Positions 1 to 64,000 of a stretch of 64,000 nucleotides of DNA are shown in pieces; the stretch's first letter is position 1, and each line of letters starts with the position of its first letter. This DNA comes from Bacteroidales bacterium (GTDB lineage: Bacteria > Bacteroidota > Bacteroidia > Bacteroidales > UBA1715): contig JAZRVS010000045.1 of the NCBI GenBank assembly GCA_045599365.1, positions 37,375 through 101,374 of the forward strand. Reading direction: 5' to 3'. The position numbers were made by a program, and so were the translations under genes. The notes beneath the pieces are model-generated. The model did no database searches, was not told the origin of the DNA, and worked only from the letters and a program-made list of their open reading frames with translations.

Positions 1-1
1 A

Positions 2-466
2 GCGGTTTATTATGAAATTCGTCAAGAAAAGTATAATGATATAACTACATATTTTTTGCTTGGTTGGAGACCAAACACCATTTATACGCAGAAGAAAGTG
101 ATAGAAACATTTCGTTTTGATAAAAAAGATAAACCAGAATTCGGACATCAAGTTATAGAATTAAAGGGTAGTGGATACAAAAAACGTGTTGTATTTGAAT
201 ATTCGGCAACACAAACAATGATGCTTCGCTACGAAAAAAAGAAAAAAATGATAGTACTTGACCATATTGCTCCTTCGGATCCTCGTTATGAAGGAATATA
301 TGAATATTATGGTCCAGATTTTTCTATTGATGGATATAAATTTAAACAGGGGAAACTTCGCTATGTTTCTGATATAGACTTACATAGTCCTCGTCAGAAG
401 TTCTCTGATTATATCCCTGAAAAGTTAAAAAAGAAGAAAAAACATCCTGAAGAAACGAGTTTTTAA
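2..466 (+). CDS. hypothetical protein, N-terminus cut by window edge; Lys-rich tail
   Basis: The frame of track ORF 56..466 stays open back to nt 2 (AVYYEIRQEKYNDITTYF...). Stop at 464-466. No family motif recognised. Confidence 0.5.
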   Translation, partial: AVYYEIRQEKYNDITTYFLLGWRPNTIYTQKKVIETFRFDKKDKPEFGHQVIELKGSGYKKRVVFEYSATQTMMLRYEKKKKMIVLDHIAPSDPRYEGIYEYYGPDFSIDGYKFKQGKLRYVSDIDLHSPRQKFSDYIPEKLKKKKKHPEETSF

Positions 467-471
467 TAACT

Positions 472-1191
472 ATGTTTGTTGAGACTGACGCGGTAGTTCT
501 CCATACCATCAAGTATTCTGAAACAAGTGTGATTGCTCATCTTTATACGGAGCAGTTTGGCAATGGAACGTATATCATGAATGGGGTACGTACCAATCGT
601 TCCAAAATGGCAATGTTTCAACCCCTTTCGCTTGTCCATATCACAGCATATCGAAAAAAAGGAATCAATCAAATTCATAGAATTTCGTCAATATCGTTTA
701 TTTCAGTTCCCACGAGCATAAATTCCAATATTTATAAATCAACAATTTCACTTTTTATAGGCGAAATAACAGATAGAATTTTTAGAGAAGAGGAACAATC
801 AGAAATACTCTTTAAGTTCTTGAGAATGTTCGTTTTACTATTGGAACATTCCGAACAAAATTATACGAATTTACACATTTTGTATATGCTTCATATTACT
901 CGATTTTTAGGTGTTTTTCCTAAAAATACGTATTCGGAATTTACAACAGTTTTTTCTCCTTTCCAAGGTCAATTTGTTGCTCATGGAAGTTGCGATGGTA
1001 CTTTGTCGCCAGAAGATAGTTTGTTGTTTAATAAGATTTTACAAACCAATGAACTGACCGATGAGGTCCCGTTATCACAAAAAGAAAGAAGAAAATTACT
1101 TGATATTTTGATTTCATATTTTGATATTCATGTTTGTAAAACTCAAAATATCAAGTCGTTGGAGGTTTTGCAAATGGTTTTTGAAAATTAG
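472..1191 (+). CDS. recO: DNA repair protein RecO
   Basis: 239 aa. The N-terminal OB-fold-like stretch ETDAVVLHTIKYSETSVIAHLYTEQFG is typical of RecO. Starts 5 nt after the preceding stop. Confidence 0.8.
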   Translation: MFVETDAVVLHTIKYSETSVIAHLYTEQFGNGTYIMNGVRTNRSKMAMFQPLSLVHITAYRKKGINQIHRISSISFISVPTSINSNIYKSTISLFIGEITDRIFREEEQSEILFKFLRMFVLLLEHSEQNYTNLHILYMLHITRFLGVFPKNTYSEFTTVFSPFQGQFVAHGSCDGTLSPEDSLLFNKILQTNELTDEVPLSQKERRKLLDILISYFDIHVCKTQNIKSLEVLQMVFEN

Positions 1192-1230
1192 AAGCTGAAG
1201 AAGAAGTATTGTAATTTCAAATTAGAAGTG

Positions 1231-1238
1231 TATATTTG
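1231..1238 (+). promoter_or_regulatory. Bacteroidota -7 promoter box TATATTTG (TAnnTTTG) for metK
   Basis: Exact match to the TAnnTTTG consensus about 125 nt upstream of the metK ATG. Implies a long 5' leader. Confidence 0.5.
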
Positions 1239-1362
1239 CATTTGATAAGTGGAAAGATTTGAGTTGATTGCAACCACACAAAAAAATGCTAAAACAGCAA
1301 GTGCTGCATTTTCCAATTCTTCCCTTTTAATTCTTAAATTTAAATTTTTAATTCTTAATTAA

Positions 1363-2625
1363 ATGGGTTATTTGTTTACTTCAGAATCGGTTTCGGAAGG
1401 TCATCCAGACAAAGTTGCCGATCAAATTTCAGACGCTGTTCTTGATGCTTATTTGAGTCAGGATTCAACGTCAAAAGTTGCGTGCGAAACATTAGTAACA
1501 ACTGGTTTAACGGTTCTTAGTGGCGAAATCAAAAGTAAGGGAATCGTTGATGTTCAAGAAGTTGCTCGTAAAGTTATCAATCAAATTGGTTATAACAAAT
1601 CGGAATACAAATTTGATGGCGATTCGTGTGGCGTAATTTCTTCGCTTCATGCTCAATCGGCCGACATCAATCAAGGTGTTGAACGTGCAAATCCAGAAGA
1701 ACAAGGTGCTGGAGACCAAGGTATGATGTTTGGGTATGCAATTGACGAAACCGAGAATTATATGCCGTTGACATTGGATATTGCTCATCGTTTGTTGGAA
1801 AAACTTGCCGAAGTTCGTAAGGCTGGTAGAGTGATGAAATATCTTCGACCAGATTCAAAATCACAAGTTACAATTGAATACGATTCAAAAAATAACAAAG
1901 CTTTAAGAATCGACACAATCGTAATTTCTACGCAGCACGATGATTTTGGCGTTTCTGATGCTGAAACGCAAGCAAAAATTGCCGAAGATTTACGAAAATA
2001 TGTGATAAAACCAGTTCGTTTGAGCTATCCAAAACGTCTTCACAAATTGTTTGACCAAGATTTCAAATTTATGGTAAACCCAACGGGAAAATTTGTTATT
2101 GGTGGTCCTCACGGAGACACTGGATTAACTGGTCGTAAGATTATAGTTGACACATACGGTGGTCGTGGTGCTCATGGTGGCGGTGCATTCTCAGGAAAAG
2201 ATTCGTCAAAAGTTGACAGAAGTGCTGCCTATGCCGCTCGTCATATTGCCAAGAACTTGGTTGCTGCTGGTGTCGCTCACGAATGTTTGGTACAAGTTTC
2301 ATACGCAATTGGTGTTGCAAAACCAGTGAATATTTATGTAAATACTTACGGAACTTGTCGCGTAAAAAAAGCTGATGGAAAAAAATTCACCGACGAAGAA
2401 ATAGCAAATGTAGTTGCAAAATTGTTTGACCTACGACCAATTGCTATCGTAAAACGTTTTGGTTTAACAAATCCTATTTTCCAAGCAACTGCTTCGTATG
2501 GACATTTTGGTAGAACACCAGAAATGAAAGAAGTTGAAATCAACGGAAAAATGAAAAAAGTTCAATTCTTTGGTTGGGAATTGTTGGATTACGTTGAGAA
2601 AATAAAGAAAGAATTCAATTTATAG
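1363..2625 (+). CDS. metK: S-adenosylmethionine synthetase
   Basis: Motifs [28 protein letters not shown] and [18 protein letters not shown]. 420 aa. Confidence 0.97.
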
Positions 2626-2632
2626 TACTATT

Positions 2633-2661
2633 GAGAGACGGTGCGAGCATCGTCTCTTTTC
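2633..2661 (+). terminator. hairpin terminator after metK
   Basis: AGAGACG (2634-2640) pairs with CGTCTCT (2651-2657) around a 10-nt loop, followed by TTT. Begins 8 nt after the metK stop. Confidence 0.6.
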
Positions 2662-2670
2662 CCTCGTATA

Positions 2671-3249
2671 ATGAAACGTCTCATATTTTTTCTTTCAATT
2701 GTTTGTATTGTCTTTCAGGCATGTGAGGAACGCGATATAAAAGTCCCAAAACAACGTGGCTATTTTCGTATAGATTTACCCGAACGGAATTATGTGCAAT
2801 TTTCAGAAACTGATTTTCCATATACGTTTAATGTGCCTTCGTACGCAAAAGTAGAAAAAGATACTGATGCTGGGGCAGAACCATATTGGGTAAATGTGCA
2901 GTTTCCAACTATGAAGGCTACAATACACATTAGTTATCAAAAGTTGCAAAACAATTTGGGCGAAATTGTTGATGACGTTCATTATTTGGCTTTTAAACAC
3001 GAAGTTCGTGCTGACGCAATCAACACGAAAGAATTCCATTACGATGAAAAAAATGTTCACGGATTGTTGTTTGATATAAAAGGAGATGCAGCATCGGTGA
3101 TGCAATTTTGTGTAATCGATAGTACAAAGAATTTTGTTCGCGGTGCATTGTATTTCAATGTCCCACCGAATAAGGATTCGCTTGCTCCTGTTGTCAATTT
3201 CGTTCGTGAAGATATTATAGAACTAATAAGTTCATTTGAATGGAAATAA
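2671..3249 (+). CDS. gldD: gliding motility lipoprotein GldD
   Basis: Lipoprotein signal MKRLIFFLSIVCIVFQAC. PKQRGYFRIDLP and the C-terminal FVRGALYFNVPPNKDSLAPVVNFVREDI...FEWK resemble Flavobacterium GldD. Start moved to ATG 2671 because the track start (2641) lies inside the metK terminator hairpin. Confidence 0.7.
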   Translation: MKRLIFFLSIVCIVFQACEERDIKVPKQRGYFRIDLPERNYVQFSETDFPYTFNVPSYAKVEKDTDAGAEPYWVNVQFPTMKATIHISYQKLQNNLGEIVDDVHYLAFKHEVRADAINTKEFHYDEKNVHGLLFDIKGDAASVMQFCVIDSTKNFVRGALYFNVPPNKDSLAPVVNFVREDIIELISSFEWK

Positions 3250-3274
3250 ATAGAGATTGTAAACGATTCGGAGT

Positions 3275-4300
3275 ATGGCAAAAATATTAGTTACTGGAGG
3301 TCTTGGATATATAGGTTCTCATACTGTTGTTGAATTGCAACAGTCTGGTTATGAGGTTGTTATAGTTGATAATCTTTCAAATTCAGAAATAACGGTTCTT
3401 GATGGAATAGAGTCAATTACAGGAATTCGACCAGCATTTGAGCAACTTGATATTTGTGATGAGGTCTCATTTCAAAATTGTTTAACAAAATACCAAGGTA
3501 TTGATGCTGTAATTCATTTTGCAGCATTCAAAGCTGTGGGAGAGTCGGTTGCAAAATCGTTGGACTATTACAAAAATAATGTGTTCGGTCTTATTCAATT
3601 GCTAACATTGATGAGAAAGAATGGTATTAAAAATATCATCTTTTCTTCTTCGTGTACGGTATATGGCCAACCCGATACATTACCAATTGATGAAACTGCA
3701 CCTCGAAAGCCAGCAACTTCTCCATACGGCAACACAAAACAAATGTGTGAAGATATTATTCGAGATGCCATTATATCATACCATGATATAAATGCTATTT
3801 TACTTCGTTATTTTAATCCAATTGGCGCTCACTCATCTGCAAAAATAGGCGAGTTACCTAAGGGAGTTCCAAATAATTTGGTGCCATTTGTAACGCAAAC
3901 AGCGGCAGGAATCCGTAAAGAATTGTCTGTTTTTGGAGATGATTACAGTACCCCTGATGGTTCGGCAATTCGAGATTATATTTATGTGGTTGACTTGGCG
4001 AAAGCTCACGTAAAAGCAATGCAACGTCTTTTGTCTGGTAATAATAGAACAGAACTTGAGATTTTTAATCTTGGGACAGGTAAAGGAGTGTCTGTTTTAG
4101 AGTTGGTAAATGCATTTATGAAAGCAACAGGTGTGAATTTGCCATATAAAATTGTTGGTCGTCGTGATGGTGATACCGAACAGGTTTGGGCAGACAATTC
4201 TTTGGCAGAAAAAGAACTTGGATGGACAGCTAAAACACCTTTGAATGATGTGCTTGCATCAGCGTGGAATTGGGAAAAGAAAGTTAGAAATATTAAATAA
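3275..4300 (+). CDS. galE: UDP-glucose 4-epimerase
   Basis: Rossmann motif TGGLGYIGSH and SDR catalytic SPYGNTK (YxxxK). 341 aa. Confidence 0.9.
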   Translation: MAKILVTGGLGYIGSHTVVELQQSGYEVVIVDNLSNSEITVLDGIESITGIRPAFEQLDICDEVSFQNCLTKYQGIDAVIHFAAFKAVGESVAKSLDYYKNNVFGLIQLLTLMRKNGIKNIIFSSSCTVYGQPDTLPIDETAPRKPATSPYGNTKQMCEDIIRDAIISYHDINAILLRYFNPIGAHSSAKIGELPKGVPNNLVPFVTQTAAGIRKELSVFGDDYSTPDGSAIRDYIYVVDLAKAHVKAMQRLLSGNNRTELEIFNLGTGKGVSVLELVNAFMKATGVNLPYKIVGRRDGDTEQVWADNSLAEKELGWTAKTPLNDVLASAWNWEKKVRNIK

Positions 4301-4307
4301 AATCGGT

Positions 4308-5063
4308 ATGAATAAGCCAGTTTTTATTGCAGGACCTTGCGTGATTGAATCTATGGAACTTCTTGAAGAAGTTGCTACCGAATTAGTAAGGTTGAACAAG
4401 AAATATAATATTGATATTATCTTCAAAGCTTCGTTTGACAAGGCTAATAGAACGTCTTTACAATCGTTTCGTGGACCAGGAATGGAAAAAGGGTTGCAAA
4501 TGTTGTCGGTCATAAAATCAAAGTATGGCTTAAAATTGTTGACTGACATACACGAATCTGTTCAGGCTGAACCAGTTGGCAAAGTTGTTGATGTGTTGCA
4601 AATTCCTGCTTTTTTGTGCCGTCAAACTGATTTGTTGGTTGCTGCAGCAAAAACTGGTAAAATAGTAAATATAAAAAAGGCTCAATTCCTTTCTGGTATT
4701 GATATGCAATTTCCTGTAGAAAAAGTTCGTGAAACGGGGAATAATCAGGTATGGTTAACAGAAAGAGGAAATATGTATGGTTACAATAATTTAGCCGTTG
4801 ATTTTCGCAATATAGCCGATATGAAGCAATTTACGTCAACTGTAATAATGGATTGTACTCATTCGGTTCAACGACCAGGCGCTGCAGGTGGAAAAACTGG
4901 TGGTGATAGACAGTTCGTTCCTGCTATGGCTTTGGCAGCAAAGGCTTTTGGAGCAAGTGGTTATTTCTTTGAAATACATCCAAATCCAGAAATAGCAAAG
5001 AGTGATGGCCCCAATATGCTTTACCTGCATGATTTTGAAAGCGTTGTGGAGAGTTTGTTGTAA
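4308..5063 (+). CDS. kdsA: 3-deoxy-8-phosphooctulonate (KDO8P) synthase
   Basis: FIAGPCVIES, FKASFDKANRTS and LQIPAFLCRQTDLL. Start set to ATG 4308 (MNKPVF...) because the 4245 extension overlaps the galE end. Confidence 0.9.
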   Translation: MNKPVFIAGPCVIESMELLEEVATELVRLNKKYNIDIIFKASFDKANRTSLQSFRGPGMEKGLQMLSVIKSKYGLKLLTDIHESVQAEPVGKVVDVLQIPAFLCRQTDLLVAAAKTGKIVNIKKAQFLSGIDMQFPVEKVRETGNNQVWLTERGNMYGYNNLAVDFRNIADMKQFTSTVIMDCTHSVQRPGAAGGKTGGDRQFVPAMALAAKAFGASGYFFEIHPNPEIAKSDGPNMLYLHDFESVVESLL

Positions 5064-5068
5064 TACAA

Positions 5069-6091
5069 TTAATTCCGTTCTTTGTACACTTCGGTGAAGT
5101 TTAGAATATTCATTTTGTTGGTGTAAATTCCTTTTACATTGGAACGAATAATGTTATACAATTTGCCATTTCCATGCAGGTTTACACCATTAGACTCCAT
5201 TATTTCATAATTGATAGAATCAGGTATTAGTTGCTGAATAGTGGCAATTTTACTGCCAGAAACGAGAAGCATTGCGTCAATTTCGTTATCTACGAATAAA
5301 TCTATTGTTGATTCAAAATCGGGGACACGCGTAATGACAATTGAATCAAGATAGGGCAAACGATTCCTCTTGCTATCAAATTTATAATACTGAGGATTTC
5401 GTACGAAAATAAAATGTGTGCTATCTGCATGATATTTGAACGGACCAACACCAACAGTTGATTTGTTTCCATATTTTTCTACAGCTTCAAAAGGAATAAT
5501 TGCAGCAGAGGGATGAGACAAATTTTGAATGAAACGAGGAGATGGCTTGTCTAATGTAATTTTTAATGTGTAATCATCAATTATGCTAATTCCTTCTATT
5601 CTGCTGGTATCACGCACTTCTTTAGGAAGTGAATAATACTCTTTTGCTCCCTTGATATGGTAAACCGTATTTGTAAAATTCGTTGTTCCAATTGTAGGAT
5701 TTGACAGAATGTGAAATGTGTATTTTACGTCGTATGCGTTGACATTTCTTGTACCATTAGGGAAACAATCATCTTTTGTGAAAACTGCCGTAGAGTCAAG
5801 GTGAAAAATATAAACAAGACCTGTGTTATCTACATCCCACGATTTGCATAAAGAATTTTCTATTGAAAGTGAAAAAGGATTTATAGAAAACAATCCATCA
5901 TAAAAAATACCACCAAGCATTTTTTCTAAATCGCAAACAATGGTTGGCGAAAAAATATAATCATCAAATGTAACATCGTAAATTGCAAGTCGAAGAGTCC
6001 CACCATATTTGTCATACTTGTTTTGAGTGCGTTTTGAAGAACACGAAAACAACAATATTAAGCATAAACAATAAAGTAGAACCTTTTTCAT
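5069..6091 (-). CDS. family-5 solute-binding-protein-like lipoprotein (short, orphan)
   Basis: Lipobox LLFSCSS. GGTLRLA...LCKSWDVDNTGLVYIFHLDSTAVF...NAYDVKYTF matches the N-terminal lobe pattern of SBP_bac_5. Only 340 aa, and no ABC permease or ATPase nearby. Confidence 0.55.
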   Translation of the reverse strand: MKKVLLYCLCLILLFSCSSKRTQNKYDKYGGTLRLAIYDVTFDDYIFSPTIVCDLEKMLGGIFYDGLFSINPFSLSIENSLCKSWDVDNTGLVYIFHLDSTAVFTKDDCFPNGTRNVNAYDVKYTFHILSNPTIGTTNFTNTVYHIKGAKEYYSLPKEVRDTSRIEGISIIDDYTLKITLDKPSPRFIQNLSHPSAAIIPFEAVEKYGNKSTVGVGPFKYHADSTHFIFVRNPQYYKFDSKRNRLPYLDSIVITRVPDFESTIDLFVDNEIDAMLLVSGSKIATIQQLIPDSINYEIMESNGVNLHGNGKLYNIIRSNVKGIYTNKMNILNFTEVYKERN

Positions 6092-6525
6092 ATTTTTTGG
6101 AACAACGACTTAAAAATTAATTTTTGTCGAGATTTAAAGTTGCTATATTCAACTTGTTGTGTGTATATAATAGACGTGTTGTTCGCTAATTTTTTTTGAT
6201 ATTCCGCTATTTGTTCTTTTCCTCCAGAAGGAGAAATTTTTAGAAAAAAATTGATATTCTTCATAAAATCAACGAAAGGACCTCCATTTGTTTGGTTGTC
6301 AATAATAGTGAATGTTACATTCCGTATTTCATCGTAATATGAAAATCGTAAGGGCTTTACAATTTGTCCCGATGGCAAAACAACGTCTATTTGTTCTTGT
6401 GCTTGTAGTTCTACTTGAAAAGTTGTGTTGACAAAGTCGCAAAATTGAAAGTCTCGTAAATTTGTGCTTATTGCAAAAATTACGTTTTCTTCTTCTACAT
6501 TTAATTTTATTGTGGCTTTTGGCAT
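6088..6525 (-). CDS. hypothetical protein (145 aa)
   Basis: ORF with 4-nt and 1-nt overlaps to its neighbours on the same strand. No motif recognised. Confidence 0.4.
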   Translation of the reverse strand: MPKATIKLNVEEENVIFAISTNLRDFQFCDFVNTTFQVELQAQEQIDVVLPSGQIVKPLRFSYYDEIRNVTFTIIDNQTNGGPFVDFMKNINFFLKISPSGGKEQIAEYQKKLANNTSIIYTQQVEYSNFKSRQKLIFKSLFQKI

Positions 6526-7256
6526 TATTTAAAATCCTTTAAGAAAAATAACAAACTTAACCAGCAATCTTCATTCGCTTTTGATGTCCACCAAAGCGTT
6601 TTTGCCCCGTGTTCTCCCTCTGTGCTACTTGGTTTGAAAAGAACGCGTTTACTTGAGGTGATACCACTTACTAATTTTGAGACATATTCATATTCTGAAC
6701 GAGTACAAGCCACATACGTTGGCGTTTCAAGACCTTTTATGTAGTCGCCTACTACTAATTCGTTGAAAAATTCTCCTGGGCTATATGCAATTACTGCGGC
6801 AAGATTTCCCTTGTCCTTTGCTATTTTTAAACAAAGAGAACCAGAAAAAGAACTTCCCATTAAAAATATTTCTGCTGTTGAATCAATAGAATATACATAA
6901 TCTATTGACGCAAGAATGTCTTTCTCGCAGTCCAACATAGAATGAGGAATTTCTTTAACTTTTGCAGACATTGCCGTCTCGTTGTTTACGTAATTTACTT
7001 CGTTTCCATATCGTAAATCAACAGCAATACAATTGATGTCAAGTTTTATAATTCGCGATGCAATTTGTTGGTATTCTGCACGACTATACTCTGCTTGATG
7101 AAACATCAACATATATTTGTTTGATGTTGCGTATGTGTCATAAAAATCAGCAGTGATTTCCAATCCATCTGATGCTGTGTATGAAACGATTCGTTGCGCA
7201 AAGACAACATTTGATGCGATTAAGAATAATAAGAGTATGTAAATATTTTTTTTCAT
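6525..7256 (-). CDS. secreted alpha/beta hydrolase (dienelactone-hydrolase-like)
   Basis: Signal peptide MKKNIYILLLFLIASNVVFAQ. Nucleophile-elbow-like LMGSSFSGS. C-terminal EGEHG histidine region. Confidence 0.55.
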   Translation of the reverse strand: MKKNIYILLLFLIASNVVFAQRIVSYTASDGLEITADFYDTYATSNKYMLMFHQAEYSRAEYQQIASRIIKLDINCIAVDLRYGNEVNYVNNETAMSAKVKEIPHSMLDCEKDILASIDYVYSIDSTAEIFLMGSSFSGSLCLKIAKDKGNLAAVIAYSPGEFFNELVVGDYIKGLETPTYVACTRSEYEYVSKLVSGITSSKRVLFKPSSTEGEHGAKTLWWTSKANEDCWLSLLFFLKDFK

Positions 7257-7318
7257 TTTCTATTTGAGAGATTCCTACAAATATGACAATTTTTTGTTGG
7301 TTTTCAAAATAGACCAAC

Positions 7319-8035
7319 CTAATTAATGTGTTTTACAATTTGTTTTGCTAATCGTGCTAAATAAATATCGCAAATTTGGTCAAGATCGTTCACTTTTGCC
7401 GAAAATGTTGTTGTTGCCACATCTCCTGCAACAAATTTGCCAAGAGAATTGTAAATTACATAATTTACTTTTATAGTTCGTACATACGAATTGTCTGCAA
7501 CAGTGTATGGATTTGAAAAGTCTCCAAGAAGTTCAAATTGAGTAAGATACAAAATGTATTGAGCTTGATATGTTTGGGTCAAATCACTAAATAACTGAGG
7601 ATCTTGTAATTTGACATTGACGATTTTGTCGCTAATATCGCTTTTAGGTGAAACAATTTCGCCTGCAATAATATTTTGGTTTGGACCAGAACTTTTGAGT
7701 GGCTTATTGATGTCTGAAACATTTTTCGTATCGGAAAAATAATACGTTGCATTTTTGTGAACAACTTCCAAATCAGTTGTTGCATCGGTTGTGTAAGTCC
7801 GAAGCAAACTTGAAACACTCAAAGAGTCTTTTAGTGCTGCATAAATGTGAAAATCAAGACTTGTGCGGATTTTTTCTATAGACTTGTCATAACTTACATC
7901 TGAATATTTGCAAATTTTTTCCGATTCTTGATTATTGTACATTTTTACATCAAATGGGATAACAAGAACAGCTTTTTGCCCCAAACAAGCTAACGTAAAG
8001 AATGATACAATTAATAGAGATATGTATTTTTTCAT
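7319..8035 (-). CDS. hypothetical secreted protein/lipoprotein
   Basis: Start set to MKKYISLLIVSFFTLACLGQ (ATG at 8033-8035). No family recognised. Confidence 0.45.
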   Translation of the reverse strand: MKKYISLLIVSFFTLACLGQKAVLVIPFDVKMYNNQESEKICKYSDVSYDKSIEKIRTSLDFHIYAALKDSLSVSSLLRTYTTDATTDLEVVHKNATYYFSDTKNVSDINKPLKSSGPNQNIIAGEIVSPKSDISDKIVNVKLQDPQLFSDLTQTYQAQYILYLTQFELLGDFSNPYTVADNSYVRTIKVNYVIYNSLGKFVAGDVATTTFSAKVNDLDQICDIYLARLAKQIVKHIN

Positions 8036-8084
8036 TTTTGTAATGATAATATAAACGAGTGAAAGGTACAAAAATGTTATAAGT

Positions 8085-9446
8085 CTAACAACAAATTGAT
8101 GCTATTTCATCTTTGTCCATTAAATTTTGTTCTCCTGTCGTCATATTTTTTACAAGTACTTTGTTTTGCGACATTTCGTCTTCACCTACAATTGCAACAA
8201 ATGGAATATGACGTTCGTTGGCAAATTGCATTTGTTTTTTCATTTTTGACGCATCTGGATACAATTCGCAAGAAATTCCTTTATCGCGTAATTTTTTGAT
8301 AATTGGAAGGATATATGCAGCTTCTGTATTGCCAAAGTTTACAAATAGAATTTTTGTTGATTCTATAGTATCTGTTGGATATGCATTTAATTGATTAAGA
8401 ACGTCGTAAATTCTATCTGCTCCAAAGGAAATGCCAACACCTGAAAGTCCAGGCATTCCGAAAATTCCAGTCAAGTTATCGTAACGTCCGCCACCACAAA
8501 TACTTCCCATTTCAACATCATTTGCTTTAACTTCAAATATCGCACCTGTGTAATAATTTAATCCGCGAGCAAGAGTTAAATCAAGTTGTAAAGTTGCTTT
8601 TATATCAACATTCTTTAACATTCCAAAAATGTATTCCAATTCTTCAATGCCTTTCATTCCTGTTTCAGAAGAAGATAGAGTCTTTTTGAGTTTTGCAAAT
8701 TTTTCTTCGTTATTACCTTGCAATAGAATAATTGGTTGCAGAGTATTAACCTTATCTTGAGATAATCCTTTGTCAAGTAATTCGGCATTTACGTTTTCTA
8801 TGCCGATTTTGTCAAGTTTATCAATTGCGACTGTTATGTCAACAATTTTCTCGGGTTCTCCAATAATTTCTGCTATTCCCGAAAGAATTTTTCTGTTGTT
8901 GATTTTTACAGTGATGTTTATTCCAAATTTTGAAAAAACTGTGTCAACAATTTGAACAAGTTCAACTTCGTTTAGTAACGAGTTGCTACCAACAATATCA
9001 GCATCACATTGGTAAAACTCACGATATCGCCCTTTTTGTGGTCGGTCTGCGCGCCAAACAGGTTGAATTTGGTATCGTTTGAATGGTAATTGAATTTCGT
9101 TGCGATGCATCACAACAAAGCGAGCAAATGGCACTGTTAAATCGTAGCGAAGTGCTTTCTCACAAAATTTGTTGGCTAACTGGAGTGCTGTTGCGTTTGC
9201 GTAATCGTTTGCCTCTGTCCCTTGTTTGAAATCACCAGAATTTAATATTTTAAAAATAAGTCTGTCACCTTCTTCGCCATATTTCCCCATAAGCGTCTGC
9301 ATAGTTTCCATAGCAGGTGTTTCAATAGGTAAATATCCGTATGTTTTATAAACAGAACGAATTGTGTCAAAAATATAGTTTCTCTTCATCATTTCTGAAG
9401 GAGAAAAATCTCGAGTTCCCTTTGGAATAGAAGGTTGTTGTGCCAT
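8085..9446 (-). CDS. hisS: histidine--tRNA ligase
   Basis: Class II aaRS motifs: [22 protein letters not shown] and FGADR. 453 aa. Confidence 0.95.
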
Positions 9447-9630
9447 ACGCGTTATTTATTTTTTGGAATAATATGCAGATTGGTGTAATTCAAGTTGAAA
9501 TCTGATTACTGATACCTGACAACAAAAGTTGTGCTACCAAGATGTATATCATTACCTATTTTTTTACAAAGATATAAAAGATTAGGGAAAATAAAACGGT
9601 AACAATCAGTGTAGAGCAAACTCAATTGAT

Positions 9631-9638
9631 TACTTTTG
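9631..9638 (+). promoter_or_regulatory. -7 promoter box TACTTTTG for queH
   Basis: TAnnTTTG match 14 nt upstream of the GTG start at 9652. Confidence 0.45.
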
Positions 9639-9651
9639 CGAAAAGTTTTTT

Positions 9652-10200
9652 GTGAAAAAGATATTGCTTCATATTTGTTGCGCTCCGTGTGGTTCTGCTT
9701 CTGTTGAACGATTACTTGCAGAAGGTTGGGAGGTTACGTTGTATTATTTTATGCCCAATATATTCCCGTTTGAAGAATGGGAGAAACGGAAATCTTATGT
9801 GGAAAAGCTTGCACAACATTTTGACGTAGATGTTATTATTGGAGATTATAATCACGAGTTGTGGCGAGACAATGTTGTAGGTTTGGAACAAGAAAAAGAA
9901 GGCGGACATCGTTGTTATGTTTGTTTTAAGACATTGTTACAAGCTACCGCACAAAAGGCAGAAGAACTTGGATTTGAAAACTTTGCGACAACATTAACCA
10001 TTAGTCCTCATAAAAATTCTAATGTTATAAAAGAAATTGGAGAACAATATAACGGCTACACCCACTACGATTTTAAGAAAAAAGATGGTTATAAACGAAG
10101 CATTGAATTAAGCAAAGAATTAGATTTGTATCGTCAGTGTTATTGCGCTTGTGAGTTTAGTATGAATAGGGAGAAAACAGATGGAAATACAACCGAATAA
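9652..10200 (+). CDS. queH: epoxyqueuosine reductase QueH (DUF208)
   Basis: HICCAPCGS near the N-terminus, internal CYVC, and C-terminal CYCACEFS cysteine clusters. GTG start. Confidence 0.85.
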   Translation: MKKILLHICCAPCGSASVERLLAEGWEVTLYYFMPNIFPFEEWEKRKSYVEKLAQHFDVDVIIGDYNHELWRDNVVGLEQEKEGGHRCYVCFKTLLQATAQKAEELGFENFATTLTISPHKNSNVIKEIGEQYNGYTHYDFKKKDGYKRSIELSKELDLYRQCYCACEFSMNREKTDGNTTE

Positions 10201-11326
10201 TGATAAAAAGAAAATAGTAGTTGTTGGTACAACATTTCCATATCGTGGAGGGTTAGCTGCGTTTAATGAACGAATGGCATTGCAATTCCAAGCAGAGGGA
10301 GATGATGTTTCAGTAGAAACATTCACATTGCAATATCCAGCATTTTTATTCCCTGGTAAAACGCAGTATTCAAATGGCGAGGCTCCAAATTTGAAAATCA
10401 ATCGTTCCATTAATTCTGTTAATCCATTCAATTGGAAAAAAGTTGGACTACAAATTGCAAAACAAAATCCTGATGTGGTCATTTTTGCGTATTGGATGAC
10501 GTTTATGGCTCCTTGTTATGGTAAAATTGCAAAAACAATAAAAAAGAATTGTAAGGCAAAGTGTATTGCTTTAGTTCACAATATGGTTCCTCACGAACCA
10601 TCAGTTCTTGATATGATGATTCCGTATGCTTTTGTTAATCAAATAGATGCTTTTTTTTCACTTTCGGCATCTGTTGCTCGAGATATTGAGCGTTACGAAA
10701 AGAATCCGAAGCCGAAATCTGTTTCTCCTCATCCAATTTATGACCATTATGGGGAAAAAATATCAAGACATGACGCGCTACAAACATTGAAATTGCCTGA
10801 AGATAAAAAATATATTCTTTTTTTTGGTTTTATTCGCGATTACAAAGGTCTTGATTTGTTGTTAGAAGCAATGGCAGATGAGAGAATCACAACAAGTAAT
10901 ATTCAATTACTTGTTGCTGGTGAGTTTTATAGTAATGAAAAAAAATATAAGGTTTTAACGCAAAAACTTGGTTTACAAAATGTTACTTGGTTTTCTGAAT
11001 ATATTCCAAACGATAAGGTTAATCTATATTTTTGTGCAACAGATGTAATTGTTCAACCATACAAAAGTGGTACGCAATCGGGAGTTACGCAAGTTGGTTA
11101 TCATTTTGAAAAACCTATGATTGTTACTAATGTGGGTGGATTGGCAGAAATAATCCCCAATGGGAAAGTTGGATATGTTGTTGAGCCAAATGCACAGTCA
11201 ATTGCAAATGCAATTGTTCGTTTTTTTGAAAAAAATGATTCCAATTATTTTGAAGAGAATATTCGTGAAGAAAAGAAAAAATATGCTTGGGATATTCTTA
11301 CCCAAAAGATGAGATTGTTATTTTGA
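10181..11326 (+). CDS. glycosyltransferase family 4 (GT-B fold)
   Basis: 381 aa. C-terminal VQPYKSGTQSGVTQVGYHFEKPMIVTNVGGLAEII is an E-x7-E-type region. Overlaps the queH end by 20 nt. Confidence 0.8.
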   Translation: MEIQPNNDKKKIVVVGTTFPYRGGLAAFNERMALQFQAEGDDVSVETFTLQYPAFLFPGKTQYSNGEAPNLKINRSINSVNPFNWKKVGLQIAKQNPDVVIFAYWMTFMAPCYGKIAKTIKKNCKAKCIALVHNMVPHEPSVLDMMIPYAFVNQIDAFFSLSASVARDIERYEKNPKPKSVSPHPIYDHYGEKISRHDALQTLKLPEDKKYILFFGFIRDYKGLDLLLEAMADERITTSNIQLLVAGEFYSNEKKYKVLTQKLGLQNVTWFSEYIPNDKVNLYFCATDVIVQPYKSGTQSGVTQVGYHFEKPMIVTNVGGLAEIIPNGKVGYVVEPNAQSIANAIVRFFEKNDSNYFEENIREEKKKYAWDILTQKMRLLF

Positions 11327-12157
11327 AAGCCTTTCGTCAATAAATGATTGTAGTTCGAAAAACAAATTTTTTGTGTGTTTGAAACTAAAGGTTTTTTCTT
11401 CGTCTTTATTATTATGGATTTTTGTAATCCATTGCAATCCAATAAATTGACCAATTAAAAACATTTCGTCGCAATTAAATAAATTTTGTCGTAGGAAAGA
11501 TTCAGACTCAACGATTTTCCATTTTTTTGACCTCAGATATTCAAAGAAAAAGTCGGTAAATGGTTCGGTGAAATAATTCTTACAAATATGAATTTCGTCG
11601 TCTTTTATATAAGCAAGATTTCCTTGTGATACGCCAACAATTTCTTGATTGTTAGTGAAATAACACATTGCGAAAGCGTTTTCATACGAATGAATTCGCA
11701 ATGAATTCGTCAAAGAATTATTACCTGAATATTGACAAGGATACAATGGCTCGCGAACTTTGATAATTGTATTAAGTCCAATTGTCAAACCTCTCATGTT
11801 GAATTGATATCCAAGTTGATCTAATGGTGTAACAAAAATGACAAATTGCGATGTTTCTGGGTGATTTGTGTCCCAAAAAACCAAAATGCGACAAACACCG
11901 CCTTTATAAACTTTGTTTATGTCAAGTAGTTTTGTTACGTATCGCGAAAGGTGTTCAAAGTCAAATTTTGCGTGTAGTGTTATGTGCAATTGCGATGCAG
12001 TTTCTTCGATTTTGGTTACGTATTGTCGTAAACATAACGCACACGTGTTGTACAAGCGAATGTATTGGCTGATGGTTTCGTTTTCTACAAAGGGAGAAAC
12101 TAATTGAAGTTTTTCAATTTTTTCTAATTCTCCGTTTAATATGCAGAAATTCCTCAT
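11318..12157 (-). CDS. class-IV aminotransferase-fold protein, apparently lacking the catalytic Lys
   Basis: C-terminal half aligns by eye to D-aa aminotransferase/ADC lyase: ...NNQEIVGVSQGNLAYIKDDEIHI...CDEMFLIGQFIGLQWITKI. The position of the PLP-binding Lys (IKSLN in DAAT) reads YSGNN. Confidence 0.45.
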   Translation of the reverse strand: MRNFCILNGELEKIEKLQLVSPFVENETISQYIRLYNTCALCLRQYVTKIEETASQLHITLHAKFDFEHLSRYVTKLLDINKVYKGGVCRILVFWDTNHPETSQFVIFVTPLDQLGYQFNMRGLTIGLNTIIKVREPLYPCQYSGNNSLTNSLRIHSYENAFAMCYFTNNQEIVGVSQGNLAYIKDDEIHICKNYFTEPFTDFFFEYLRSKKWKIVESESFLRQNLFNCDEMFLIGQFIGLQWITKIHNNKDEEKTFSFKHTKNLFFELQSFIDERLSK

Positions 12158-12160
12158 ACA

Positions 12161-12826
12161 CTATTCGTAGATTTTTGTCTCTGTAGGGAATGTGTCGGGA
12201 TATGTGCGATGAGAAATTGTTTTTTTGCTCATATCCGAAATGAGTTTAAATAAGACATCTTTGTCTTTACAGAATAAAGAATGTTTTTCTCCAGCACATA
12301 AAACATTGAAAGAGAAATCTTTATTTACTTGAATCACTGCGTGAGCCGAAATAATGTGTGCAACTGTAACAGTTAAAGTGTAGTTATCTTCCATTTCTAT
12401 ATCGGCAATAGAAATGGTATCGTTTTCGTTAATAACGGGAATGACGCCAAGCGACAACAATTTTTTGAATGTATTTTTTGCATTGAATTGTTGTTTTGAG
12501 TTGTTGAACAAATCTCTTGCAAGTAAAACTTGTGCAGTCATTTGAGTGTATTCATCAAAAATGTTTTGATAACTTTTTATCAATTCAACTTGACCAATTG
12601 CAGCCATAGCTTGCTTGTCGCTCAAATCTTTTGGGTATTTTTTGAGATTCAATTGCCCAACACCAGATGCAATAGCACCTGCAGTAACAAGAATTACATC
12701 GTTTTCGCTATTTCGCACATTAGACAATACCATTGCTATATGATTCAACATATCGTGTTTGATAGAAAATTTGCTATCAAAAAGAGTTTCTTCTTCAACT
12801 TTGAAAACTAATCGTAATTTTGTCAT
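12161..12826 (-). CDS. glutamate-5-kinase-like (amino-acid-kinase N-lobe) protein, degenerate motifs
   Basis: VILVTAGAIASG, KQAMAAIGQVELI, QVLLARDLF and VIPVINENDTISIADIE match ProB. However, K-x-G-S/T-S reads KVEEE, GDND reads EDNY, and no C-lobe GTGGM motif is present. 221 aa. Confidence 0.5.
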   Translation of the reverse strand: MTKLRLVFKVEEETLFDSKFSIKHDMLNHIAMVLSNVRNSENDVILVTAGAIASGVGQLNLKKYPKDLSDKQAMAAIGQVELIKSYQNIFDEYTQMTAQVLLARDLFNNSKQQFNAKNTFKKLLSLGVIPVINENDTISIADIEMEDNYTLTVTVAHIISAHAVIQVNKDFSFNVLCAGEKHSLFCKDKDVLFKLISDMSKKTISHRTYPDTFPTETKIYE

Positions 12827-12893
12827 GCCATTTATGCTTAAAAATTCGTGTAAATATATATTTTTACTTGCGAATTATAAAATCAAAATTTCA

Positions 12894-14993
12894 ATGAAGA
12901 AATTTTTTTCATTTTTTAAGGAAAAACGTGTCGTGATAGTAGCTTTGTTGCTTTTTACTTTTGCCATTGCGTTTATTATGTATCTGATGCCAAGAGAAAA
13001 GAAGTTTCAGTTTGAGTATCAACAAAATAAGGTATGGCTTCACGAGGATTTATTTGCTCCTTTTGCTTTCTCAATTGATAAAACAGAGGAAGAAATTCAA
13101 TCTCAAAAGGATAGTGTGATGATGTCATTTTCACCGTTTTATTCGTATGATACAACGGTTTATACGCGAGTGAAAGATACCATTTATGTACGTTATTTGC
13201 GTTCAATGCATCATTGGATTGATGATTCTGTGAGCGATTTTCATTCTCTTATGATATCTCAAGGCTTGAACGAATTTGAAAAATCATTAAAATCAATATA
13301 TGAATCTGGAATTATCAATGCTCAAAAACCATATAAAACATTGATAATAGAGCAATTGCCACATCGGAAACGTGTGTCAGTAACATCGGTGCATACTATT
13401 CCAGAAGCACATAGTGACCTAATGCAAACAATTCCTCCGTATTTCGATTCTTTGCAGAATTTGAAGTTTAAGGAAATAATTTACACTTCGTTAGTGGCAA
13501 ATACGTTTTATGATGAGGAGGTTTCAACAGAAGAAAAGAATCGTTTGTTGGCTACTGTGTCCGAAAAATATGGTTTTGTAAGCGAAGGAACTCGCATTAT
13601 TAGTAAAGGTTCGGTAGTTACACAAGCAGATAAAAAAGTACTTGATTCACTTAAAAAAGAATATGAATCAGGAAATGTTTCTTTTGAAGGGAAGCTTGCA
13701 ATTATGTGCGGGCAATTCCTCTTGATTTTAATTTCGTTTATTGTCTTGATTTTGCTAATAAATTGTTCGGATACAGAATCTTTACAAAAAATTAAATCGT
13801 TATTGTTTATTATTACGGTTGTAATCCTCTTTATTGGAATGGCATCGCTCACACTTAAATTTAATCATATCAGTATTTATTTGATTCCGTATGTCGCGCT
13901 ACCAATTCTTGTTAAAAACTTTATGAATGAACGTGTCGCGTTGTTTGTGCATGTCGTTACAATGATGATAATTGGTTTTATTGCTCCAAATCCATTCGAT
14001 TTTACATTTTTACAGATTTCTGTTGGAGTTATAGCAATGTTTAGTTTGGGAAATCACTATCAAAGGAGTTTCTTGTTTACAACGGCAATTGTTTCATTTG
14101 TTTCATATACAGCAATTTACGTAGGTCTTTCGCTTACAAAATTTGGTAGTTTTTCGGGTGTACATTGGCATCAATTGGCTTGGTTTTTAGCAAGTTGTGT
14201 GTTGCTTCTTACTACCTATTTGTTGATTTTTGTCTTTGAAAAAATCTTTCGTTTCCCATCTGATATTACGTTATTTGAATTGTCAGACACAAGTCGTGGC
14301 GTGTTACGAGAATTGTCAGATAAGGCACCAGGAACATTCCAACATTCTTTGCAAGTTGCAAATTTTGTTGAAGTTGCGCTTCGTGAAATTGGTGGAAATG
14401 AATTACTTGGAAGAATAGGTGGATTATATCACGATATTGGGAAGTTGAAAAACCCAGCATTCTTTGTTGAAAATCAAACTTTTAAAGAAAATCCACATGA
14501 CAATTTGCCACCAGAACAAAGTGCGAAAATTATCATTGACCACGTGATTTATGGTAAAGAATTGGCTCACAAAAATGGACTACCATATTCGTTGGAACAA
14601 ATTATTCATGGCCATCACGGAAATTCAAAAACCGCATTTTTCCTTGATAAATACAAAAAAATGCACCCAGACGAAGTTGTTGATGAATCAATGTTTCAAT
14701 ATCCAACGACAAAGGTTGTAAAGAAAGAATTGGCTGTTATAATGATTGCTGATGCAGTTGAAGCTGCGTCTCGTTCTGCTCATTTGGAAACACGTGAGCA
14801 AATGGAAGATTTGGTTCAAAAGATTATAGATAATCTTATTCGTAGCAAGCAGTTAGAAAATGCTGATATTACTTTGCGTGAATTAGACAAAGTGAAAGAG
14901 GTTTTTGTAGAAAAGCTTATTAACTTGTACCATGTTCGTGTTCCATATCCAGAGGAACAAAAGATTGAAGAATCTCAAAATGGAACGATATAG
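12894..14993 (+). CDS. 7TM-receptor-type HD/HDIG phosphohydrolase
   Basis: N-terminal TM helix plus an extracytoplasmic domain, then a block of about 7 TM helices, then HD motifs HSLQVANF and GGLYHDIGK. Start set to MKKFFSFFKEK (ATG 12894) because the 12759 extension overlaps the divergent gene. Confidence 0.85.
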   Translation: MKKFFSFFKEKRVVIVALLLFTFAIAFIMYLMPREKKFQFEYQQNKVWLHEDLFAPFAFSIDKTEEEIQSQKDSVMMSFSPFYSYDTTVYTRVKDTIYVRYLRSMHHWIDDSVSDFHSLMISQGLNEFEKSLKSIYESGIINAQKPYKTLIIEQLPHRKRVSVTSVHTIPEAHSDLMQTIPPYFDSLQNLKFKEIIYTSLVANTFYDEEVSTEEKNRLLATVSEKYGFVSEGTRIISKGSVVTQADKKVLDSLKKEYESGNVSFEGKLAIMCGQFLLILISFIVLILLINCSDTESLQKIKSLLFIITVVILFIGMASLTLKFNHISIYLIPYVALPILVKNFMNERVALFVHVVTMMIIGFIAPNPFDFTFLQISVGVIAMFSLGNHYQRSFLFTTAIVSFVSYTAIYVGLSLTKFGSFSGVHWHQLAWFLASCVLLLTTYLLIFVFEKIFRFPSDITLFELSDTSRGVLRELSDKAPGTFQHSLQVANFVEVALREIGGNELLGRIGGLYHDIGKLKNPAFFVENQTFKENPHDNLPPEQSAKIIIDHVIYGKELAHKNGLPYSLEQIIHGHHGNSKTAFFLDKYKKMHPDEVVDESMFQYPTTKVVKKELAVIMIADAVEAASRSAHLETREQMEDLVQKIIDNLIRSKQLENADITLRELDKVKEVFVEKLINLYHVRVPYPEEQKIEESQNGTI

Positions 14994-15759
14994 TATAAAA
15001 GGCATTTTTTTAGGGACGGGAACATCACAGGGAATTCCTGTAATTGGTTGTAAATGCCCTATTTGTAATTCAAGCGACATTCGCGATAGAAGAATGCGTA
15101 CGGCTTTTTTTCTATCGGTAAATGGAGTCCATTTTGTTGTTGATGCTGGTTGTGATTTCAGACAACAAATGCTAAATAACAACATAACCTCACTTGATGC
15201 AATTCTTATCACTCACGAACATAAAGATCATCTCGCAGGACTTGATGATATTCGTCCTTTCAATTTTATGAAGTATGTGCCACTTCCTATTTTTGCTGAA
15301 AAACGTGTTGTTGAGGCAATAAAAAGGGAATTCCATTATGCGTTTGCCGAAAATCCATACCCTGGAGCACCAATGATGAACATTCAAGAAATTACGGAGC
15401 AATCTTTTGAATACAAGGGAATTACAATTCAGCCATTGAGAGTTACTCATTTACAACTTCCTATTTTTGGCTATAGAATTGGACAGGTTGCTTATATTAC
15501 CGATGCATCTGCTATTTCTGAGGAAACGATGAGGTTGTTGAACGGAGTAGAGATATTGGTAATTAATGCATTACGGTTTAAGGAGCATTATTCTCATTTT
15601 AATGTTGCTCAAGCATTAGATATTATACAAAGGATTTCACCTAAAAGAGCATATTTAACACATTGTAGTCACGATATAGGGTTTTATACGGAAACGAGTA
15701 AAATCTTACCTAAAAATGTCTTTTTAGCCTACGATGGTCTTCAAATTCGCACGAAATGA
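14980..15759 (+). CDS. MBL-fold metallo-hydrolase (PhnP-like)
   Basis: ITHEHKDHLAGLDD (HxHxDH) and N-terminal GCKCPIC. Start at ATG 14980, overlapping the upstream gene by 14 nt. Confidence 0.8.
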   Translation: MERYSIKGIFLGTGTSQGIPVIGCKCPICNSSDIRDRRMRTAFFLSVNGVHFVVDAGCDFRQQMLNNNITSLDAILITHEHKDHLAGLDDIRPFNFMKYVPLPIFAEKRVVEAIKREFHYAFAENPYPGAPMMNIQEITEQSFEYKGITIQPLRVTHLQLPIFGYRIGQVAYITDASAISEETMRLLNGVEILVINALRFKEHYSHFNVAQALDIIQRISPKRAYLTHCSHDIGFYTETSKILPKNVFLAYDGLQIRTK

Positions 15760-16256
15760 CAAAAGCTATATTTCTTGATAGAGATGGTGTAATAAATGAT
15801 GGTTCGTTGTATTATACTTATAAGATAGAAGATTTTCATTTTAATGAAGGTATTTTTGACGGATTACGACTTCTTCGTGATGCGGGTTTTATTTTTATTG
15901 TTGTTACCAATCAAGCTGGAATTGCAAAAGGAGAATATACCAAAGAAGATGTTGAAACTCTTCACACCTATATGTGTGAAGAGTTCAAAAAAGAGGGAAT
16001 TACAATAACCGATGTGTTCTATTGTCCGCATTATCCAGAGATTTCTGGTCCTTGTGAATGCCGAAAGCCTAGAACAAAAATGATTGATGATGCCGTAAAA
16101 AAGTACGATATTGATAAATCTCAATCATTCCTTATTGGCGATGGAACTCGTGATATAGAAGCTGCGACAAAAGCGGGAATTGTTGGTATAAAAATCAATA
16201 AAAACGAATCAATTATTCCATATTGTAAAAAAATATTGGAATCGTTGAGTAAGTAA
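15756..16256 (+). CDS. gmhB: D-glycero-D-manno-heptose 1,7-bisphosphate phosphatase (HAD-IIIA)
   Basis: FLDRDGVIN, VVTNQ, Zn-type CPHYPEISGPCECRKP and GDGTRD. ATGA overlap with the upstream gene. Confidence 0.85.
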   Translation: MTKAIFLDRDGVINDGSLYYTYKIEDFHFNEGIFDGLRLLRDAGFIFIVVTNQAGIAKGEYTKEDVETLHTYMCEEFKKEGITITDVFYCPHYPEISGPCECRKPRTKMIDDAVKKYDIDKSQSFLIGDGTRDIEAATKAGIVGIKINKNESIIPYCKKILESLSK

Positions 16257-16316
16257 TAAGATTTGGACACTATATACAACTTGTCGGGTATCGGTAGTAA
16301 TTTTCTGTTTGAAATA

Positions 16317-17774
16317 CTACTTATTTGGTAAATTTTGTAATGCTAAAAGTAATGCTTGCCAAGTTTTTCCAACAGATTCTATTTCAACAATTTCGTTTGG
16401 TGAATGAGGACCTTTTATGGTTGGGCCAAAAGAAACTGCTTCTAAAAGAGGAAAGGTTTTTGCAAAAATTCCGCATTCTAATCCAGCGTGGATGACATCA
16501 ACTTTTGCAGGCTTTTTAAATATTGTTTCACACGCATTTTTTACAATTGATAGTAATTGTGATTCCCAAATAGGCTGCCAACCAGGGTAATCTCCTGTAA
16601 ATTCTGATTGAGCACCATACAATTCAAAGATGCCTTTTATTGCATTTGCCAATTGCATTTTGTTTTCTTGCGAAATGCTTCGAAGTAAACAACCTACAGA
16701 AAGTTTACCATCTTTTGTATTAACAAAAGACAAATTGGTTGAAGTATTGAGCATCTTACAATTGTGATTTTCGTATTTCACAGCACCATTTGGACAATTC
16801 ATAATTGCACGAATAATTCCTGCGGTTTGTTCTTGTGAAATTGCTTGTGTTTCAGTTATTGTTTCTGCAACAATACATGAAAAATTAGGATCAGTTTGTA
16901 AAAATTGCGACTGTTTTTCTTCAACAAATCGTTCAAACATTTTGTGAAAAACATTTGTAAACGAATAATTGAATGCAACTACTGCGGTTGCTTCGCGAGG
17001 AATAGCATTTCGCATATTTCCCCCGTTAAACGAAATTAAACGCAATTCTGTTTTTTCCATTATTGCATATAAGAATTCGCATAACAATTTATTGGCATTT
17101 GCGCGATTGAGAATAATCTCAAATCCAGAATGACCACCAGTTAAACCTGACAACGAGATAGTGTAAACTGTTGAATGCGGATTTATATTGGAATAGTCTA
17201 AGTCAAATGTGAAATTTGCATCAAGACCACCAGCACCACCAATTGTTATTTCATTCTCGGTTTCTGAGTCAAGGTTTATGAGGTATTTTGCTGTTATGTC
17301 GTTTTCTTTCAATGCAAAAGCTCCTGTCATTCCTGTTTCTTCATCAATGGTAAAAATGGCAGAAATAGGTCCATGTTTTATTTCGTTAGAATCAAGAATT
17401 GCAAGAATCATAGATACACCAATGCCGTTGTCCGCACCAAGGGTTGTCCCCTTTGCACGAACAACTGAACCATCAATGTATGCTTGTATGCTGTCTGTTA
17501 AAAAATTGTGATTAACATCGTTTCTTTTTTGAGGAACCATATCAATATGGGCTTGCAACACAACGGGTTCTTTATCTTCAAAACCTAAAGTGGCAACTTT
17601 GTCTATAAAGACGTTACCAACGCTATCTTGGCGTACATTTAATCCTCGTTTTTTGGCAAAATCAACTAAATAACGAGAAATTTTCTCTTCGTGTTTTGAA
17701 GGTCTTGGAATTTGGCAAATTTCATCAAATTTTTGCCATACACAAGTTGGATGTAATGTTGCAATTTCAGACAT
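16317..17774 (-). CDS. pepD: aminoacyl-histidine (Xaa-His) dipeptidase, M20 family
   Basis: 485 aa. QAHIDMV, DNGIGV, TIDEETGMTGA and HAGLECG motifs. Confidence 0.9.
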   Translation of the reverse strand: MSEIATLHPTCVWQKFDEICQIPRPSKHEEKISRYLVDFAKKRGLNVRQDSVGNVFIDKVATLGFEDKEPVVLQAHIDMVPQKRNDVNHNFLTDSIQAYIDGSVVRAKGTTLGADNGIGVSMILAILDSNEIKHGPISAIFTIDEETGMTGAFALKENDITAKYLINLDSETENEITIGGAGGLDANFTFDLDYSNINPHSTVYTISLSGLTGGHSGFEIILNRANANKLLCEFLYAIMEKTELRLISFNGGNMRNAIPREATAVVAFNYSFTNVFHKMFERFVEEKQSQFLQTDPNFSCIVAETITETQAISQEQTAGIIRAIMNCPNGAVKYENHNCKMLNTSTNLSFVNTKDGKLSVGCLLRSISQENKMQLANAIKGIFELYGAQSEFTGDYPGWQPIWESQLLSIVKNACETIFKKPAKVDVIHAGLECGIFAKTFPLLEAVSFGPTIKGPHSPNEIVEIESVGKTWQALLLALQNLPNK

Positions 17775-17776
17775 AA

Positions 17777-18466
17777 TTAGTCAGTTAAAGCAATTTTTAT
17801 AAGTTCTTCTTTGTTTTTAATGTCAATAGTTTTCTTGTCAAGAACAACAACACCTGCTTTTTCTAAATCGCTTAACAAACGAATTGCGCTACCAGTTGAA
17901 ATACCTGCGTAATCAGCCAATTCATTTCTTGAAATTTGAATGTCAATAAAGTCGCTTTGTACTAAATCAGAAATTGCCCAAATAACGCAAGCAATACGTG
18001 CTTTTATTTGTTTTTGACCAAAGTCAGCTATTTGTCGAATATAGCGTTTTATGGTCTTAGAACTAACTTTTAACATTGCTGTTGCAAATTTTGCATTTGA
18101 ATTCAACAATTGCGACATTGCTTTTTTGTCTATAATGGCAACAATAGTGTCGTTCATTGCTTCTGCAGTTGCTGCATATACTTCGTCAAAGATTGTTGCA
18201 GTTCCAATGAAAGAAATTGGACCTTGAATAGAAATGATTGTCGTTTTGTCTTGTCTTTGATTTTCAATCGATAGTTTTGCAAGACCACGCATCAAAATTG
18301 TAACTTCATTGATTGGACGACCTTGTTTGTAAATAGTTTCTCCACGTTTGTAATAGATAAACTTAAGTGATTTCAATAATTCACTTTTTTCTTTTTCCGT
18401 TAGAGTCTTGCTGATTTCAAGAGCCTCTAACTCTTTTTGCATCTCTGCATAAGGAGGGATAATCAT
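17777..18466 (-). CDS. Crp/Fnr family transcriptional regulator
   Basis: cNMP-binding-type beta-barrel followed by the HTH RNELADYAGISTGSAIRLLSDLEKAG. Confidence 0.85.
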   Translation of the reverse strand: MIIPPYAEMQKELEALEISKTLTEKEKSELLKSLKFIYYKRGETIYKQGRPINEVTILMRGLAKLSIENQRQDKTTIISIQGPISFIGTATIFDEVYAATAEAMNDTIVAIIDKKAMSQLLNSNAKFATAMLKVSSKTIKRYIRQIADFGQKQIKARIACVIWAISDLVQSDFIDIQISRNELADYAGISTGSAIRLLSDLEKAGVVVLDKKTIDIKNKEELIKIALTD

Positions 18467-18477
18467 AAGTTATTGTT

Positions 18478-19074
18478 TTATAGGTTAATATTTTGTTTTA
18501 ATTTGTTTGCTATATCGTTTATAGTCATGCCTTTATAAGAAAGAAGAGCTATAAATGTATGTAATAGTTCTGCACTTTTTTCTACGAATTTTTCATCTGT
18601 TCCATTGGTTGCTTGAATGATAGCACTGATAGCGTTTTCTCCAACTTCTTGAGCAAGTTTATTAAATCCGCCTTTGTTGAATAATTTTGTTATCTCAGAG
18701 TTTTCAGGAAGATTTTTTACTTCATAGTCAATAGTTTTTTGTAATTCTGAAAATACACAGCCATTGTTTACTTCTCCCCAACACGTATCTGTCCCAGTGT
18801 GGCACGTTGGTCCAATAGGATGAACTTTAATCAATAGTGTGTCGTTGTCGCAATCAACTTTTGCGTCAACATAATTCAAAAAGTTTCCAGATGTTTCACC
18901 TTTTGTCCATAATGTTTGTCGAGAACGACTATAAAAAGTTACTTTCCCTGTTGTAATTGTTTTGTCAAATGCTTCTTGATTCATAAACCCAAGCATAAGA
19001 ACTACACGAGTGTTAGCATCTTGAACAATAGCAGGAATTAAACCATCGGCATATTTTGAAAAATTCAGCTCCAT
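18478..19074 (-). CDS. hisIE: bifunctional phosphoribosyl-AMP cyclohydrolase / phosphoribosyl-ATP diphosphatase
   Basis: SRSRQTLWTKGETSGNFL, CDNDTLLIKV...GPTCHTG, and a C-terminal PRA-PH helical domain. Confidence 0.9.
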   Translation of the reverse strand: MELNFSKYADGLIPAIVQDANTRVVLMLGFMNQEAFDKTITTGKVTFYSRSRQTLWTKGETSGNFLNYVDAKVDCDNDTLLIKVHPIGPTCHTGTDTCWGEVNNGCVFSELQKTIDYEVKNLPENSEITKLFNKGGFNKLAQEVGENAISAIIQATNGTDEKFVEKSAELLHTFIALLSYKGMTINDIANKLKQNINL

Positions 19075-19826
19075 TATCTAATAGGAATATTTTGTTGTTT
19101 TAGGTATGATTTCAATTCGGGAATTGCAATTTCCTTGAAGTGGAAAATACTTGCAGCTAATGCAGCATCTGCTTTCCCTTCTGTAAATACGTCTTTAAAA
19201 TGCTCCATTGTGCCAGCTCCACCCGATGCAATTACAGGAATGTCAACCATTTCGGAAACTTGACGAGTTATATCGCACGCAAATCCTCCTTTTGTCCCAT
19301 CGTGATTCATGGATGTAAGAAGAATTTCTCCAGCGCCTCTATCATAGACTTCTTGAACCCAATCAAGTGTTTTAATGTCGGTCGCTTGGTGTCCACCATG
19401 AGTATGTACCATCCATGTGTTGTCGTGTAATTTTGTGTCTATGGCAACTACGATACATTGAGAACCAAATTCTTTGGAAAGTTCTGTAATTAATTGTGGA
19501 TTGTAAACTGCGGCAGAATTTATTGAAATTTTGTCGGCCCCAGCAGCGAGTAAAACACCTACATCGTGTACGGATTTTATCCCTCCTCCAACTGTAAAAG
19601 GAATATTTAAATGTAGTGCAATTTTCTTTACTAATTCTGCAAACGTGTCGCGACCTTCAATAGTAGCTGTTATGTCTAAAAAAGTCAGTTCGTCTGCTCC
19701 TTGCTCGGCATACATTGCCCCTAATTCAACAGGATCACCAGCATCTCGTAGTCCAAGGAAGTTGATTCCTTTTACGGTTCGACCATCTTTTATGTCAAGG
19801 CAAGGTATGATTCGTTTAGCCAACAT
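19074..19826 (-). CDS. hisF: imidazole glycerol phosphate synthase cyclase subunit
   Basis: [39 protein letters not shown] and ASGGAG. Confidence 0.95.
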
Positions 19827-21552
19827 ATTTTTTTGAATATTTGCGATTTCGTATGAAATAAACGATTAGTCCAACAATTGCTAATATGATTATTGGAATC
19901 AATACGTTAATTGTTTGCCAGAATGTTTTTTCTTCAACAATTCTATTCTTGTTTAACAAGCGAATTGTAATTTCTCGAGATCGAATTGATAGTAAATCTT
20001 CATCGCCACAGAGGTAACTCACGGCGTTAATGAAAAAGTCAAGATTCCCAACGTATGTCCGTTTGTCAAACGAAAAATATTTGTAGAAATAGAGTGGCTT
20101 TGGGATAGTGTCGCCATTAGTAACATCTATTTCGTTGCGGATAATGTCTCCATCAGAAACAACTATAATTCGATTGTGTTCAGATGAATCTTTTTTTACA
20201 AACTTCTTAGCTTGTAATGAGTCAAGTGAAATTGGTGATTTGCGAGATTGATATAACGAATTACAATTACCTTCTATTAAAACTGCGGTTGGTACATAGT
20301 ATTTGTTGAAAAATTCTTTGTTAGGTTCGTTTTGTAACACATTGAACCCAACCATATTAGGCGTTTGAATTACGCGAGCATACGCAGACGAAGTTAGCAG
20401 AATAGTTTTTTCTAAATGACCATTCCCGTCAATTGTATCAAGCGAACTTGCAAATTCTGATTTAACAACGTCTATACCTTTGGTAATGACGTGTTTTTGT
20501 GGTTTGAAAAGTGGAAAATAAAACCATGGAACTGGGGCAAAACGAGGTTGCTCTCCAAAATTTGATACGTTCATTGGAATTTTAGCACACTGATTATCCA
20601 ATAATATGGTCTGATTTATGCGAACACCAATGTTGAACAACAAATCCGATATATTCAATTCTTTTGGCATTGCGTAAGTGAATGAACTCGTTTTGAGAGA
20701 GTCCATGCTCACGTCAATATTGTCGGAAAGAAACAACAAATTACCATTGTACATTAGGTATTGGTCTATGATGAATTTTTCTTCTTCTGAGAATGCTTTT
20801 GTTGGTTCATCAACGATTATTACGTCGTATTTTAAGATTGAATCAAGCAATTGAGTCGGTGAAATTCTATCAACATTATACAAATCGAGTAAAGCAATAG
20901 TTGCGTTGTATGTGTGCAATAGAGGATGTTCGCCATTGCCAGTGAGGAATGCAATGTTTTTACGCTCTTTTGCAGTTAGTTGTTTTATTGATTTTACGCA
21001 TTGATACTCAAGGTTTTGCAATGCTTCATTGATTTGTTCTTCTGGAGTATTCCCCATTGTGTTTAAAAGCATATTTACCGTAACAAACTTTTGTGATGTG
21101 GAAATTATCATTCCTGGAATCACAAATCGTTGTGTCATTTTTCCCGTTTCGTCTTCTTCTTGAATGGTATAAGGTGCAAGACCATAGTCTTTATTTAATC
21201 GAGAAATGGTGTGCTTAAAATTCTTTGCATCTCCAATAGATTGTGGATCAATGAATTTGAAAAGAAATTTGTCTTTCCCTGCAATTTCTTGAAATTCAGT
21301 AAGTAAATCAGAAACTTCTCGTTCCATTTTTACAAACGAAAGCGGTAAATCGCCTGTAAGATAAACTGTTACACGAATAGTATCATCTAAATTTTTTAGA
21401 ATCTCTTTTGTTGAATTTGTAAGGGTAAAACGACCTTCTTCAGTTAAATCGAATCGAAAATGTTTAATGCTACTTATCCATAAAACTACCAACAGTACAA
21501 TCAACGAGATTGCAATGTCTTTACTTGTTTTATATGATTTATTTGCACTCAT
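19816..21552 (-). CDS. gldG: gliding-motility ABC transporter accessory protein GldG
   Basis: 578 aa with N- and C-terminal TM anchors. Directly follows gldF. Overall GldG-like pattern ([12 protein letters not shown]...TGNGEH...). Confidence 0.75.
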
Positions 21553-22275
21553 TTATTTCCTCTTTTTAGCAATTGAGAGTGTTGTAAAATATAAGAACAA
21601 CACAATAAAACTGATAAAATAAATTATATCTCGAGTGTCAATTACACCACGACTAATTGAACTATAGTGTTCGTTTATTCCTATATTTGAGAGAACAGAA
21701 AGCATTGGAACAGCTTCGGCAATAAAATCAAAACCGATAAAAAATACAAAACAAATAACTGCTGATAACACAAAGGCAACTATTTGATTTTCAGTTAATG
21801 AGGAGATAAGTGTTCCAATAGACAAATACATTCCACCAATAAAAAACAATCCGATGTATGCTCCAATTGTCGCGCCTGTATCAATGTCTCCAACAGGACT
21901 TCCCAAAGAATATACTGTTATGTAATAAAGTATTGTCGGTAGTAAAGCACAAAACAATAATACTAATCCTGCAAAAAATTTACCTAAAACAATTGCCCAA
22001 TTCGACAGTGGCATCGTGAGCAAAAGTTCTATTGTTCCAGATTTGATTTCTTCACTGAAGAAACGCATTGAAAGCGCAGGAATTAAGAATAGAAAAATCC
22101 ATGGAGCTAAAATAAATAGACCATCAATATTTGCATATCCAGTTTTGAGTACATTAAATTGGCTATCAAATACCCACAAAAACAAACTAGTTGCGAGTAG
22201 AAACACCATCAAAATCAGATACCCAATAAGTGAACTGAAAAAACTCGTTAATTCTTTTGAAAATAAACTTCTCAT
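21553..22275 (-). CDS. gldF: gliding-motility ABC transporter permease GldF
   Basis: Close by-eye match to Flavobacterium GldF: FSKELTSFFSSLIGYL, FSEEIKSGTIELLLT, ENQIVAF and ISRGVIDTRDIIYFIS. ATG 22273-22275 is preferred over the GTG at 22281. Confidence 0.85.
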   Translation of the reverse strand: MRSLFSKELTSFFSSLIGYLILMVFLLATSLFLWVFDSQFNVLKTGYANIDGLFILAPWIFLFLIPALSMRFFSEEIKSGTIELLLTMPLSNWAIVLGKFFAGLVLLFCALLPTILYYITVYSLGSPVGDIDTGATIGAYIGLFFIGGMYLSIGTLISSLTENQIVAFVLSAVICFVFFIGFDFIAEAVPMLSVLSNIGINEHYSSISRGVIDTRDIIYFISFIVLFLYFTTLSIAKKRK

Positions 22276-22289
22276 AATCACTCCATCAG

Positions 22290-22297
22290 CAAAGATA
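22290..22297 (-). promoter_or_regulatory. -7 promoter box (TATCTTTG on minus strand) for gldF
   Basis: Plus-strand CAAAGATA is the reverse complement of TAnnTTTG, about 15 nt upstream of the gldF ATG. Confidence 0.45.
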
Positions 22298-22557
22298 CAA
22301 ATTTCATTTAAAATATAACAATTAAGACCTTTTTATATGCTTACAAAAGGGGAAAAATTATAAAATTACTTTTTGAATAAGTAGTTGTGAAAAAGCAATT
22401 TGTCTTTTTGAATGCATCGTGGTTAAATAAATTAAGGTTTTAAGTGCTAAATATTTGACTATAAACTAATAAATAAAATAATTTGGGCGTTAATTTCTAT
22501 AGTTGTCAATTTTTATTAAAATTTTAGTGTGGTTAAACTGTTATTCCCGCTATTTCA

Positions 22558-22565
22558 TATATTTG
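22558..22565 (+). promoter_or_regulatory. -7 promoter box TATATTTG for the GH13 gene
   Basis: TAnnTTTG match 19 nt upstream of ATG 22584. Argues against the track start at 22503. Confidence 0.5.
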
Positions 22566-22583
22566 CAAAATAGTGTGTATGAA

Positions 22584-24293
22584 ATGAATACAATAAATAT
22601 TTACCAGATTTTCACTCGTCTTTTCGCGAATCAAAATGAGACGAACAAAGAGTTCGGAACAATTGAAGAAAATGGTTGCTCTAAATTCAACGATATAACG
22701 GCAACAGCTTTAGAAGAATTAAAGAAGTTTGGCGTAACTCACGTATGGTACACTGGCGTCATTCGACACGCTTCTTGTACTGATTATTCAAAATATGGTC
22801 TTTCTGTGGACAATCCGCGTGTGGTGAAGGGTCGCGCAGGTTCTCCGTATGCTATAAAAGATTATTTTGATGTTGATCCTGATTTGGCGACGAATGTAAA
22901 AAATCGAATGAAAGAATTTGAGGATTTGCTTGATAGAACTCATAATGCAGGGTTGAAATGTATTATGGATTTTGTCCCAAATCACGTTTCTCGAGAATAT
23001 AAATCTGAAAATATTCCTACAGGAGCAACGTCTTTAGGTAGTTATGACGATGTTAATTGTGCGTTCTCGCCAAATAATAATTTCTATTATCTTCCTGATG
23101 ATGAACTTCATTTGCCAAATGATTTGGACATGCCGTACGTTGAAAATGCACCAATTTATCATGAATATCCTGCAAAAGTTACAGGGAATGACGTGTTTTC
23201 TTCGTATCCATCAAAAAATGATTGGTACGAGACAATAAAATTGAATTATGGCGTTGATTATCAAAATTATTGGGAAACACATTTTGACCAAATTCCTGAT
23301 ACTTGGATACGAATGTTGGAAATTCTCACTTTTTGGGCTAAAAAAGGTGTTGATGGTTTCCGCTGCGATATGGCAGAAATGGTTCCCGTTCAATTTTGGG
23401 GTTGGGTTATCCCACAAATCAAGGAAATTAATCCTGAGATAATTTTTATTGCGGAAATTTACAATCCTGATGCATACGCAAATTATTTAAATAATGGTCA
23501 TTTTGACTATTTGTATGATAAGGTTGGTTTATATGACACTCTTCGTTTAATTATTGAAGGAAAAGGTTCCGCTCGATACATTACAGATTATTGGAAACGG
23601 ACAGAGGGTTTTACAGGGAAATTGCTTCGTTTTTTGGAAAATCATGACGAACAGAGAATTGCATCTCGTTTCTTTGTCGGAGAACCAGAAAAAGCTGCAG
23701 TTGCAATGGCAGTATTGGCTACTCTCAATCCTGGACCTCTTATGTTGTATTTTGGACAAGAAATTGGAGAGAAAGGAATGGAAAAAGAAGGCTTTAGTGG
23801 TATAGATGGTCGAACAACGATTTTTGATTATTGGAGCCTGAAGGAATATAACAAATGGGTTAATGGAGGAAAATTTGATGGAGGAGGTTTGTCTCAATAT
23901 CAAAAAGATTTGCGCTACTCGTATGGTAAAATGCTTAATTTCCGCTTGCAATCCGATGTGTTACAGAATGGTGCTTTTTACGACTTAATGTGGAAAAATT
24001 ATGGAGGAAACCTTAATGCAGACAAAATTTATGCTTTCCTTCGTTACACCAATGAGAAAAAAATGTTGTTCGTGTTGAATTTTGATCAACAAGAATCTCA
24101 TTCATTCCGTCTTTTTATAGGAGAACATGCTCTGAATACAATTTGTTGTCCAAAAGAAGGAACATTAATCATAAAAGAAGAATTTGTTGAAGGTTTTGTT
24201 GACCAATTCCCTCTATCAGAAGTTCTTGAAAAAGGATTACCAATATTAATTTTGCCGAATTCGGTACTTATTTTTGAATTACAATGGAAATAA
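22584..24293 (+). CDS. alpha-amylase family (GH13) glycoside hydrolase, no signal peptide
   Basis: GH13 regions DFVPNHVS, GVDGFRCDMAEMVP, IFIAEIY and FLENHDEQR. Confidence 0.85.
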   Translation: MNTINIYQIFTRLFANQNETNKEFGTIEENGCSKFNDITATALEELKKFGVTHVWYTGVIRHASCTDYSKYGLSVDNPRVVKGRAGSPYAIKDYFDVDPDLATNVKNRMKEFEDLLDRTHNAGLKCIMDFVPNHVSREYKSENIPTGATSLGSYDDVNCAFSPNNNFYYLPDDELHLPNDLDMPYVENAPIYHEYPAKVTGNDVFSSYPSKNDWYETIKLNYGVDYQNYWETHFDQIPDTWIRMLEILTFWAKKGVDGFRCDMAEMVPVQFWGWVIPQIKEINPEIIFIAEIYNPDAYANYLNNGHFDYLYDKVGLYDTLRLIIEGKGSARYITDYWKRTEGFTGKLLRFLENHDEQRIASRFFVGEPEKAAVAMAVLATLNPGPLMLYFGQEIGEKGMEKEGFSGIDGRTTIFDYWSLKEYNKWVNGGKFDGGGLSQYQKDLRYSYGKMLNFRLQSDVLQNGAFYDLMWKNYGGNLNADKIYAFLRYTNEKKMLFVLNFDQQESHSFRLFIGEHALNTICCPKEGTLIIKEEFVEGFVDQFPLSEVLEKGLPILILPNSVLIFELQWK

Positions 24294-25114
24294 CACTTGG
24301 CTTTTCTTCGTGTCCAAACGATACCTATACGTTTGATGCCCTTGTACATAAAAAAATAGATACAAAAGGCATTGATTTTAAATGTCTTATTGCCGATGTG
24401 CAGGAGCTCAATCAGCGAGCTATGATAGGCGATTTGCAGATGACTAAATTGAGTTATTTTGCGTATGCTCACGTGTTTGAAAATTATCAGATTTTAGATG
24501 CTGGTAGTGCTTTGGGTTTTGCTAATGGACCATTATTTATTTGTAAGAAGGGAAATGAGGCAAACATCAATAAAAATTCAAAAATTCTTATCCCAGGAAA
24601 AGAGACTACGGCAAATCTTTTGTTTTCAATGGCATATCCAGAATTTCAAGATAAAACAGAATGCTTGTTTTCTGAGATAGAATCTCGCATTATGAGTGGA
24701 GAGTACGATGCAGGAGTCATTATTCACGAAAATCGCTTTACGTATGCAGAACGTGGATTTTCAATGCTACGCGATTTGGGAAATTTTTGGGAATCGGAAA
24801 CGCATACACCTATCCCTCTTGGCGCAATTACTATCCGTAGAGATATGCCAAATGAGTTAAAACAAACGATAAACGATTTATTGCGAAAAAGTATAGAGTA
24901 TGCTCATGAACACCCAATGGCTTCTCAATCGTTTATTCATCAATATGCCCAAGCAATAGAAGATGATGTATTGAAAAAACATATCAAACTATTTGTCAAT
25001 GATTTTAGTCTTTCTCTTGGGAAACAAGGAAAAAATGCAATTGAAACACTTTACAAACGAGCAAAACAGGGTAAAATTATAGAACAAATCCCAACGGAAA
25101 TGTTTATAAAATAG
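24284..25114 (+). CDS. mqnD: 1,4-dihydroxy-6-naphthoate synthase (futalosine pathway)
   Basis: LGFSSCPNDTYTFDALVH, MTKLSYFAY and YDAGVIIHENRFTY. Overlaps the upstream gene by 10 nt. Confidence 0.8.
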   Translation: MEITLGFSSCPNDTYTFDALVHKKIDTKGIDFKCLIADVQELNQRAMIGDLQMTKLSYFAYAHVFENYQILDAGSALGFANGPLFICKKGNEANINKNSKILIPGKETTANLLFSMAYPEFQDKTECLFSEIESRIMSGEYDAGVIIHENRFTYAERGFSMLRDLGNFWESETHTPIPLGAITIRRDMPNELKQTINDLLRKSIEYAHEHPMASQSFIHQYAQAIEDDVLKKHIKLFVNDFSLSLGKQGKNAIETLYKRAKQGKIIEQIPTEMFIK

Positions 25115-25121
25115 TGTTGTT

Positions 25122-25541
25122 ATGGAAGAAAAAACAATTTACGAAGGTTCTCCTTCACAATGGACAAATACAAAAATATTCGTTTTATGCGGGTTGTTTT
25201 GTTGGTTAATCATCCCTATTTTTATAGCTGTTTATTTTTATCTTTTGGTAAAAAGCACTAAAACAACAATAACAACAAAACGAATCCTTCTCGAACGCGG
25301 ACTGTTTTCTAAGAGAATAGATGAAGTTTTGTTGAAACGAGTTACTGATACTAAAATATTTGAACCATTCCTACTCCGTTTGGTTGGACTTTCAAATATT
25401 ATGGTTTTTTCAACAGATAAGACAATACCATCATTTGAAATTAGTGCAATTGGTGATGGCAGACGTGTTTGGAATGAATTACGTGCTGCAATAGAAACTG
25501 AGAGAAAAGAAGTTCGAGAATTTGAGCAACGTTTTGCATAA
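25122..25541 (+). CDS. membrane protein with bacterial PH (YdbS/bPH_2-like) domain
   Basis: A TM hairpin is followed by ITTKRILLERGLFSKRIDEVLLKRVTD... Confidence 0.6.
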   Translation: MEEKTIYEGSPSQWTNTKIFVLCGLFCWLIIPIFIAVYFYLLVKSTKTTITTKRILLERGLFSKRIDEVLLKRVTDTKIFEPFLLRLVGLSNIMVFSTDKTIPSFEISAIGDGRRVWNELRAAIETERKEVREFEQRFA

Positions 25542-25584
25542 ATGGTATTATTTTTGATTTGAATGACAGCAGAACGATAATGAA

Positions 25585-26169
25585 ATGAAAAAAATAGTCT
25601 TATTATACATATTGTTGTCGGTTGTTTTTTGTTCATACGCTCAAGAAACAAAAAAATATTACGACCTACCTGGAATTGTTGTTGATGGCGATACGTTAGC
25701 ACTCATTAAATTACAAAAAGTATATGTTTTCCCTCAAATGAAATTTGCTTCTGATGTAGAGTACAAAAGCTATCGTAAACTTGTTCGTGATGTGAAGAAA
25801 GTGTATCCGTATGCCCAACTTGCAAAGAAAACATTTAACGAAATAGAACAAATTATGGATTCTTTGCCCAATAATAAACAACGCAAAAAATACATAAAAG
25901 AAAAAGAGGATGAATTAGTTGCTCGCTATGCAAAAGAACTTATTTCAATGACGGTTCGTCAAGGAGAAATTCTCATAAAACTTGTTGACCGCGAACTTGA
26001 ACATTCTGCATTGGATTTGATTAAAGAATTGCGTGGCGGTTTTGCAGCAACAATGTGGCAAGGTGTTGCTAAAATGTTTGGCGAATCGCTCAAAACAAGT
26101 TATGATCCAACGGGAGAGGATTTGCTCATAGAGAGAATTGTACTTCAGATAGAGCAAGGGTCAATTTAG
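25585..26169 (+). CDS. DUF4294-family secreted protein
   Basis: Signal peptide. VKKVYPYAQLAK, TVRQGEILIKLVDRE, LIKELRGGFAATMWQG and KTSYDPTGED are recalled as the DUF4294 pattern. Confidence 0.6.
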   Translation: MKKIVLLYILLSVVFCSYAQETKKYYDLPGIVVDGDTLALIKLQKVYVFPQMKFASDVEYKSYRKLVRDVKKVYPYAQLAKKTFNEIEQIMDSLPNNKQRKKYIKEKEDELVARYAKELISMTVRQGEILIKLVDRELEHSALDLIKELRGGFAATMWQGVAKMFGESLKTSYDPTGEDLLIERIVLQIEQGSI

Positions 26170-26293
26170 AGAGATAAGAGTTAAGAATTAAGAGTTAAGA
26201 GATGTGTTTGGCGTGGATTCTTGCCAACGTGTGTATTGTTTCTTGTTTTTGAAACTTTATCTACAAATGAATCCTACTTCTCAATTATCATCA

Positions 26294-27250
26294 TTATTTT
26301 TTTCGACCAATTAGAAAAATTGAACCAATCAAAGTCGGAATGGCTATGTTAATGAGCCAAATGAGTAAACTGACTTGAAATAGAATAGTAGCATTGTCAG
26401 TAAATAATTGAAATACAAATATTGCCACAGAACCTCGAATGCCAATTTCACCTAATATTGCTGTAGGACAAATGGTTGTGAATAAATACATTAAAGAAAT
26501 TCCTATGAATATTTCCACAAAACTTAGTTCTGGGATAAGCATAGCAATAAGTATCCCAAATTGACTGCCAAAAACAATGTAGCGACACATACTTAATAGA
26601 AACGTGCGTAATAAATCGTGTCGGTTATATTTTTTTTGAAGTGTTACAAGTTGTTTAAAATACTTATTCCCTAACAATTTGAGTAATAGTTTTTTGAACC
26701 ATCGTTTGTTGTGGCACAAATAAATAAAAAGTATTAAACATAGTATTAGACAAAGAGAAAGGTACGATGCATTTGTAATCATTTCGTTGTTGTTGCAAAA
26801 CAATACAAAACAAATTATTCCCAAGATGCCCATCAATAACGTAGTTCCTAATTGAGTTAAACTACCCAAAAAAGTGGCAAATACAGCATCTTTTCTATTT
26901 TGATTTAACACAATTGCGCGTCCGCCAAGTTCTCCAATTCTATTAGGTGTGATGAGAGCAAGAGGTAATCCAACCAACACACCAGAGACTGCTTTGGTAA
27001 ATGATATTGGTTGGCTACAATTTACTAATTTTTGCCATTTGAATGATTCCAATCCCCAGTTGACAAACATTAACAAAAACACAAAAACAAACGGAATGAC
27101 GTGAAAATTTTTGTCATTGAAAATTAGAAATATATCTCCGTCAGTTGTTTTAAATTTATAGACAACATACACCCACGCAATCACGAAGATTGCGATTTTC
27201 AATATCCAAATACAAATTTTTTTTGCCACAAATGTATGTTTCATTGGCAA
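26294..27250 (-). CDS. UPF0104/flippase-like (LPG-synthase TM-region family) membrane protein
   Basis: About 8 TM helices and a GELGGR motif (IGELGGRAI). Confidence 0.5.
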   Translation of the reverse strand: MPMKHTFVAKKICIWILKIAIFVIAWVYVVYKFKTTDGDIFLIFNDKNFHVIPFVFVFLLMFVNWGLESFKWQKLVNCSQPISFTKAVSGVLVGLPLALITPNRIGELGGRAIVLNQNRKDAVFATFLGSLTQLGTTLLMGILGIICFVLFCNNNEMITNASYLSLCLILCLILFIYLCHNKRWFKKLLLKLLGNKYFKQLVTLQKKYNRHDLLRTFLLSMCRYIVFGSQFGILIAMLIPELSFVEIFIGISLMYLFTTICPTAILGEIGIRGSVAIFVFQLFTDNATILFQVSLLIWLINIAIPTLIGSIFLIGRKK

Positions 27251-27313
27251 ATATACAATTAAATGCTATTTGATGTTTTTGCTATAAAATCAATTCTTCT
27301 CCTTGTTGTAATA

Positions 27314-27505
27314 TCAAGAAGTCATTTTGTGGATACGTTGTAATCCCTCTTTCCCTTCTAAACTATACACACAATCGGAAAGATATAAATCGTAGCCAAT
27401 GAGTTTGCCACTTTTAGTTTTTATAATAAAACCAGCTTGACCTACAGAAAATAAATGTGTTTTCCCAAGTTCTGCGTTTAAAACTATTTCACTGAACTTT
27501 CTCAT
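27314..27505 (-). pseudogene. 63-codon remnant resembling the N-terminus of an MBL-fold hydrolase
   Basis: THLFSVGQAGFIIKTKSGKLIGYDLYLSD resembles the first beta-strands of UlaG-like MBL proteins. The ORF stops before any HxHxDH motif, and I see no continuation in other frames. Confidence 0.35.
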
Positions 27506-27527
27506 TGCCGTTTGGATGAAGATGAGG

Positions 27528-28889
27528 TTATCGTATTACCGAGAATGAAATACCTTTGATTTTTCGGTACATTTCCAATGAATACACATCCGTCATACCA
27601 GAGATGAAATCAAGTACAGAAAATATTCTTCGGAACGAGTCATCGTCTTCTGAAATGAGTTGAGAAGGTAATAAACTCAATAATTGTGAGGTATAAAGAT
27701 TTTCATCTTTTCGTAATGCTGCAGTAACAAATTCTTGTAATAATTCACTTAAAATTCTATGGCCAGCAACTTGAATTTCAATTACTTCGCGAGAATTATA
27801 AATACGTTTTGTTGCTAATTCTGCTAAATTCTTAAATGCTTCTTTTGGAGTTCCTTCCAACGATTCGGTAAGAGACGAAAAGAATTGACCATTCATAATT
27901 GCGTCATAGTTATTCCAAAATACAGAAACGCAATCGGTTATCAGTTTATTGATAGTTCGTGAACGAAGAATGACCATTTGTTCATTTTCATCAGTAATGC
28001 CTTTCAAAGCTTTTTCTAACGCTGCAAGTGCTTTTTTGTCTTCTTTTGAATCAAAAAATGCGAGTAATAATTTTTTTGCTTCTTCGGTAGAAATGATGCC
28101 AAGTCGATGAGCATCTTCAAGGTCAACAATTTGATAGCAAATGTCATCGGCAGCTTCCATTAAAAAAACTAATGGATGGCGACCATAAATAGTTTTGTTT
28201 CCGTTGTAAGATATCAGACCTAATTCTTTTGCAACTTTTTGTAAAATGGGTAATTCCGATTGGAAAACGCCATATTTGTGATATGGAGCTTTCCCAGAAA
28301 TGTAATCACTTGATGAACACGGATATTTTAGTAAGGTTCCAATAGTTGCATAGGTTAGTGCAAATCCGCCAGTTCTTCGTCCTACAAAATGATGTGTTAA
28401 CAACCTAAGAGTGTTGGCGTTACCTTCAAAATTGATTAAATCAAGATATTGTTCTTTTTTTATAAGAGAATCAATGTTGTTTGCATCAATTTCTTTGAAA
28501 TAGCGAGAAATTGCTTTTTCTCCAGAGTGTCCGAACGGTGGATTTCCCAAATCGTGAGCTAAGCAAGCAGAAGATACAATAGTTCCAATACTATCAAGTT
28601 GTTGTGGAGGCACGTCAATTCCTCGCTCAACAAGACCATTTGCAACCATATTTCCAAGCGAACGACCAACGGAAGCGACTTCCAAACTATGGGTTAGGCG
28701 GTTGTGAACGAAAATACTTCCAGGTAAAGGGAAAACTTGCGTCTTGTTTTGCAAACGGCGAAACGGAGAAGAAAAAATAATTCTATCGTAGTCGCGTTGA
28801 AATTGAGAACGAACATCTTGGGAGTGGGTTTCAGTTTCCATCCCTAAGCGTTTGGGTGATAATAATAAATTCCAATCAAGCATAGTCAT
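27528..28889 (-). CDS. dgt: dGTP triphosphohydrolase-like HD protein
   Basis: RLTHSLEVASVGR and CLAHDLGNPPFGH. 453 aa. Its ATG shares one base with the stop of the giant upstream gene (TAATG). Confidence 0.9.
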   Translation of the reverse strand: MTMLDWNLLLSPKRLGMETETHSQDVRSQFQRDYDRIIFSSPFRRLQNKTQVFPLPGSIFVHNRLTHSLEVASVGRSLGNMVANGLVERGIDVPPQQLDSIGTIVSSACLAHDLGNPPFGHSGEKAISRYFKEIDANNIDSLIKKEQYLDLINFEGNANTLRLLTHHFVGRRTGGFALTYATIGTLLKYPCSSSDYISGKAPYHKYGVFQSELPILQKVAKELGLISYNGNKTIYGRHPLVFLMEAADDICYQIVDLEDAHRLGIISTEEAKKLLLAFFDSKEDKKALAALEKALKGITDENEQMVILRSRTINKLITDCVSVFWNNYDAIMNGQFFSSLTESLEGTPKEAFKNLAELATKRIYNSREVIEIQVAGHRILSELLQEFVTAALRKDENLYTSQLLSLLPSQLISEDDDSFRRIFSVLDFISGMTDVYSLEMYRKIKGISFSVIR

Positions 28890-31800
28890 TATCTCATAAG
28901 CATTACACTTCCCCAGAATGGTTTAACTGTCTGTACTTTCCTCAAATTATCTTCTTCTGAATCTTCGTAAGTAACTTCAATCTTGTATCTGTACAAACCA
29001 GATTGCATCAATTTGTCGTTTACTTTACCATCCCATTCTGCGATTGGACAACCACTTTCGTTTACACCTTCAGAATAATACACAAGATTGTTCCAGTTGT
29101 CGTAGATCCATATTTTGAATGTACGACAGTTAAATCCTTTTGGCTTGAAAACTCGTACTTCAGATGCAGGATTTGTCGGACAGAATGCTGTTGGAACGAA
29201 CAATCCGTGTTCAACATCAACGAAGAAACTACCTCGAATAGAATTTTCACAACCATATTCATTGATTGCGGTCAATTCTGCAGTATAGTTTCCGTAACGA
29301 TATAGTTCTTCAAAAATCTTGTTGTTTTGTAAAACTAATGCGGTATCTGTTTTCCTTCCAAAATCCCAGAAATAATCTACGTGATATTCTTTCTCTGTCC
29401 CTTTATCGCTTACGATTTGTGGTTCGGAAAGGTTAGAGAATGTTACCACGCCTTCTTGACCAAGTGTTTCCCCGATAAATTGTGCATCAGGAATACCGAT
29501 AACTTCTACTGGGAATTCTGTCGTTCCAACACAGCCGTATTTATTGGTTTCTGCAACGGAAATTGTGTCAAATCCAATTGATGTCCAGTCAATAGAACGA
29601 ACAAATCCTGAAGAATATGAAGACAATTCTGTAGAAACTCTGTTACCTGTAACACTCCATTTTATAATATTTCCTTCTGCCGATTTTGTTACAACGTATG
29701 CTTCAGATTCACCTGCACACACTCCAGTTTCTCCCATAATTTTTGGCATCGGAATGTCGCTAATTAAGAATGAAATTTTTGCAGTGTCGCTTATACAATC
29801 TTTAATAGTTTGTGTCATATACACGTTGTAATTTCCTACTGCTGAATGCGGAGTAGGATATTCTTGTGATAAAGCAGAAACTACATTTTTATTCTCGTTA
29901 AACCAAATTGGATTTTGAGCTTTGGTAGTTAGAGTAACAGGTTGACCATCAAAGCAGAACGCATCTTTCGTTATTGTTGGTTTAGCAGGTTTTGGATTAA
30001 CAACATATTTTAGCGTTGTTTCTTTTCTTGTTTCAAAAGAACACGTAGCCACTGTTGTTCGAGCTTTGAAATTGTAAACGCCAGCTTTTTTGATTAAATC
30101 TTTTGGGACGTCTAATGTGTCACCAAGACATATTGTTGCTCCTGTAGGCGAAATCCACGAAACGCTTTCATTTTCAGATTGACGAGTAACAATCAATCGA
30201 CCAGGTTTGTCGTATTCACAGAGAGTATCTTGTTTCACAATAATTGCGAATGTTGGACCAGCAACAATTTTTACTTTCTTGGTAACTTTATCGCTCTCGC
30301 AACCAGCGTTGTCGGTTTGAGAGGCGTAGTAAACATATTCGCCTACTTCTGTGTCGGGAACGGTAAAGTATCGACCAGTGAAAATAGGTCGTCCAGTTGG
30401 ATTTTCGTACCAGTGAACCGTATTTGATGATTCAGCAATAATAACAGCCTGATTTCCTTCGCAAACTTCAATATCATTGGTTTGTTTGAAAGTCAAGTCA
30501 GCAGGTTTAGGATTAACAGTCAGAGACACTTTAGATGCTTCACTTTCGCACCCATTTTCAGTTTGAGTTACAAAGTATGATTGATTTTCTTTTTTATAAG
30601 GAGTGTACGAATTTCCAGTAGCAATTTGAATGTTTAATTCTTCATCAGAATACCATGTTGCAATTGCCTCTCCTTGTGTCAAGACTTCTAAATCAACAAT
30701 ATTGTTATAGTCGCAAATGGTTTGACTAACAGCCGTAGGTTTTGCAGGAATGCCATAAATTGTTGCTGTTGCTTCTTGTATAGGACTTGTACATCCATTT
30801 ATTGTTTGTGTGGCACCAATTGTTATATTTCCTGGTAATAAGTTAGATTCTGAATATGTAGTTCCTTCTCCAACCGAAATGCTATTCCTATACCATTGAA
30901 TATCAGTCCCATCAGCAGTGAAAAGAACATCGGTTCCTTCACATACGTTGTCAACATTAACTATTGGTGGAGCAGGAATTGCGTTTACTTGTATTGTTAG
31001 AGAAACTGGGTTGCTAGTACAATAATCAGATTGACGAGTGGCATAAATTGTGTAAGAACCCGCAGTTTCATACGATACGGTGTGTTGTGTTGCTATTGCG
31101 TCAGCAATTTTCATATCCTCGTTTGAATACCATAAGGCTTCAACATCAGCAGTCAAGGTTAATTCATCGTTTTCACAAATCGTTTTATTACCAGTAATTT
31201 TTGGTTGAGGAGTTGATTTCATGTCGAGAGTTATAAGCGTAGGTAGACCTTCGCAAACGTCATCGTATTGAGTAGCATAGTATTTATATTCACCTGCATT
31301 TGTAACATTATTTGGAGAGAAAGAATTGCCTATCGCAACAATTGTTGACATATCATTTTCATTATACCAACGAATTGTGTAATCATCTGATTCTAATGCT
31401 TCAAAAGTTGGCATAGTCTCATTTATACAAGCAATTATTTCGGTTTCAATAATTGTTGGCGCAGGAACTGGGCAATTGATGATGGAATATGTTAGACATG
31501 ATGGATCACTTGAACAAACGCCATCGTTTTCTGTAACACAATATGTCCACGAACCAACTACGTTTTCGTATTGGTGATTGATTGTCGCTCCAATAGCAAG
31601 GAGGTTGTTATCTTCGTCTATCCATGTATAGGCACCGCCATTGCCAGATTTTATAGAAACTTCAAATTTATCAGCAGTTACCAATTGAGTAATATTTGCA
31701 ACTTTTACAGGAGCAATTTCTCGAATTTCAATATTTTGTTTTAAACACATATTATCGTAACAATTGTTTGCTGCGCTAACAGCGGGACATCCTGTTACTG

Positions 31801-34800
31801 GGTCGTTGTAAGAATATGATAATTCATATATTCCTGCACCAAAATCTGTTGGGTCTATCTTTGTAATTGTTTGATTATCAAATTTGAATATAGTTCCAGC
31901 TAAATTTGATATAGGAGTTTTGATACCTTCATTGAAACAAATAATGTCATCAATTGTAATTTCAATTTCTGGTGAAGGATTAATTTTTAAAGTAACAGGT
32001 GTGGCAATTCCTTCACATCCATTTACTCCCGTTGTGGTTTGAGTTACAGTCCACGAATATGAACCAGCTTTACCTTGAACATCTGTTGGGGCAAAGCTGG
32101 CTTCGTTACTTATTAAAGCACCATTTTCATACCAATTGAAAATTGAGCCTTCGCCACTTGCTTCAAAAGTCGGGACTTCATCTGTTGCACAAATTTCAAA
32201 ATCAGCAATAGCAACTGTAGGCGCTGGAGTTGGACATTTAATACGATTAACTTGGATTGTAGCACATTCGCTTTCACAACCGAATTTGTCAGTTTGTGTT
32301 ACTCCATAATCTTCGCTTTTTTCTCCAACTAAACCAGTACTAAAAGTAGAACCTGTAGTAATTTTGTTTTTAGAAGTACAAGCATCGTACCAAGTAACTT
32401 TGTTTGTCCCATCAGGAGTAACTTTTAATATTGTTTCATAGTCTGTTGCTAATTGTGTTACTGGCGATGTTACTGAAAGTTGGTCAACATGATGAACTGT
32501 AAAGTCTTTTGTTGTTGTTGCTTTACATCCTGTTGGAGCTTCGTAATTTGCAGTAATTGTTATTGCAGAACCAATTGTTGTTGCTTCGGCAGGAGCAAAT
32601 GTATTTCCTGAAACAGCCTCGCCTGAAAATGAGAAAGTCCCACCTGTTATATCTGTTGATGTTGCAAGTGCTACTTCTTCGTCATAGTCACAGAAGTCTG
32701 TTTTTGCATTTGAAATAGAAATTATTGGATTTGGATTGATTACAACTCCGACTCGTGTTGCAACGCCTTCACAACCATTTATTCCAGTTGTTGTTTGTGT
32801 TACATTCCAATAATATGTTCCTGGTTTTCCCTTTGCAATATCATTTTTAAATGCTTCAGGATTGGTTGTACTTATTGGGTTACCAGTGTTTCCATCGTAC
32901 CATGTTAATGTTGCACCAGATTCTCCTTCAACAAAGAATGTAGGAACATTGTCCGAAGCACAAATTTCCGTCATTAGCACATCTGTAACAGAACTCAAAA
33001 TGTGTATGGTATCGGCTACGGTAACTGTAGGTGCAGGAGTTGGACAATCTATTACTGTGAACGTCATACATGCAGGTTCGCTTGTGCAGGTTCCATCACT
33101 TTCTGTTACGCAGTATTCCCATTCTCCTGCAACATTAGAATTTGGATGAGAAATTGAGTTTGCTGTGGTTTTCCCTCCATTTGGATCAGTCCAAACAAGT
33201 GTACCACCATTCCCAATTGCTGTGATTGACAAATCTGAAGATGTCATAACAATTGATTTGTCGCTTACTGAAGGTTTTTCAATTTTTCGAATTTCTATTG
33301 ATTGACTCTTGTCGTTTGAACAATTGTTAGCATCTGTATAAGCATATTTTAGTGTGTGATTTCCAACAGAAAGAGTATTTGTGTTGATTGTTGTTGCTAT
33401 AACGTCATCTATTGTTAATGTACCACCAACAGGAGAAAGAGTAGGAGATATTTCTCCGGTATTCACACATTCTACTGCATTTGTTGTCAGTGTGATGTCT
33501 GGAAGTGTATTTACTTTTGCTGATTTTACAACTTCCGTAGTACAGCCAGAAGTTGTTATAGTGTATGTAATATCAAATGAGCCAGCTACTTCGGGATTAA
33601 ATTCTGTTCCAGAAATATGTTCTCCTGCGAATGTACCTGTATTTGGAGTGACGTATTGTTTAAAATCAACAATATCTGCACCAACACACATCGGATTAGG
33701 AGTTGTAAATGTAACTTCTGGACGAGCAATTACATTTACATTGAATGTTTGAGAATTTGTACACGATTTTTCATCGGAATAAGTGTATGTAATTTCTGAT
33801 GAAGACCCTGCAGTAACTGCCGATGGATTAAATTTCGTATTTAGCGAGACTCCATCTCCAGTAAATTTACCGCCCGTTGGAGTCGCAAATGCAGACAAAT
33901 CAAATTCAGAGTCGTATTCACACTTATCAGGAACGGTTGTGATAGCGATTTCTGGTAAGGCATTCACAACAATAGATGCATTCTTCGTGTTTGTACATTC
34001 GTTTGCATCGGTATATGAATAAGTGAATGAATAAGTGCCTGAACTTGTAGGATTGAAACTTGTAATTTCGGCATTTGTGGCATCAAACACTTTACCATCT
34101 ACTTGTGATTTGAAAGTAGAAAAATCAATTTCTGCAGAACCAGCACATACTTCTGCTGTTGGAGAGAAACTTACAACTGGTAATTCATTGATTTTGTAGG
34201 TAATACTTGATTTACCACTTTCACAGTTTGCCTCAGTATCATATAATGAAACATAGAATGTATATGAACCTGCATCTGTTAGAGTAGGAACAAATGTAGT
34301 TGTTTCTTCTTCTTGAACAATAGCGTTATTGTAGTACCAACGAACATTTCCACTTCCTGCACTTACGGTAAGAGTTTTCTTTGCATTATCGGTTTCACCG
34401 TAACATACTGCTACAAGATTTTCAACAGGAATAGGTGCTTCTGCGGCACAACTAGATATTTCAAACGTAACAGCTGTTTTTTCGGAAACGCAACCACCAT
34501 CAGTACTTACTACATAATACGTGTATGTGCCAATTTTTCCCGTACTACCGTCTATAACAATAGATTCGTCAGGTGTGTATGATGCACCTGTGCCAACTTG
34601 TGTTGTTAAGGCTTCATCACTATACCAAATTTGATTGACTCCAGTAGCAGTTAGTGTTGGAACATTCCCTGATGTTACCTTTGTGTAAACTTTTGACACA
34701 TCAGTTCCGATAGGTTTGGCAGGATCATAAACGGTTATTGTCTTTGACGTTGAATTTGTACAAACGCCATCTGTATATTCGTAAGTTATTGTATATTCTT

Positions 34801-37800
34801 GACCAACTGTTGCATTTGCAGGAACGAATCCAGAAGTCAAATCAAGACTTGGAGTTGCAGTAAAACTACCACCAGTTTGATTGCCATTTAATGCAATAAC
34901 AGAACCATTTTTACAAGCAGTTGTTGGTAATACGAATGACACTTCTGGTTTATCTTGAACAACAATTGTTATTGTTTCGTAGAGAGAACAACCATTAACT
35001 TCATAATTATACGTTATCTCGTGTGTGCCAACACCAGCAATTGAAGGAGAGAAAACACTGCCCGTTATTCCATCACCTGTAAACGAACCAGTTCCGCCTG
35101 TTGGCGTTACGGTTGCATTTAAAGTAATGTTTTCGCTGTCAACACAAACTGGATTGACAGGATCTATGGCAATTGTTGGTATAGGATTTACAACCACTGT
35201 TGCTGTCCCTGCTTCGCTGGTACAATTACCGACTTTCACTATTACAGAATATTCTCCCGCTGCTGATGCAGTAGTACCACTGATAGTAGGGTTTTGTTCT
35301 GTAGATGTAAAACTATTTGGTCCTGTCCAAATATACGATCCTTCAGAAGTCGTTCCCAATGTCAAATCGGAACCAGCACATACAGGAGAATTTGTTGTAA
35401 TTATCGGTGTTGTTGGTGGTTCAAGGGTTTTTACTTCCAAATCGGCGCGTTCACTTTCACAGCCGTTTACCATTTGTGATACGTAATAGTGTACGCTACC
35501 TACCGTTGTTGTTACAGGAACAAGCGATGTATATTTTGTGATACCAGTCTCACTTGTGTACCAAGAAAGATTTGTACCTTCGGCAGTAACCTCGTCGGTA
35601 ACTGTTTCGTTTTGGCAATATTGAATAGGAGTTGTTATTTCTGGTTTTTCAGGTATTTCGTAGTAGGTTACGATAGTTTTACCTGCTTCACTTGGACAAT
35701 CTGTCACTGTAACTATTACACTATACTCACCGATAGTTGACGCAGAAGCCGTAATAGTAGGATTTTGTTCTGTTGATGTGAAGCTGTTTGGTCCTGTCCA
35801 TGCGTATGTTGCATTTGTTATTGTTGGAACCGACAAGGTTATTTCTTCTCCATCACATTGATGGCCATCATTTGTTGGCATTGGTGTTGCTGGAAGAGGA
35901 TTGACAACAATTGTCGTGGTTTCTGCCTCGCTGTAACAATTACCAACTTTTACTATCAACGAATATTCTCCAGCGGAGGTTGTGGTAGCACTCGAAATTT
36001 CTGGATTTTGTTCTGCTGATGTAAAACTATTAGGTCCAGACCAAATGTATGTACCTTCAGCGTCAGTAGATAATGATATATTAGAACCAGCACATACAGG
36101 AGAATTTGTCGTGATTTCTGGTTTTGATGGTGGTTCTAAAGTTTTAACCTCCAAATCTGCACGTTCACTTTCACACCCATCAATAGTTTGCGACACATAG
36201 TAGTGTACACTACCAACCGCAGATGTTGAAGGTACTAATGTTGTAAATTCAGTTGCTCCAGTTTCCGTTGTGTACCATTTCAAAGCAGTTCCTGTTGCAG
36301 AAACTTCATCTGTTACAGACTCGTTTTGACAATATTGTACAGGAGTTGTAATGGTAGGTTTGTCTGGAATAGCATTGACAACTATGGTTGCTTCACCAGC
36401 TTCACTTTTACAGCCATCTTTGCTAGTAACAACAACGCTATATGTACCTGCATTGTCAGCATCAGCCGAAGTGATTTCTGGTTGTCGGTCTGTTGATGAG
36501 AATGCATTTGGACCTTCCCAAGCATAAGTGGCATCTTCCATAAGAGGAGCAGAAAGAGTAATCTTGTCTCCCACACAATACGGAGAATCTGAAGTGATTG
36601 TTGGTGTTGTTGGTCTTGGATTTACAACAACATCAATAGCTGCACGAGGTCCTTCGCAACCATTGGCAGTTTGAGATACGTAATACGTTGTTGTCCCAGC
36701 TGTTGTTGTAGAAGGTGTTATAGATGTTTGACCCGTTCCACCTGTTGCAGAAGTGTACCATTTTAATGCCGTTCCTATCGCTGTTAATGCCGTTGCTGTT
36801 TCTCCCTCGCAGTATGTAATAGGAGTTGATACTGTTGGTTTTGGAGGGCAACTAGCACCACATTCTAACACAGACTGTGCACGAATTTCGTCATTTGCAT
36901 GACCCAACAATTCCACATGAGCCTCATTAATTACTTTTTCGCTGCATTCCTTAACCTTTGCTGTTACACTAACTGCATATTTTTTCCCAAACGGGATAGG
37001 ATTGTCCATTCCTTGTTCTTTGGTCCAAACCACTTTCCCATCCGTATATGTTCCCCCATCGGTTGCACTGACAAATTCGAGTTCCGAAGGAAAATCATCA
37101 ACAATCTTCAAATTATACGCATAATCGGTATGAACATGAATTTTTGAATACGTATGATTTCCATGTGCAGGGCTATTAAAGCCAAACTTACCTTCTTTAA
37201 CAGGGACATTATCAACCGTAAACGGAGCGGAAGCAGATGTATCTGCAGAATTCCACAGACGAAGAATACTTCCTGATAAATCTATCGCAAAATGAATATT
37301 TGCGGAACTTTCAGCAACACGTTCTGTTTTACTTCCGTACGTAACAATTAGGACACCATAATCCTTTTTCACCGTTACTTTTTGGTCGCCTCGGAAGATG
37401 AAAGTTGCTTCAGCATATTCAGTCAAAGAGGCACCAAACTCAACAAATATATTCTTACAAGTTGAGTTATTATACATTGCTGTTGTTCCCGAATTATTTG
37501 TGACTTTTCCTCCAGAGACACTTCCTCCAGACCAATCACTAGCATTCTCTCCAGCATTATTATTTATATATCCGTGAGTTTGTTCATATTCAAGATCAAA
37601 CGTCACTACATCTCCAACAGAGACAGTTTCTACATCGGAAGTTTTTACTAATGTAGTCGGTTTTACTGGTTCTGGGACTTTTGCACATGTTACTGTAATC
37701 GTCGCTGTATCTGCTATTGGAGAATTCAAATCAGCATAAATCCAAGCTAAATTATCAATATCCTCGTCAGCAGATTGGCATTTTGCCCCAGACGGGAAGT

Positions 37801-40768
37801 TTGCAGTCGCAGAATAGGTAATACTACCCTTCTGTTTGATTTGCAACATCGGAATTTTCCATTCCACAACATCTCTGCCATCAGCAATTTTATAGTTACG
37901 CCAGGTTGCACCACTACTTGCCAAAGGACAGCTACCTTGAAAAGCCACAAAAGTTAACCCTTTTGGCAAAGTATCTACAATAACCACATTTTCGGCATCA
38001 CGACCTGCCATTGGACCTGTACCCAAAATACGACGCCACGTGTAACCATCAAATTCTTCCACCAATATATTTGGGATTGTATATTTTGGAGTTTCACAAA
38101 TTGAAGGATTGTAGGTATTGACGACTCTTTCTATTGATTGTCCAGTTGTCGGGTCAATTTCCTGCCAACTTGGGGTTACAGGATAATAGTTACCATCATC
38201 TGCATCTTTTGCACTTGCATTCCATGACCAGTCATCGGTATAGTTTGTAGAAGACCAATCGCTTGGATACAAATAACCAGCAACACGCAATGGCTCGGCA
38301 CCTCCACGATGCACGCGAGAACCCATACCATAGTAGTTACTGATATGTCCAGTACTTGTTACCAACAACGGTGCAAAACGCAAAATCATACGTTGGTTCC
38401 ATTTACCATAACTATCACTTCCTTCAACCACTGTTTCATGACTAACTGAAATTTGATCACTTGCAGTTCGTTTACCTTCGTAAATTGCAGTGTACCAACC
38501 CCAACCAGCTCCGCCAGCACTAGAAAGTTTTTTCATACTGGCATCATACAAATAGTACGAAATTCGATAGTTCCCATAATTGATATATGGCTCTATAGCA
38601 TCATTGTACAAACGGAATTTCAGCCACATTTGCGACCCATCTTGCGTATTTGCAAATGCAACCCCAACACGCGGACGACCACCATCCAACCAGCCAGCCT
38701 CCGATGAGTTTTCAAAGTTGATTGTATAATTTACAATTGCTCCTGGATTCGCCTGTTCACGGTCTGCTGTCTTTTCTATTAAAAGAGAACGCTTTATTAC
38801 ATCTACACAGTTACGCTGCATTGTTGGCGTAATTGCATTTGGATACTCGTTTGAAGTCCAACCCAAACCATTTGAGCAAGTAATTTCAGCTGTTGTACAA
38901 TATCGTCCTGAAGCCTCTGGGCCAATTTTTACATCATACGACACACGTCCTTTTGTAACATCCAATCCATCAGTTTGAAAGCCAGGAACGGTTCCAACAG
39001 TCCACGTAACGGTATGACTTGTTGCATCATAAACGCCGCCATTAGTTGCACTCACAAAAACAAAATCATCGGGAACGTATTCTACAATTTTAACACCTTT
39101 TGCATCAACAGAACCATAATTTCGATAATCCAAATGATACGTTATAACATCGCCTGTGTAGGCACACGACACACTATCTTCAACGACACGATATATCTTC
39201 ATGTTTGGTTGAGGAACCATTTTACTCGGAGCTTGATGGTTTCCCGTTGCTATCAACATTCCCAGTAAACGGAAAAATCCGTGGAAATAAACAGGCACAC
39301 TGGTAAGATAACCATCCCCACCAGTTTTTACATCCCATTCTATGTTACATTGGCGATACAACTGACCCAGCAATTCCAAATCCTGAGCAGCAACCGCAGA
39401 AGGAGTTCCACACGCAGGAACCCAGTTCAATGTAAACGCAGACTTTGGGAAATAACCGTTCGGTTCAAGATCCCAGTTCAATGTACTTGGACCTTTGTAT
39501 GTAACAGAGGGGCCTCCACCATATTCGGTACACGCAGCGCCGCTGCCCCAACCTTGAGGATTATTCATAAACCCTGAAAATTGTTTTGCTGCATTCAACT
39601 CATAGGTGTTTCCACCATCAACTACTTTGTGGGTTGTTGGATTCCATGAGTACGTAGGATTTCCGTGCCAAACATAATTCAAAGCAGTACGCCAAGGTGA
39701 ACGGAAACGACCACCCTGATTACCAGCAGACATTGTGACCACGTTTGCGTTACTAACCGAAGCAACTTCACCTACGAAAATATTCGTACCCGATTGACTC
39801 ACCCAATTTCCAACCATCCAATCGCCCGAAGCCTCGGCTCTACGATATTGTTCACGTTCCCAAGCAGGAGAATAGTCCAAATCCAATTTTTCCAACAAAT
39901 CATGAAACTCGCGAAAATAACCTGTTGCCAAATAGTCAGTATGCATTTGCTGTGGACCACCATATTCAGGATACTTTTGTATACCATCTTCTACGTAGTA
40001 ATTGGCAGCCTGACTTGCCCAACCCGTAATTTCATTCCAAGTATCACCATTTTTCATATACCCATCAAAACCAATCTCACCAGTATTATTACGTTGAGGA
40101 TTTTCGGTTGGGAAACGAGTACTCATAGCAACAAGACCGCGAATCACATCAATCATTTCTTTCTTGTACGAAATCATATTTCCACGCGAATCACGAACAC
40201 CCATATCGTCGCCCCACTGCATCCAAGCAACATACAAAGCAAGTGCAATATCAACGTCACCATCTGTAGCAGAGTTTGCATTGTCCTTCAAGGCATAATC
40301 CCCATAGGCATAATTAGGCTCAAACACTACGCCATCAATGTAACGTGGCTGTTTTACACGGGCCTTATCATGAACACACATCCACAATCCATCAAATGAA
40401 GTTTTATCACCCATGAGTGCCGCAGCCAAAAGAGAATATCCATCACCTTCACGACAATCGTACGGACAACCAATATTACCGCGGATATATTTCACGCCTC
40501 CGACGGCATCGCCAGTATAAGTCCATTCATTTGCAAAAATCTGATAGGCATCACGAATATCCTGCTCCATTTCCGCATGAACAACACCTTCGGGATTACG
40601 GGTTCCAAGGTTATCAAGGCGATGCGAATCGCCCCACGAATAATCTAAAAACTGAGGGAATGGGAATCGTGGATTCCCAGAATTGATATGTACGGTAACT
40701 TCATTTTGAGCGTGAAGACCTAATACTAATAAAATAGAGCCTAAAAGACTTAAAATTTTATATTTCAT
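28889..40768 (-). CDS. giant (3,959 aa) secreted multi-domain protein: signal peptide, GH8-like domain, DUF11-like modules, ~30 Ig-like domains, PKD-like domain, T9SS type-B C-terminal domain
   Basis: A single ORF with no interruptions. The signal peptide is MKYKILSLLGSILLVLGLHAQ. Domain evidence is given in the sub-features below. Confidence 0.9.
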   Translation of the reverse strand: MKYKILSLLGSILLVLGLHAQNEVTVHINSGNPRFPFPQFLDYSWGDSHRLDNLGTRNPEGVVHAEMEQDIRDAYQIFANEWTYTGDAVGGVKYIRGNIGCPYDCREGDGYSLLAAALMGDKTSFDGLWMCVHDKARVKQPRYIDGVVFEPNYAYGDYALKDNANSATDGDVDIALALYVAWMQWGDDMGVRDSRGNMISYKKEMIDVIRGLVAMSTRFPTENPQRNNTGEIGFDGYMKNGDTWNEITGWASQAANYYVEDGIQKYPEYGGPQQMHTDYLATGYFREFHDLLEKLDLDYSPAWEREQYRRAEASGDWMVGNWVSQSGTNIFVGEVASVSNANVVTMSAGNQGGRFRSPWRTALNYVWHGNPTYSWNPTTHKVVDGGNTYELNAAKQFSGFMNNPQGWGSGAACTEYGGGPSVTYKGPSTLNWDLEPNGYFPKSAFTLNWVPACGTPSAVAAQDLELLGQLYRQCNIEWDVKTGGDGYLTSVPVYFHGFFRLLGMLIATGNHQAPSKMVPQPNMKIYRVVEDSVSCAYTGDVITYHLDYRNYGSVDAKGVKIVEYVPDDFVFVSATNGGVYDATSHTVTWTVGTVPGFQTDGLDVTKGRVSYDVKIGPEASGRYCTTAEITCSNGLGWTSNEYPNAITPTMQRNCVDVIKRSLLIEKTADREQANPGAIVNYTINFENSSEAGWLDGGRPRVGVAFANTQDGSQMWLKFRLYNDAIEPYINYGNYRISYYLYDASMKKLSSAGGAGWGWYTAIYEGKRTASDQISVSHETVVEGSDSYGKWNQRMILRFAPLLVTSTGHISNYYGMGSRVHRGGAEPLRVAGYLYPSDWSSTNYTDDWSWNASAKDADDGNYYPVTPSWQEIDPTTGQSIERVVNTYNPSICETPKYTIPNILVEEFDGYTWRRILGTGPMAGRDAENVVIVDTLPKGLTFVAFQGSCPLASSGATWRNYKIADGRDVVEWKIPMLQIKQKGSITYSATANFPSGAKCQSADEDIDNLAWIYADLNSPIADTATITVTCAKVPEPVKPTTLVKTSDVETVSVGDVVTFDLEYEQTHGYINNNAGENASDWSGGSVSGGKVTNNSGTTAMYNNSTCKNIFVEFGASLTEYAEATFIFRGDQKVTVKKDYGVLIVTYGSKTERVAESSANIHFAIDLSGSILRLWNSADTSASAPFTVDNVPVKEGKFGFNSPAHGNHTYSKIHVHTDYAYNLKIVDDFPSELEFVSATDGGTYTDGKVVWTKEQGMDNPIPFGKKYAVSVTAKVKECSEKVINEAHVELLGHANDEIRAQSVLECGASCPPKPTVSTPITYCEGETATALTAIGTALKWYTSATGGTGQTSITPSTTTAGTTTYYVSQTANGCEGPRAAIDVVVNPRPTTPTITSDSPYCVGDKITLSAPLMEDATYAWEGPNAFSSTDRQPEITSADADNAGTYSVVVTSKDGCKSEAGEATIVVNAIPDKPTITTPVQYCQNESVTDEVSATGTALKWYTTETGATEFTTLVPSTSAVGSVHYYVSQTIDGCESERADLEVKTLEPPSKPEITTNSPVCAGSNISLSTDAEGTYIWSGPNSFTSAEQNPEISSATTTSAGEYSLIVKVGNCYSEAETTTIVVNPLPATPMPTNDGHQCDGEEITLSVPTITNATYAWTGPNSFTSTEQNPTITASASTIGEYSVIVTVTDCPSEAGKTIVTYYEIPEKPEITTPIQYCQNETVTDEVTAEGTNLSWYTSETGITKYTSLVPVTTTVGSVHYYVSQMVNGCESERADLEVKTLEPPTTPIITTNSPVCAGSDLTLGTTSEGSYIWTGPNSFTSTEQNPTISGTTASAAGEYSVIVKVGNCTSEAGTATVVVNPIPTIAIDPVNPVCVDSENITLNATVTPTGGTGSFTGDGITGSVFSPSIAGVGTHEITYNYEVNGCSLYETITIVVQDKPEVSFVLPTTACKNGSVIALNGNQTGGSFTATPSLDLTSGFVPANATVGQEYTITYEYTDGVCTNSTSKTITVYDPAKPIGTDVSKVYTKVTSGNVPTLTATGVNQIWYSDEALTTQVGTGASYTPDESIVIDGSTGKIGTYTYYVVSTDGGCVSEKTAVTFEISSCAAEAPIPVENLVAVCYGETDNAKKTLTVSAGSGNVRWYYNNAIVQEEETTTFVPTLTDAGSYTFYVSLYDTEANCESGKSSITYKINELPVVSFSPTAEVCAGSAEIDFSTFKSQVDGKVFDATNAEITSFNPTSSGTYSFTYSYTDANECTNTKNASIVVNALPEIAITTVPDKCEYDSEFDLSAFATPTGGKFTGDGVSLNTKFNPSAVTAGSSSEITYTYSDEKSCTNSQTFNVNVIARPEVTFTTPNPMCVGADIVDFKQYVTPNTGTFAGEHISGTEFNPEVAGSFDITYTITTSGCTTEVVKSAKVNTLPDITLTTNAVECVNTGEISPTLSPVGGTLTIDDVIATTINTNTLSVGNHTLKYAYTDANNCSNDKSQSIEIRKIEKPSVSDKSIVMTSSDLSITAIGNGGTLVWTDPNGGKTTANSISHPNSNVAGEWEYCVTESDGTCTSEPACMTFTVIDCPTPAPTVTVADTIHILSSVTDVLMTEICASDNVPTFFVEGESGATLTWYDGNTGNPISTTNPEAFKNDIAKGKPGTYYWNVTQTTTGINGCEGVATRVGVVINPNPIISISNAKTDFCDYDEEVALATSTDITGGTFSFSGEAVSGNTFAPAEATTIGSAITITANYEAPTGCKATTTKDFTVHHVDQLSVTSPVTQLATDYETILKVTPDGTNKVTWYDACTSKNKITTGSTFSTGLVGEKSEDYGVTQTDKFGCESECATIQVNRIKCPTPAPTVAIADFEICATDEVPTFEASGEGSIFNWYENGALISNEASFAPTDVQGKAGSYSWTVTQTTTGVNGCEGIATPVTLKINPSPEIEITIDDIICFNEGIKTPISNLAGTIFKFDNQTITKIDPTDFGAGIYELSYSYNDPVTGCPAVSAANNCYDNMCLKQNIEIREIAPVKVANITQLVTADKFEVSIKSGNGGAYTWIDEDNNLLAIGATINHQYENVVGSWTYCVTENDGVCSSDPSCLTYSIINCPVPAPTIIETEIIACINETMPTFEALESDDYTIRWYNENDMSTIVAIGNSFSPNNVTNAGEYKYYATQYDDVCEGLPTLITLDMKSTPQPKITGNKTICENDELTLTADVEALWYSNEDMKIADAIATQHTVSYETAGSYTIYATRQSDYCTSNPVSLTIQVNAIPAPPIVNVDNVCEGTDVLFTADGTDIQWYRNSISVGEGTTYSESNLLPGNITIGATQTINGCTSPIQEATATIYGIPAKPTAVSQTICDYNNIVDLEVLTQGEAIATWYSDEELNIQIATGNSYTPYKKENQSYFVTQTENGCESEASKVSLTVNPKPADLTFKQTNDIEVCEGNQAVIIAESSNTVHWYENPTGRPIFTGRYFTVPDTEVGEYVYYASQTDNAGCESDKVTKKVKIVAGPTFAIIVKQDTLCEYDKPGRLIVTRQSENESVSWISPTGATICLGDTLDVPKDLIKKAGVYNFKARTTVATCSFETRKETTLKYVVNPKPAKPTITKDAFCFDGQPVTLTTKAQNPIWFNENKNVVSALSQEYPTPHSAVGNYNVYMTQTIKDCISDTAKISFLISDIPMPKIMGETGVCAGESEAYVVTKSAEGNIIKWSVTGNRVSTELSSYSSGFVRSIDWTSIGFDTISVAETNKYGCVGTTEFPVEVIGIPDAQFIGETLGQEGVVTFSNLSEPQIVSDKGTEKEYHVDYFWDFGRKTDTALVLQNNKIFEELYRYGNYTAELTAINEYGCENSIRGSFFVDVEHGLFVPTAFCPTNPASEVRVFKPKGFNCRTFKIWIYDNWNNLVYYSEGVNESGCPIAEWDGKVNDKLMQSGLYRYKIEVTYEDSEEDNLRKVQTVKPFWGSVMLMR
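28892..29206 (-). other. T9SS type-B (gliding-motility-associated, TIGR04131-like) C-terminal sorting domain, aa 3855-3959
   Basis: VPTAF...FKPKGF...FKIWIYDNWNNLVYYSEG...WDGKVNDKLMQSGLYRYKIEV...GSVMLMR follows the type-B CTD pattern. The usual FTPNGDGxND motif reads FCPTNPASE. Confidence 0.65.
29207..29500 (-). other. PKD-like domain, aa ~3757-3854
   Basis: VTFSNLSEP...YFWDFG...YGNYTAELTAINEYGC follows the PKD signature WDFGDG...Y...G.Y.V.L.v.n..GC. Confidence 0.55.
31208..33280 (-). repeat. higher-order protein repeat: three-domain module repeated ~2.7 times (aa ~2497-3187)
   Basis: Linker CPTPAPTV occurs at aa 2575 (nt 33044-33046) and aa 2845 (nt 32234-32236), and CPVPAPTI at aa 3099. 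Spacing is 270 and 254 aa. Flanking domains are collinear (GNGG...W.D...YCVTE.DG.C; PTF...WY...QTTTG.NGCEG). Confidence 0.7.
35168..36361 (-). repeat. higher-order tandem duplication: 238-aa (714-nt) three-domain unit, 1.67 copies (aa 1470-1867)
   Basis: Copy A is aa 1470-1707 (nt 35648-36361). Copy B is aa 1708-1867 (nt 35168-35647). By hand count, 115 of the first 157 aligned residues are identical. The antisense track ORFs 35025..35486 and 35982..36200 end in near-identical peptides 714 nt apart. Confidence 0.85.
36857..39223 (-). other. DUF11-like repeat modules with large insertions, aa ~516-1304
   Basis: YTGDVITYHLDYRNYG...IVEYVPDDFVFVSATNGG, NPGAIVNYTINFEN, VIVDTLPKGLTFVAF and KIVDDFPSELEFVSATDGG are DUF11-type strands. 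The insert at aa ~1070-1215 (GKFGFNSPAHGNHTYSKIHVH) looks like a lectin/jelly-roll. Confidence 0.45.
39224..40705 (-). other. glycoside hydrolase family 8-like domain, aa ~22-515
   Basis: CREGDGYSLLAAAL (Glu107, nt 40448-40450) sits in place of the SEGxxYGM acid motif. SATDGDVDIALALYVAWMQW (ATDGD is aa 167-171, nt 40256-40270) fits the PROSITE GH8 pattern except at one position (Tyr for [LIVMG]). Confidence 0.65.
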
Positions 40769-40846
40769 AGCAATAAAATTCCTTTTTTTATTACATAATC
40801 ATTAGCAAAGTCAAAATCTTTGTTTGCAGACTTCGCAGTAGTCGTA

Positions 40847-40854
40847 CAAATTTA
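40847..40854 (-). promoter_or_regulatory. candidate -7 promoter box (TAAATTTG on minus strand) for the giant gene
   Basis: Plus-strand CAAATTTA is the reverse complement of TAnnTTTG, 79 nt upstream of ATG 40768. Confidence 0.4.
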
Positions 40855-40911
40855 TAAAAAATATTGAATTATGAAAGACTTTTATGTCTTTGAGTAAGTG
40901 CAAAAATCCCA

Positions 40912-40919
40912 CAAACTTA
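40912..40919 (-). promoter_or_regulatory. alternative -7 promoter box (TAAGTTTG on minus strand) for the giant gene
   Basis: Plus-strand CAAACTTA, 144 nt upstream of the ATG. It lies 21 nt from the Fur-box-like sequence. Confidence 0.3.
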
Positions 40920-40939
40920 GATTAGTGTGATATTACATT

Positions 40940-40958
40940 GATAATGATAAACATTTTG
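40940..40958. promoter_or_regulatory. Fur-box-like sequence GATAATGATAAACATTTTG
   Basis: 16 of 19 positions match the E. coli Fur consensus GATAATGATAATCATTATC, and the first 11 are exact. A second half-site-like TATCATTATG lies near 41022-41031. Confidence 0.3.
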
Positions 40959-41173
40959 ATTGTAATTTAGTTGTTAGTTACTAAATATCAGTTGATAGAC
41001 GAATCTTTTTGTGTAATCTACTTATCATTATGAAAATCAAGCTAAAAGTCGCCTACTGATACATAGTTGTGAATGATTATACTACTGAACTTGCGTATTG
41101 TAATCAGTACTTTTTATTATTATCATTAGTTCCGCAACACTAATCACTAAATATTGATTATCTTTGCCCAGTT

Positions 41174-41245
41174 GGCTTCGTAGTTCAATGGATAGAATGG
41201 TAGTTTCCGGAACTATAGATTAGGGTTCGATTCCCTACGAAGCCA
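41174..41245 (+). tRNA. tRNA-Arg (anticodon CCG)
   Basis: Cloverleaf built by hand. Acceptor GGCTTCG/CGAAGCC, D arm GTTC-AATGGATA-GAAT, anticodon arm GTAGT-TTCCGGA-ACTAT, T arm TAGGG-TTCGATT-CCCTA, discriminator A. 72 nt, CCA not encoded. Confidence 0.9.
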
Positions 41246-41253
41246 CAAAAAAT

Positions 41254-41288
41254 AAAACGCAAATTAGATTATCTCTAATTTGCGTTTT
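41254..41288. terminator. bidirectional hairpin terminator between tRNA-Arg and feoAB
   Basis: Perfect 15-bp stem AAAACGCAAATTAGA / TCTAATTTGCGTTTT with a 5-nt loop and T-runs on both strands. Confidence 0.8.
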
Positions 41289-41290
41289 TA

Positions 41291-43705
41291 TTATGCATTT
41301 AGAAAAATATTACCTAAGAAGAATGTCAGCCATGCAGTAATCCAAGCAACGGCAGTTGGGTAGAGGATAGAAAATACAACCCATCGTTTCTTCCCTGATT
41401 CGGCATAAATAGCGGAAAGCGTTGCTATACATGGGAAACAAAGTAACATAAAAACCATCATTGCTAATGCAGATGCGCTTGAGAATGTTCCAGTTGCAAG
41501 AATGGAATTCCCTAATGTTTCATCGTTATTATTGTCATATAAAACACCTAACGTACTAACAACTATTTCTTTTGCTGGAATACTTGAGAGAATTGCAATG
41601 CTTGCTCGCCAATCTAAGCCAAGCGGTTTCATAACAGGTTCTATAGTTTTCCCTATTTTTGCTAAGTAGGAATTTTCGTAATCTATTTCGTTTGCAGCAG
41701 AAGAAACTATAGTGGAATTCCCTTCACTATCAACGACCTTTTCTATTGGTCTTGGAAAATATGACAATAACCAAATGATAATTGATGCTCCTAAGATAAC
41801 AGTGCCAATTTTTTTGAGATAGTGAAATAGTTTATCCCACATGTGCTTGAGAACCGCTACAATAGTAGGCATTCTGTAAGGAGGTAATTCCATCACAAAT
41901 GGGGTTTCATCTTCGCCAAACTTGGTTGTACGAAGTAATTTTGCTGTTACAATAGCCGTAACAATTCCTAAAAGGTATAGTAGAATCATAATTGTTGCTG
42001 CATTGTTAGGAAAAAACGTGCCTGTAAACAATACGTATATTGGCAGTCGCGCACTACAAGACATAAATGGCACTATCAACATGGTGATTATTCTGCTACT
42101 TCGACTTTCAATTGTTCGTGTGGCAAGAATTGCTGGAGCATTGCAGCCAAATCCCATCAACATTGGGATAAACGATTTCCCATGCAGTCCCATATTGTGC
42201 ATAAAATTGTCCATAAGAAAGGCTGCACGCGACATATAGCCAGAATCTTCCATTAAAGAAATAAAAAGATAAAGAAGAAGTATATTTGGCACGAAAGAAC
42301 ATATAGCTCCAATACCAGCAATTATTCCATCTACTAAAAGAGAGCGCCATGCGTTGTTTGGCATAATAGAATTAAACCAGTCGCTCAATGCTGTAAATCC
42401 AGAATCTATCCAATCTTGTGGGTATGCACCCAATTTGAAGGTTACGAAAAACATTAACCACATTACGAATATGAACAATGGAAATCCTAACCATTTGTTT
42501 GCTACCAATGTATCTATTTTTCGAGTGTGCTTGTTGATGTCAATATTTCCAATGGTATATGTTTCGTGTAAAGCTCCCGAGATAAATCCGTATTTTGCGT
42601 CACTTAAAGCCGTTTCTACGTCTGTATCTAATTGACGTTGAATTCTTTCCGATGACTCTTTCGCTGTTTCGCACCATTCTGTATAGTGACCACAATTTCG
42701 CAATACTTCAATTGCTTCTTGGTCATTTTCAATCATTTTAATTGCCCAGTATCGAGCAGGGAATTGTTGTGGCAAGTCGGTTGCCTCGTGCATTTTATTG
42801 GTCAAAGCAAGAATTTCAGGCTCCATAACGCTCCCATAATTGATGTGAACGTGGCGCGCATATTTGTTCCTTCCTTCAAACAATTCTATTATGGTGTCGA
42901 GTAGTTTATCAAGTCCTTGTCCATTTTTCGCAATTGTTGGTACCATAGGAATACCCATAAGGGACCCAAGCCTTTCGTAGTCAAGTATTGCGCCACTTGC
43001 AGAAAGTTCATCGTACATATTTAATGCAACAACAACTCGTTGACTTAAATCAATCAGTTCAGTAGTCAAATAAAGATTTCGTTCTAAATTTGAAGCGACC
43101 ACAGCATTGATAATAACGTCAGGCATAGAAGATTGTAAATGACGGCGCACATATACTTCTTCGGGGGAGTAGGCAGAAAGTGAGTATGTTCCAGGTAAAT
43201 CGGTTACGTTAAAGTGGTATCCTCGGTAGTTGAAGTGTCCAGTCTTTACATCAACAGTTACGCCACTATAATTGCCGACATGTTCGTTGCTCCCAGAAAG
43301 AGCATTGAAAAGAGATGTTTTTCCACTATTGGGATTGCCTACGAACGCTATGTTGATAATATTTCGTTGGGTCGTTTTGTGTAGATTTGATAAACAATTT
43401 GAATTGCATGCACTGCAATCTCCACAAGCATAATAATTTGGTGCTTTTGCATCTTCGGCGGAAAGTACAGAATCTGCATCTTCTTCCGAAAGGACAGTAA
43501 TAAGTTCGGCTTCGCGTCGTCGAAGAGAAACATCATATCCCATAATAGAGTATTTTATAGGGTCATTCATAGGAGCATTTATTACTGAAGTGACTTTTTG
43601 ACCTCGAACAAATCCCATTTCCATAATTCTTCTTCGAAATCCTCCGTGCCCTGATACTCTTACTATAACGGCAGTTTCACCATTTTTTAAATCTGATAAT
43701 TTCAT
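41291..43705 (-). CDS. feoB: ferrous iron transporter, FeoA-FeoB fusion
   Basis: N-terminal FeoA SH3-like domain (LSDLKNGETAVIVRV...). G-domain motifs GNPNSGKTSLFN, DLPG and NMYD. Polytopic C-terminal membrane domain. 804 aa. Confidence 0.92.
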   Translation of the reverse strand: MKLSDLKNGETAVIVRVSGHGGFRRRIMEMGFVRGQKVTSVINAPMNDPIKYSIMGYDVSLRRREAELITVLSEEDADSVLSAEDAKAPNYYACGDCSACNSNCLSNLHKTTQRNIINIAFVGNPNSGKTSLFNALSGSNEHVGNYSGVTVDVKTGHFNYRGYHFNVTDLPGTYSLSAYSPEEVYVRRHLQSSMPDVIINAVVASNLERNLYLTTELIDLSQRVVVALNMYDELSASGAILDYERLGSLMGIPMVPTIAKNGQGLDKLLDTIIELFEGRNKYARHVHINYGSVMEPEILALTNKMHEATDLPQQFPARYWAIKMIENDQEAIEVLRNCGHYTEWCETAKESSERIQRQLDTDVETALSDAKYGFISGALHETYTIGNIDINKHTRKIDTLVANKWLGFPLFIFVMWLMFFVTFKLGAYPQDWIDSGFTALSDWFNSIMPNNAWRSLLVDGIIAGIGAICSFVPNILLLYLFISLMEDSGYMSRAAFLMDNFMHNMGLHGKSFIPMLMGFGCNAPAILATRTIESRSSRIITMLIVPFMSCSARLPIYVLFTGTFFPNNAATIMILLYLLGIVTAIVTAKLLRTTKFGEDETPFVMELPPYRMPTIVAVLKHMWDKLFHYLKKIGTVILGASIIIWLLSYFPRPIEKVVDSEGNSTIVSSAANEIDYENSYLAKIGKTIEPVMKPLGLDWRASIAILSSIPAKEIVVSTLGVLYDNNNDETLGNSILATGTFSSASALAMMVFMLLCFPCIATLSAIYAESGKKRWVVFSILYPTAVAWITAWLTFFLGNIFLNA

Positions 43706-43911
43706 TGCTTAAATTTGTCTATGCGAATATAGGAAAATTTGTGATTTTTAAAAAAATGAAGTGTTTTTGGGAGAGATGATGTCGTTGAGGTACAAGTGTA
43801 ATCTGTTCATTTACTTTTTTTTAATGAAATTTTCTAAAAAAACGCTGATTTTTTATCGTTTTACAAAGAATATATATATATTTACGGTGCGAAATTTGTA
43901 ATTCTTCGATT

Positions 43912-44616
43912 ATGGCAGATTTAAGTGGACAAAAAAATAGGAGTTATGAGTTGAAAAAGCTCAAGGCACAGTGTGTTGCTGAAGAAAATAAACGTTTTGT
44001 TACATCGCAAAAGTATCGAAAACAAGGTTCTGTTGATGCTGCTCCAGGAAATTCTGGGTTGAAGTCAACGAAAGGTGTTGTCTATTTCTTTATTGTAAGT
44101 GCTGATGACGAGCAGTCAAAATCGTTACAAGAGCAGTTCAAAAGCACAAAAAGTTATAAGAAAACGAAAGCATTTTCTACAATGGAATCCGCACGTGATT
44201 ACATCAAAAACTCACGTTTTGCGAAAAATTCTATAATTATTTTGATATGGGATGTTGCTACCGATGCGCAAAAAGCTCAACAAGAACATGCTGTTTTGGA
44301 AGAAATGAAAAAACTTGACCCATGTTTGGAGGTTATGGCTCTTGCACAAAATGTACAACAAATTCCATCGGGAGCAATAGATTATAGTATTGCAAAGACA
44401 AATGATTTGTTTAGCAAAATTATTCAAAATACTACGTGGTCTTTGCGAGAACAAGATCGTATTCGTAAACAAGTTGAATCTAAACAGTTCATTAAAGCTG
44501 CAATTTTGATTTTTGTTGGTTTCTTTGTCATTCTTTTTGCGATAGATTTTATTTCAGGTGTGATGTCTGAAAACTATCGAGGAATACTTGGAATTGTTCC
44601 TATACCACAACCATAA
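43912..44616 (+). CDS. hypothetical protein with receiver (CheY)-like domain and C-terminal TM helix
   Basis: By-eye alignment to CheY: FFIVSADDE (acidic pocket), IIILIWDVATD (phospho-acceptor Asp position) and GAIDYSIAK (conserved Lys). C-terminal hydrophobic stretch AAILIFVGFFVILFAIDFISGV. No output domain. Confidence 0.4.
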   Translation: MADLSGQKNRSYELKKLKAQCVAEENKRFVTSQKYRKQGSVDAAPGNSGLKSTKGVVYFFIVSADDEQSKSLQEQFKSTKSYKKTKAFSTMESARDYIKNSRFAKNSIIILIWDVATDAQKAQQEHAVLEEMKKLDPCLEVMALAQNVQQIPSGAIDYSIAKTNDLFSKIIQNTTWSLREQDRIRKQVESKQFIKAAILIFVGFFVILFAIDFISGVMSENYRGILGIVPIPQP

Positions 44617-44630
44617 TTTGTAGAGTAACG

Positions 44631-45281
44631 ATGAATAGTTGGGAAAAAATCATGGATATTCCCAATAAATATTTAAGACGAGGTGCGAATTTTCGTGTCT
44701 CGTCTTTTTTGTTGATAGCGATACTACTTTTTTTGAGTTGTATTGCTTCTGCTCAAAATTTTCAGGGAGGTTTTTTAGCTGGCATTACCACAAGTCAAGT
44801 TGATGGAGATGAACATAGTGGTTTTCACAAATGTGGAGGTTTTGGTGGAATTTTTGTAACGCGAAATACACAATCTACGTTACCAAATCATATTTTTGAA
44901 TTGACATTTTCTCAAAAAGGGGCTTCGTTACCAGAGTCAAATAGCATACCTAAATTTAGCATAACAATTGACTATATTGATGCAACATATCTCTGCGATG
45001 TTGTTCCAAATCATTACTTTGAGAAATTTCCTCAAGGTATTCATATTCAAATAGGAACGAGTGTTTCTACGAATTTATATGAAAAAGCCTTGGTTGATAA
45101 AGTAAAACAAAGTTCAAGAGATTTTAATCGTATAGATTGGGCGGCACAAATTGGAGTAAGTCAGCAAATAAATTTGTTTGATATTGAATTACGAGCATTA
45201 CATTCAGTTGTTCCCAATAAGGGAAGATATTACAATTTTGCTTTGATTCTATGTGTACGAGCAACTGTGTTTGGAAATTAG
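44631..45281 (+). CDS. outer-membrane beta-barrel protein (OMP_b-brl_2-like)
   Basis: Signal peptide ending ASAQ, then alternating beta-strand pattern GGFLAGITTSQVDGD...GGFGGIFVTRN. 216 aa. Confidence 0.5.
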   Translation: MNSWEKIMDIPNKYLRRGANFRVSSFLLIAILLFLSCIASAQNFQGGFLAGITTSQVDGDEHSGFHKCGGFGGIFVTRNTQSTLPNHIFELTFSQKGASLPESNSIPKFSITIDYIDATYLCDVVPNHYFEKFPQGIHIQIGTSVSTNLYEKALVDKVKQSSRDFNRIDWAAQIGVSQQINLFDIELRALHSVVPNKGRYYNFALILCVRATVFGN

Positions 45282-45994
45282 TGTTTCCAGCGTTTTATTG
45301 CTTCGTAATCGGGACGAATAGAGAGAATTTTGTCGTAAACTTGATTGGCTTTGTCATAGTTTTTCCCATCTTCGTATGTTTTGGCAAGAAACAATAATGT
45401 GTTGAGATAGTACCAATTACACGAGTCAGATAAACCATTTTGTTCCATTAAGTTGATGGCTTTTTTGAATGCAGAAACTGCGTCATTAAAGTCTCCGTCG
45501 ATGAATAGTGCGTAGCAATATTGTAAATTACCATATTCCGCCCAACTATATGGAGAATTACCAGCTTTAGAAATTGCAGTTTTTGCAGTTGAAAAGCACA
45601 TTGGTAGTCGGTATATTGCAGTTACGGGATTGTTTAGCGTTGCGTATGCCAAATATGGAGATTTGAATGCGAGAACAGTCTTCCCGTATTTGTCTGTTTT
45701 TGAGAGATCTTCAATATCTTTTTCTAAACCAGCAAGTTGAATATCTATTTGTTTTGAATTTTTGTCATTAAAAAGAAGGTGCGCGAGATATAAATGTCGA
45801 ACAATCATTCTTTTAAATTGCAAGTCAATGGAGTGGGTCTTATCAATTTCCGTTGACATTTCGTCAATGAATACATTCCATTCTTTCATATTTTGTTGAA
45901 TGTACGATTGAGTTAATCTGCAATCAATTGTTGCAATTTGCGCTTTGGAAAACAAGCAACAAAATAGTAAAGATATTGTTACGATTTTTTTCAT
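45278..45994 (-). CDS. secreted TPR-like repeat protein
   Basis: Signal peptide MKKIVTISLLFCCLFSKAQ. The C-terminal helical repeats have a TPR-like pattern (AVSAFKKAINL..., YEDGKNYDKANQVYDKILSIRPDY). Confidence 0.45.
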   Translation of the reverse strand: MKKIVTISLLFCCLFSKAQIATIDCRLTQSYIQQNMKEWNVFIDEMSTEIDKTHSIDLQFKRMIVRHLYLAHLLFNDKNSKQIDIQLAGLEKDIEDLSKTDKYGKTVLAFKSPYLAYATLNNPVTAIYRLPMCFSTAKTAISKAGNSPYSWAEYGNLQYCYALFIDGDFNDAVSAFKKAINLMEQNGLSDSCNWYYLNTLLFLAKTYEDGKNYDKANQVYDKILSIRPDYEAIKRWKH

Positions 45995-46032
45995 TTGCGT
46001 AGAGACGCGATGTATCGCATCTTTGAAAATTG

Positions 46033-47130
46033 TTACAAATAATCTTCTTTGAAATTAGCAGAATTTTGATCGTTTTTTGTTGGTAAAGAACGGAAATTTT
46101 TGTTTTGCTTTTGACGTTTTTGCCAACGATCGCGAGCAAACTGTTGTAAGTCGCTTACTTCGTCATTTTCATCAATAATTTCAAGACCAAGAATAGTTTC
46201 AATAATATCTTCTAATGTCAAAATCCCTTGGAAACAACCATATTCGTCAATCATTACTGCGATTTGAGCTTTGTTTTTTAGCAAATCTTCCCACACAGAA
46301 CTAATTGATTGTTCTTCGTTAAAGAATAATATTTCACGTTTCAATTGCGACAAAGTTGTATTAAAATTGTCATCAGCAAGTTCTTCCAATGCATCGCTTC
46401 GTAGTACGTAACCAGTGATAAATTCTTTTGATTCTGAATAGATTGGAATTCTTGAAAAATGAAGATAATCATCGTTGTCATAAAATTCGCGTAGAGTCAT
46501 TGATTCTGGTGCGATAGCGGCAACTACTCGAGGTGTCATTACATCGCAAGCTTTAATATTGTCAAGCTTAATAATGTTTTGAATAATTTTATTTTCGTTT
46601 TCTTCAAAAATACCCTCTTCCTCGCCTACATTAGCCATTGCTGAAACTTCTTCACGACTTATAGTGGCTTCTATTTCTTTAGGAGTAATCCATTTGGTGA
46701 TAATTTTTATGAGAATTACAAATGGATGCATAACAATTATGAGTGCACTAATAATACGTGCTGCGATACCCATCAATTGTTTCCAATATGTTGTTCCGAT
46801 TGTTTTTGGAATTATTTCAGAAAAAATTAAGATTAAAATAGTAAGGATTGCAGAAGCAAGACCTAAATAGTTTGATCCAAAAAATTCTGCTGCTTGAGCG
46901 CCTACTAATGCGGCCCCAGCGGTATTAGCAATGGTATTAAGAGATAGAATCGCGGCAAGAGGTCTATCGGTTTCTTGTTTGAACTTTTTGAATGTTTTTG
47001 CGCTCTTACTCCCTTCTTCTTCACGCATAGAGATATAAGAAATCGGAGTTGACATCAACACGGCTTCTAAAATTGAGCATAAAAAAGATGTGACGAGAGT
47101 GAATAAAAGATATGTTAAAAGTAATCCCAT
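46033..47130 (-). CDS. CNNM/DUF21 transmembrane domain plus CBS-pair protein (hemolysin family)
   Basis: N-terminal 4-TM DUF21 pattern (SEIIPKT), then a CBS pair (ACDVMTPR..., AVMIDEYGCFQGILTLEDI). No CorC_HlyC tail. Confidence 0.8.
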   Translation of the reverse strand: MGLLLTYLLFTLVTSFLCSILEAVLMSTPISYISMREEEGSKSAKTFKKFKQETDRPLAAILSLNTIANTAGAALVGAQAAEFFGSNYLGLASAILTILILIFSEIIPKTIGTTYWKQLMGIAARIISALIIVMHPFVILIKIITKWITPKEIEATISREEVSAMANVGEEEGIFEENENKIIQNIIKLDNIKACDVMTPRVVAAIAPESMTLREFYDNDDYLHFSRIPIYSESKEFITGYVLRSDALEELADDNFNTTLSQLKREILFFNEEQSISSVWEDLLKNKAQIAVMIDEYGCFQGILTLEDIIETILGLEIIDENDEVSDLQQFARDRWQKRQKQNKNFRSLPTKNDQNSANFKEDYL

Positions 47131-47132
47131 TC

Positions 47133-48191
47133 TTATTTAACAACTCCTTCTTTTATTAAGTATTCTCCAATTTGGACAGCATTTAACGCAGCACCTTTCT
47201 TAATTTGATCACCAGATAACCAGAATGTTAAACCATTGTCATTAGCTAAATCCTTACGAACACGACCAACATATACGTTGTCTTTGCCACCAGTGTAAAG
47301 AGGCATTGGATATGGCAATTTTTCCAAAGTTTCTTTTGTTGGATCTGGATTTGCTTTCGTCCCAACGGCTTTTGGATTGTCGATAAGGGTTACTCCTTCA
47401 GCATTTGCGAGTGCTTTTTGTGCATCTTCAACACTGATAGGTTTTTCAGTTTCAATCCAAACAGCCTCGGAGTGAGCTCGCAATGATGAAATACGTACGC
47501 ACATAGCAGAACAACGTGCATCAGTATGCATAATTTTACGAGTCTCGTTGAACATTTTCATCTCTTCTTTTGTGTAGCCATTGTCTGTGAAAACGTCAAT
47601 TTGAGGAATTACATTGTATGCCAATTGGTATGCGAATTTGTTTACTGTTGGCTGTTGGTCATTAGCCAACTCTTTGTATTGTTGTTGTAATTCTGCCATT
47701 GCAACTGCACCAGCACCCGAAGCACTTTGATATGAAGCAATGTGAATTGTTTTTATATGAGATAATTCTTCAAGTGGTTGCAAACAAACAACCATCATAA
47801 TTGTTGTGCAGTTCGGGTTTGCAATAATTCCCTTAGGACGAACCAAAGCGTCTTTTGCATTACACTCTGGAACAACAAGTGGAACTTGGTCATCCATACG
47901 GAATGCACTTGAATTATCTATCATTATTGCTCCGTATTTTGTGATGTCTTCTGCATATTCTTTAGAAACGCCAGCACCAGCCGAGGTGAATGCAATGTCA
48001 ATACCTTTAAAGTCATCGCCATGTTTCAACAACTGAACTGTATATTCTTTACCTTTAAATGTGTATTTTTTACCTGCACTACGTTCTGAACCAAACAATA
48101 CCAACTCGTCCATTGGGAAATTTCTTTCGTCTAATACTTTAAGAAATTCTTGTCCAACAGCACCACTTGCGCCAACAATTGCAACTTTCAT
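47133..48191 (-). CDS. asd: aspartate-semialdehyde dehydrogenase
   Basis: [20 protein letters not shown] (active-site Cys) and SYQSASGAG. Confidence 0.93.
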
Positions 48192-48202
48192 AGAATTTTT
48201 AT

Positions 48203-48210
48203 TATATTTG
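48203..48210 (+). promoter_or_regulatory. -7 promoter box TATATTTG for the LTD-protein gene
   Basis: TAnnTTTG match 34 nt upstream of ATG 48244. Confidence 0.45.
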
Positions 48211-48228
48211 TCCGTTAATTTAATGCCA

Positions 48229-48236
48229 CAAAGATA
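48229..48236 (-). promoter_or_regulatory. -7 promoter box (TATCTTTG on minus strand) for asd
   Basis: Plus-strand CAAAGATA, 38 nt upstream of the asd ATG (48191). Confidence 0.4.
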
Positions 48237-48243
48237 AACAATT

Positions 48244-50565
48244 ATGAAGAAGATTATTAGTCTCTTGTATTTTTTCTCTATTACAGCGTGTATTTATTCG
48301 CAAGATTTAGAACAATTTAGTTCACTTGATGCTGGGGCATCGTACTCGTCGGGAAGTTTTGTTGGCGAGAATAATATTTCGTGGGAATATGTAAATTCTC
48401 GTGGAAATCAACAGGTTACACAAAATAAAGATAAGGCGATTAGTTTTAATAAGTCTGCCGATGCGTGCCTATTTTCAGATACAATTACGTACGGAATAAA
48501 AAAACTTTCTTTTTTGTATGAACAAACTCTTACAACAAATTGTGAGGCAAATGTTTATGTGAACGATTCCCTTATTGGGACAATTTCAACAGAAAATGAA
48601 AAAGGAATAACGAAACTTTTCGTGACAAATCTATATGTGAAAGGAAATTTTGTTGTTAAAATACAACAAGCAAGCGACAAATCGGGACAAATAACAATAG
48701 ACGATTTGTGTATGCAATTTATTCATACACCATTCATTATTAAGAAAATATCTATTAATGAGAAAAGATTTGTTGCAACATTTTCACATTCGTTAGTGTC
48801 AGGAAAAATTGAATCAAATTGTGTCGTAAATCAACATATTGAAAATAATATGATTGTTGCGGATTTGGAAACATCATGTGGAAATTGTGATTTTTATGTC
48901 AAATCTGTTGTTGATACTGCACAAGAACAATTAAGAGATACAATAATTTCGTACTTTTTTTATGGTAAACCATCTATAAATGATGTTGTGATAACTGAAA
49001 TTATGGCAAAACCATCTCCAATTGTCGGACTTCCAGATTTTGAATATGTTGAGATATTAAATCGCACAAATTGTAGTGTACAATGTTCTGATTTACAGAT
49101 GATTGTTGGAAAAGAGAGAATCCAATTGCCTTTTAAAGAGTTAAAGCCGAGAGAACATTATTGTATAATTTCAGAAAAAGCTATGACTGACGATACGTCT
49201 AACTTCTTGTTTGTGAAAAATTTTCCTTCAATTACAAATGCCGGAGAAACAGTTGCGTTGTTGTTCAACGAAATGGTGATTTCATCGGTTTCGTTTTCTG
49301 ATGCATGGTATGATGATTCTTTTAAATCTTCGGGCGGATGGAGTTTAGAAAAAAAGGATGTAAATAATTTTTCGGAAACAAAAGTAAATTGGGGTGCTGT
49401 TGCAAATCGTGTTGGTGGAACTCCAGGAAAAATGAATTCGATTTCTACAACGATAGTTGATACAATTGCTCCAAAAATTGAAAATCTCCAAGTGGTAACC
49501 GATTCAATACTTGAAATTACATTTTCCGAAAATGTTGTTTTATCCAATGAAATTACGATTAAACCGCATAAAGAAATTTTGTCAGTTAATCCGACTGACT
49601 TTTCCCTTTCAAAATACTATGTTCTTGTGGCTGATTCATTTATAGAACAATGTGAATATACGTTGGTTATTCCCAATGAAATGTCTGATTTTGCAGGAAA
49701 TCAGTTTGAAAATAATGAATATATGTTCGCAAAGACAGATTCTGTTTTAGAACGAAAATCTATAGTAATTAACGAGTTTTTATTTAATCCAAGTTCGGGG
49801 AAATCGGATTTTGTAGAGCTATACAATAATTCAGACTCGTATTATGATTTGTCGCAATTGTATCTTTCAAATGGCGAAACATTTGAACAAATATCTTCTC
49901 GTTTTAGGTTATTTCCACCGCGAACTTACGTTGTGGTTTCTCCAGATATTGATTTTTACAAAGAAAAAAGTGAGTGTCAAACGAGTCTTTTTATTCAATC
50001 AACACTACCAACATTGCCTGATGACCAAGGAACAATCATATTATACAATCGTTGGGAAGAAGTAATAGATTCGGTTTCGTACAATGAAAACTGGCATTTA
50101 TCATATTTGGCAGATAATGAAGACGTATCACTTGAAAGATTGTTGTTCAATTCGGTGTCAGAATATCAATCATCATGGAATTCTGCATCGGCTACATCAG
50201 GAAATTCAACTCCAGGATGTAAAAATTCGCAAGCCAGAACACTTGCGGTAAAAGAAAATTTTTCGCTTGAATCGGATGTCATTACACCGAATGGTGATGG
50301 TGAAAATGATGAATGTGTATTTGTTTGTGGAAATGCAGATTTGGGGACATTGTGTACTATTCGTATTTTTTCAACATCGGGACGAATGATAAAACAAGTT
50401 TGTAGCAATTTTTTGCTTGGTGAGAACAATTTTATCCGTTGGGATTGTACAAATTTAAATGGAAATCTTGTATCGCAAGGGATTTATATTGCTCATATAG
50501 AACTGTTTAGAGGCGGAAAGAAAGTATGCGGAGAAAAGATTTGTTGTACAATTGAGAGAGAATAA
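48244..50565 (+). CDS. lamin-tail-domain (LTD) protein with FlgD-Ig/T9SS-like C-terminal domain
   Basis: Signal peptide. Two LTD signatures ([12 protein letters not shown]...[11 protein letters not shown]; [25 protein letters not shown]). C-terminal [11 protein letters not shown]...[12 protein letters not shown]...GIYIAHIE. Confidence 0.65.
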
Positions 50566-50607
50566 AAGATACTGAGAGTCATTCTTCCGTAGTAAGAATA
50601 AAATTCT

Positions 50608-50615
50608 TAATTTTG
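50608..50615 (+). promoter_or_regulatory. -7 promoter box TAATTTTG for the DUF1599 gene
   Basis: TAnnTTTG match 16 nt upstream of ATG 50631. It overlaps the track start at 50613, which I therefore reject. Confidence 0.45.
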
Positions 50616-50630
50616 CAAAAAATCAATATT

Positions 50631-51176
50631 ATGGCAAATACAAACGAAGAATTTGACGAAGTAAAAAAGATTTGTCTTGATATTTTTGAAAAAAAATATG
50701 ACGATTATGGTACAGCGTGGAGAATTATGCGACCAGAATCTCTTACAGATCAGATTTTTATAAAGGCGAGTCGTATTCGTAGCATTGAAGAAACTGGAGT
50801 TTCGTTGGTCGGTGATGGCATAGTTCCTGAATTTATTGCCATTGTGAATTATGGTATTATGGCACTGATACAATTAGAATTAAGGGATTCAGATGCGCCT
50901 ATTGATTTGCCTAAAGAAATGGCATTGTCTCTTTACAATAAGTATTATGATGCAACAAAATCGTTGATGACGAATAAAAATCATGATTATGGAGAGGCTT
51001 GGCGTTCTATGCGTGTAAGTTCTTTTACAGATGTGATTTTACAAAAATTGCATCGAACAAAACAAATAGAGGATAATAAAGGCGTTACACAAATTTCAGA
51101 AGGAGTAGATGCGAATTATCAAGATATGATAAATTATTCAATTTTTGCGCTTATTAAACTTGTAATAGAAAAATAA
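50631..51176 (+). CDS. DUF1599-family protein (internal duplication)
   Basis: Two copies of the motif (D/H)DYG.AWR.MR..S.TD.I..K..R: DDYGTAWRIMRPESLTDQIFIKASRIR and HDYGEAWRSMRVSSFTDVILQKLHRTK. Confidence 0.65.
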   Translation: MANTNEEFDEVKKICLDIFEKKYDDYGTAWRIMRPESLTDQIFIKASRIRSIEETGVSLVGDGIVPEFIAIVNYGIMALIQLELRDSDAPIDLPKEMALSLYNKYYDATKSLMTNKNHDYGEAWRSMRVSSFTDVILQKLHRTKQIEDNKGVTQISEGVDANYQDMINYSIFALIKLVIEK

Positions 51177-52528
51177 TGAACTCAGTAAAACAGCGAATTT
51201 GCTTTGCAATTGGTTTGGTGGCAATGTTTGGTGCATTGGCTTTGTTTGCAAATTTTGGAGCATTTGAAGATGCATCGTGGACAAAATTATGGATACTTGT
51301 TGCGATTATTTTTAGTGCATCTGTCGGACTTGCTCTTACGTTTAATCCAAGTCAGATTTGGTTGAATGTTTGTCGGTATTTCTCGGGTATTTTGTTCGTT
51401 TTTTCGGGATTTGTAAAAGCTGATGATCCGCTCGGTTCAAAGTACAAATTCATTGATTATTTTGAAGCGTGGGGGATAGATGACATTTTTGCACCGACTG
51501 CTCTTACATTTGGTATCATATTGAGTACGATAGAGTTACTTGTAGGTTTGGCTCTATTGTTTAAGATATTTCCAAAATGGTCATCGCTTGGAGCATTGAT
51601 TTTTATGATTTTCTTTACTCCAATAACCCTTTATCTTGCTATGCAACAAAATATTACAGGCAAGGAGTTAGTTCACGATTGTGGCTGTTTTGGCGATGCG
51701 TTAGTACTTACAAATTGGCAAACATTTGTGAAAAATCTTATCATTTTGATACCAGTTGTTTTGACGTTTATTTTCCACAAACGATTCACTGATTTAATTT
51801 CAAACAAAAAGTCATTTGTGGTTTTGGGCGTTTGCACAGTTGCAATTGTTGGTTTGTCTGTTTTTGCATTACGCCATTTGCCTCCGATAGATTTCCGTCC
51901 ATATAAAGTTGGCGTTCAGTTGATTGGAGAAAAATGTAGTGATATAGAAATTGCAAGCAATGTTAAAACGTATCAATATGCTGATTTTGTCAACAATCAA
52001 ACGGGAGAACATAAGGAGTTTGACATAGTGAACAATTATCCAGATTATACAATTTGGGAATATAATCCAGATGTTCCTCTTAGAATTGTTGAGGAAAAAT
52101 TAGACGTTCCACAAAATGATTCTATCAATATGGAGAATGCGTATATTGTTGAAAGTATGATGTTTATGAATGGTGCAGAAGATGCAACGTGTGATGTTAT
52201 TTTGGATAGTTCGTATGTTTTTATGGCAATTCACTATGATATAAATGAATCAAATCCGAAACATCAAAAAGAAATTAATGATGTGTATGAGTGGGCGTCA
52301 TCAAAAGGATATGCTTTTTATGGAGCGACATCAAGTCTTGATGTTGTAATACAAAAATATAGCGAGGAAACGGGCGCTAAATATCATTTTCTTTCTGCTG
52401 ATGACATTTTGTTGAAGACAATAGTTCGTTCAAATCCAGGTTTGATTCTTTTGAAAGACGGAAAAGTTATCAATAAATGGCATCATAATGACGTGCCAAC
52501 AACAGAGAAGTTAGAAACGATTTTGTAG
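51176..52528 (+). CDS. membrane protein, DoxX/MauE-like N-terminal domain plus soluble C-terminal domain
   Basis: About 6 TM helices with a CGCFG motif (HDCGCFGDA), then a ~230-aa soluble region. The start shares one base with the DUF1599 stop (TAATG). Confidence 0.5.
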   Translation: MNSVKQRICFAIGLVAMFGALALFANFGAFEDASWTKLWILVAIIFSASVGLALTFNPSQIWLNVCRYFSGILFVFSGFVKADDPLGSKYKFIDYFEAWGIDDIFAPTALTFGIILSTIELLVGLALLFKIFPKWSSLGALIFMIFFTPITLYLAMQQNITGKELVHDCGCFGDALVLTNWQTFVKNLIILIPVVLTFIFHKRFTDLISNKKSFVVLGVCTVAIVGLSVFALRHLPPIDFRPYKVGVQLIGEKCSDIEIASNVKTYQYADFVNNQTGEHKEFDIVNNYPDYTIWEYNPDVPLRIVEEKLDVPQNDSINMENAYIVESMMFMNGAEDATCDVILDSSYVFMAIHYDINESNPKHQKEINDVYEWASSKGYAFYGATSSLDVVIQKYSEETGAKYHFLSADDILLKTIVRSNPGLILLKDGKVINKWHHNDVPTTEKLETIL

Positions 52529-52563
52529 TAATATCATCCTTATATATAGGGATGTTAGTATGT

Positions 52564-52591
52564 TTCTTCCTATTGGACACAATAGGAAGAA
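52564..52591. terminator. bidirectional hairpin between convergent genes
   Basis: Perfect 12-bp stem TTCTTCCTATTG / CAATAGGAAGAA with loop GACA. Confidence 0.65.
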
Positions 52592-52618
52592 GTTATTTAA
52601 CGTATTGGGGAAATAGCG

Positions 52619-53461
52619 CTAATTTCTAATACTTTCAATCAAGCCTGGTAAAGCGAGTTCAAATTTTACACCATACCAGTGAGACTTGTCTGTTATTGTT
52701 TTTGAAATTGCGTCAACAGTGAAATCAACAGCAATTTTACCAGCTTCTTCAACTGACTTTCCAAGAATCATTGCTCCTGCAAAACTGCTTGCAAACACGT
52801 CTCCTGTACCATGAAACATTCCATCATATTTTTCACGGAAATAATAATTGATGTTTCCTGTAGCACCATTGATAGTTGCAATACCTAATTCATTACTATT
52901 GAAGTTGACACCAGTAAGAAGAGCGTTTTTACAACCAAGAGAAAGCAATTTCTTCAATATTCGAGCAATGTATTCTTCTGTGTGATTAGATTCAATATAC
53001 TCTTCATCAAGCATAAAAGATGCTTCTGTAAGATTTGGTACAATAACATCAGCTTTTTTACACATTTTTGCCATTTCTTTAGCAAAACTTGGTTCAAAAC
53101 CAGGATATAATTTCCCCTTGTCGCCCATAACAGGGTCAATAATTACCAAACTATTGGGTTTACGAAGTTCGTCAATAATATCTGAGATGTATTCCAACTG
53201 TTTTACGCTGCCAACATAGCCTGTGTAGAAAGCGTCGAAAAGAATGTTTTCTTTTTTCCAATGGTTCTTAATTGCAGGTAAATCTTCGGTTAAATCGTGA
53301 AAGGTATAACCAGAGAAACCGCCTGTATGTGTTGATAAAATTGCAGATGGAAGAATTGCTGTTTCAATTCCCATTGCAGAAATAACTGGTAATGCAACTG
53401 TTAGAGAGCATTGCCCAACGCAAGAAATATCTTGTATTGTAAGAATTTTTTTTGTTTCCAT
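52619..53461 (-). CDS. pdxK: pyridoxal/pyridoxamine kinase (ribokinase superfamily)
   Basis: ILTIQDISCVGQCSLTVALPV, DAFYTGYVGS, VIIDPVMGD and GTGDVFAS. Confidence 0.75.
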   Translation of the reverse strand: METKKILTIQDISCVGQCSLTVALPVISAMGIETAILPSAILSTHTGGFSGYTFHDLTEDLPAIKNHWKKENILFDAFYTGYVGSVKQLEYISDIIDELRKPNSLVIIDPVMGDKGKLYPGFEPSFAKEMAKMCKKADVIVPNLTEASFMLDEEYIESNHTEEYIARILKKLLSLGCKNALLTGVNFNSNELGIATINGATGNINYYFREKYDGMFHGTGDVFASSFAGAMILGKSVEEAGKIAVDFTVDAISKTITDKSHWYGVKFELALPGLIESIRN

Positions 53462-53462
53462 T

Positions 53463-54353
53463 TTATGTTAATATTTCGTACCCTGTTTCAGTTACAACAA
53501 GGGTGTGTTCCCATTGAGCTGAAAGTTTTTTGTCGGCGGTAATGACTGTCCAGCCGTCTTTCAAAAATTTACATTTCCACGTACCTTCGTTTACCATAGG
53601 TTCAATTGTAAAAACCATACCTGGCATCATTAGTACGCCACGTTGGCGAGTTTGTGCGTAGTGAACAACTTCTGGTTCATCGTGGAATTTATTTCCGATT
53701 CCGTGACCACATAAATCGCGAACGATACTAAAACCATTTTTGTTTGCGTAAGGTTCTATTGCATCTCCAATATCATTTAAACGGCCATACGGTTTTACCT
53801 GTTTTAACCCAATTTCTAAACATTCTTTTGCAACATCAACAAGTTTTTGAGCGTTTGGAGCAACATCTCCAATGCAATACATTCGGCTACTGTCGCCGTA
53901 GTAGCCATCGAGAATTGTTGTGCAGTCAATGTTTACGATATCACCGTTTTTAATGATGGTATTTGCGTTTGGAATGCCATGGCAAACGACTTCATTTATA
54001 GAAATGCAACAGCTTTTAGGAAAACCTTCATAATTCAAACAAGCAGGAATTCCGCCATTGTCATACGTAAATTCGCGAACTAAATTGTCTAAATGTTCGG
54101 TTGTAATGCCATCTTTGATTTCGTTTTGAATCATATCTAATACAGCGTGATTCAATGCCCCTGCTTTACGAATCTTTTCAATGCTTTCGGCAGAATACAA
54201 GATGCTACGAGGCAAAATTTTAAAACCTTCACGTCGGTATTTGTCTAACTCACAATCTTGTAGCCAGTGGCATTTTTTATATTTTTTACCACTTCCACAC
54301 CAACATGGATCATTTGGTTCAATCTTATTCATTTTATTAAAAATTGATAACAT
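53463..54353 (-). CDS. map: type I methionine aminopeptidase with N-terminal SEC-C zinc motif
   Basis: PCWCGSGKKYKKCH (SEC-C). Metal ligands in VCHGIP, DIVNIDCT, DSSRMY, GHGIG and EPMV...EHT. Confidence 0.92.
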   Translation of the reverse strand: MLSIFNKMNKIEPNDPCWCGSGKKYKKCHWLQDCELDKYRREGFKILPRSILYSAESIEKIRKAGALNHAVLDMIQNEIKDGITTEHLDNLVREFTYDNGGIPACLNYEGFPKSCCISINEVVCHGIPNANTIIKNGDIVNIDCTTILDGYYGDSSRMYCIGDVAPNAQKLVDVAKECLEIGLKQVKPYGRLNDIGDAIEPYANKNGFSIVRDLCGHGIGNKFHDEPEVVHYAQTRQRGVLMMPGMVFTIEPMVNEGTWKCKFLKDGWTVITADKKLSAQWEHTLVVTETGYEILT

Positions 54354-54355
54354 CT

Positions 54356-55372
54356 CTAAAATAAACTGCCTTGTTTTGCTTGTGGGATTCTACCTAAATG
54401 TTTGTACGCCAAAGGAGTAACTTCTCGTCCGCGAGGAGTTCGTTGTAGAAAACCTTCTTTAATTAAAAATGGTTCATACACTTCCTCTATTGTTCCAGAA
54501 TCTTCGCCGACAGCCGTTGCAATAGTATTTAATCCAACTGGACCGCCAGAGAATTTATCAATGATGGTACAAAGAATTTTGTTGTCCATTTCATCGAGCC
54601 CATATTTGTCAATATTGAGAGCTTCGAGAGCAAATTGTGTGATGTCAACGGTAATTTTTCCAGAACCTTTTACTTGTGCAAAATCTCGAACACGACGGAG
54701 AAGTGCATTTGCAATACGAGGAGTTCCACGACTACGAGATGCGATTTCTTTTGCTGCTTGCGTAACTATTTCAACTCCAATGATTTTTGCAGAACGTTCT
54801 ATGATTTTTGTAAGAAGTTCCACGTCGTAATATTCAAACAAACATTTTATACCAAAACGAGCGCGCAATGGACTTGTCAATAATCCAGAACGCGTTGTCG
54901 CTCCGATGAGAGTGAAAGGTGCGAGAGATAATTGTATCGAACGGGCAGAAGGTCCTTTGTCTATCATAATATCGATACGAAAATCTTCCATTGCAGAATA
55001 TAAATATTCCTCAACAATAGGCGACAAACGATGAATTTCGTCAATAAAAAGGACATCGTTTTCTTCCAAACTGGTAAGTAAACCTGCCAAATCACCTGGC
55101 TTATCAAGAACAGGTCCCGATGTTATCTTGAAATTCACGCCAAGTTCGTTGGCAATAATATTTGCAAGAGTTGTTTTCCCAAGGCCAGGAGGTCCGTGAA
55201 GCAAAACGTGGTCAAGCGATTCGCCACGCATTTTTGCTGCTGCGACGAAAATTCGTAGGTTTTCAACTACCTTATCTTGACCAGAAAAGTCGTCAAAATC
55301 CAGTGGACGAAGTTTCTTTTCAAACTCGGTATCCTTGTTGGATATATGTTCGGGGTCAAGATTTGTATTCAT
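54356..55372 (-). CDS. ruvB: Holliday junction branch migration helicase RuvB
   Basis: Walker [10 protein letters not shown], Walker [10 protein letters not shown], and [16 protein letters not shown]. Confidence 0.96.
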
Positions 55373-55385
55373 TGTTTTGTTTTTG

Positions 55386-55393
55386 CAAAAATA
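55386..55393 (-). promoter_or_regulatory. -7 promoter box (TATTTTTG on minus strand) for ruvB
   Basis: Plus-strand CAAAAATA, 14 nt upstream of the ruvB ATG (55372). Confidence 0.45.
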
Positions 55394-55435
55394 ACATTAT
55401 TCTTAAATCTTAATTATTCCTTCTTAATTTAATTG

Positions 55436-55443
55436 TATATTTG
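55436..55443 (+). promoter_or_regulatory. -7 promoter box TATATTTG for iorB-paaK
   Basis: TAnnTTTG match 50 nt upstream of ATG 55493. Confidence 0.45.
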
Positions 55444-55492
55444 CGACACTTTGTTGAGAAATGAGTAACAAGGTAGTAAAAACTAACAGATT

Positions 55493-56071
55493 ATGATAAA
55501 AAATATCATTTTAGCGGGCGTTGGCGGTCAAGGAATTTTGACTATTGCGTCAATTATTGATCTTGCTGCTATGCATTCAGGATTAAATGTTAAACAAGCT
55601 GAAGTTCACGGAATGAGACAACGAGGAGGCGATGTACAGTCAAATCTTCGTATTGCAGACGAAGAAATTTACTCGGACTTAATTCCAAAGGGTAAAGCAG
55701 AGATAATACTTGCAATGGAACCGCGTGAAGCACTGCGTTATATTTCGTATTTGGAAAAAGATGGAATTATTATCACTGCGTCTGCTCCTTTTAAAAATAT
55801 TCCAAACTATCCTGATGAAAATCAAGTGATTGACACTATAAAAAATAGTGGTTTCAAATATGTGATTATTGATTCTGAAGAAATCGCAAAAAATTTGAGC
55901 GAACGATCATTGAATGTGGTGATTGCAGGTGCGGTTGCTCCAATCATTGGAATTGATTCAAATGTGATGAAAGACAGCGTAAAGGAATTGTTCGCAGCAA
56001 AGGGCGAAGAAGTTGTTGCGATGAATGTCAAGGCATTTGAAACAGGGGTGGAATACAGTAAAAAACTCTAA
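55493..56071 (+). CDS. iorB: indolepyruvate:ferredoxin oxidoreductase beta subunit (POR gamma-type domain)
   Basis: ILAGVGGQGILT, AEVHGMRQRGGDVQSNLRI and AMEPREALRY. 192 aa. Confidence 0.8.
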   Translation: MIKNIILAGVGGQGILTIASIIDLAAMHSGLNVKQAEVHGMRQRGGDVQSNLRIADEEIYSDLIPKGKAEIILAMEPREALRYISYLEKDGIIITASAPFKNIPNYPDENQVIDTIKNSGFKYVIIDSEEIAKNLSERSLNVVIAGAVAPIIGIDSNVMKDSVKELFAAKGEEVVAMNVKAFETGVEYSKKL

Positions 56072-56072
56072 A

Positions 56073-57374
56073 ATGATTTGGAATAAATCAATAGAATGTT
56101 TAGATCGCGAATCCATGCGGAAGTTGCAAGGAGAGCGACTTCGCAAGGTGGTTGAACATGCTTACAACAATTGCATTCCATATCGTGAACGGATGCAACA
56201 TGCTGGTGTTGTACCTGCTGATATTCAAACAATTGATGATATTGTAAAACTTCCATTTTCTTCTAAACAAGATTTGCGAGATTACTATCCTTGGGGAATG
56301 CTTTCTGTTCCGCAATCTGAGATTGTAAAGATTCATGCATCTTCGGGGACAACGGGAAAACCAATTGTGATGGCTTATACTCGAAATGATGTCGCAAATT
56401 GGGCAGAAGCTGGCGCTCGTTGTTATTCTGCGTATGGATTAACACCAGATGATACAATTCAAATTTCATACGGCTACGGGTTATTTACAGGAGGTCTTGG
56501 CGCTCATGATGCAGCTATGAATCTTGGCGCAACGGTTGTGCCTATGTCTGCTGGAAATACAGAGAAACAATTGTTGATGATTCGTGATTTAGGAGCGACA
56601 GCTTTGGCGTGTACACCTTCTTATGCGTTGTATTTGGCTGAAGCATTGGAAAAATCAGGAATTCCTCGCGATGAGATTAAATTGCGAATTGGGGTGTTTG
56701 GTGCGGAACCATGGACCGAGGAAATGCGAAAAGAAATAGAGTGTCGTCTTGGTATTAAGGCATTTGATATCTACGGGCTTACGGAGATTTCTGGTCCAGG
56801 TGTCGGTTTTGAGTGTGAGTGTCAAAATGGGACGCATTTAAACGAAGATTTGTTTTATCCAGAAATAGTAGATCCTAATACTGGGGAACCATTGCCTGAC
56901 GGCGTTGAAGGCGAATTGGTATTTACAACCTTGGCAAAAGAAGGTATGCCAATGATTCGATTCCGAACCCACGACTTGACTCATTTGACTCATGGAATAT
57001 GCGAATGTGGACGTACTCTTGTAAAAATGGGTCGAATACTTGGTAGAACAGACGATATGTTGATTATTAGAGGCGTAAACGTGTTCCCTTCTCAAGTTGA
57101 GGCTGTTCTTTGTACGTTAGACGAAGTTGAACCACATTTCTTTATTACCGTAGATCGTGTGAATAATACTGATACGTTTGATATTGATGTTGAGGTTAAG
57201 GAACAATACTATTCCGATGTTGTTGGCGAAATGGAACGCTTACGCAAGAAAATTGCACACGCAATTCAAAACGTAGTTGGTATTCAACCAAATATAAAAC
57301 CTGTGGCTCCAAACGCGATAGAAAGAAGTCAAGGAAAAGCAAAACGAGTGAACGACAAACGCAGATTTAAATAA
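56073..57374 (+). CDS. paaK: phenylacetate--CoA ligase
   Basis: IHASSGTTGKP (AMP-binding P-loop), GLTEISGPGV and IIRGVNVFPSQVE. Start at ATG 56073 (MIWNKSIECLD), 1 nt after the iorB stop. Confidence 0.88.
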   Translation: MIWNKSIECLDRESMRKLQGERLRKVVEHAYNNCIPYRERMQHAGVVPADIQTIDDIVKLPFSSKQDLRDYYPWGMLSVPQSEIVKIHASSGTTGKPIVMAYTRNDVANWAEAGARCYSAYGLTPDDTIQISYGYGLFTGGLGAHDAAMNLGATVVPMSAGNTEKQLLMIRDLGATALACTPSYALYLAEALEKSGIPRDEIKLRIGVFGAEPWTEEMRKEIECRLGIKAFDIYGLTEISGPGVGFECECQNGTHLNEDLFYPEIVDPNTGEPLPDGVEGELVFTTLAKEGMPMIRFRTHDLTHLTHGICECGRTLVKMGRILGRTDDMLIIRGVNVFPSQVEAVLCTLDEVEPHFFITVDRVNNTDTFDIDVEVKEQYYSDVVGEMERLRKKIAHAIQNVVGIQPNIKPVAPNAIERSQGKAKRVNDKRRFK

Positions 57375-57417
57375 TGGAAGAAGGCTTAACAGTCGTCTTG
57401 TAATCCTTTAATAGATT

Positions 57418-58611
57418 ATGCCAGAACCGTTTTCAACTGAAATACAACCTGAAACTGCAATAATTGTTGGTGTGATGACCTCAAACCAAACGGAATTGCA
57501 GGTGCGAGAGTATCTTGATGAGTTAGCGTTTTTAGCAGAAACGGCGGGTATTGTTGTTACAAAACATTTTTTACAAAAATTGCCACAGACGTTGGCAAAA
57601 ACATTTATAGGTGCAGGTAAAATAGAAGAGATAAGATTGTACCTTGATGAAAATGAGACTGATTTGGTTATTTTCGATGATGAGTTAGCGCCTACACAAT
57701 TAAGAAATCTTGAAAAAGAACTAAATCATCCAATAGTAGATAGAACTAAATTAATCTTGGATATTTTTTCACAGCGAGCTCAAACTGCGTATGCAAAAAC
57801 TCAGGTTGAAATGGCGCGTTTGCAGTATATGTTACCTCGTTTGACTCGAATGTGGACTCATCTCGACCGTCAGCATGGTGGGGGAACAACCTCGCGTGGT
57901 ATGGGAGAATCGCAGATAGAAGTTGACCGCCGAATAATACAATCTCGTATTGCTTTTTTGAAAGACGAATTAGCGAAAATTGACCGCCAGATGATTACTC
58001 AGCGCAAAAATCGTCAATCGTTGATTCGCGTTGCTTTGGTTGGATACACAAATGTTGGAAAGTCTACAATCATGAATATGATAAGTAAATCGGAGGTGTT
58101 GGCAGAAAACAAGTTGTTTGCAACTCTTGATACAACGGTCCGTAAGGTTGTGATTGATAATTTGCCATTTTTGTTGTCTGATACGGTTGGTTTTATTCGT
58201 AAACTACCGACAACACTCGTGGAATCCTTTAAATCGACGTTAGATGAGGTGCGTGAAGCCGATTTGTTGTTGCACGTAGTAGATGTTTCGCACAAGAATT
58301 TTCAAGAACAAATACAAGTTGTAAGTCAGACTATTGCCGATATTGGCGCTGGAGATAAACCAGTTATTTTGGTGTTTAATAAAATAGACGCATTTACGTA
58401 CACCGAAAAAGAAGATGACGATTTAAGTCCCAAAACGAATGAAAACTATTCGTTGGAAGATTTCAAAAATATGTATTTTGCGAAGAAAGAACCATGTATT
58501 TTCATTTCGGCGAAAAACAAAGAAAACATTGAAGAATTTCGTAAAATGGTGTACGAACGAGTGAAAGAAATGCATGCAATTCGGTATCCATACAATAATT
58601 TCTTATACTAA
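57418..58611 (+). CDS. hflX: GTPase HflX
   Basis: HflX N-domain and linker (RLQYMLPRLTRMWTHL, GESQIEVDRR). G-domain motifs GYTNVGKST, DTVGF and NKID. Confidence 0.92.
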   Translation: MPEPFSTEIQPETAIIVGVMTSNQTELQVREYLDELAFLAETAGIVVTKHFLQKLPQTLAKTFIGAGKIEEIRLYLDENETDLVIFDDELAPTQLRNLEKELNHPIVDRTKLILDIFSQRAQTAYAKTQVEMARLQYMLPRLTRMWTHLDRQHGGGTTSRGMGESQIEVDRRIIQSRIAFLKDELAKIDRQMITQRKNRQSLIRVALVGYTNVGKSTIMNMISKSEVLAENKLFATLDTTVRKVVIDNLPFLLSDTVGFIRKLPTTLVESFKSTLDEVREADLLLHVVDVSHKNFQEQIQVVSQTIADIGAGDKPVILVFNKIDAFTYTEKEDDDLSPKTNENYSLEDFKNMYFAKKEPCIFISAKNKENIEEFRKMVYERVKEMHAIRYPYNNFLY

Positions 58612-58613
58612 TT

Positions 58614-60440
58614 TTGGTTACAAAGGAAGAACAGCGGTTGCAATCAATTCGGGAACAACTTGCTACGTTGCCGACAGATCCTGGTGTATATCAGTATTTT
58701 GACAAAAATGATACACTCATTTATGTTGGAAAAGCCAAAAATTTAAAACGAAGAGTTTCTTCATATTTTAATAAAGAACAAACACATCTGAAAACGAAAG
58801 TGCTTGTTAGTAAGATAGTTACAATAAAACATTTTATTGTTGAAAGTGAACAAGACGCGTTGTTATTGGAAAATAATTTGATAAAAAAATACAAACCACG
58901 GTATAATGTTTTGTTAAAAGATGATAAAACCTATCCATGGATTGTTATCAAAAACGAAGCGTTTCCGCGAATTTTTCTCACACGAACAATGGTGAAAAAT
59001 GGATCGCAATATTTTGGACCGTATGCCAATGTGAAGATGGCGAAAAATCTTCTCAATTTTGTAAAGCAACTATATAAACCGCGTACGTGCAATCTTGCTC
59101 TCAATACGATGGAAATTGCGAAAGGAAAATTCAATGTTTGTTTGGAATACCATATAAAAAATTGTTACGGACCGTGTGTTGGAAAACAAAGTGCGGAAGA
59201 ATATGCAAATTCAATATCCGAGATTCGAGATATATTGAAGGGAAATATAGGAGAAGTAATAAAGGTATTGAAGTCTCGAATGTTACAATTTTCTTCTGAA
59301 TTGAAATTTGAAGCCGCAGGAGAAATTAAAAATCAAATAGATGAATTGACTCGTTATCAGGCGCATTCAACGGTTGTAAATCCAAGTATTACGAATGTTG
59401 ATGTATATTCTATTTTAGATGATTTGGATACAGCGTACGTTAATTTTCTAAAAGTTGTGAATGGGGCAATAGTTCAATTACATACGTTAGAAATCCGAAA
59501 ACAGTTGAATGAAAATCCTGAAGAATTGTTAGCACTTGCAATTACTGAAATTCGACAGAATATTCCAAGTACAGCGAAAGAAATAGTTGTTCCGTTTGAG
59601 CCTGATTTTCAATTAGATGGAGTTGTTTTTCATGTTCCTCAACGCGGAGAAAAATTGAGTTTACTCAAATTGTCAGAACAGAATGCTCGTTTGTATAAAG
59701 TAGAGAAACTCAAGCAAATGAAACGTCTTGATCCAGAACGACATAATCGAAAATTGTTAGAATCTTTGCAAAATACACTTCAACTTAAAGAACTCCCAAG
59801 GAATATAGAGTGTTTTGATAATAGCAATATACAAGGAGCTTTCCCTGTAGCAGGAATGATTCGTTTTACCGATGGAAAACCAAACAAATCGGAATATCGC
59901 AAGTTTAATATAAAAACAGTAGAAGGTCCTGATGATTATGCAAGTATGGCAGAAGTAATTTACCGTCGATACAAGCGTCTTTCTGAAGAAGGTGAAGAAT
60001 TACCACAGTTACTAATTGTTGATGGAGGAGAAGGACAAATGGAAGTTGCGAGACACGTTATACAGGACGAGTTACATCTTGAGATTCCTATAGCAGGACT
60101 TGCAAAAGATAGAAAACATAGAACTCATGAAATACTCTTTGGTTTCCCACCCAAAATAGTTGATATAAATCCGAAAGACCCATTGTTTCATCTTATGGAA
60201 CAAATACAAGAAGAAGTGCACCGCTTTGCCATTACATTTCATCGTAATCAACGGTCAAAAAATTTTACCACATCAGAATTGGAGCAAATAGATGGAATAG
60301 GTCAAAAAACAATAGAACAATTGTTTAAGGTGTTTAAGTCGATTTCTGCCATAAAATCAGCAAGTAAAGAAGATTTAGAATTAATTGTCGGTACTGACAA
60401 GGCGATGAAAATCAAAAATTTCTTTAATGACAAAAAGTAA
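58614..60440 (+). CDS. uvrC: excinuclease ABC subunit C
   Basis: GIY-YIG domain (PGVYQYFDKNDTLIYVGKAKNLKRRVSSYF) and a C-terminal (HhH)2. The only in-frame start before the GIY motif is TTG at 58614, 2 nt after the hflX stop. Confidence 0.95.
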   Translation: MVTKEEQRLQSIREQLATLPTDPGVYQYFDKNDTLIYVGKAKNLKRRVSSYFNKEQTHLKTKVLVSKIVTIKHFIVESEQDALLLENNLIKKYKPRYNVLLKDDKTYPWIVIKNEAFPRIFLTRTMVKNGSQYFGPYANVKMAKNLLNFVKQLYKPRTCNLALNTMEIAKGKFNVCLEYHIKNCYGPCVGKQSAEEYANSISEIRDILKGNIGEVIKVLKSRMLQFSSELKFEAAGEIKNQIDELTRYQAHSTVVNPSITNVDVYSILDDLDTAYVNFLKVVNGAIVQLHTLEIRKQLNENPEELLALAITEIRQNIPSTAKEIVVPFEPDFQLDGVVFHVPQRGEKLSLLKLSEQNARLYKVEKLKQMKRLDPERHNRKLLESLQNTLQLKELPRNIECFDNSNIQGAFPVAGMIRFTDGKPNKSEYRKFNIKTVEGPDDYASMAEVIYRRYKRLSEEGEELPQLLIVDGGEGQMEVARHVIQDELHLEIPIAGLAKDRKHRTHEILFGFPPKIVDINPKDPLFHLMEQIQEEVHRFAITFHRNQRSKNFTTSELEQIDGIGQKTIEQLFKVFKSISAIKSASKEDLELIVGTDKAMKIKNFFNDKK

Positions 60441-60460
60441 AGATGCAAAATGTTGCATCT
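60441..60460. terminator. hairpin between convergent uvrC and the OMP gene
   Basis: 8-bp stem AGATGCAA / TTGCATCT with loop AATG, immediately after the uvrC stop. The T-run is weak. Confidence 0.45.
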
Positions 60461-60471
60461 CTACCAATCTT

Positions 60472-61827
60472 TTAGAAAGAGTAACTTACCCCTAAAGTAA
60501 ATAATTTGTTGTCTTTTACGTAAGTTTCTTTGTGGGAAATTCCACTTGATGCGTCAACGGACGTTTTGTCATTTTCAAGGCAAGAAACAAACATAAATCC
60601 AAAGTCAGCTTGTAATTTTTCTGTGAAATGTAGTCGTCCTCCTACACCGAATGTGTTTGAACTCAACGAGAAGTCCATATCGGTCTCGTATTCAGAAGTT
60701 GCACCTGCGAAACAACGAGAATAACCTGCGCTTAGAGTTAACAATGGAATTACATCATACTCAAGACCAAGAGCAAGATCCATTGTGTTGTGATCCATCA
60801 ATTTTTCACGTCCTTCCCAATTACATTGTTTGTCAAAGTATTGAGTATAAGAAAGTTGTCCACGGAATTTGTCGGTGATTTTGTACCCAACACCAAGAGA
60901 AAATATTGCAGGAATATCTTTGTGGAATGTAGAGTCATCGGTAAACATTCCAGTATCGTCTTTTTTCGTATCATTGGTAAATTCTAAATTAGTCTTGAAT
61001 TCGTATTTCAATCCAAAATTGAGACGATTATTTAGTCTATAACTAACACCTACAATTGGAGCAATTCCAACAGCTGTTTGTACTGCATCAACATCTTTAT
61101 CGGCAACGGCAGCAGCTTGAGCGGTTGAGCCAATTGAATTGAAAAATTGTTGAGCGGAGATGAAAACGGAACCATCTAATCCATTCAACCCGCCCATGTT
61201 TGGATTGATTTTGATATCTTTAATACCACCTTTGTACGTGTTTTTCCCATATATAAAACGAGTTCCGATGCTTGCTGCTAATTTTTCATCAAGAAACGAA
61301 TATGCCACACCAAGTTGCCCTCCATATAGCACGGAGCCTCCTTCAAAGGAGATATTTGCTGTATAGTTAGATGTTGGTACTCCTGCAGCAGTTACCATCG
61401 AAGGAATTAAAGAAATTGTTCGTTCAAAAGATGCTAAACCATTATCGTAAGTTGCACTACCTCCACCTCCATTGGGACCGAATCCAAAAGAAATAGCAAG
61501 ATTATTTTTCTTCCAAATTGCTTGTAATGTTGGATATGCTGGGACAAAAATGTTTCCTTTATATTCGTGTCGATTTAATGTTGGAAAATCGTCTGTAGTT
61601 GTTCTTGTTTGTAAACAAATTTGATGACCATACGAGATATGAAATCCATCTATTAGTTGAGCTGTTGCTGCTGGATTGAAATAAACAGCATCGTAGTCAA
61701 GAGATGCTGAACGTGAAGCCATTCTAATAAATTGAGAACTTTGATTGGTATTCGTGATAACACCACCTGCGAATACATATAAATTTGTTAAAACAAGAGA
61801 AGTGATTGAAATAAAAGTTTTCTTCAT
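60472..61827 (-). CDS. outer-membrane transport protein, FadL/OmpP1/TodX-like
   Basis: Signal peptide. DAVYFNPAA near the N-terminus resembles the FadL-family (A/S)xxxNPAG motif. Beta-strand periodicity throughout, and the protein ends in an aromatic residue (...GVSYSF). Confidence 0.55.
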   Translation of the reverse strand: MKKTFISITSLVLTNLYVFAGGVITNTNQSSQFIRMASRSASLDYDAVYFNPAATAQLIDGFHISYGHQICLQTRTTTDDFPTLNRHEYKGNIFVPAYPTLQAIWKKNNLAISFGFGPNGGGGSATYDNGLASFERTISLIPSMVTAAGVPTSNYTANISFEGGSVLYGGQLGVAYSFLDEKLAASIGTRFIYGKNTYKGGIKDIKINPNMGGLNGLDGSVFISAQQFFNSIGSTAQAAAVADKDVDAVQTAVGIAPIVGVSYRLNNRLNFGLKYEFKTNLEFTNDTKKDDTGMFTDDSTFHKDIPAIFSLGVGYKITDKFRGQLSYTQYFDKQCNWEGREKLMDHNTMDLALGLEYDVIPLLTLSAGYSRCFAGATSEYETDMDFSLSSNTFGVGGRLHFTEKLQADFGFMFVSCLENDKTSVDASSGISHKETYVKDNKLFTLGVSYSF

Positions 61828-61910
61828 AGTTAAATTTTTTTAGATACTTATGACAATACATCGTTGTGTTGTAATGACAACGAGACAAAAGTCTCATGAA
61901 AAAACTTTTA

Positions 61911-61960
61911 AATCAAAAAAAAGGTTCTTTTACAGGTAGAAAGACGTAAAAGAACCTTTT
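61911..61960 (-). terminator. strong rho-independent terminator after the C1 peptidase gene
   Basis: 15-bp perfect stem AAAAGGTTCTTTTAC (61919-61933) / GTAAAAGAACCTTTT (61946-61960) with a 12-nt loop. On the minus strand it is followed by TTTTGATTT. Confidence 0.8.
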
Positions 61961-61981
61961 GGGGGGACAAATAAACAAAAA

Positions 61982-63610
61982 TTAGGGGTGAACGATTCTT
62001 TTTGTCGCTGGTAAAGTGGCAGATTTTAGACGATATTCATCAATTTTTGATTGCAATTTCCCAGATTTTTTGTCTGACAACAATAAACGACTTACTTCTG
62101 CAGGAGAGTAAGCGTTGAGATTCCCACTTTTTACAACAGTTTGGTTTTCGGTATTTTCAAATTGAGATGGAAGTTTTGTTGCTTTAAGAGAATATGCTTT
62201 CGTTTTATTGGTAATAACACCATTTACAAATTCAAGAGGTTTTGCATTTTCGGCAGTAATGAAGAAGAAATTGTTGTCTTCGTTAGCTTCTGCAATTGCA
62301 TCAAAAGCATCTGCGATTACTACCAAGTAGTATTTCCCAGTAATTTTAGGCATTTGATAACTTATTTCAAAATCATCACCGACTTGTTTACCTGCCATCA
62401 CATCAAAGTTGTTCCAATAGCCACCACAAATTGCATCGCAACCCTCCAATATACCATATTCGTCTTTTGCACCGAATTCATCGGTATAGTAATCTTCGTA
62501 GATTATTTCGTAATCATTGGCATCACTTGCATTATAATACATATATATAGTTGACCATCTTTGACTTGCGAAAATCGGCTTTGTTCCAGAGTTGTAGATA
62601 GAGTATGAGAAAATTCTACTTAATGCGTCACCTTCTTCGTCAGCATAATCTTCAGCGGAATAAGCAAGTAAATCGTAACCAGAAGACAAATCTTGTGATG
62701 CAATAGAAGAACCAGCAACAGAAACACTTGTTTTTGTTTGAGCGACAAAAGCAGCGAACACAAAATTGTTTAGAAAGAAATTATAACCAACCCAAATAGA
62801 ACCATTGTCTCCCCACGATGTTCCCCATGAATTTCTTACTCTAAAAGCTTGTTTACTATCATCGTAACCAGTTAAAACCATTGCGTGGTAGGCATGTTGC
62901 ATCCCTTCTTGCACGTATGTGTCTGATTTTATGACAGCAGAACTATTCCACGACATAAAATTATCACCCAAGCGAGCTCCAATAACAATTGGACGACCTT
63001 GATTTAGATAATATTTGAAATTTTTAAGAGTTTTACCTTCTGTTTCTGAGCATATTTTTCGGTAGTTTGACAACTTAGTTGAACTACCTTTTGCAGAATT
63101 CCCAGAACATTTAATGGTAGAGTATGGAACTTCGGAAAGAGAAGCGCAACCTTTAGAAATCATAGCGTCAAGGGCTGGCTCAAAATTTGTTCCGTTGCAA
63201 CCAGAACCTCTATCGGCAGACGGAATTGCAGCCCATAAATCGGCAGGGCTTGTTTGATTTGACGGACTCGCCAATTGTGATGAAGTCCAACCTTTGTCGA
63301 TTGCGTCCAACGCAGTTTTAAGGTTGTACCCACTTGCCCAAGCCACACAGGTTCCATAATTCCCTTGATTCCCAATTGGAGGAAATTTACTTGATAAATC
63401 GACTTTAGAGGCAAAAGAATTTTCATCTGGATCAACAACAACGATGTCTTCTGGAATATTGTCCATATCTTCATCGTCAACTAACCAACCACTGGCAGCC
63501 TCGACTAAAATCTCTGTTAGTAGTTGAGCCAATATTTCATCAGTACAGCTTTGTAAGAAAAAGCCACCGCATAATAGTAGGGATAGAAATTTTAATTTGA
63601 AATGTTTCAT
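61982..63610 (-). CDS. papain-like (C1 family) cysteine peptidase lipoprotein with C-terminal CARDB-like domain
   Basis: Lipobox FFLQSCTD. Catalytic Cys context QGNYGTCVAWASGY. His/Asn region HAMVLTGYDD...VRNSWGTSWGDNG. The tail YYLVVIADAFDAIAEANEDNNFF is CARDB-like. Confidence 0.75.
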   Translation of the reverse strand: MKHFKLKFLSLLLCGGFFLQSCTDEILAQLLTEILVEAASGWLVDDEDMDNIPEDIVVVDPDENSFASKVDLSSKFPPIGNQGNYGTCVAWASGYNLKTALDAIDKGWTSSQLASPSNQTSPADLWAAIPSADRGSGCNGTNFEPALDAMISKGCASLSEVPYSTIKCSGNSAKGSSTKLSNYRKICSETEGKTLKNFKYYLNQGRPIVIGARLGDNFMSWNSSAVIKSDTYVQEGMQHAYHAMVLTGYDDSKQAFRVRNSWGTSWGDNGSIWVGYNFFLNNFVFAAFVAQTKTSVSVAGSSIASQDLSSGYDLLAYSAEDYADEEGDALSRIFSYSIYNSGTKPIFASQRWSTIYMYYNASDANDYEIIYEDYYTDEFGAKDEYGILEGCDAICGGYWNNFDVMAGKQVGDDFEISYQMPKITGKYYLVVIADAFDAIAEANEDNNFFFITAENAKPLEFVNGVITNKTKAYSLKATKLPSQFENTENQTVVKSGNLNAYSPAEVSRLLLSDKKSGKLQSKIDEYRLKSATLPATKRIVHP

Positions 63611-63649
63611 AATTGTTGTATTTATGTTTATTTGATGCTAAACAAGTAT

Positions 63650-64000
63650 TTATTTTTTTATTATTTGCTCCATTGTTCGGTCGCACGGATATTCTTTATC
63701 ACCCATGTTTAATTTGCCGAAGAAATATGTGTTTTCTAAATTGGCATTTTCTGAGAATGTTGTGCCAACAAAATCTGCATCGTCAAAAAAGCGTGATTGA
63801 ATGAATGACGCTTGTTTGTTGAAATTTGAGTAGTTGAAAATTGCACGTCCGTGAATGTTCATCATATCAAATTCTGCTGAAGCTGAACATTGCAATCCAT
63901 TTGCCATCAATTTCCCGTTTACGGTGATGTTTTGTAACGAAATGTCAGATAGAAATTGACCATCCATCAAAAATAAATTTCCAGTGAAAGATGCATAAAT
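63650..64000 (-). CDS. pentapeptide-repeat protein, N-terminus probably cut by window edge
   Basis: Runs of A(D/N)(L/F)xx-type pentapeptides (NYSNFNKQASFIQSRFFDDADFVGTTFSENANLENTYF). The frame stays open from the track start (TTG 63968-63970) to nt 64000. Confidence 0.55.
   Translation of the reverse strand: MYASFTGNLFLMDGQFLSDISLQNITVNGKLMANGLQCSASAEFDMMNIHGRAIFNYSNFNKQASFIQSRFFDDADFVGTTFSENANLENTYFFGKLNMGDKEYPCDRTMEQIIKK

Follow-up and report, generated by a model that had tools for sequence, protein, structure and literature searches.

Analysis of a 64-kb window of DNA (the whole stretch analysed, 64,000 nucleotides) from an uncultured Bacteroidales bacterium of the herbivore gut revealed a gene for a giant protein, predicted to be secreted, whose predicted GH8-fold head has kept the proton donor of that family but lost the carboxylate that serves as proton acceptor in CelA. 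In every case this divergent head is joined to a conserved beta-sandwich neck, and the combined unit is widespread, occurring in short, long and giant forms. In one monophyletic clade, which includes the window gene, the canonical base region has been replaced while the acid is kept, which amounts to a natural experiment that has produced either a GH8 whose base sits at a fourth position or an enzyme fold turned adhesin tip; both outcomes bear on the engagement of insoluble polysaccharides by fibre-attached Bacteroidota without PULs. The explanation favoured here, with about an even chance of being correct, is that the protein forms a fibril that is anchored to the surface and passive, with a head that engages beta-glycans and would hydrolyse them only by way of a relocated base.

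The single 3,959-codon ORF described in an earlier note, which was made from the sequence alone, is present on the minus strand (28889..40768, 3,959 codons plus stop), as is a signal peptide at the N-terminus of its product. Cleavage probably follows aa 21, in which case the mature N-terminus would be Gln, and the mature protein comprises 3,938 aa (425.7 kDa, pI 4.46). The signal peptide is followed by a head of ~500 aa, a beta-sandwich neck of ~790 aa, ~30 Ig-like modules, a PKD-like module and a sorting-type C-terminal domain, arranged as follows.

28889..40768, minus strand: whole gene, 3,959 codons plus stop, with colinear orthologues.
40706..40768, minus strand: signal peptide, aa 1-21 (MKYKILSLLGSILLVLGLHA, followed by QNE), from reading of the sequence and a helix at aa 2-21 in the model.
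39209..40705, minus strand: GH8-fold head, aa 22-520, from PF01270, PDB matches, the AF2 model and Foldseek.
36839..39208, minus strand: neck, aa 521-1310, with DUF11-type and other beta-sandwich domains, from Pfam, AF2 and Foldseek.
29504..36838, minus strand: stalk, aa 1311-3755, with 21 recognisable Ig_7 modules (mostly two Cys each) and ~9 other beta-domains.
29219..29503, minus strand: PKD-like module, aa ~3756-3850, boundaries approximate, placed as in the earlier note and weakly labelled.
28892..29218, minus strand: C-terminal domain, aa 3851-3959, divergent type-B-like (CHU_C), from sub-threshold matches to PF13585 and TIGR04131.

An assembly artefact is very unlikely, since near-identical internal repeats are absent from the DNA of the gene (the sole repeated pair spans 300 nt at 72% identity), orthologues in six other, independently assembled MAGs are colinear over ~3,860 aa (58-69% identity), and the representative library holds full-length proteins of 3,979 and 4,028 aa that carry the same tail (65-68% identity). 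The same observations rule out a chimera of collapsed repeats, which had been raised beforehand as a possible origin of so long an ORF.

Assignment of the head to GH8, previously proposed from two motifs, was borne out by profile, sequence and structure comparisons. The translation exceeds the cut-off of 24 bits for Pfam Glyco_hydro_8 (PF01270) with a score of 33.8, although the match is confined to aa 106-188 (profile positions 54-132 of 341). Matches of the head in the PDB by phmmer and hmmsearch are exclusively to GH8, and the family profile matches GH8 chains with E down to 5e-18. The AF2 model of the head (pLDDT 87.5, pTM 0.90) has 12 helices that form the expected (alpha/alpha)6 barrel, with insertions, and a Foldseek search of the PDB with this model returned GH8 structures at all of ranks 1-44, with TM values of 0.72-0.74, normalised to target, to CelA and ChoK. 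The sequence contains both of the motifs quoted earlier (CREGDGY, aa 105; ATDGDVDIALALYVAWMQW, aa 167), the latter of which fits the PROSITE GH8 pattern except at Tyr179, the single deviation that had been allowed for. The solved enzymes used for comparison were CelA (1CEM/1KWF, GH8a, C. thermocellum), ChoK chitosanase (1V5C, Bacillus sp. K17) and a beta-1,3-1,4-glucanase (5XD0, Paenibacillus), which have in common with the window head the barrel and an aligned proton-donor Glu, ATDGD Asp and water-positioning Tyr. However, the head is only 15-17% identical to these enzymes, is longer (~500 aa, with large insertions, compared with 360-390 aa), is fused to the conserved ~790-aa neck, and has Gly353 where CelA has its base, Asp278. 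The residues that bear on catalysis are listed below.

40448..40450, minus strand: Glu107, aligned with the CelA proton donor Glu95, invariant in 77 of 77 family heads.
40262..40264, minus strand: Asp169, in the ATDGD motif, aligned with CelA Asp152, invariant in 77 of 77.
39932..39934, minus strand: Tyr279, aligned with CelA Tyr215, conserved in 76 of 77.
39707..39712, minus strand: Gly353-Arg354, at the N-terminus of helix 8, from residue-by-residue alignment, with helix 356-368 in the model.
39767..39769, minus strand: Glu334, at the foot of a beta-hairpin and within the loop that joins helices 7 and 8, from conservation, with hairpin 335-338/344-347 in the model.

The two residues that the earlier note had singled out, Glu107 and Asp169, are thus conserved throughout the family, together with the equivalent of CelA Tyr215, which positions the nucleophilic water (PMC5407803). 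However, the GH8a proton-acceptor carboxylate is absent from the window head, in which the aligned residue is Gly353, followed by Arg354. Most family members have Glu353-Asp354 instead: position 353 is Glu in 59 heads, Gly in 16 and Thr in two, and position 354 is Asp in 61, Arg in 15 and Ala in one. Glu334 is confined to, and invariant in, the 15 sequences with Gly353-Arg354, whereas 61 of the other heads have Gly here and one has Gln, such that the two features covary perfectly. These 15 sequences form a monophyletic clade (50-91% identity), and eight of the 15 fixed changes specific to it fall within aa 331-362; the cleft-side Trp335 of the remaining family has also been lost from the window head. 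The catalytic head of the earlier note therefore stands as regards its fold and the conservation of Glu107 and Asp169, whereas catalysis itself is uncertain, given Gly353 at the CelA base position and the adjacent Arg354. The position of the proton acceptor is known to differ between GH8 subfamilies, according to Adachi et al. as cited in PMC5407803. Judged from the alignment, Glu334 is a candidate for a relocated base or for a salt-bridge partner of Arg354, and hydrolysis by the window head would be possible only through a relocated base.

The second of these roles for Glu334 belongs to a different explanation, somewhat doubtful but deserving of consideration, in which the head is a non-catalytic adhesin tip: the base is gone, Arg354 and Glu334 form a salt bridge, and the protein exerts a lectin-like grip on plant fibre while canonical paralogues do the cutting. 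Loss of both acidic residues at the base position, and of Trp335, is consistent with such a tip. So too are five Paludibacteraceae loci in which a long form of the clade lies directly downstream of a ~1,080-aa paralogue with canonical GEDxR and AGW motifs, an arrangement that fits a division of labour. Moreover, inactive GH8 mutants crystallise with bound substrate (PDB titles refer to E70A, D263 and a catalytic-mutant xylohexaose complex), indicating that the GH8 fold can bind without cutting. Conversely, Glu107, Asp169 and Tyr279 are invariant across the clade despite identities of 50-91%, which would be expected of an enzyme and is not required of a lectin, and the new Glu334 is invariant too, within a loop that forms the cleft. 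Long forms with canonical motifs also exist (loci L016, L019, L024 and L036), hence length does not track loss of the base.

The head-neck family comprises 187 relatives among the GTDB species representatives, the closest being from MAGs of horse faeces and rumen. Its range takes in herbivore-gut Paludibacteraceae, other Bacteroidales, Aquimarina and Cytophaga, and protein searches extend it to Chitinispirillia, Fibrobacter and 'Goldbacteria'. Cultivable carriers of a family member include Aquimarina agarivorans, A. aggregata and Cytophaga aurantiaca. Members fall into three sizes: the shortest, of ~1,080 aa, end in a type-A-like tail, those of 2,000-2,900 aa in a classic type B tail (...GHFTLIR), and the third group exceeds 3,400 aa, indicating that the stalk is a variable spacer.

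Every family member has the neck, even those of only ~1,080 aa, and it contains motifs that are invariant across the family (EYPN..TM.RNCVD, WL.GGR, NDA.E.YIN.GNYR.SY and LVEEFDGYTWRRILG). DUF11-like modules had been read as following the head, and Pfam DUF11 indeed matches there with 49.5 bits. The AF2 model of the neck is all-beta (pLDDT 86.4), and Foldseek matches it to Ig-like domain chains in adhesins and alpha-2-macroglobulins. No CBM was recognised in the neck by Pfam, PDB sequence search or Foldseek; nor was a second enzyme found at this location, the PDB search with aa 637-1310 having returned noise and Foldseek generic Ig-like chains only. A literature search for GH8 combined with DUF11 found no paper.

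Within the stalk, Pfam Ig_7 scores 228.7 bits, and an iterative HMM resolved 21 Ig_7 modules over aa 1311-3755, the gaps between which have room for ~9 more domains, in keeping with the figure of about 30 Ig-like domains given before. The stalk is the least conserved part of the protein, at 49-70% identity between orthologues compared with 71-96% for head and neck, indicating that selection acts on the N-terminal unit. A PKD-like domain had been placed before the tail. Pfam PKD does match the protein (29.6 bits), but since its best stretch falls at aa 1640-1697, the label attached to aa ~3756-3850 is weak.

The C-terminal domain is plausibly of the type B (CHU_C) kind, judging from its profile matches and relatives. 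Two independent CTD models match the last ~60-65 residues with E of about 1e-3, both at aa ~3874-3936 and both below their curated cut-offs: PF13585 (CHU_C) at 19.4 bits against 27, and the NCBIfam model TIGR04131 at 18.6 bits against 35. The domain has 1,591 relatives, nearly all of them at the extreme C-terminus of large proteins, and each of the ten relatives tested matches TIGR04131 as its best CTD model, at 18-30 bits and again below the cut-off; a fragment 75% identical to the domain is labelled PF13585. The window tail scores only 10 bits with a local profile built from the classic type B tails that occur within the family. The earlier designation of the tail as type B, or gliding-associated, is accordingly plausible from the placement of the matches and the model that its relatives favour, but the tail falls short of both curated thresholds.

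PorP/SprF proteins are required by type B cargo and have been proposed as its anchors, the CTD of such cargo probably remaining uncleaved (PMC10202324). In the favoured explanation, the Sec signal peptide would deliver the protein to the periplasm, the divergent type-B-like domain would route it via the T9SS, and a PorP/SprF-type protein whose gene lies elsewhere would, as proposed for other type B cargo, attach it to the outer membrane. The ~30 Ig-like modules would then act as a passive spacer of roughly 100 nm or more, an estimate that assumes ~4 nm for each Ig-like domain. At its end, the GH8-fold barrel and the conserved neck would engage glycans of plant fibre in the herbivore gut, probably beta-linked, and any remaining hydrolysis would have to use a relocated base, for which the clade-specific, invariant Glu334 is the candidate. 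It is improbable that the protein is instead a soluble giant enzyme, its CTD removed after T9SS export and the product set free in the medium, like most CHU_1075 of Cytophaga hutchinsonii. The atypical window CTD and the lack of a cognate PorP/SprF gene alongside would suit a released protein; however, CHU_1075 carries a type A CTD whereas the window tail resembles type B, and the type B cargo studied to date is probably uncleaved and, in C. hutchinsonii, kept on the cell surface.

Three gliding genes that had been reported in the window all score above their NCBIfam equivalog cut-offs.

2641..3249, plus strand: gldD.
21553..22281, minus strand: gldF.
19816..21552, minus strand: gldG.

The organism may therefore glide, and the earlier note had envisaged a SprB-like filament that is carried by the gliding machinery and drags a glycanase over polysaccharide. 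The tail resembles that of SprB in being type-B-like, at 426 kDa and ~30 Ig-like domains the protein is comparable in size to SprB, and in C. hutchinsonii a cluster of large GH8 genes adjoins a SprP-like gene, with a suggested role in gliding and/or cellulose use. However, such propulsion is considered very unlikely here. SprB repeats (PF13573) had no match at E <= 0.01 in a Pfam scan of the whole protein, ruling out SprB homology on that basis, and no PorP/SprF, sprC or sprD gene was found beside the giant gene. Nor does sprF/porP, sprC or sprD adjoin family members in 12 other loci, PorP/SprF being found in 0 of the 12 as judged from ORF lengths, N-terminal sequences and recognised purB-like and ABC-transporter-like genes. 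We infer that, of the ~900 type B proteins catalogued, most do not serve as motility adhesins, in which case a type B tail would be uninformative on propulsion. Furthermore, proteins of ~1,080 aa that end in type-A-like tails bear the same head, indicating that its function is independent of a track.

A more specific version, in which a fibril loaded on the gliding machinery drags the remodelled head, with Gly353-Arg354 and Glu334, over the glycans of plant fibre, where it would work as a mobile enzyme or a ratchet, is given a marginally smaller chance still. The presence of gldD, gldF and gldG and the type-B-like tail are compatible with it, and nothing specific speaks in its favour; if true, the dragged GH8-derived head would constitute a mechanical link between gliding and contact-dependent fibre degradation.

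The immediate neighbours of the giant gene are housekeeping genes, which likewise fits poorly with a track-propelled SprB-like protein: genes for an HD-domain phosphohydrolase and a flippase-like protein lie downstream, and tRNA-Arg and feoAB upstream. No conserved synteny emerged when the 10 kb upstream was compared with the equivalent stretch of seven related loci (L001-L007), none of which gave a meaningful match. Among the scanned ORFs of the 64-kb window, no T9SS core genes (porK/L/M/N, sprA) were identified, and the window contains no second family member.

With respect to known systems, the giant architecture of GH8, Ig-like domains and T9SS CTD is not new, being known from Cytophaga. 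The earlier statement that no characterised protein has this architecture is correct in a narrow sense, yet similar proteins have been described: the large GH8 proteins CHU_1075 (2,690 aa, type A CTD), CHU_3440 and CHU_3441 of C. hutchinsonii, for the latter two of which a TIGR04131 type B CTD is listed, and six similar large proteins with GH8, Ig/PKD and T9SS CTD in Sporocytophaga myxococcoides (PMC6247017, PMC12860637). Their role is given as unknown in the literature, which places them extracellularly or at the outer membrane (PMC6247017, PMC12860637). Cytophaga and Sporocytophaga cells grown on cellulose carry large GH8-headed T9SS proteins in abundance (PMC6247017). Compared by published description, proteins of the CHU_1075/3440/3441 type have in common with the window protein a signal peptide, GH8, Ig/PKD folds and a T9SS CTD, with the N-terminal GH8 forming a small part, under half, of the length. 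Since a family head occurs in Cytophaga aurantiaca (L056, 48% identity), homology of the window head to some of the named CHU proteins is likely. The GH8 domain of CHU_1075 is, however, 32% identical to CelA, compared with ~15-17% for the window head, which is ~100 residues longer. The window protein also differs from the CHU giants in its larger size (3,959 aa), its origin in an anaerobic gut Bacteroidales, and its lack of a SprP/PorP-like neighbour and of the canonical base.

SprB of Flavobacterium johnsoniae, a gliding adhesin with a type B CTD, resembles the window protein as a giant repetitive T9SS cargo, and the gld genes are a further likeness between the two hosts; the window protein nevertheless has an enzyme-fold head, and lacks the SprB repeats and a sprC/sprD/sprF operon. 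'Ca. Paraporphyromonas polyenzymogenes', also a herbivore-gut Bacteroidota, exports fibre CAZymes via the T9SS rather than using PULs (PMC5831590). Its cargo is enzyme-dense (GH5-GH5, GH8-CBM6-GH11) and was identified with the type A CTD model TIGR04183 (PMC5831590), unlike the window protein, in which one head is borne on ~30 Ig modules.

That a single giant gene lies here, as the earlier note had described, was borne out, and the frame runs without interruption:

28889..40768, minus strand, giant ORF, 3,959 codons

The protein has a typical signal peptide (aa 1-21), and the mature form is computed at 3,938 aa and 425.7 kDa with a pI of 4.46. Pfam models matched over the whole protein were Ig_7 (228.7 bits, in eight stretches), DUF11 (49.5 bits), PKD (29.6 bits) and Glyco_hydro_8 (33.8 bits against a cut-off of 24, covering aa 106-188 only), and a DUF11-type repeat was also matched in the NCBIfam scan. 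Internal DNA repeats within the gene comprise a single pair of 300 nt with 72% identity, none being near-identical. Additionally, six long-frame relatives in other genomes (loci L001, L002, L004, L005, L006 and L007) are colinear with the giant protein over ~3,860 aa at 58-69% identity, the comparison reaching the end of the DNA taken for each locus. Two proteins in the representative library, of 3,979 and 4,028 aa, share the tail as well: over their last 110 residues, identity to the giant protein is 68% and 65%. The lack of near-identical repeats, the six colinear orthologues and the two long library proteins make an assembly artefact very unlikely. Sources of these six closest relatives include horse-faeces, yak, buffalo and sheep gut MAGs; on the basis of the giant gene's closest relatives, the host is an uncultured herbivore-gut Bacteroidales near Paludibacteraceae.

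The head has both GH8 motifs quoted previously, at aa 105 (CREGDGY) and at aa 167 (ATDGDVDIALALYVAWMQW), and the second agrees with the PROSITE GH8 signature everywhere except Tyr179. A PDB sequence search with aa 1-532 returned GH8 chains only, the best being the chitosanases 7CJU and 1V5C (E about 1e-6), and a profile of 27 family heads matched 5XD0 (E 5e-18) and CelA, the C. thermocellum enzyme (1CEM, 1e-17), with matches spanning the whole barrel. The AlphaFold model built from the 27-head alignment (pLDDT 87.5, pTM 0.90) has twelve helices, and a Foldseek search with it against the PDB placed GH8 structures at all of ranks 1-44. The TM-scores with CelA and with ChoK, the Bacillus sp. K17 chitosanase (1V5C), are 0.72-0.74 (target-normalised), at just 15-17% identity. 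The head thus has the GH8 fold, and neither of the outcomes named in the earlier note as refuting it, a lack of GH8 matches or another fold, occurred.

Residues were mapped through the profile-CelA alignment, taken residue by residue, with the roles of CelA Glu95, Asp152, Tyr215 and Asp278 as given in PMC5407803:

Glu107: CelA Glu95, proton donor; invariant in 77 of 77 heads
Asp169: CelA Asp152, ATDGD motif; invariant in 77 of 77 heads
Tyr279: CelA Tyr215, positions the nucleophilic water; 76 of 77 heads
Arg356: CelA Arg281
Position 353 (Gly353 in the window protein): CelA Asp278, the GH8a proton acceptor

The family majority at positions 353-354 is Glu-Asp (Glu353 in 59 and Asp354 in 61 of the 77 heads), and the window protein has Gly353-Arg354. 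Glu334 occurs in exactly the 15 Arg354 sequences, the other heads having Gly (61) or Gln (1), while Trp335 is absent from all 15 and present in 47 of the remainder. These 15 sequences form one clade in a neighbour-joining tree, share 50-91% identity and include all three protein sizes; 15 positions are fixed differently in the clade, eight of them within aa 331-362. In the head model, position 353 is the N-terminus of helix 8 (356-368), and the helix 7-8 connection contains a beta-hairpin (335-338/344-347) with position 334 at its foot. The GH8b acceptor, Glu309 of ChoK, is likewise in the helix 7-8 loop. A beta-motif like this hairpin lines the GH8 cleft (PMC5407803), and Adachi et al., as cited there, distinguished three GH8 subfamilies as the position of the proton acceptor varies. 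This leaves two possibilities: relocation of the base to Glu334, or loss of hydrolysis, with Glu334-Arg354 as a structural or binding pair. The reading considered likeliest, with about an even chance of being right, is that the T9SS would export the giant protein as a passive fibril, anchored at the surface, whose conserved GH8-fold head and neck would engage beta-linked fibre glycans away from the cell, hydrolysis by the head being possible only via a relocated base, for which Glu334 is the candidate. Its main rival, in which the head is a non-catalytic adhesin tip, is regarded as somewhat unlikely.

The neck (aa 521-1310) is conserved throughout the family, including the ~1,080-aa forms, and has the invariant motifs EYPN..TM.RNCVD, WL.GGR, NDA.E.YIN.GNYR.SY and LVEEFDGYTWRRILG. 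Its model is all-beta (pLDDT 86.4), and Foldseek returned only generic Ig-like domain chains, such as those of PrgB, antigen I/II C-domains, alpha-2-macroglobulins and integrin legs; neither a CBM nor a second catalytic domain was recognised there by Pfam or PDB sequence search. Iterative profile searching from one Ig_7 module located 21 modules over aa 1311-3755, with gaps that fit about nine more beta-domains, so the original figure of about 30 Ig-like domains was a fair count. Identity between orthologues is 71-92% in the head, mostly 71-96% in neck segments and 49-70% in the stalk; four of the six orthologues drop to 54-61% over the last neck segment (aa 1011-1310). Judged from sequence conservation, the strongest constraint is on the N-terminal unit and the stalk would act as a spacer.

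With one genome scanned for each GTDB species, 187 head relatives were obtained, in three size classes:

About 1,080 aa: type-A-like tails, with precomputed PF18962 on several
2,000-2,900 aa: classic type B tails
Above 3,400 aa: the group to which the window protein belongs

Tandem pairs are present in nine Paludibacteraceae loci (L008-L011, L016, L019, L024, L036 and L075), where a short or mid-sized member whose GEDxR motif is canonical and whose tail is type-A-like, at about 6.4-9.9 kb in its locus, directly precedes a long form of 2,600-2,900 aa with a classic type B tail. In L036 the upstream paralogue has 2,141 aa, against about 1,080-1,110 aa in the other eight loci. Five of the nine long forms are of the Gly353-Arg354/Glu334 type, and the remaining four are canonical. 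No second family member was found in the window. The head family is also represented in Aquimarina, Cytophaga aurantiaca, Chitinispirillia and Fibrobacter MAGs and 'Goldbacteria'. Proteins P0005, P0010, P0040, P0057, P0071 and P0076 combine a GH8-like head with a DUF11 neck; their MAGs bear the labels Chitinivibrionales/Chitinispirillaceae, Fibrobacter/Fibrobacteres and 'Candidatus Goldbacteria', which takes the combination beyond Bacteroidota.

The last ~110 residues of the window protein are divergent (VPTAFCP...IWIYDNWN...WDGKVND...YRYKIEV...GSVMLMR); the type B pattern of the 2,000-2,900-aa members is ...FTPNGDG...V.IYDRWG...WDGTYNG...YWY...GHFTLIR. In pattern and position the tail fits the type B kind proposed earlier, but its scores fall below both curated cut-offs (CHU_C of Pfam, 19.4 bits against 27; TIGR04131 of NCBIfam, the type B sorting domain, 18.6 bits against 35), and a profile of 22 classic type B tails gave 10 bits only. 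Exhaustive searching found 1,591 relatives of the tail, nearly all of which form the very C-terminus of a large protein. Because all ten tested relatives had TIGR04131 as best CTD model (18-30 bits, all under cut-off) and a fragment 75% identical to the tail has a precomputed PF13585 label, the tail is plausibly a divergent type-B-like sorting domain. One tail relative, P0155 (182 aa), joins a prepilin-type N-terminal cleavage/methylation domain (TIGR02532, 28 bits) to the tail-related domain, an odd pairing with a supposed T9SS signal.

Type B cargo, the CTD of which is probably uncleaved, needs a PorP/SprF-family protein, usually encoded beside the cargo gene and proposed as its anchor on the cell surface (PMC10202324); in C. 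hutchinsonii such cargo remains on the outer membrane, and its anchoring there does not depend on LPS (PMC12860637). No PorP/SprF gene is next to the giant gene, and none was evident beside family members in 12 other loci. The earlier suggestion of a glycanase propelled along a track, on a SprB-like filament, found no specific support and is very improbable: the Pfam scan detected no SprB repeats, by which a SprB homologue is rejected, and a type B tail by itself does not imply propulsion. The motility adhesin RemA has a type A CTD, and no mechanism is known for loading adhesins on the gliding machinery (PMC10202324). The earlier observation is sound and its interpretation supported in part. 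The architecture has a precedent in CHU_1075 of Cytophaga hutchinsonii (2,690 aa), described by Taillefer et al. 2018 (PMC6247017), where a GH8 domain of ~400 aa is joined to a galactose-binding-like domain, Ig-like folds and a CTD. For CHU_3440 and CHU_3441, clustered with a SprP-like gene, a connection with the T9SS, with gliding and/or with the use of cellulose was suggested (PMC6247017), and a 2026 paper gives both TIGR04131 CTDs (PMC12860637). The window head family is much more divergent than CHU_1075 (15-17% identity to CelA, compared with 32%), and the window protein differs from the described large GH8 proteins in its obligatory neck, extremely long stalk, anaerobic gut host and remodelled base region.

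Neighbouring and gliding-related genes are as follows:

27528..28889, minus strand, HD/HD_assoc phosphohydrolase gene, dGTPase type, downstream neighbour of the giant gene
41174..41246, plus strand, tRNA-Arg(CCG), within the 520-bp spacer from feoAB to the giant gene
2641..3249, plus strand, gldD, 220 bits
21553..22281, minus strand, gldF, 306 bits
19816..21552, minus strand, gldG, 505 bits

The giant gene's stop overlaps the HD phosphohydrolase start (TAATG, 28887..28891, minus strand), which suggests co-transcription with this housekeeping gene. A flippase-like gene follows it, and tRNA-Arg and feoAB lie upstream of the giant gene, all being housekeeping genes. The tRNA-Arg in the spacer, a G+C content of 0.36-0.43 (elsewhere in the window mostly about 0.32-0.37, apart from one further 2-kb block at 0.40) and the lack of common upstream synteny with seven related loci (L001-L007) hint that the giant gene was relocated or acquired. 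About 79 nt 5' of its ATG is TAAATTTG (40847..40854, minus strand), agreeing with the Bacteroidota -7 promoter consensus, TAnnTTTG, a short motif that AT-rich DNA will often match by chance. A hairpin and then a T-run lie directly past feoB (about 41245..41290).

NCBIfam gave no match for ORFs 48244..50565 (plus, 773 aa), 61982..63610 (minus, 542 aa) and 50613..51176 (plus, 187 aa), nor did NCBIfam and Pfam for 43912..44616 (plus, 234 aa) and 44631..45281 (plus, 216 aa). The gldD, gldF and gldG genes reported earlier all exceed their equivalog cut-offs. Adjoining gldF/gldG is an alpha-amylase-family (GH13-type) gene (22503..24293, plus strand), the sole other glycoside-hydrolase-type gene identified among the scanned window ORFs. 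The product of ORF 46033..47130 (minus strand) resembles GldE only weakly (131 bits, where the cut-off is 376); a CNNM/CorC-type transporter is the likelier identity.
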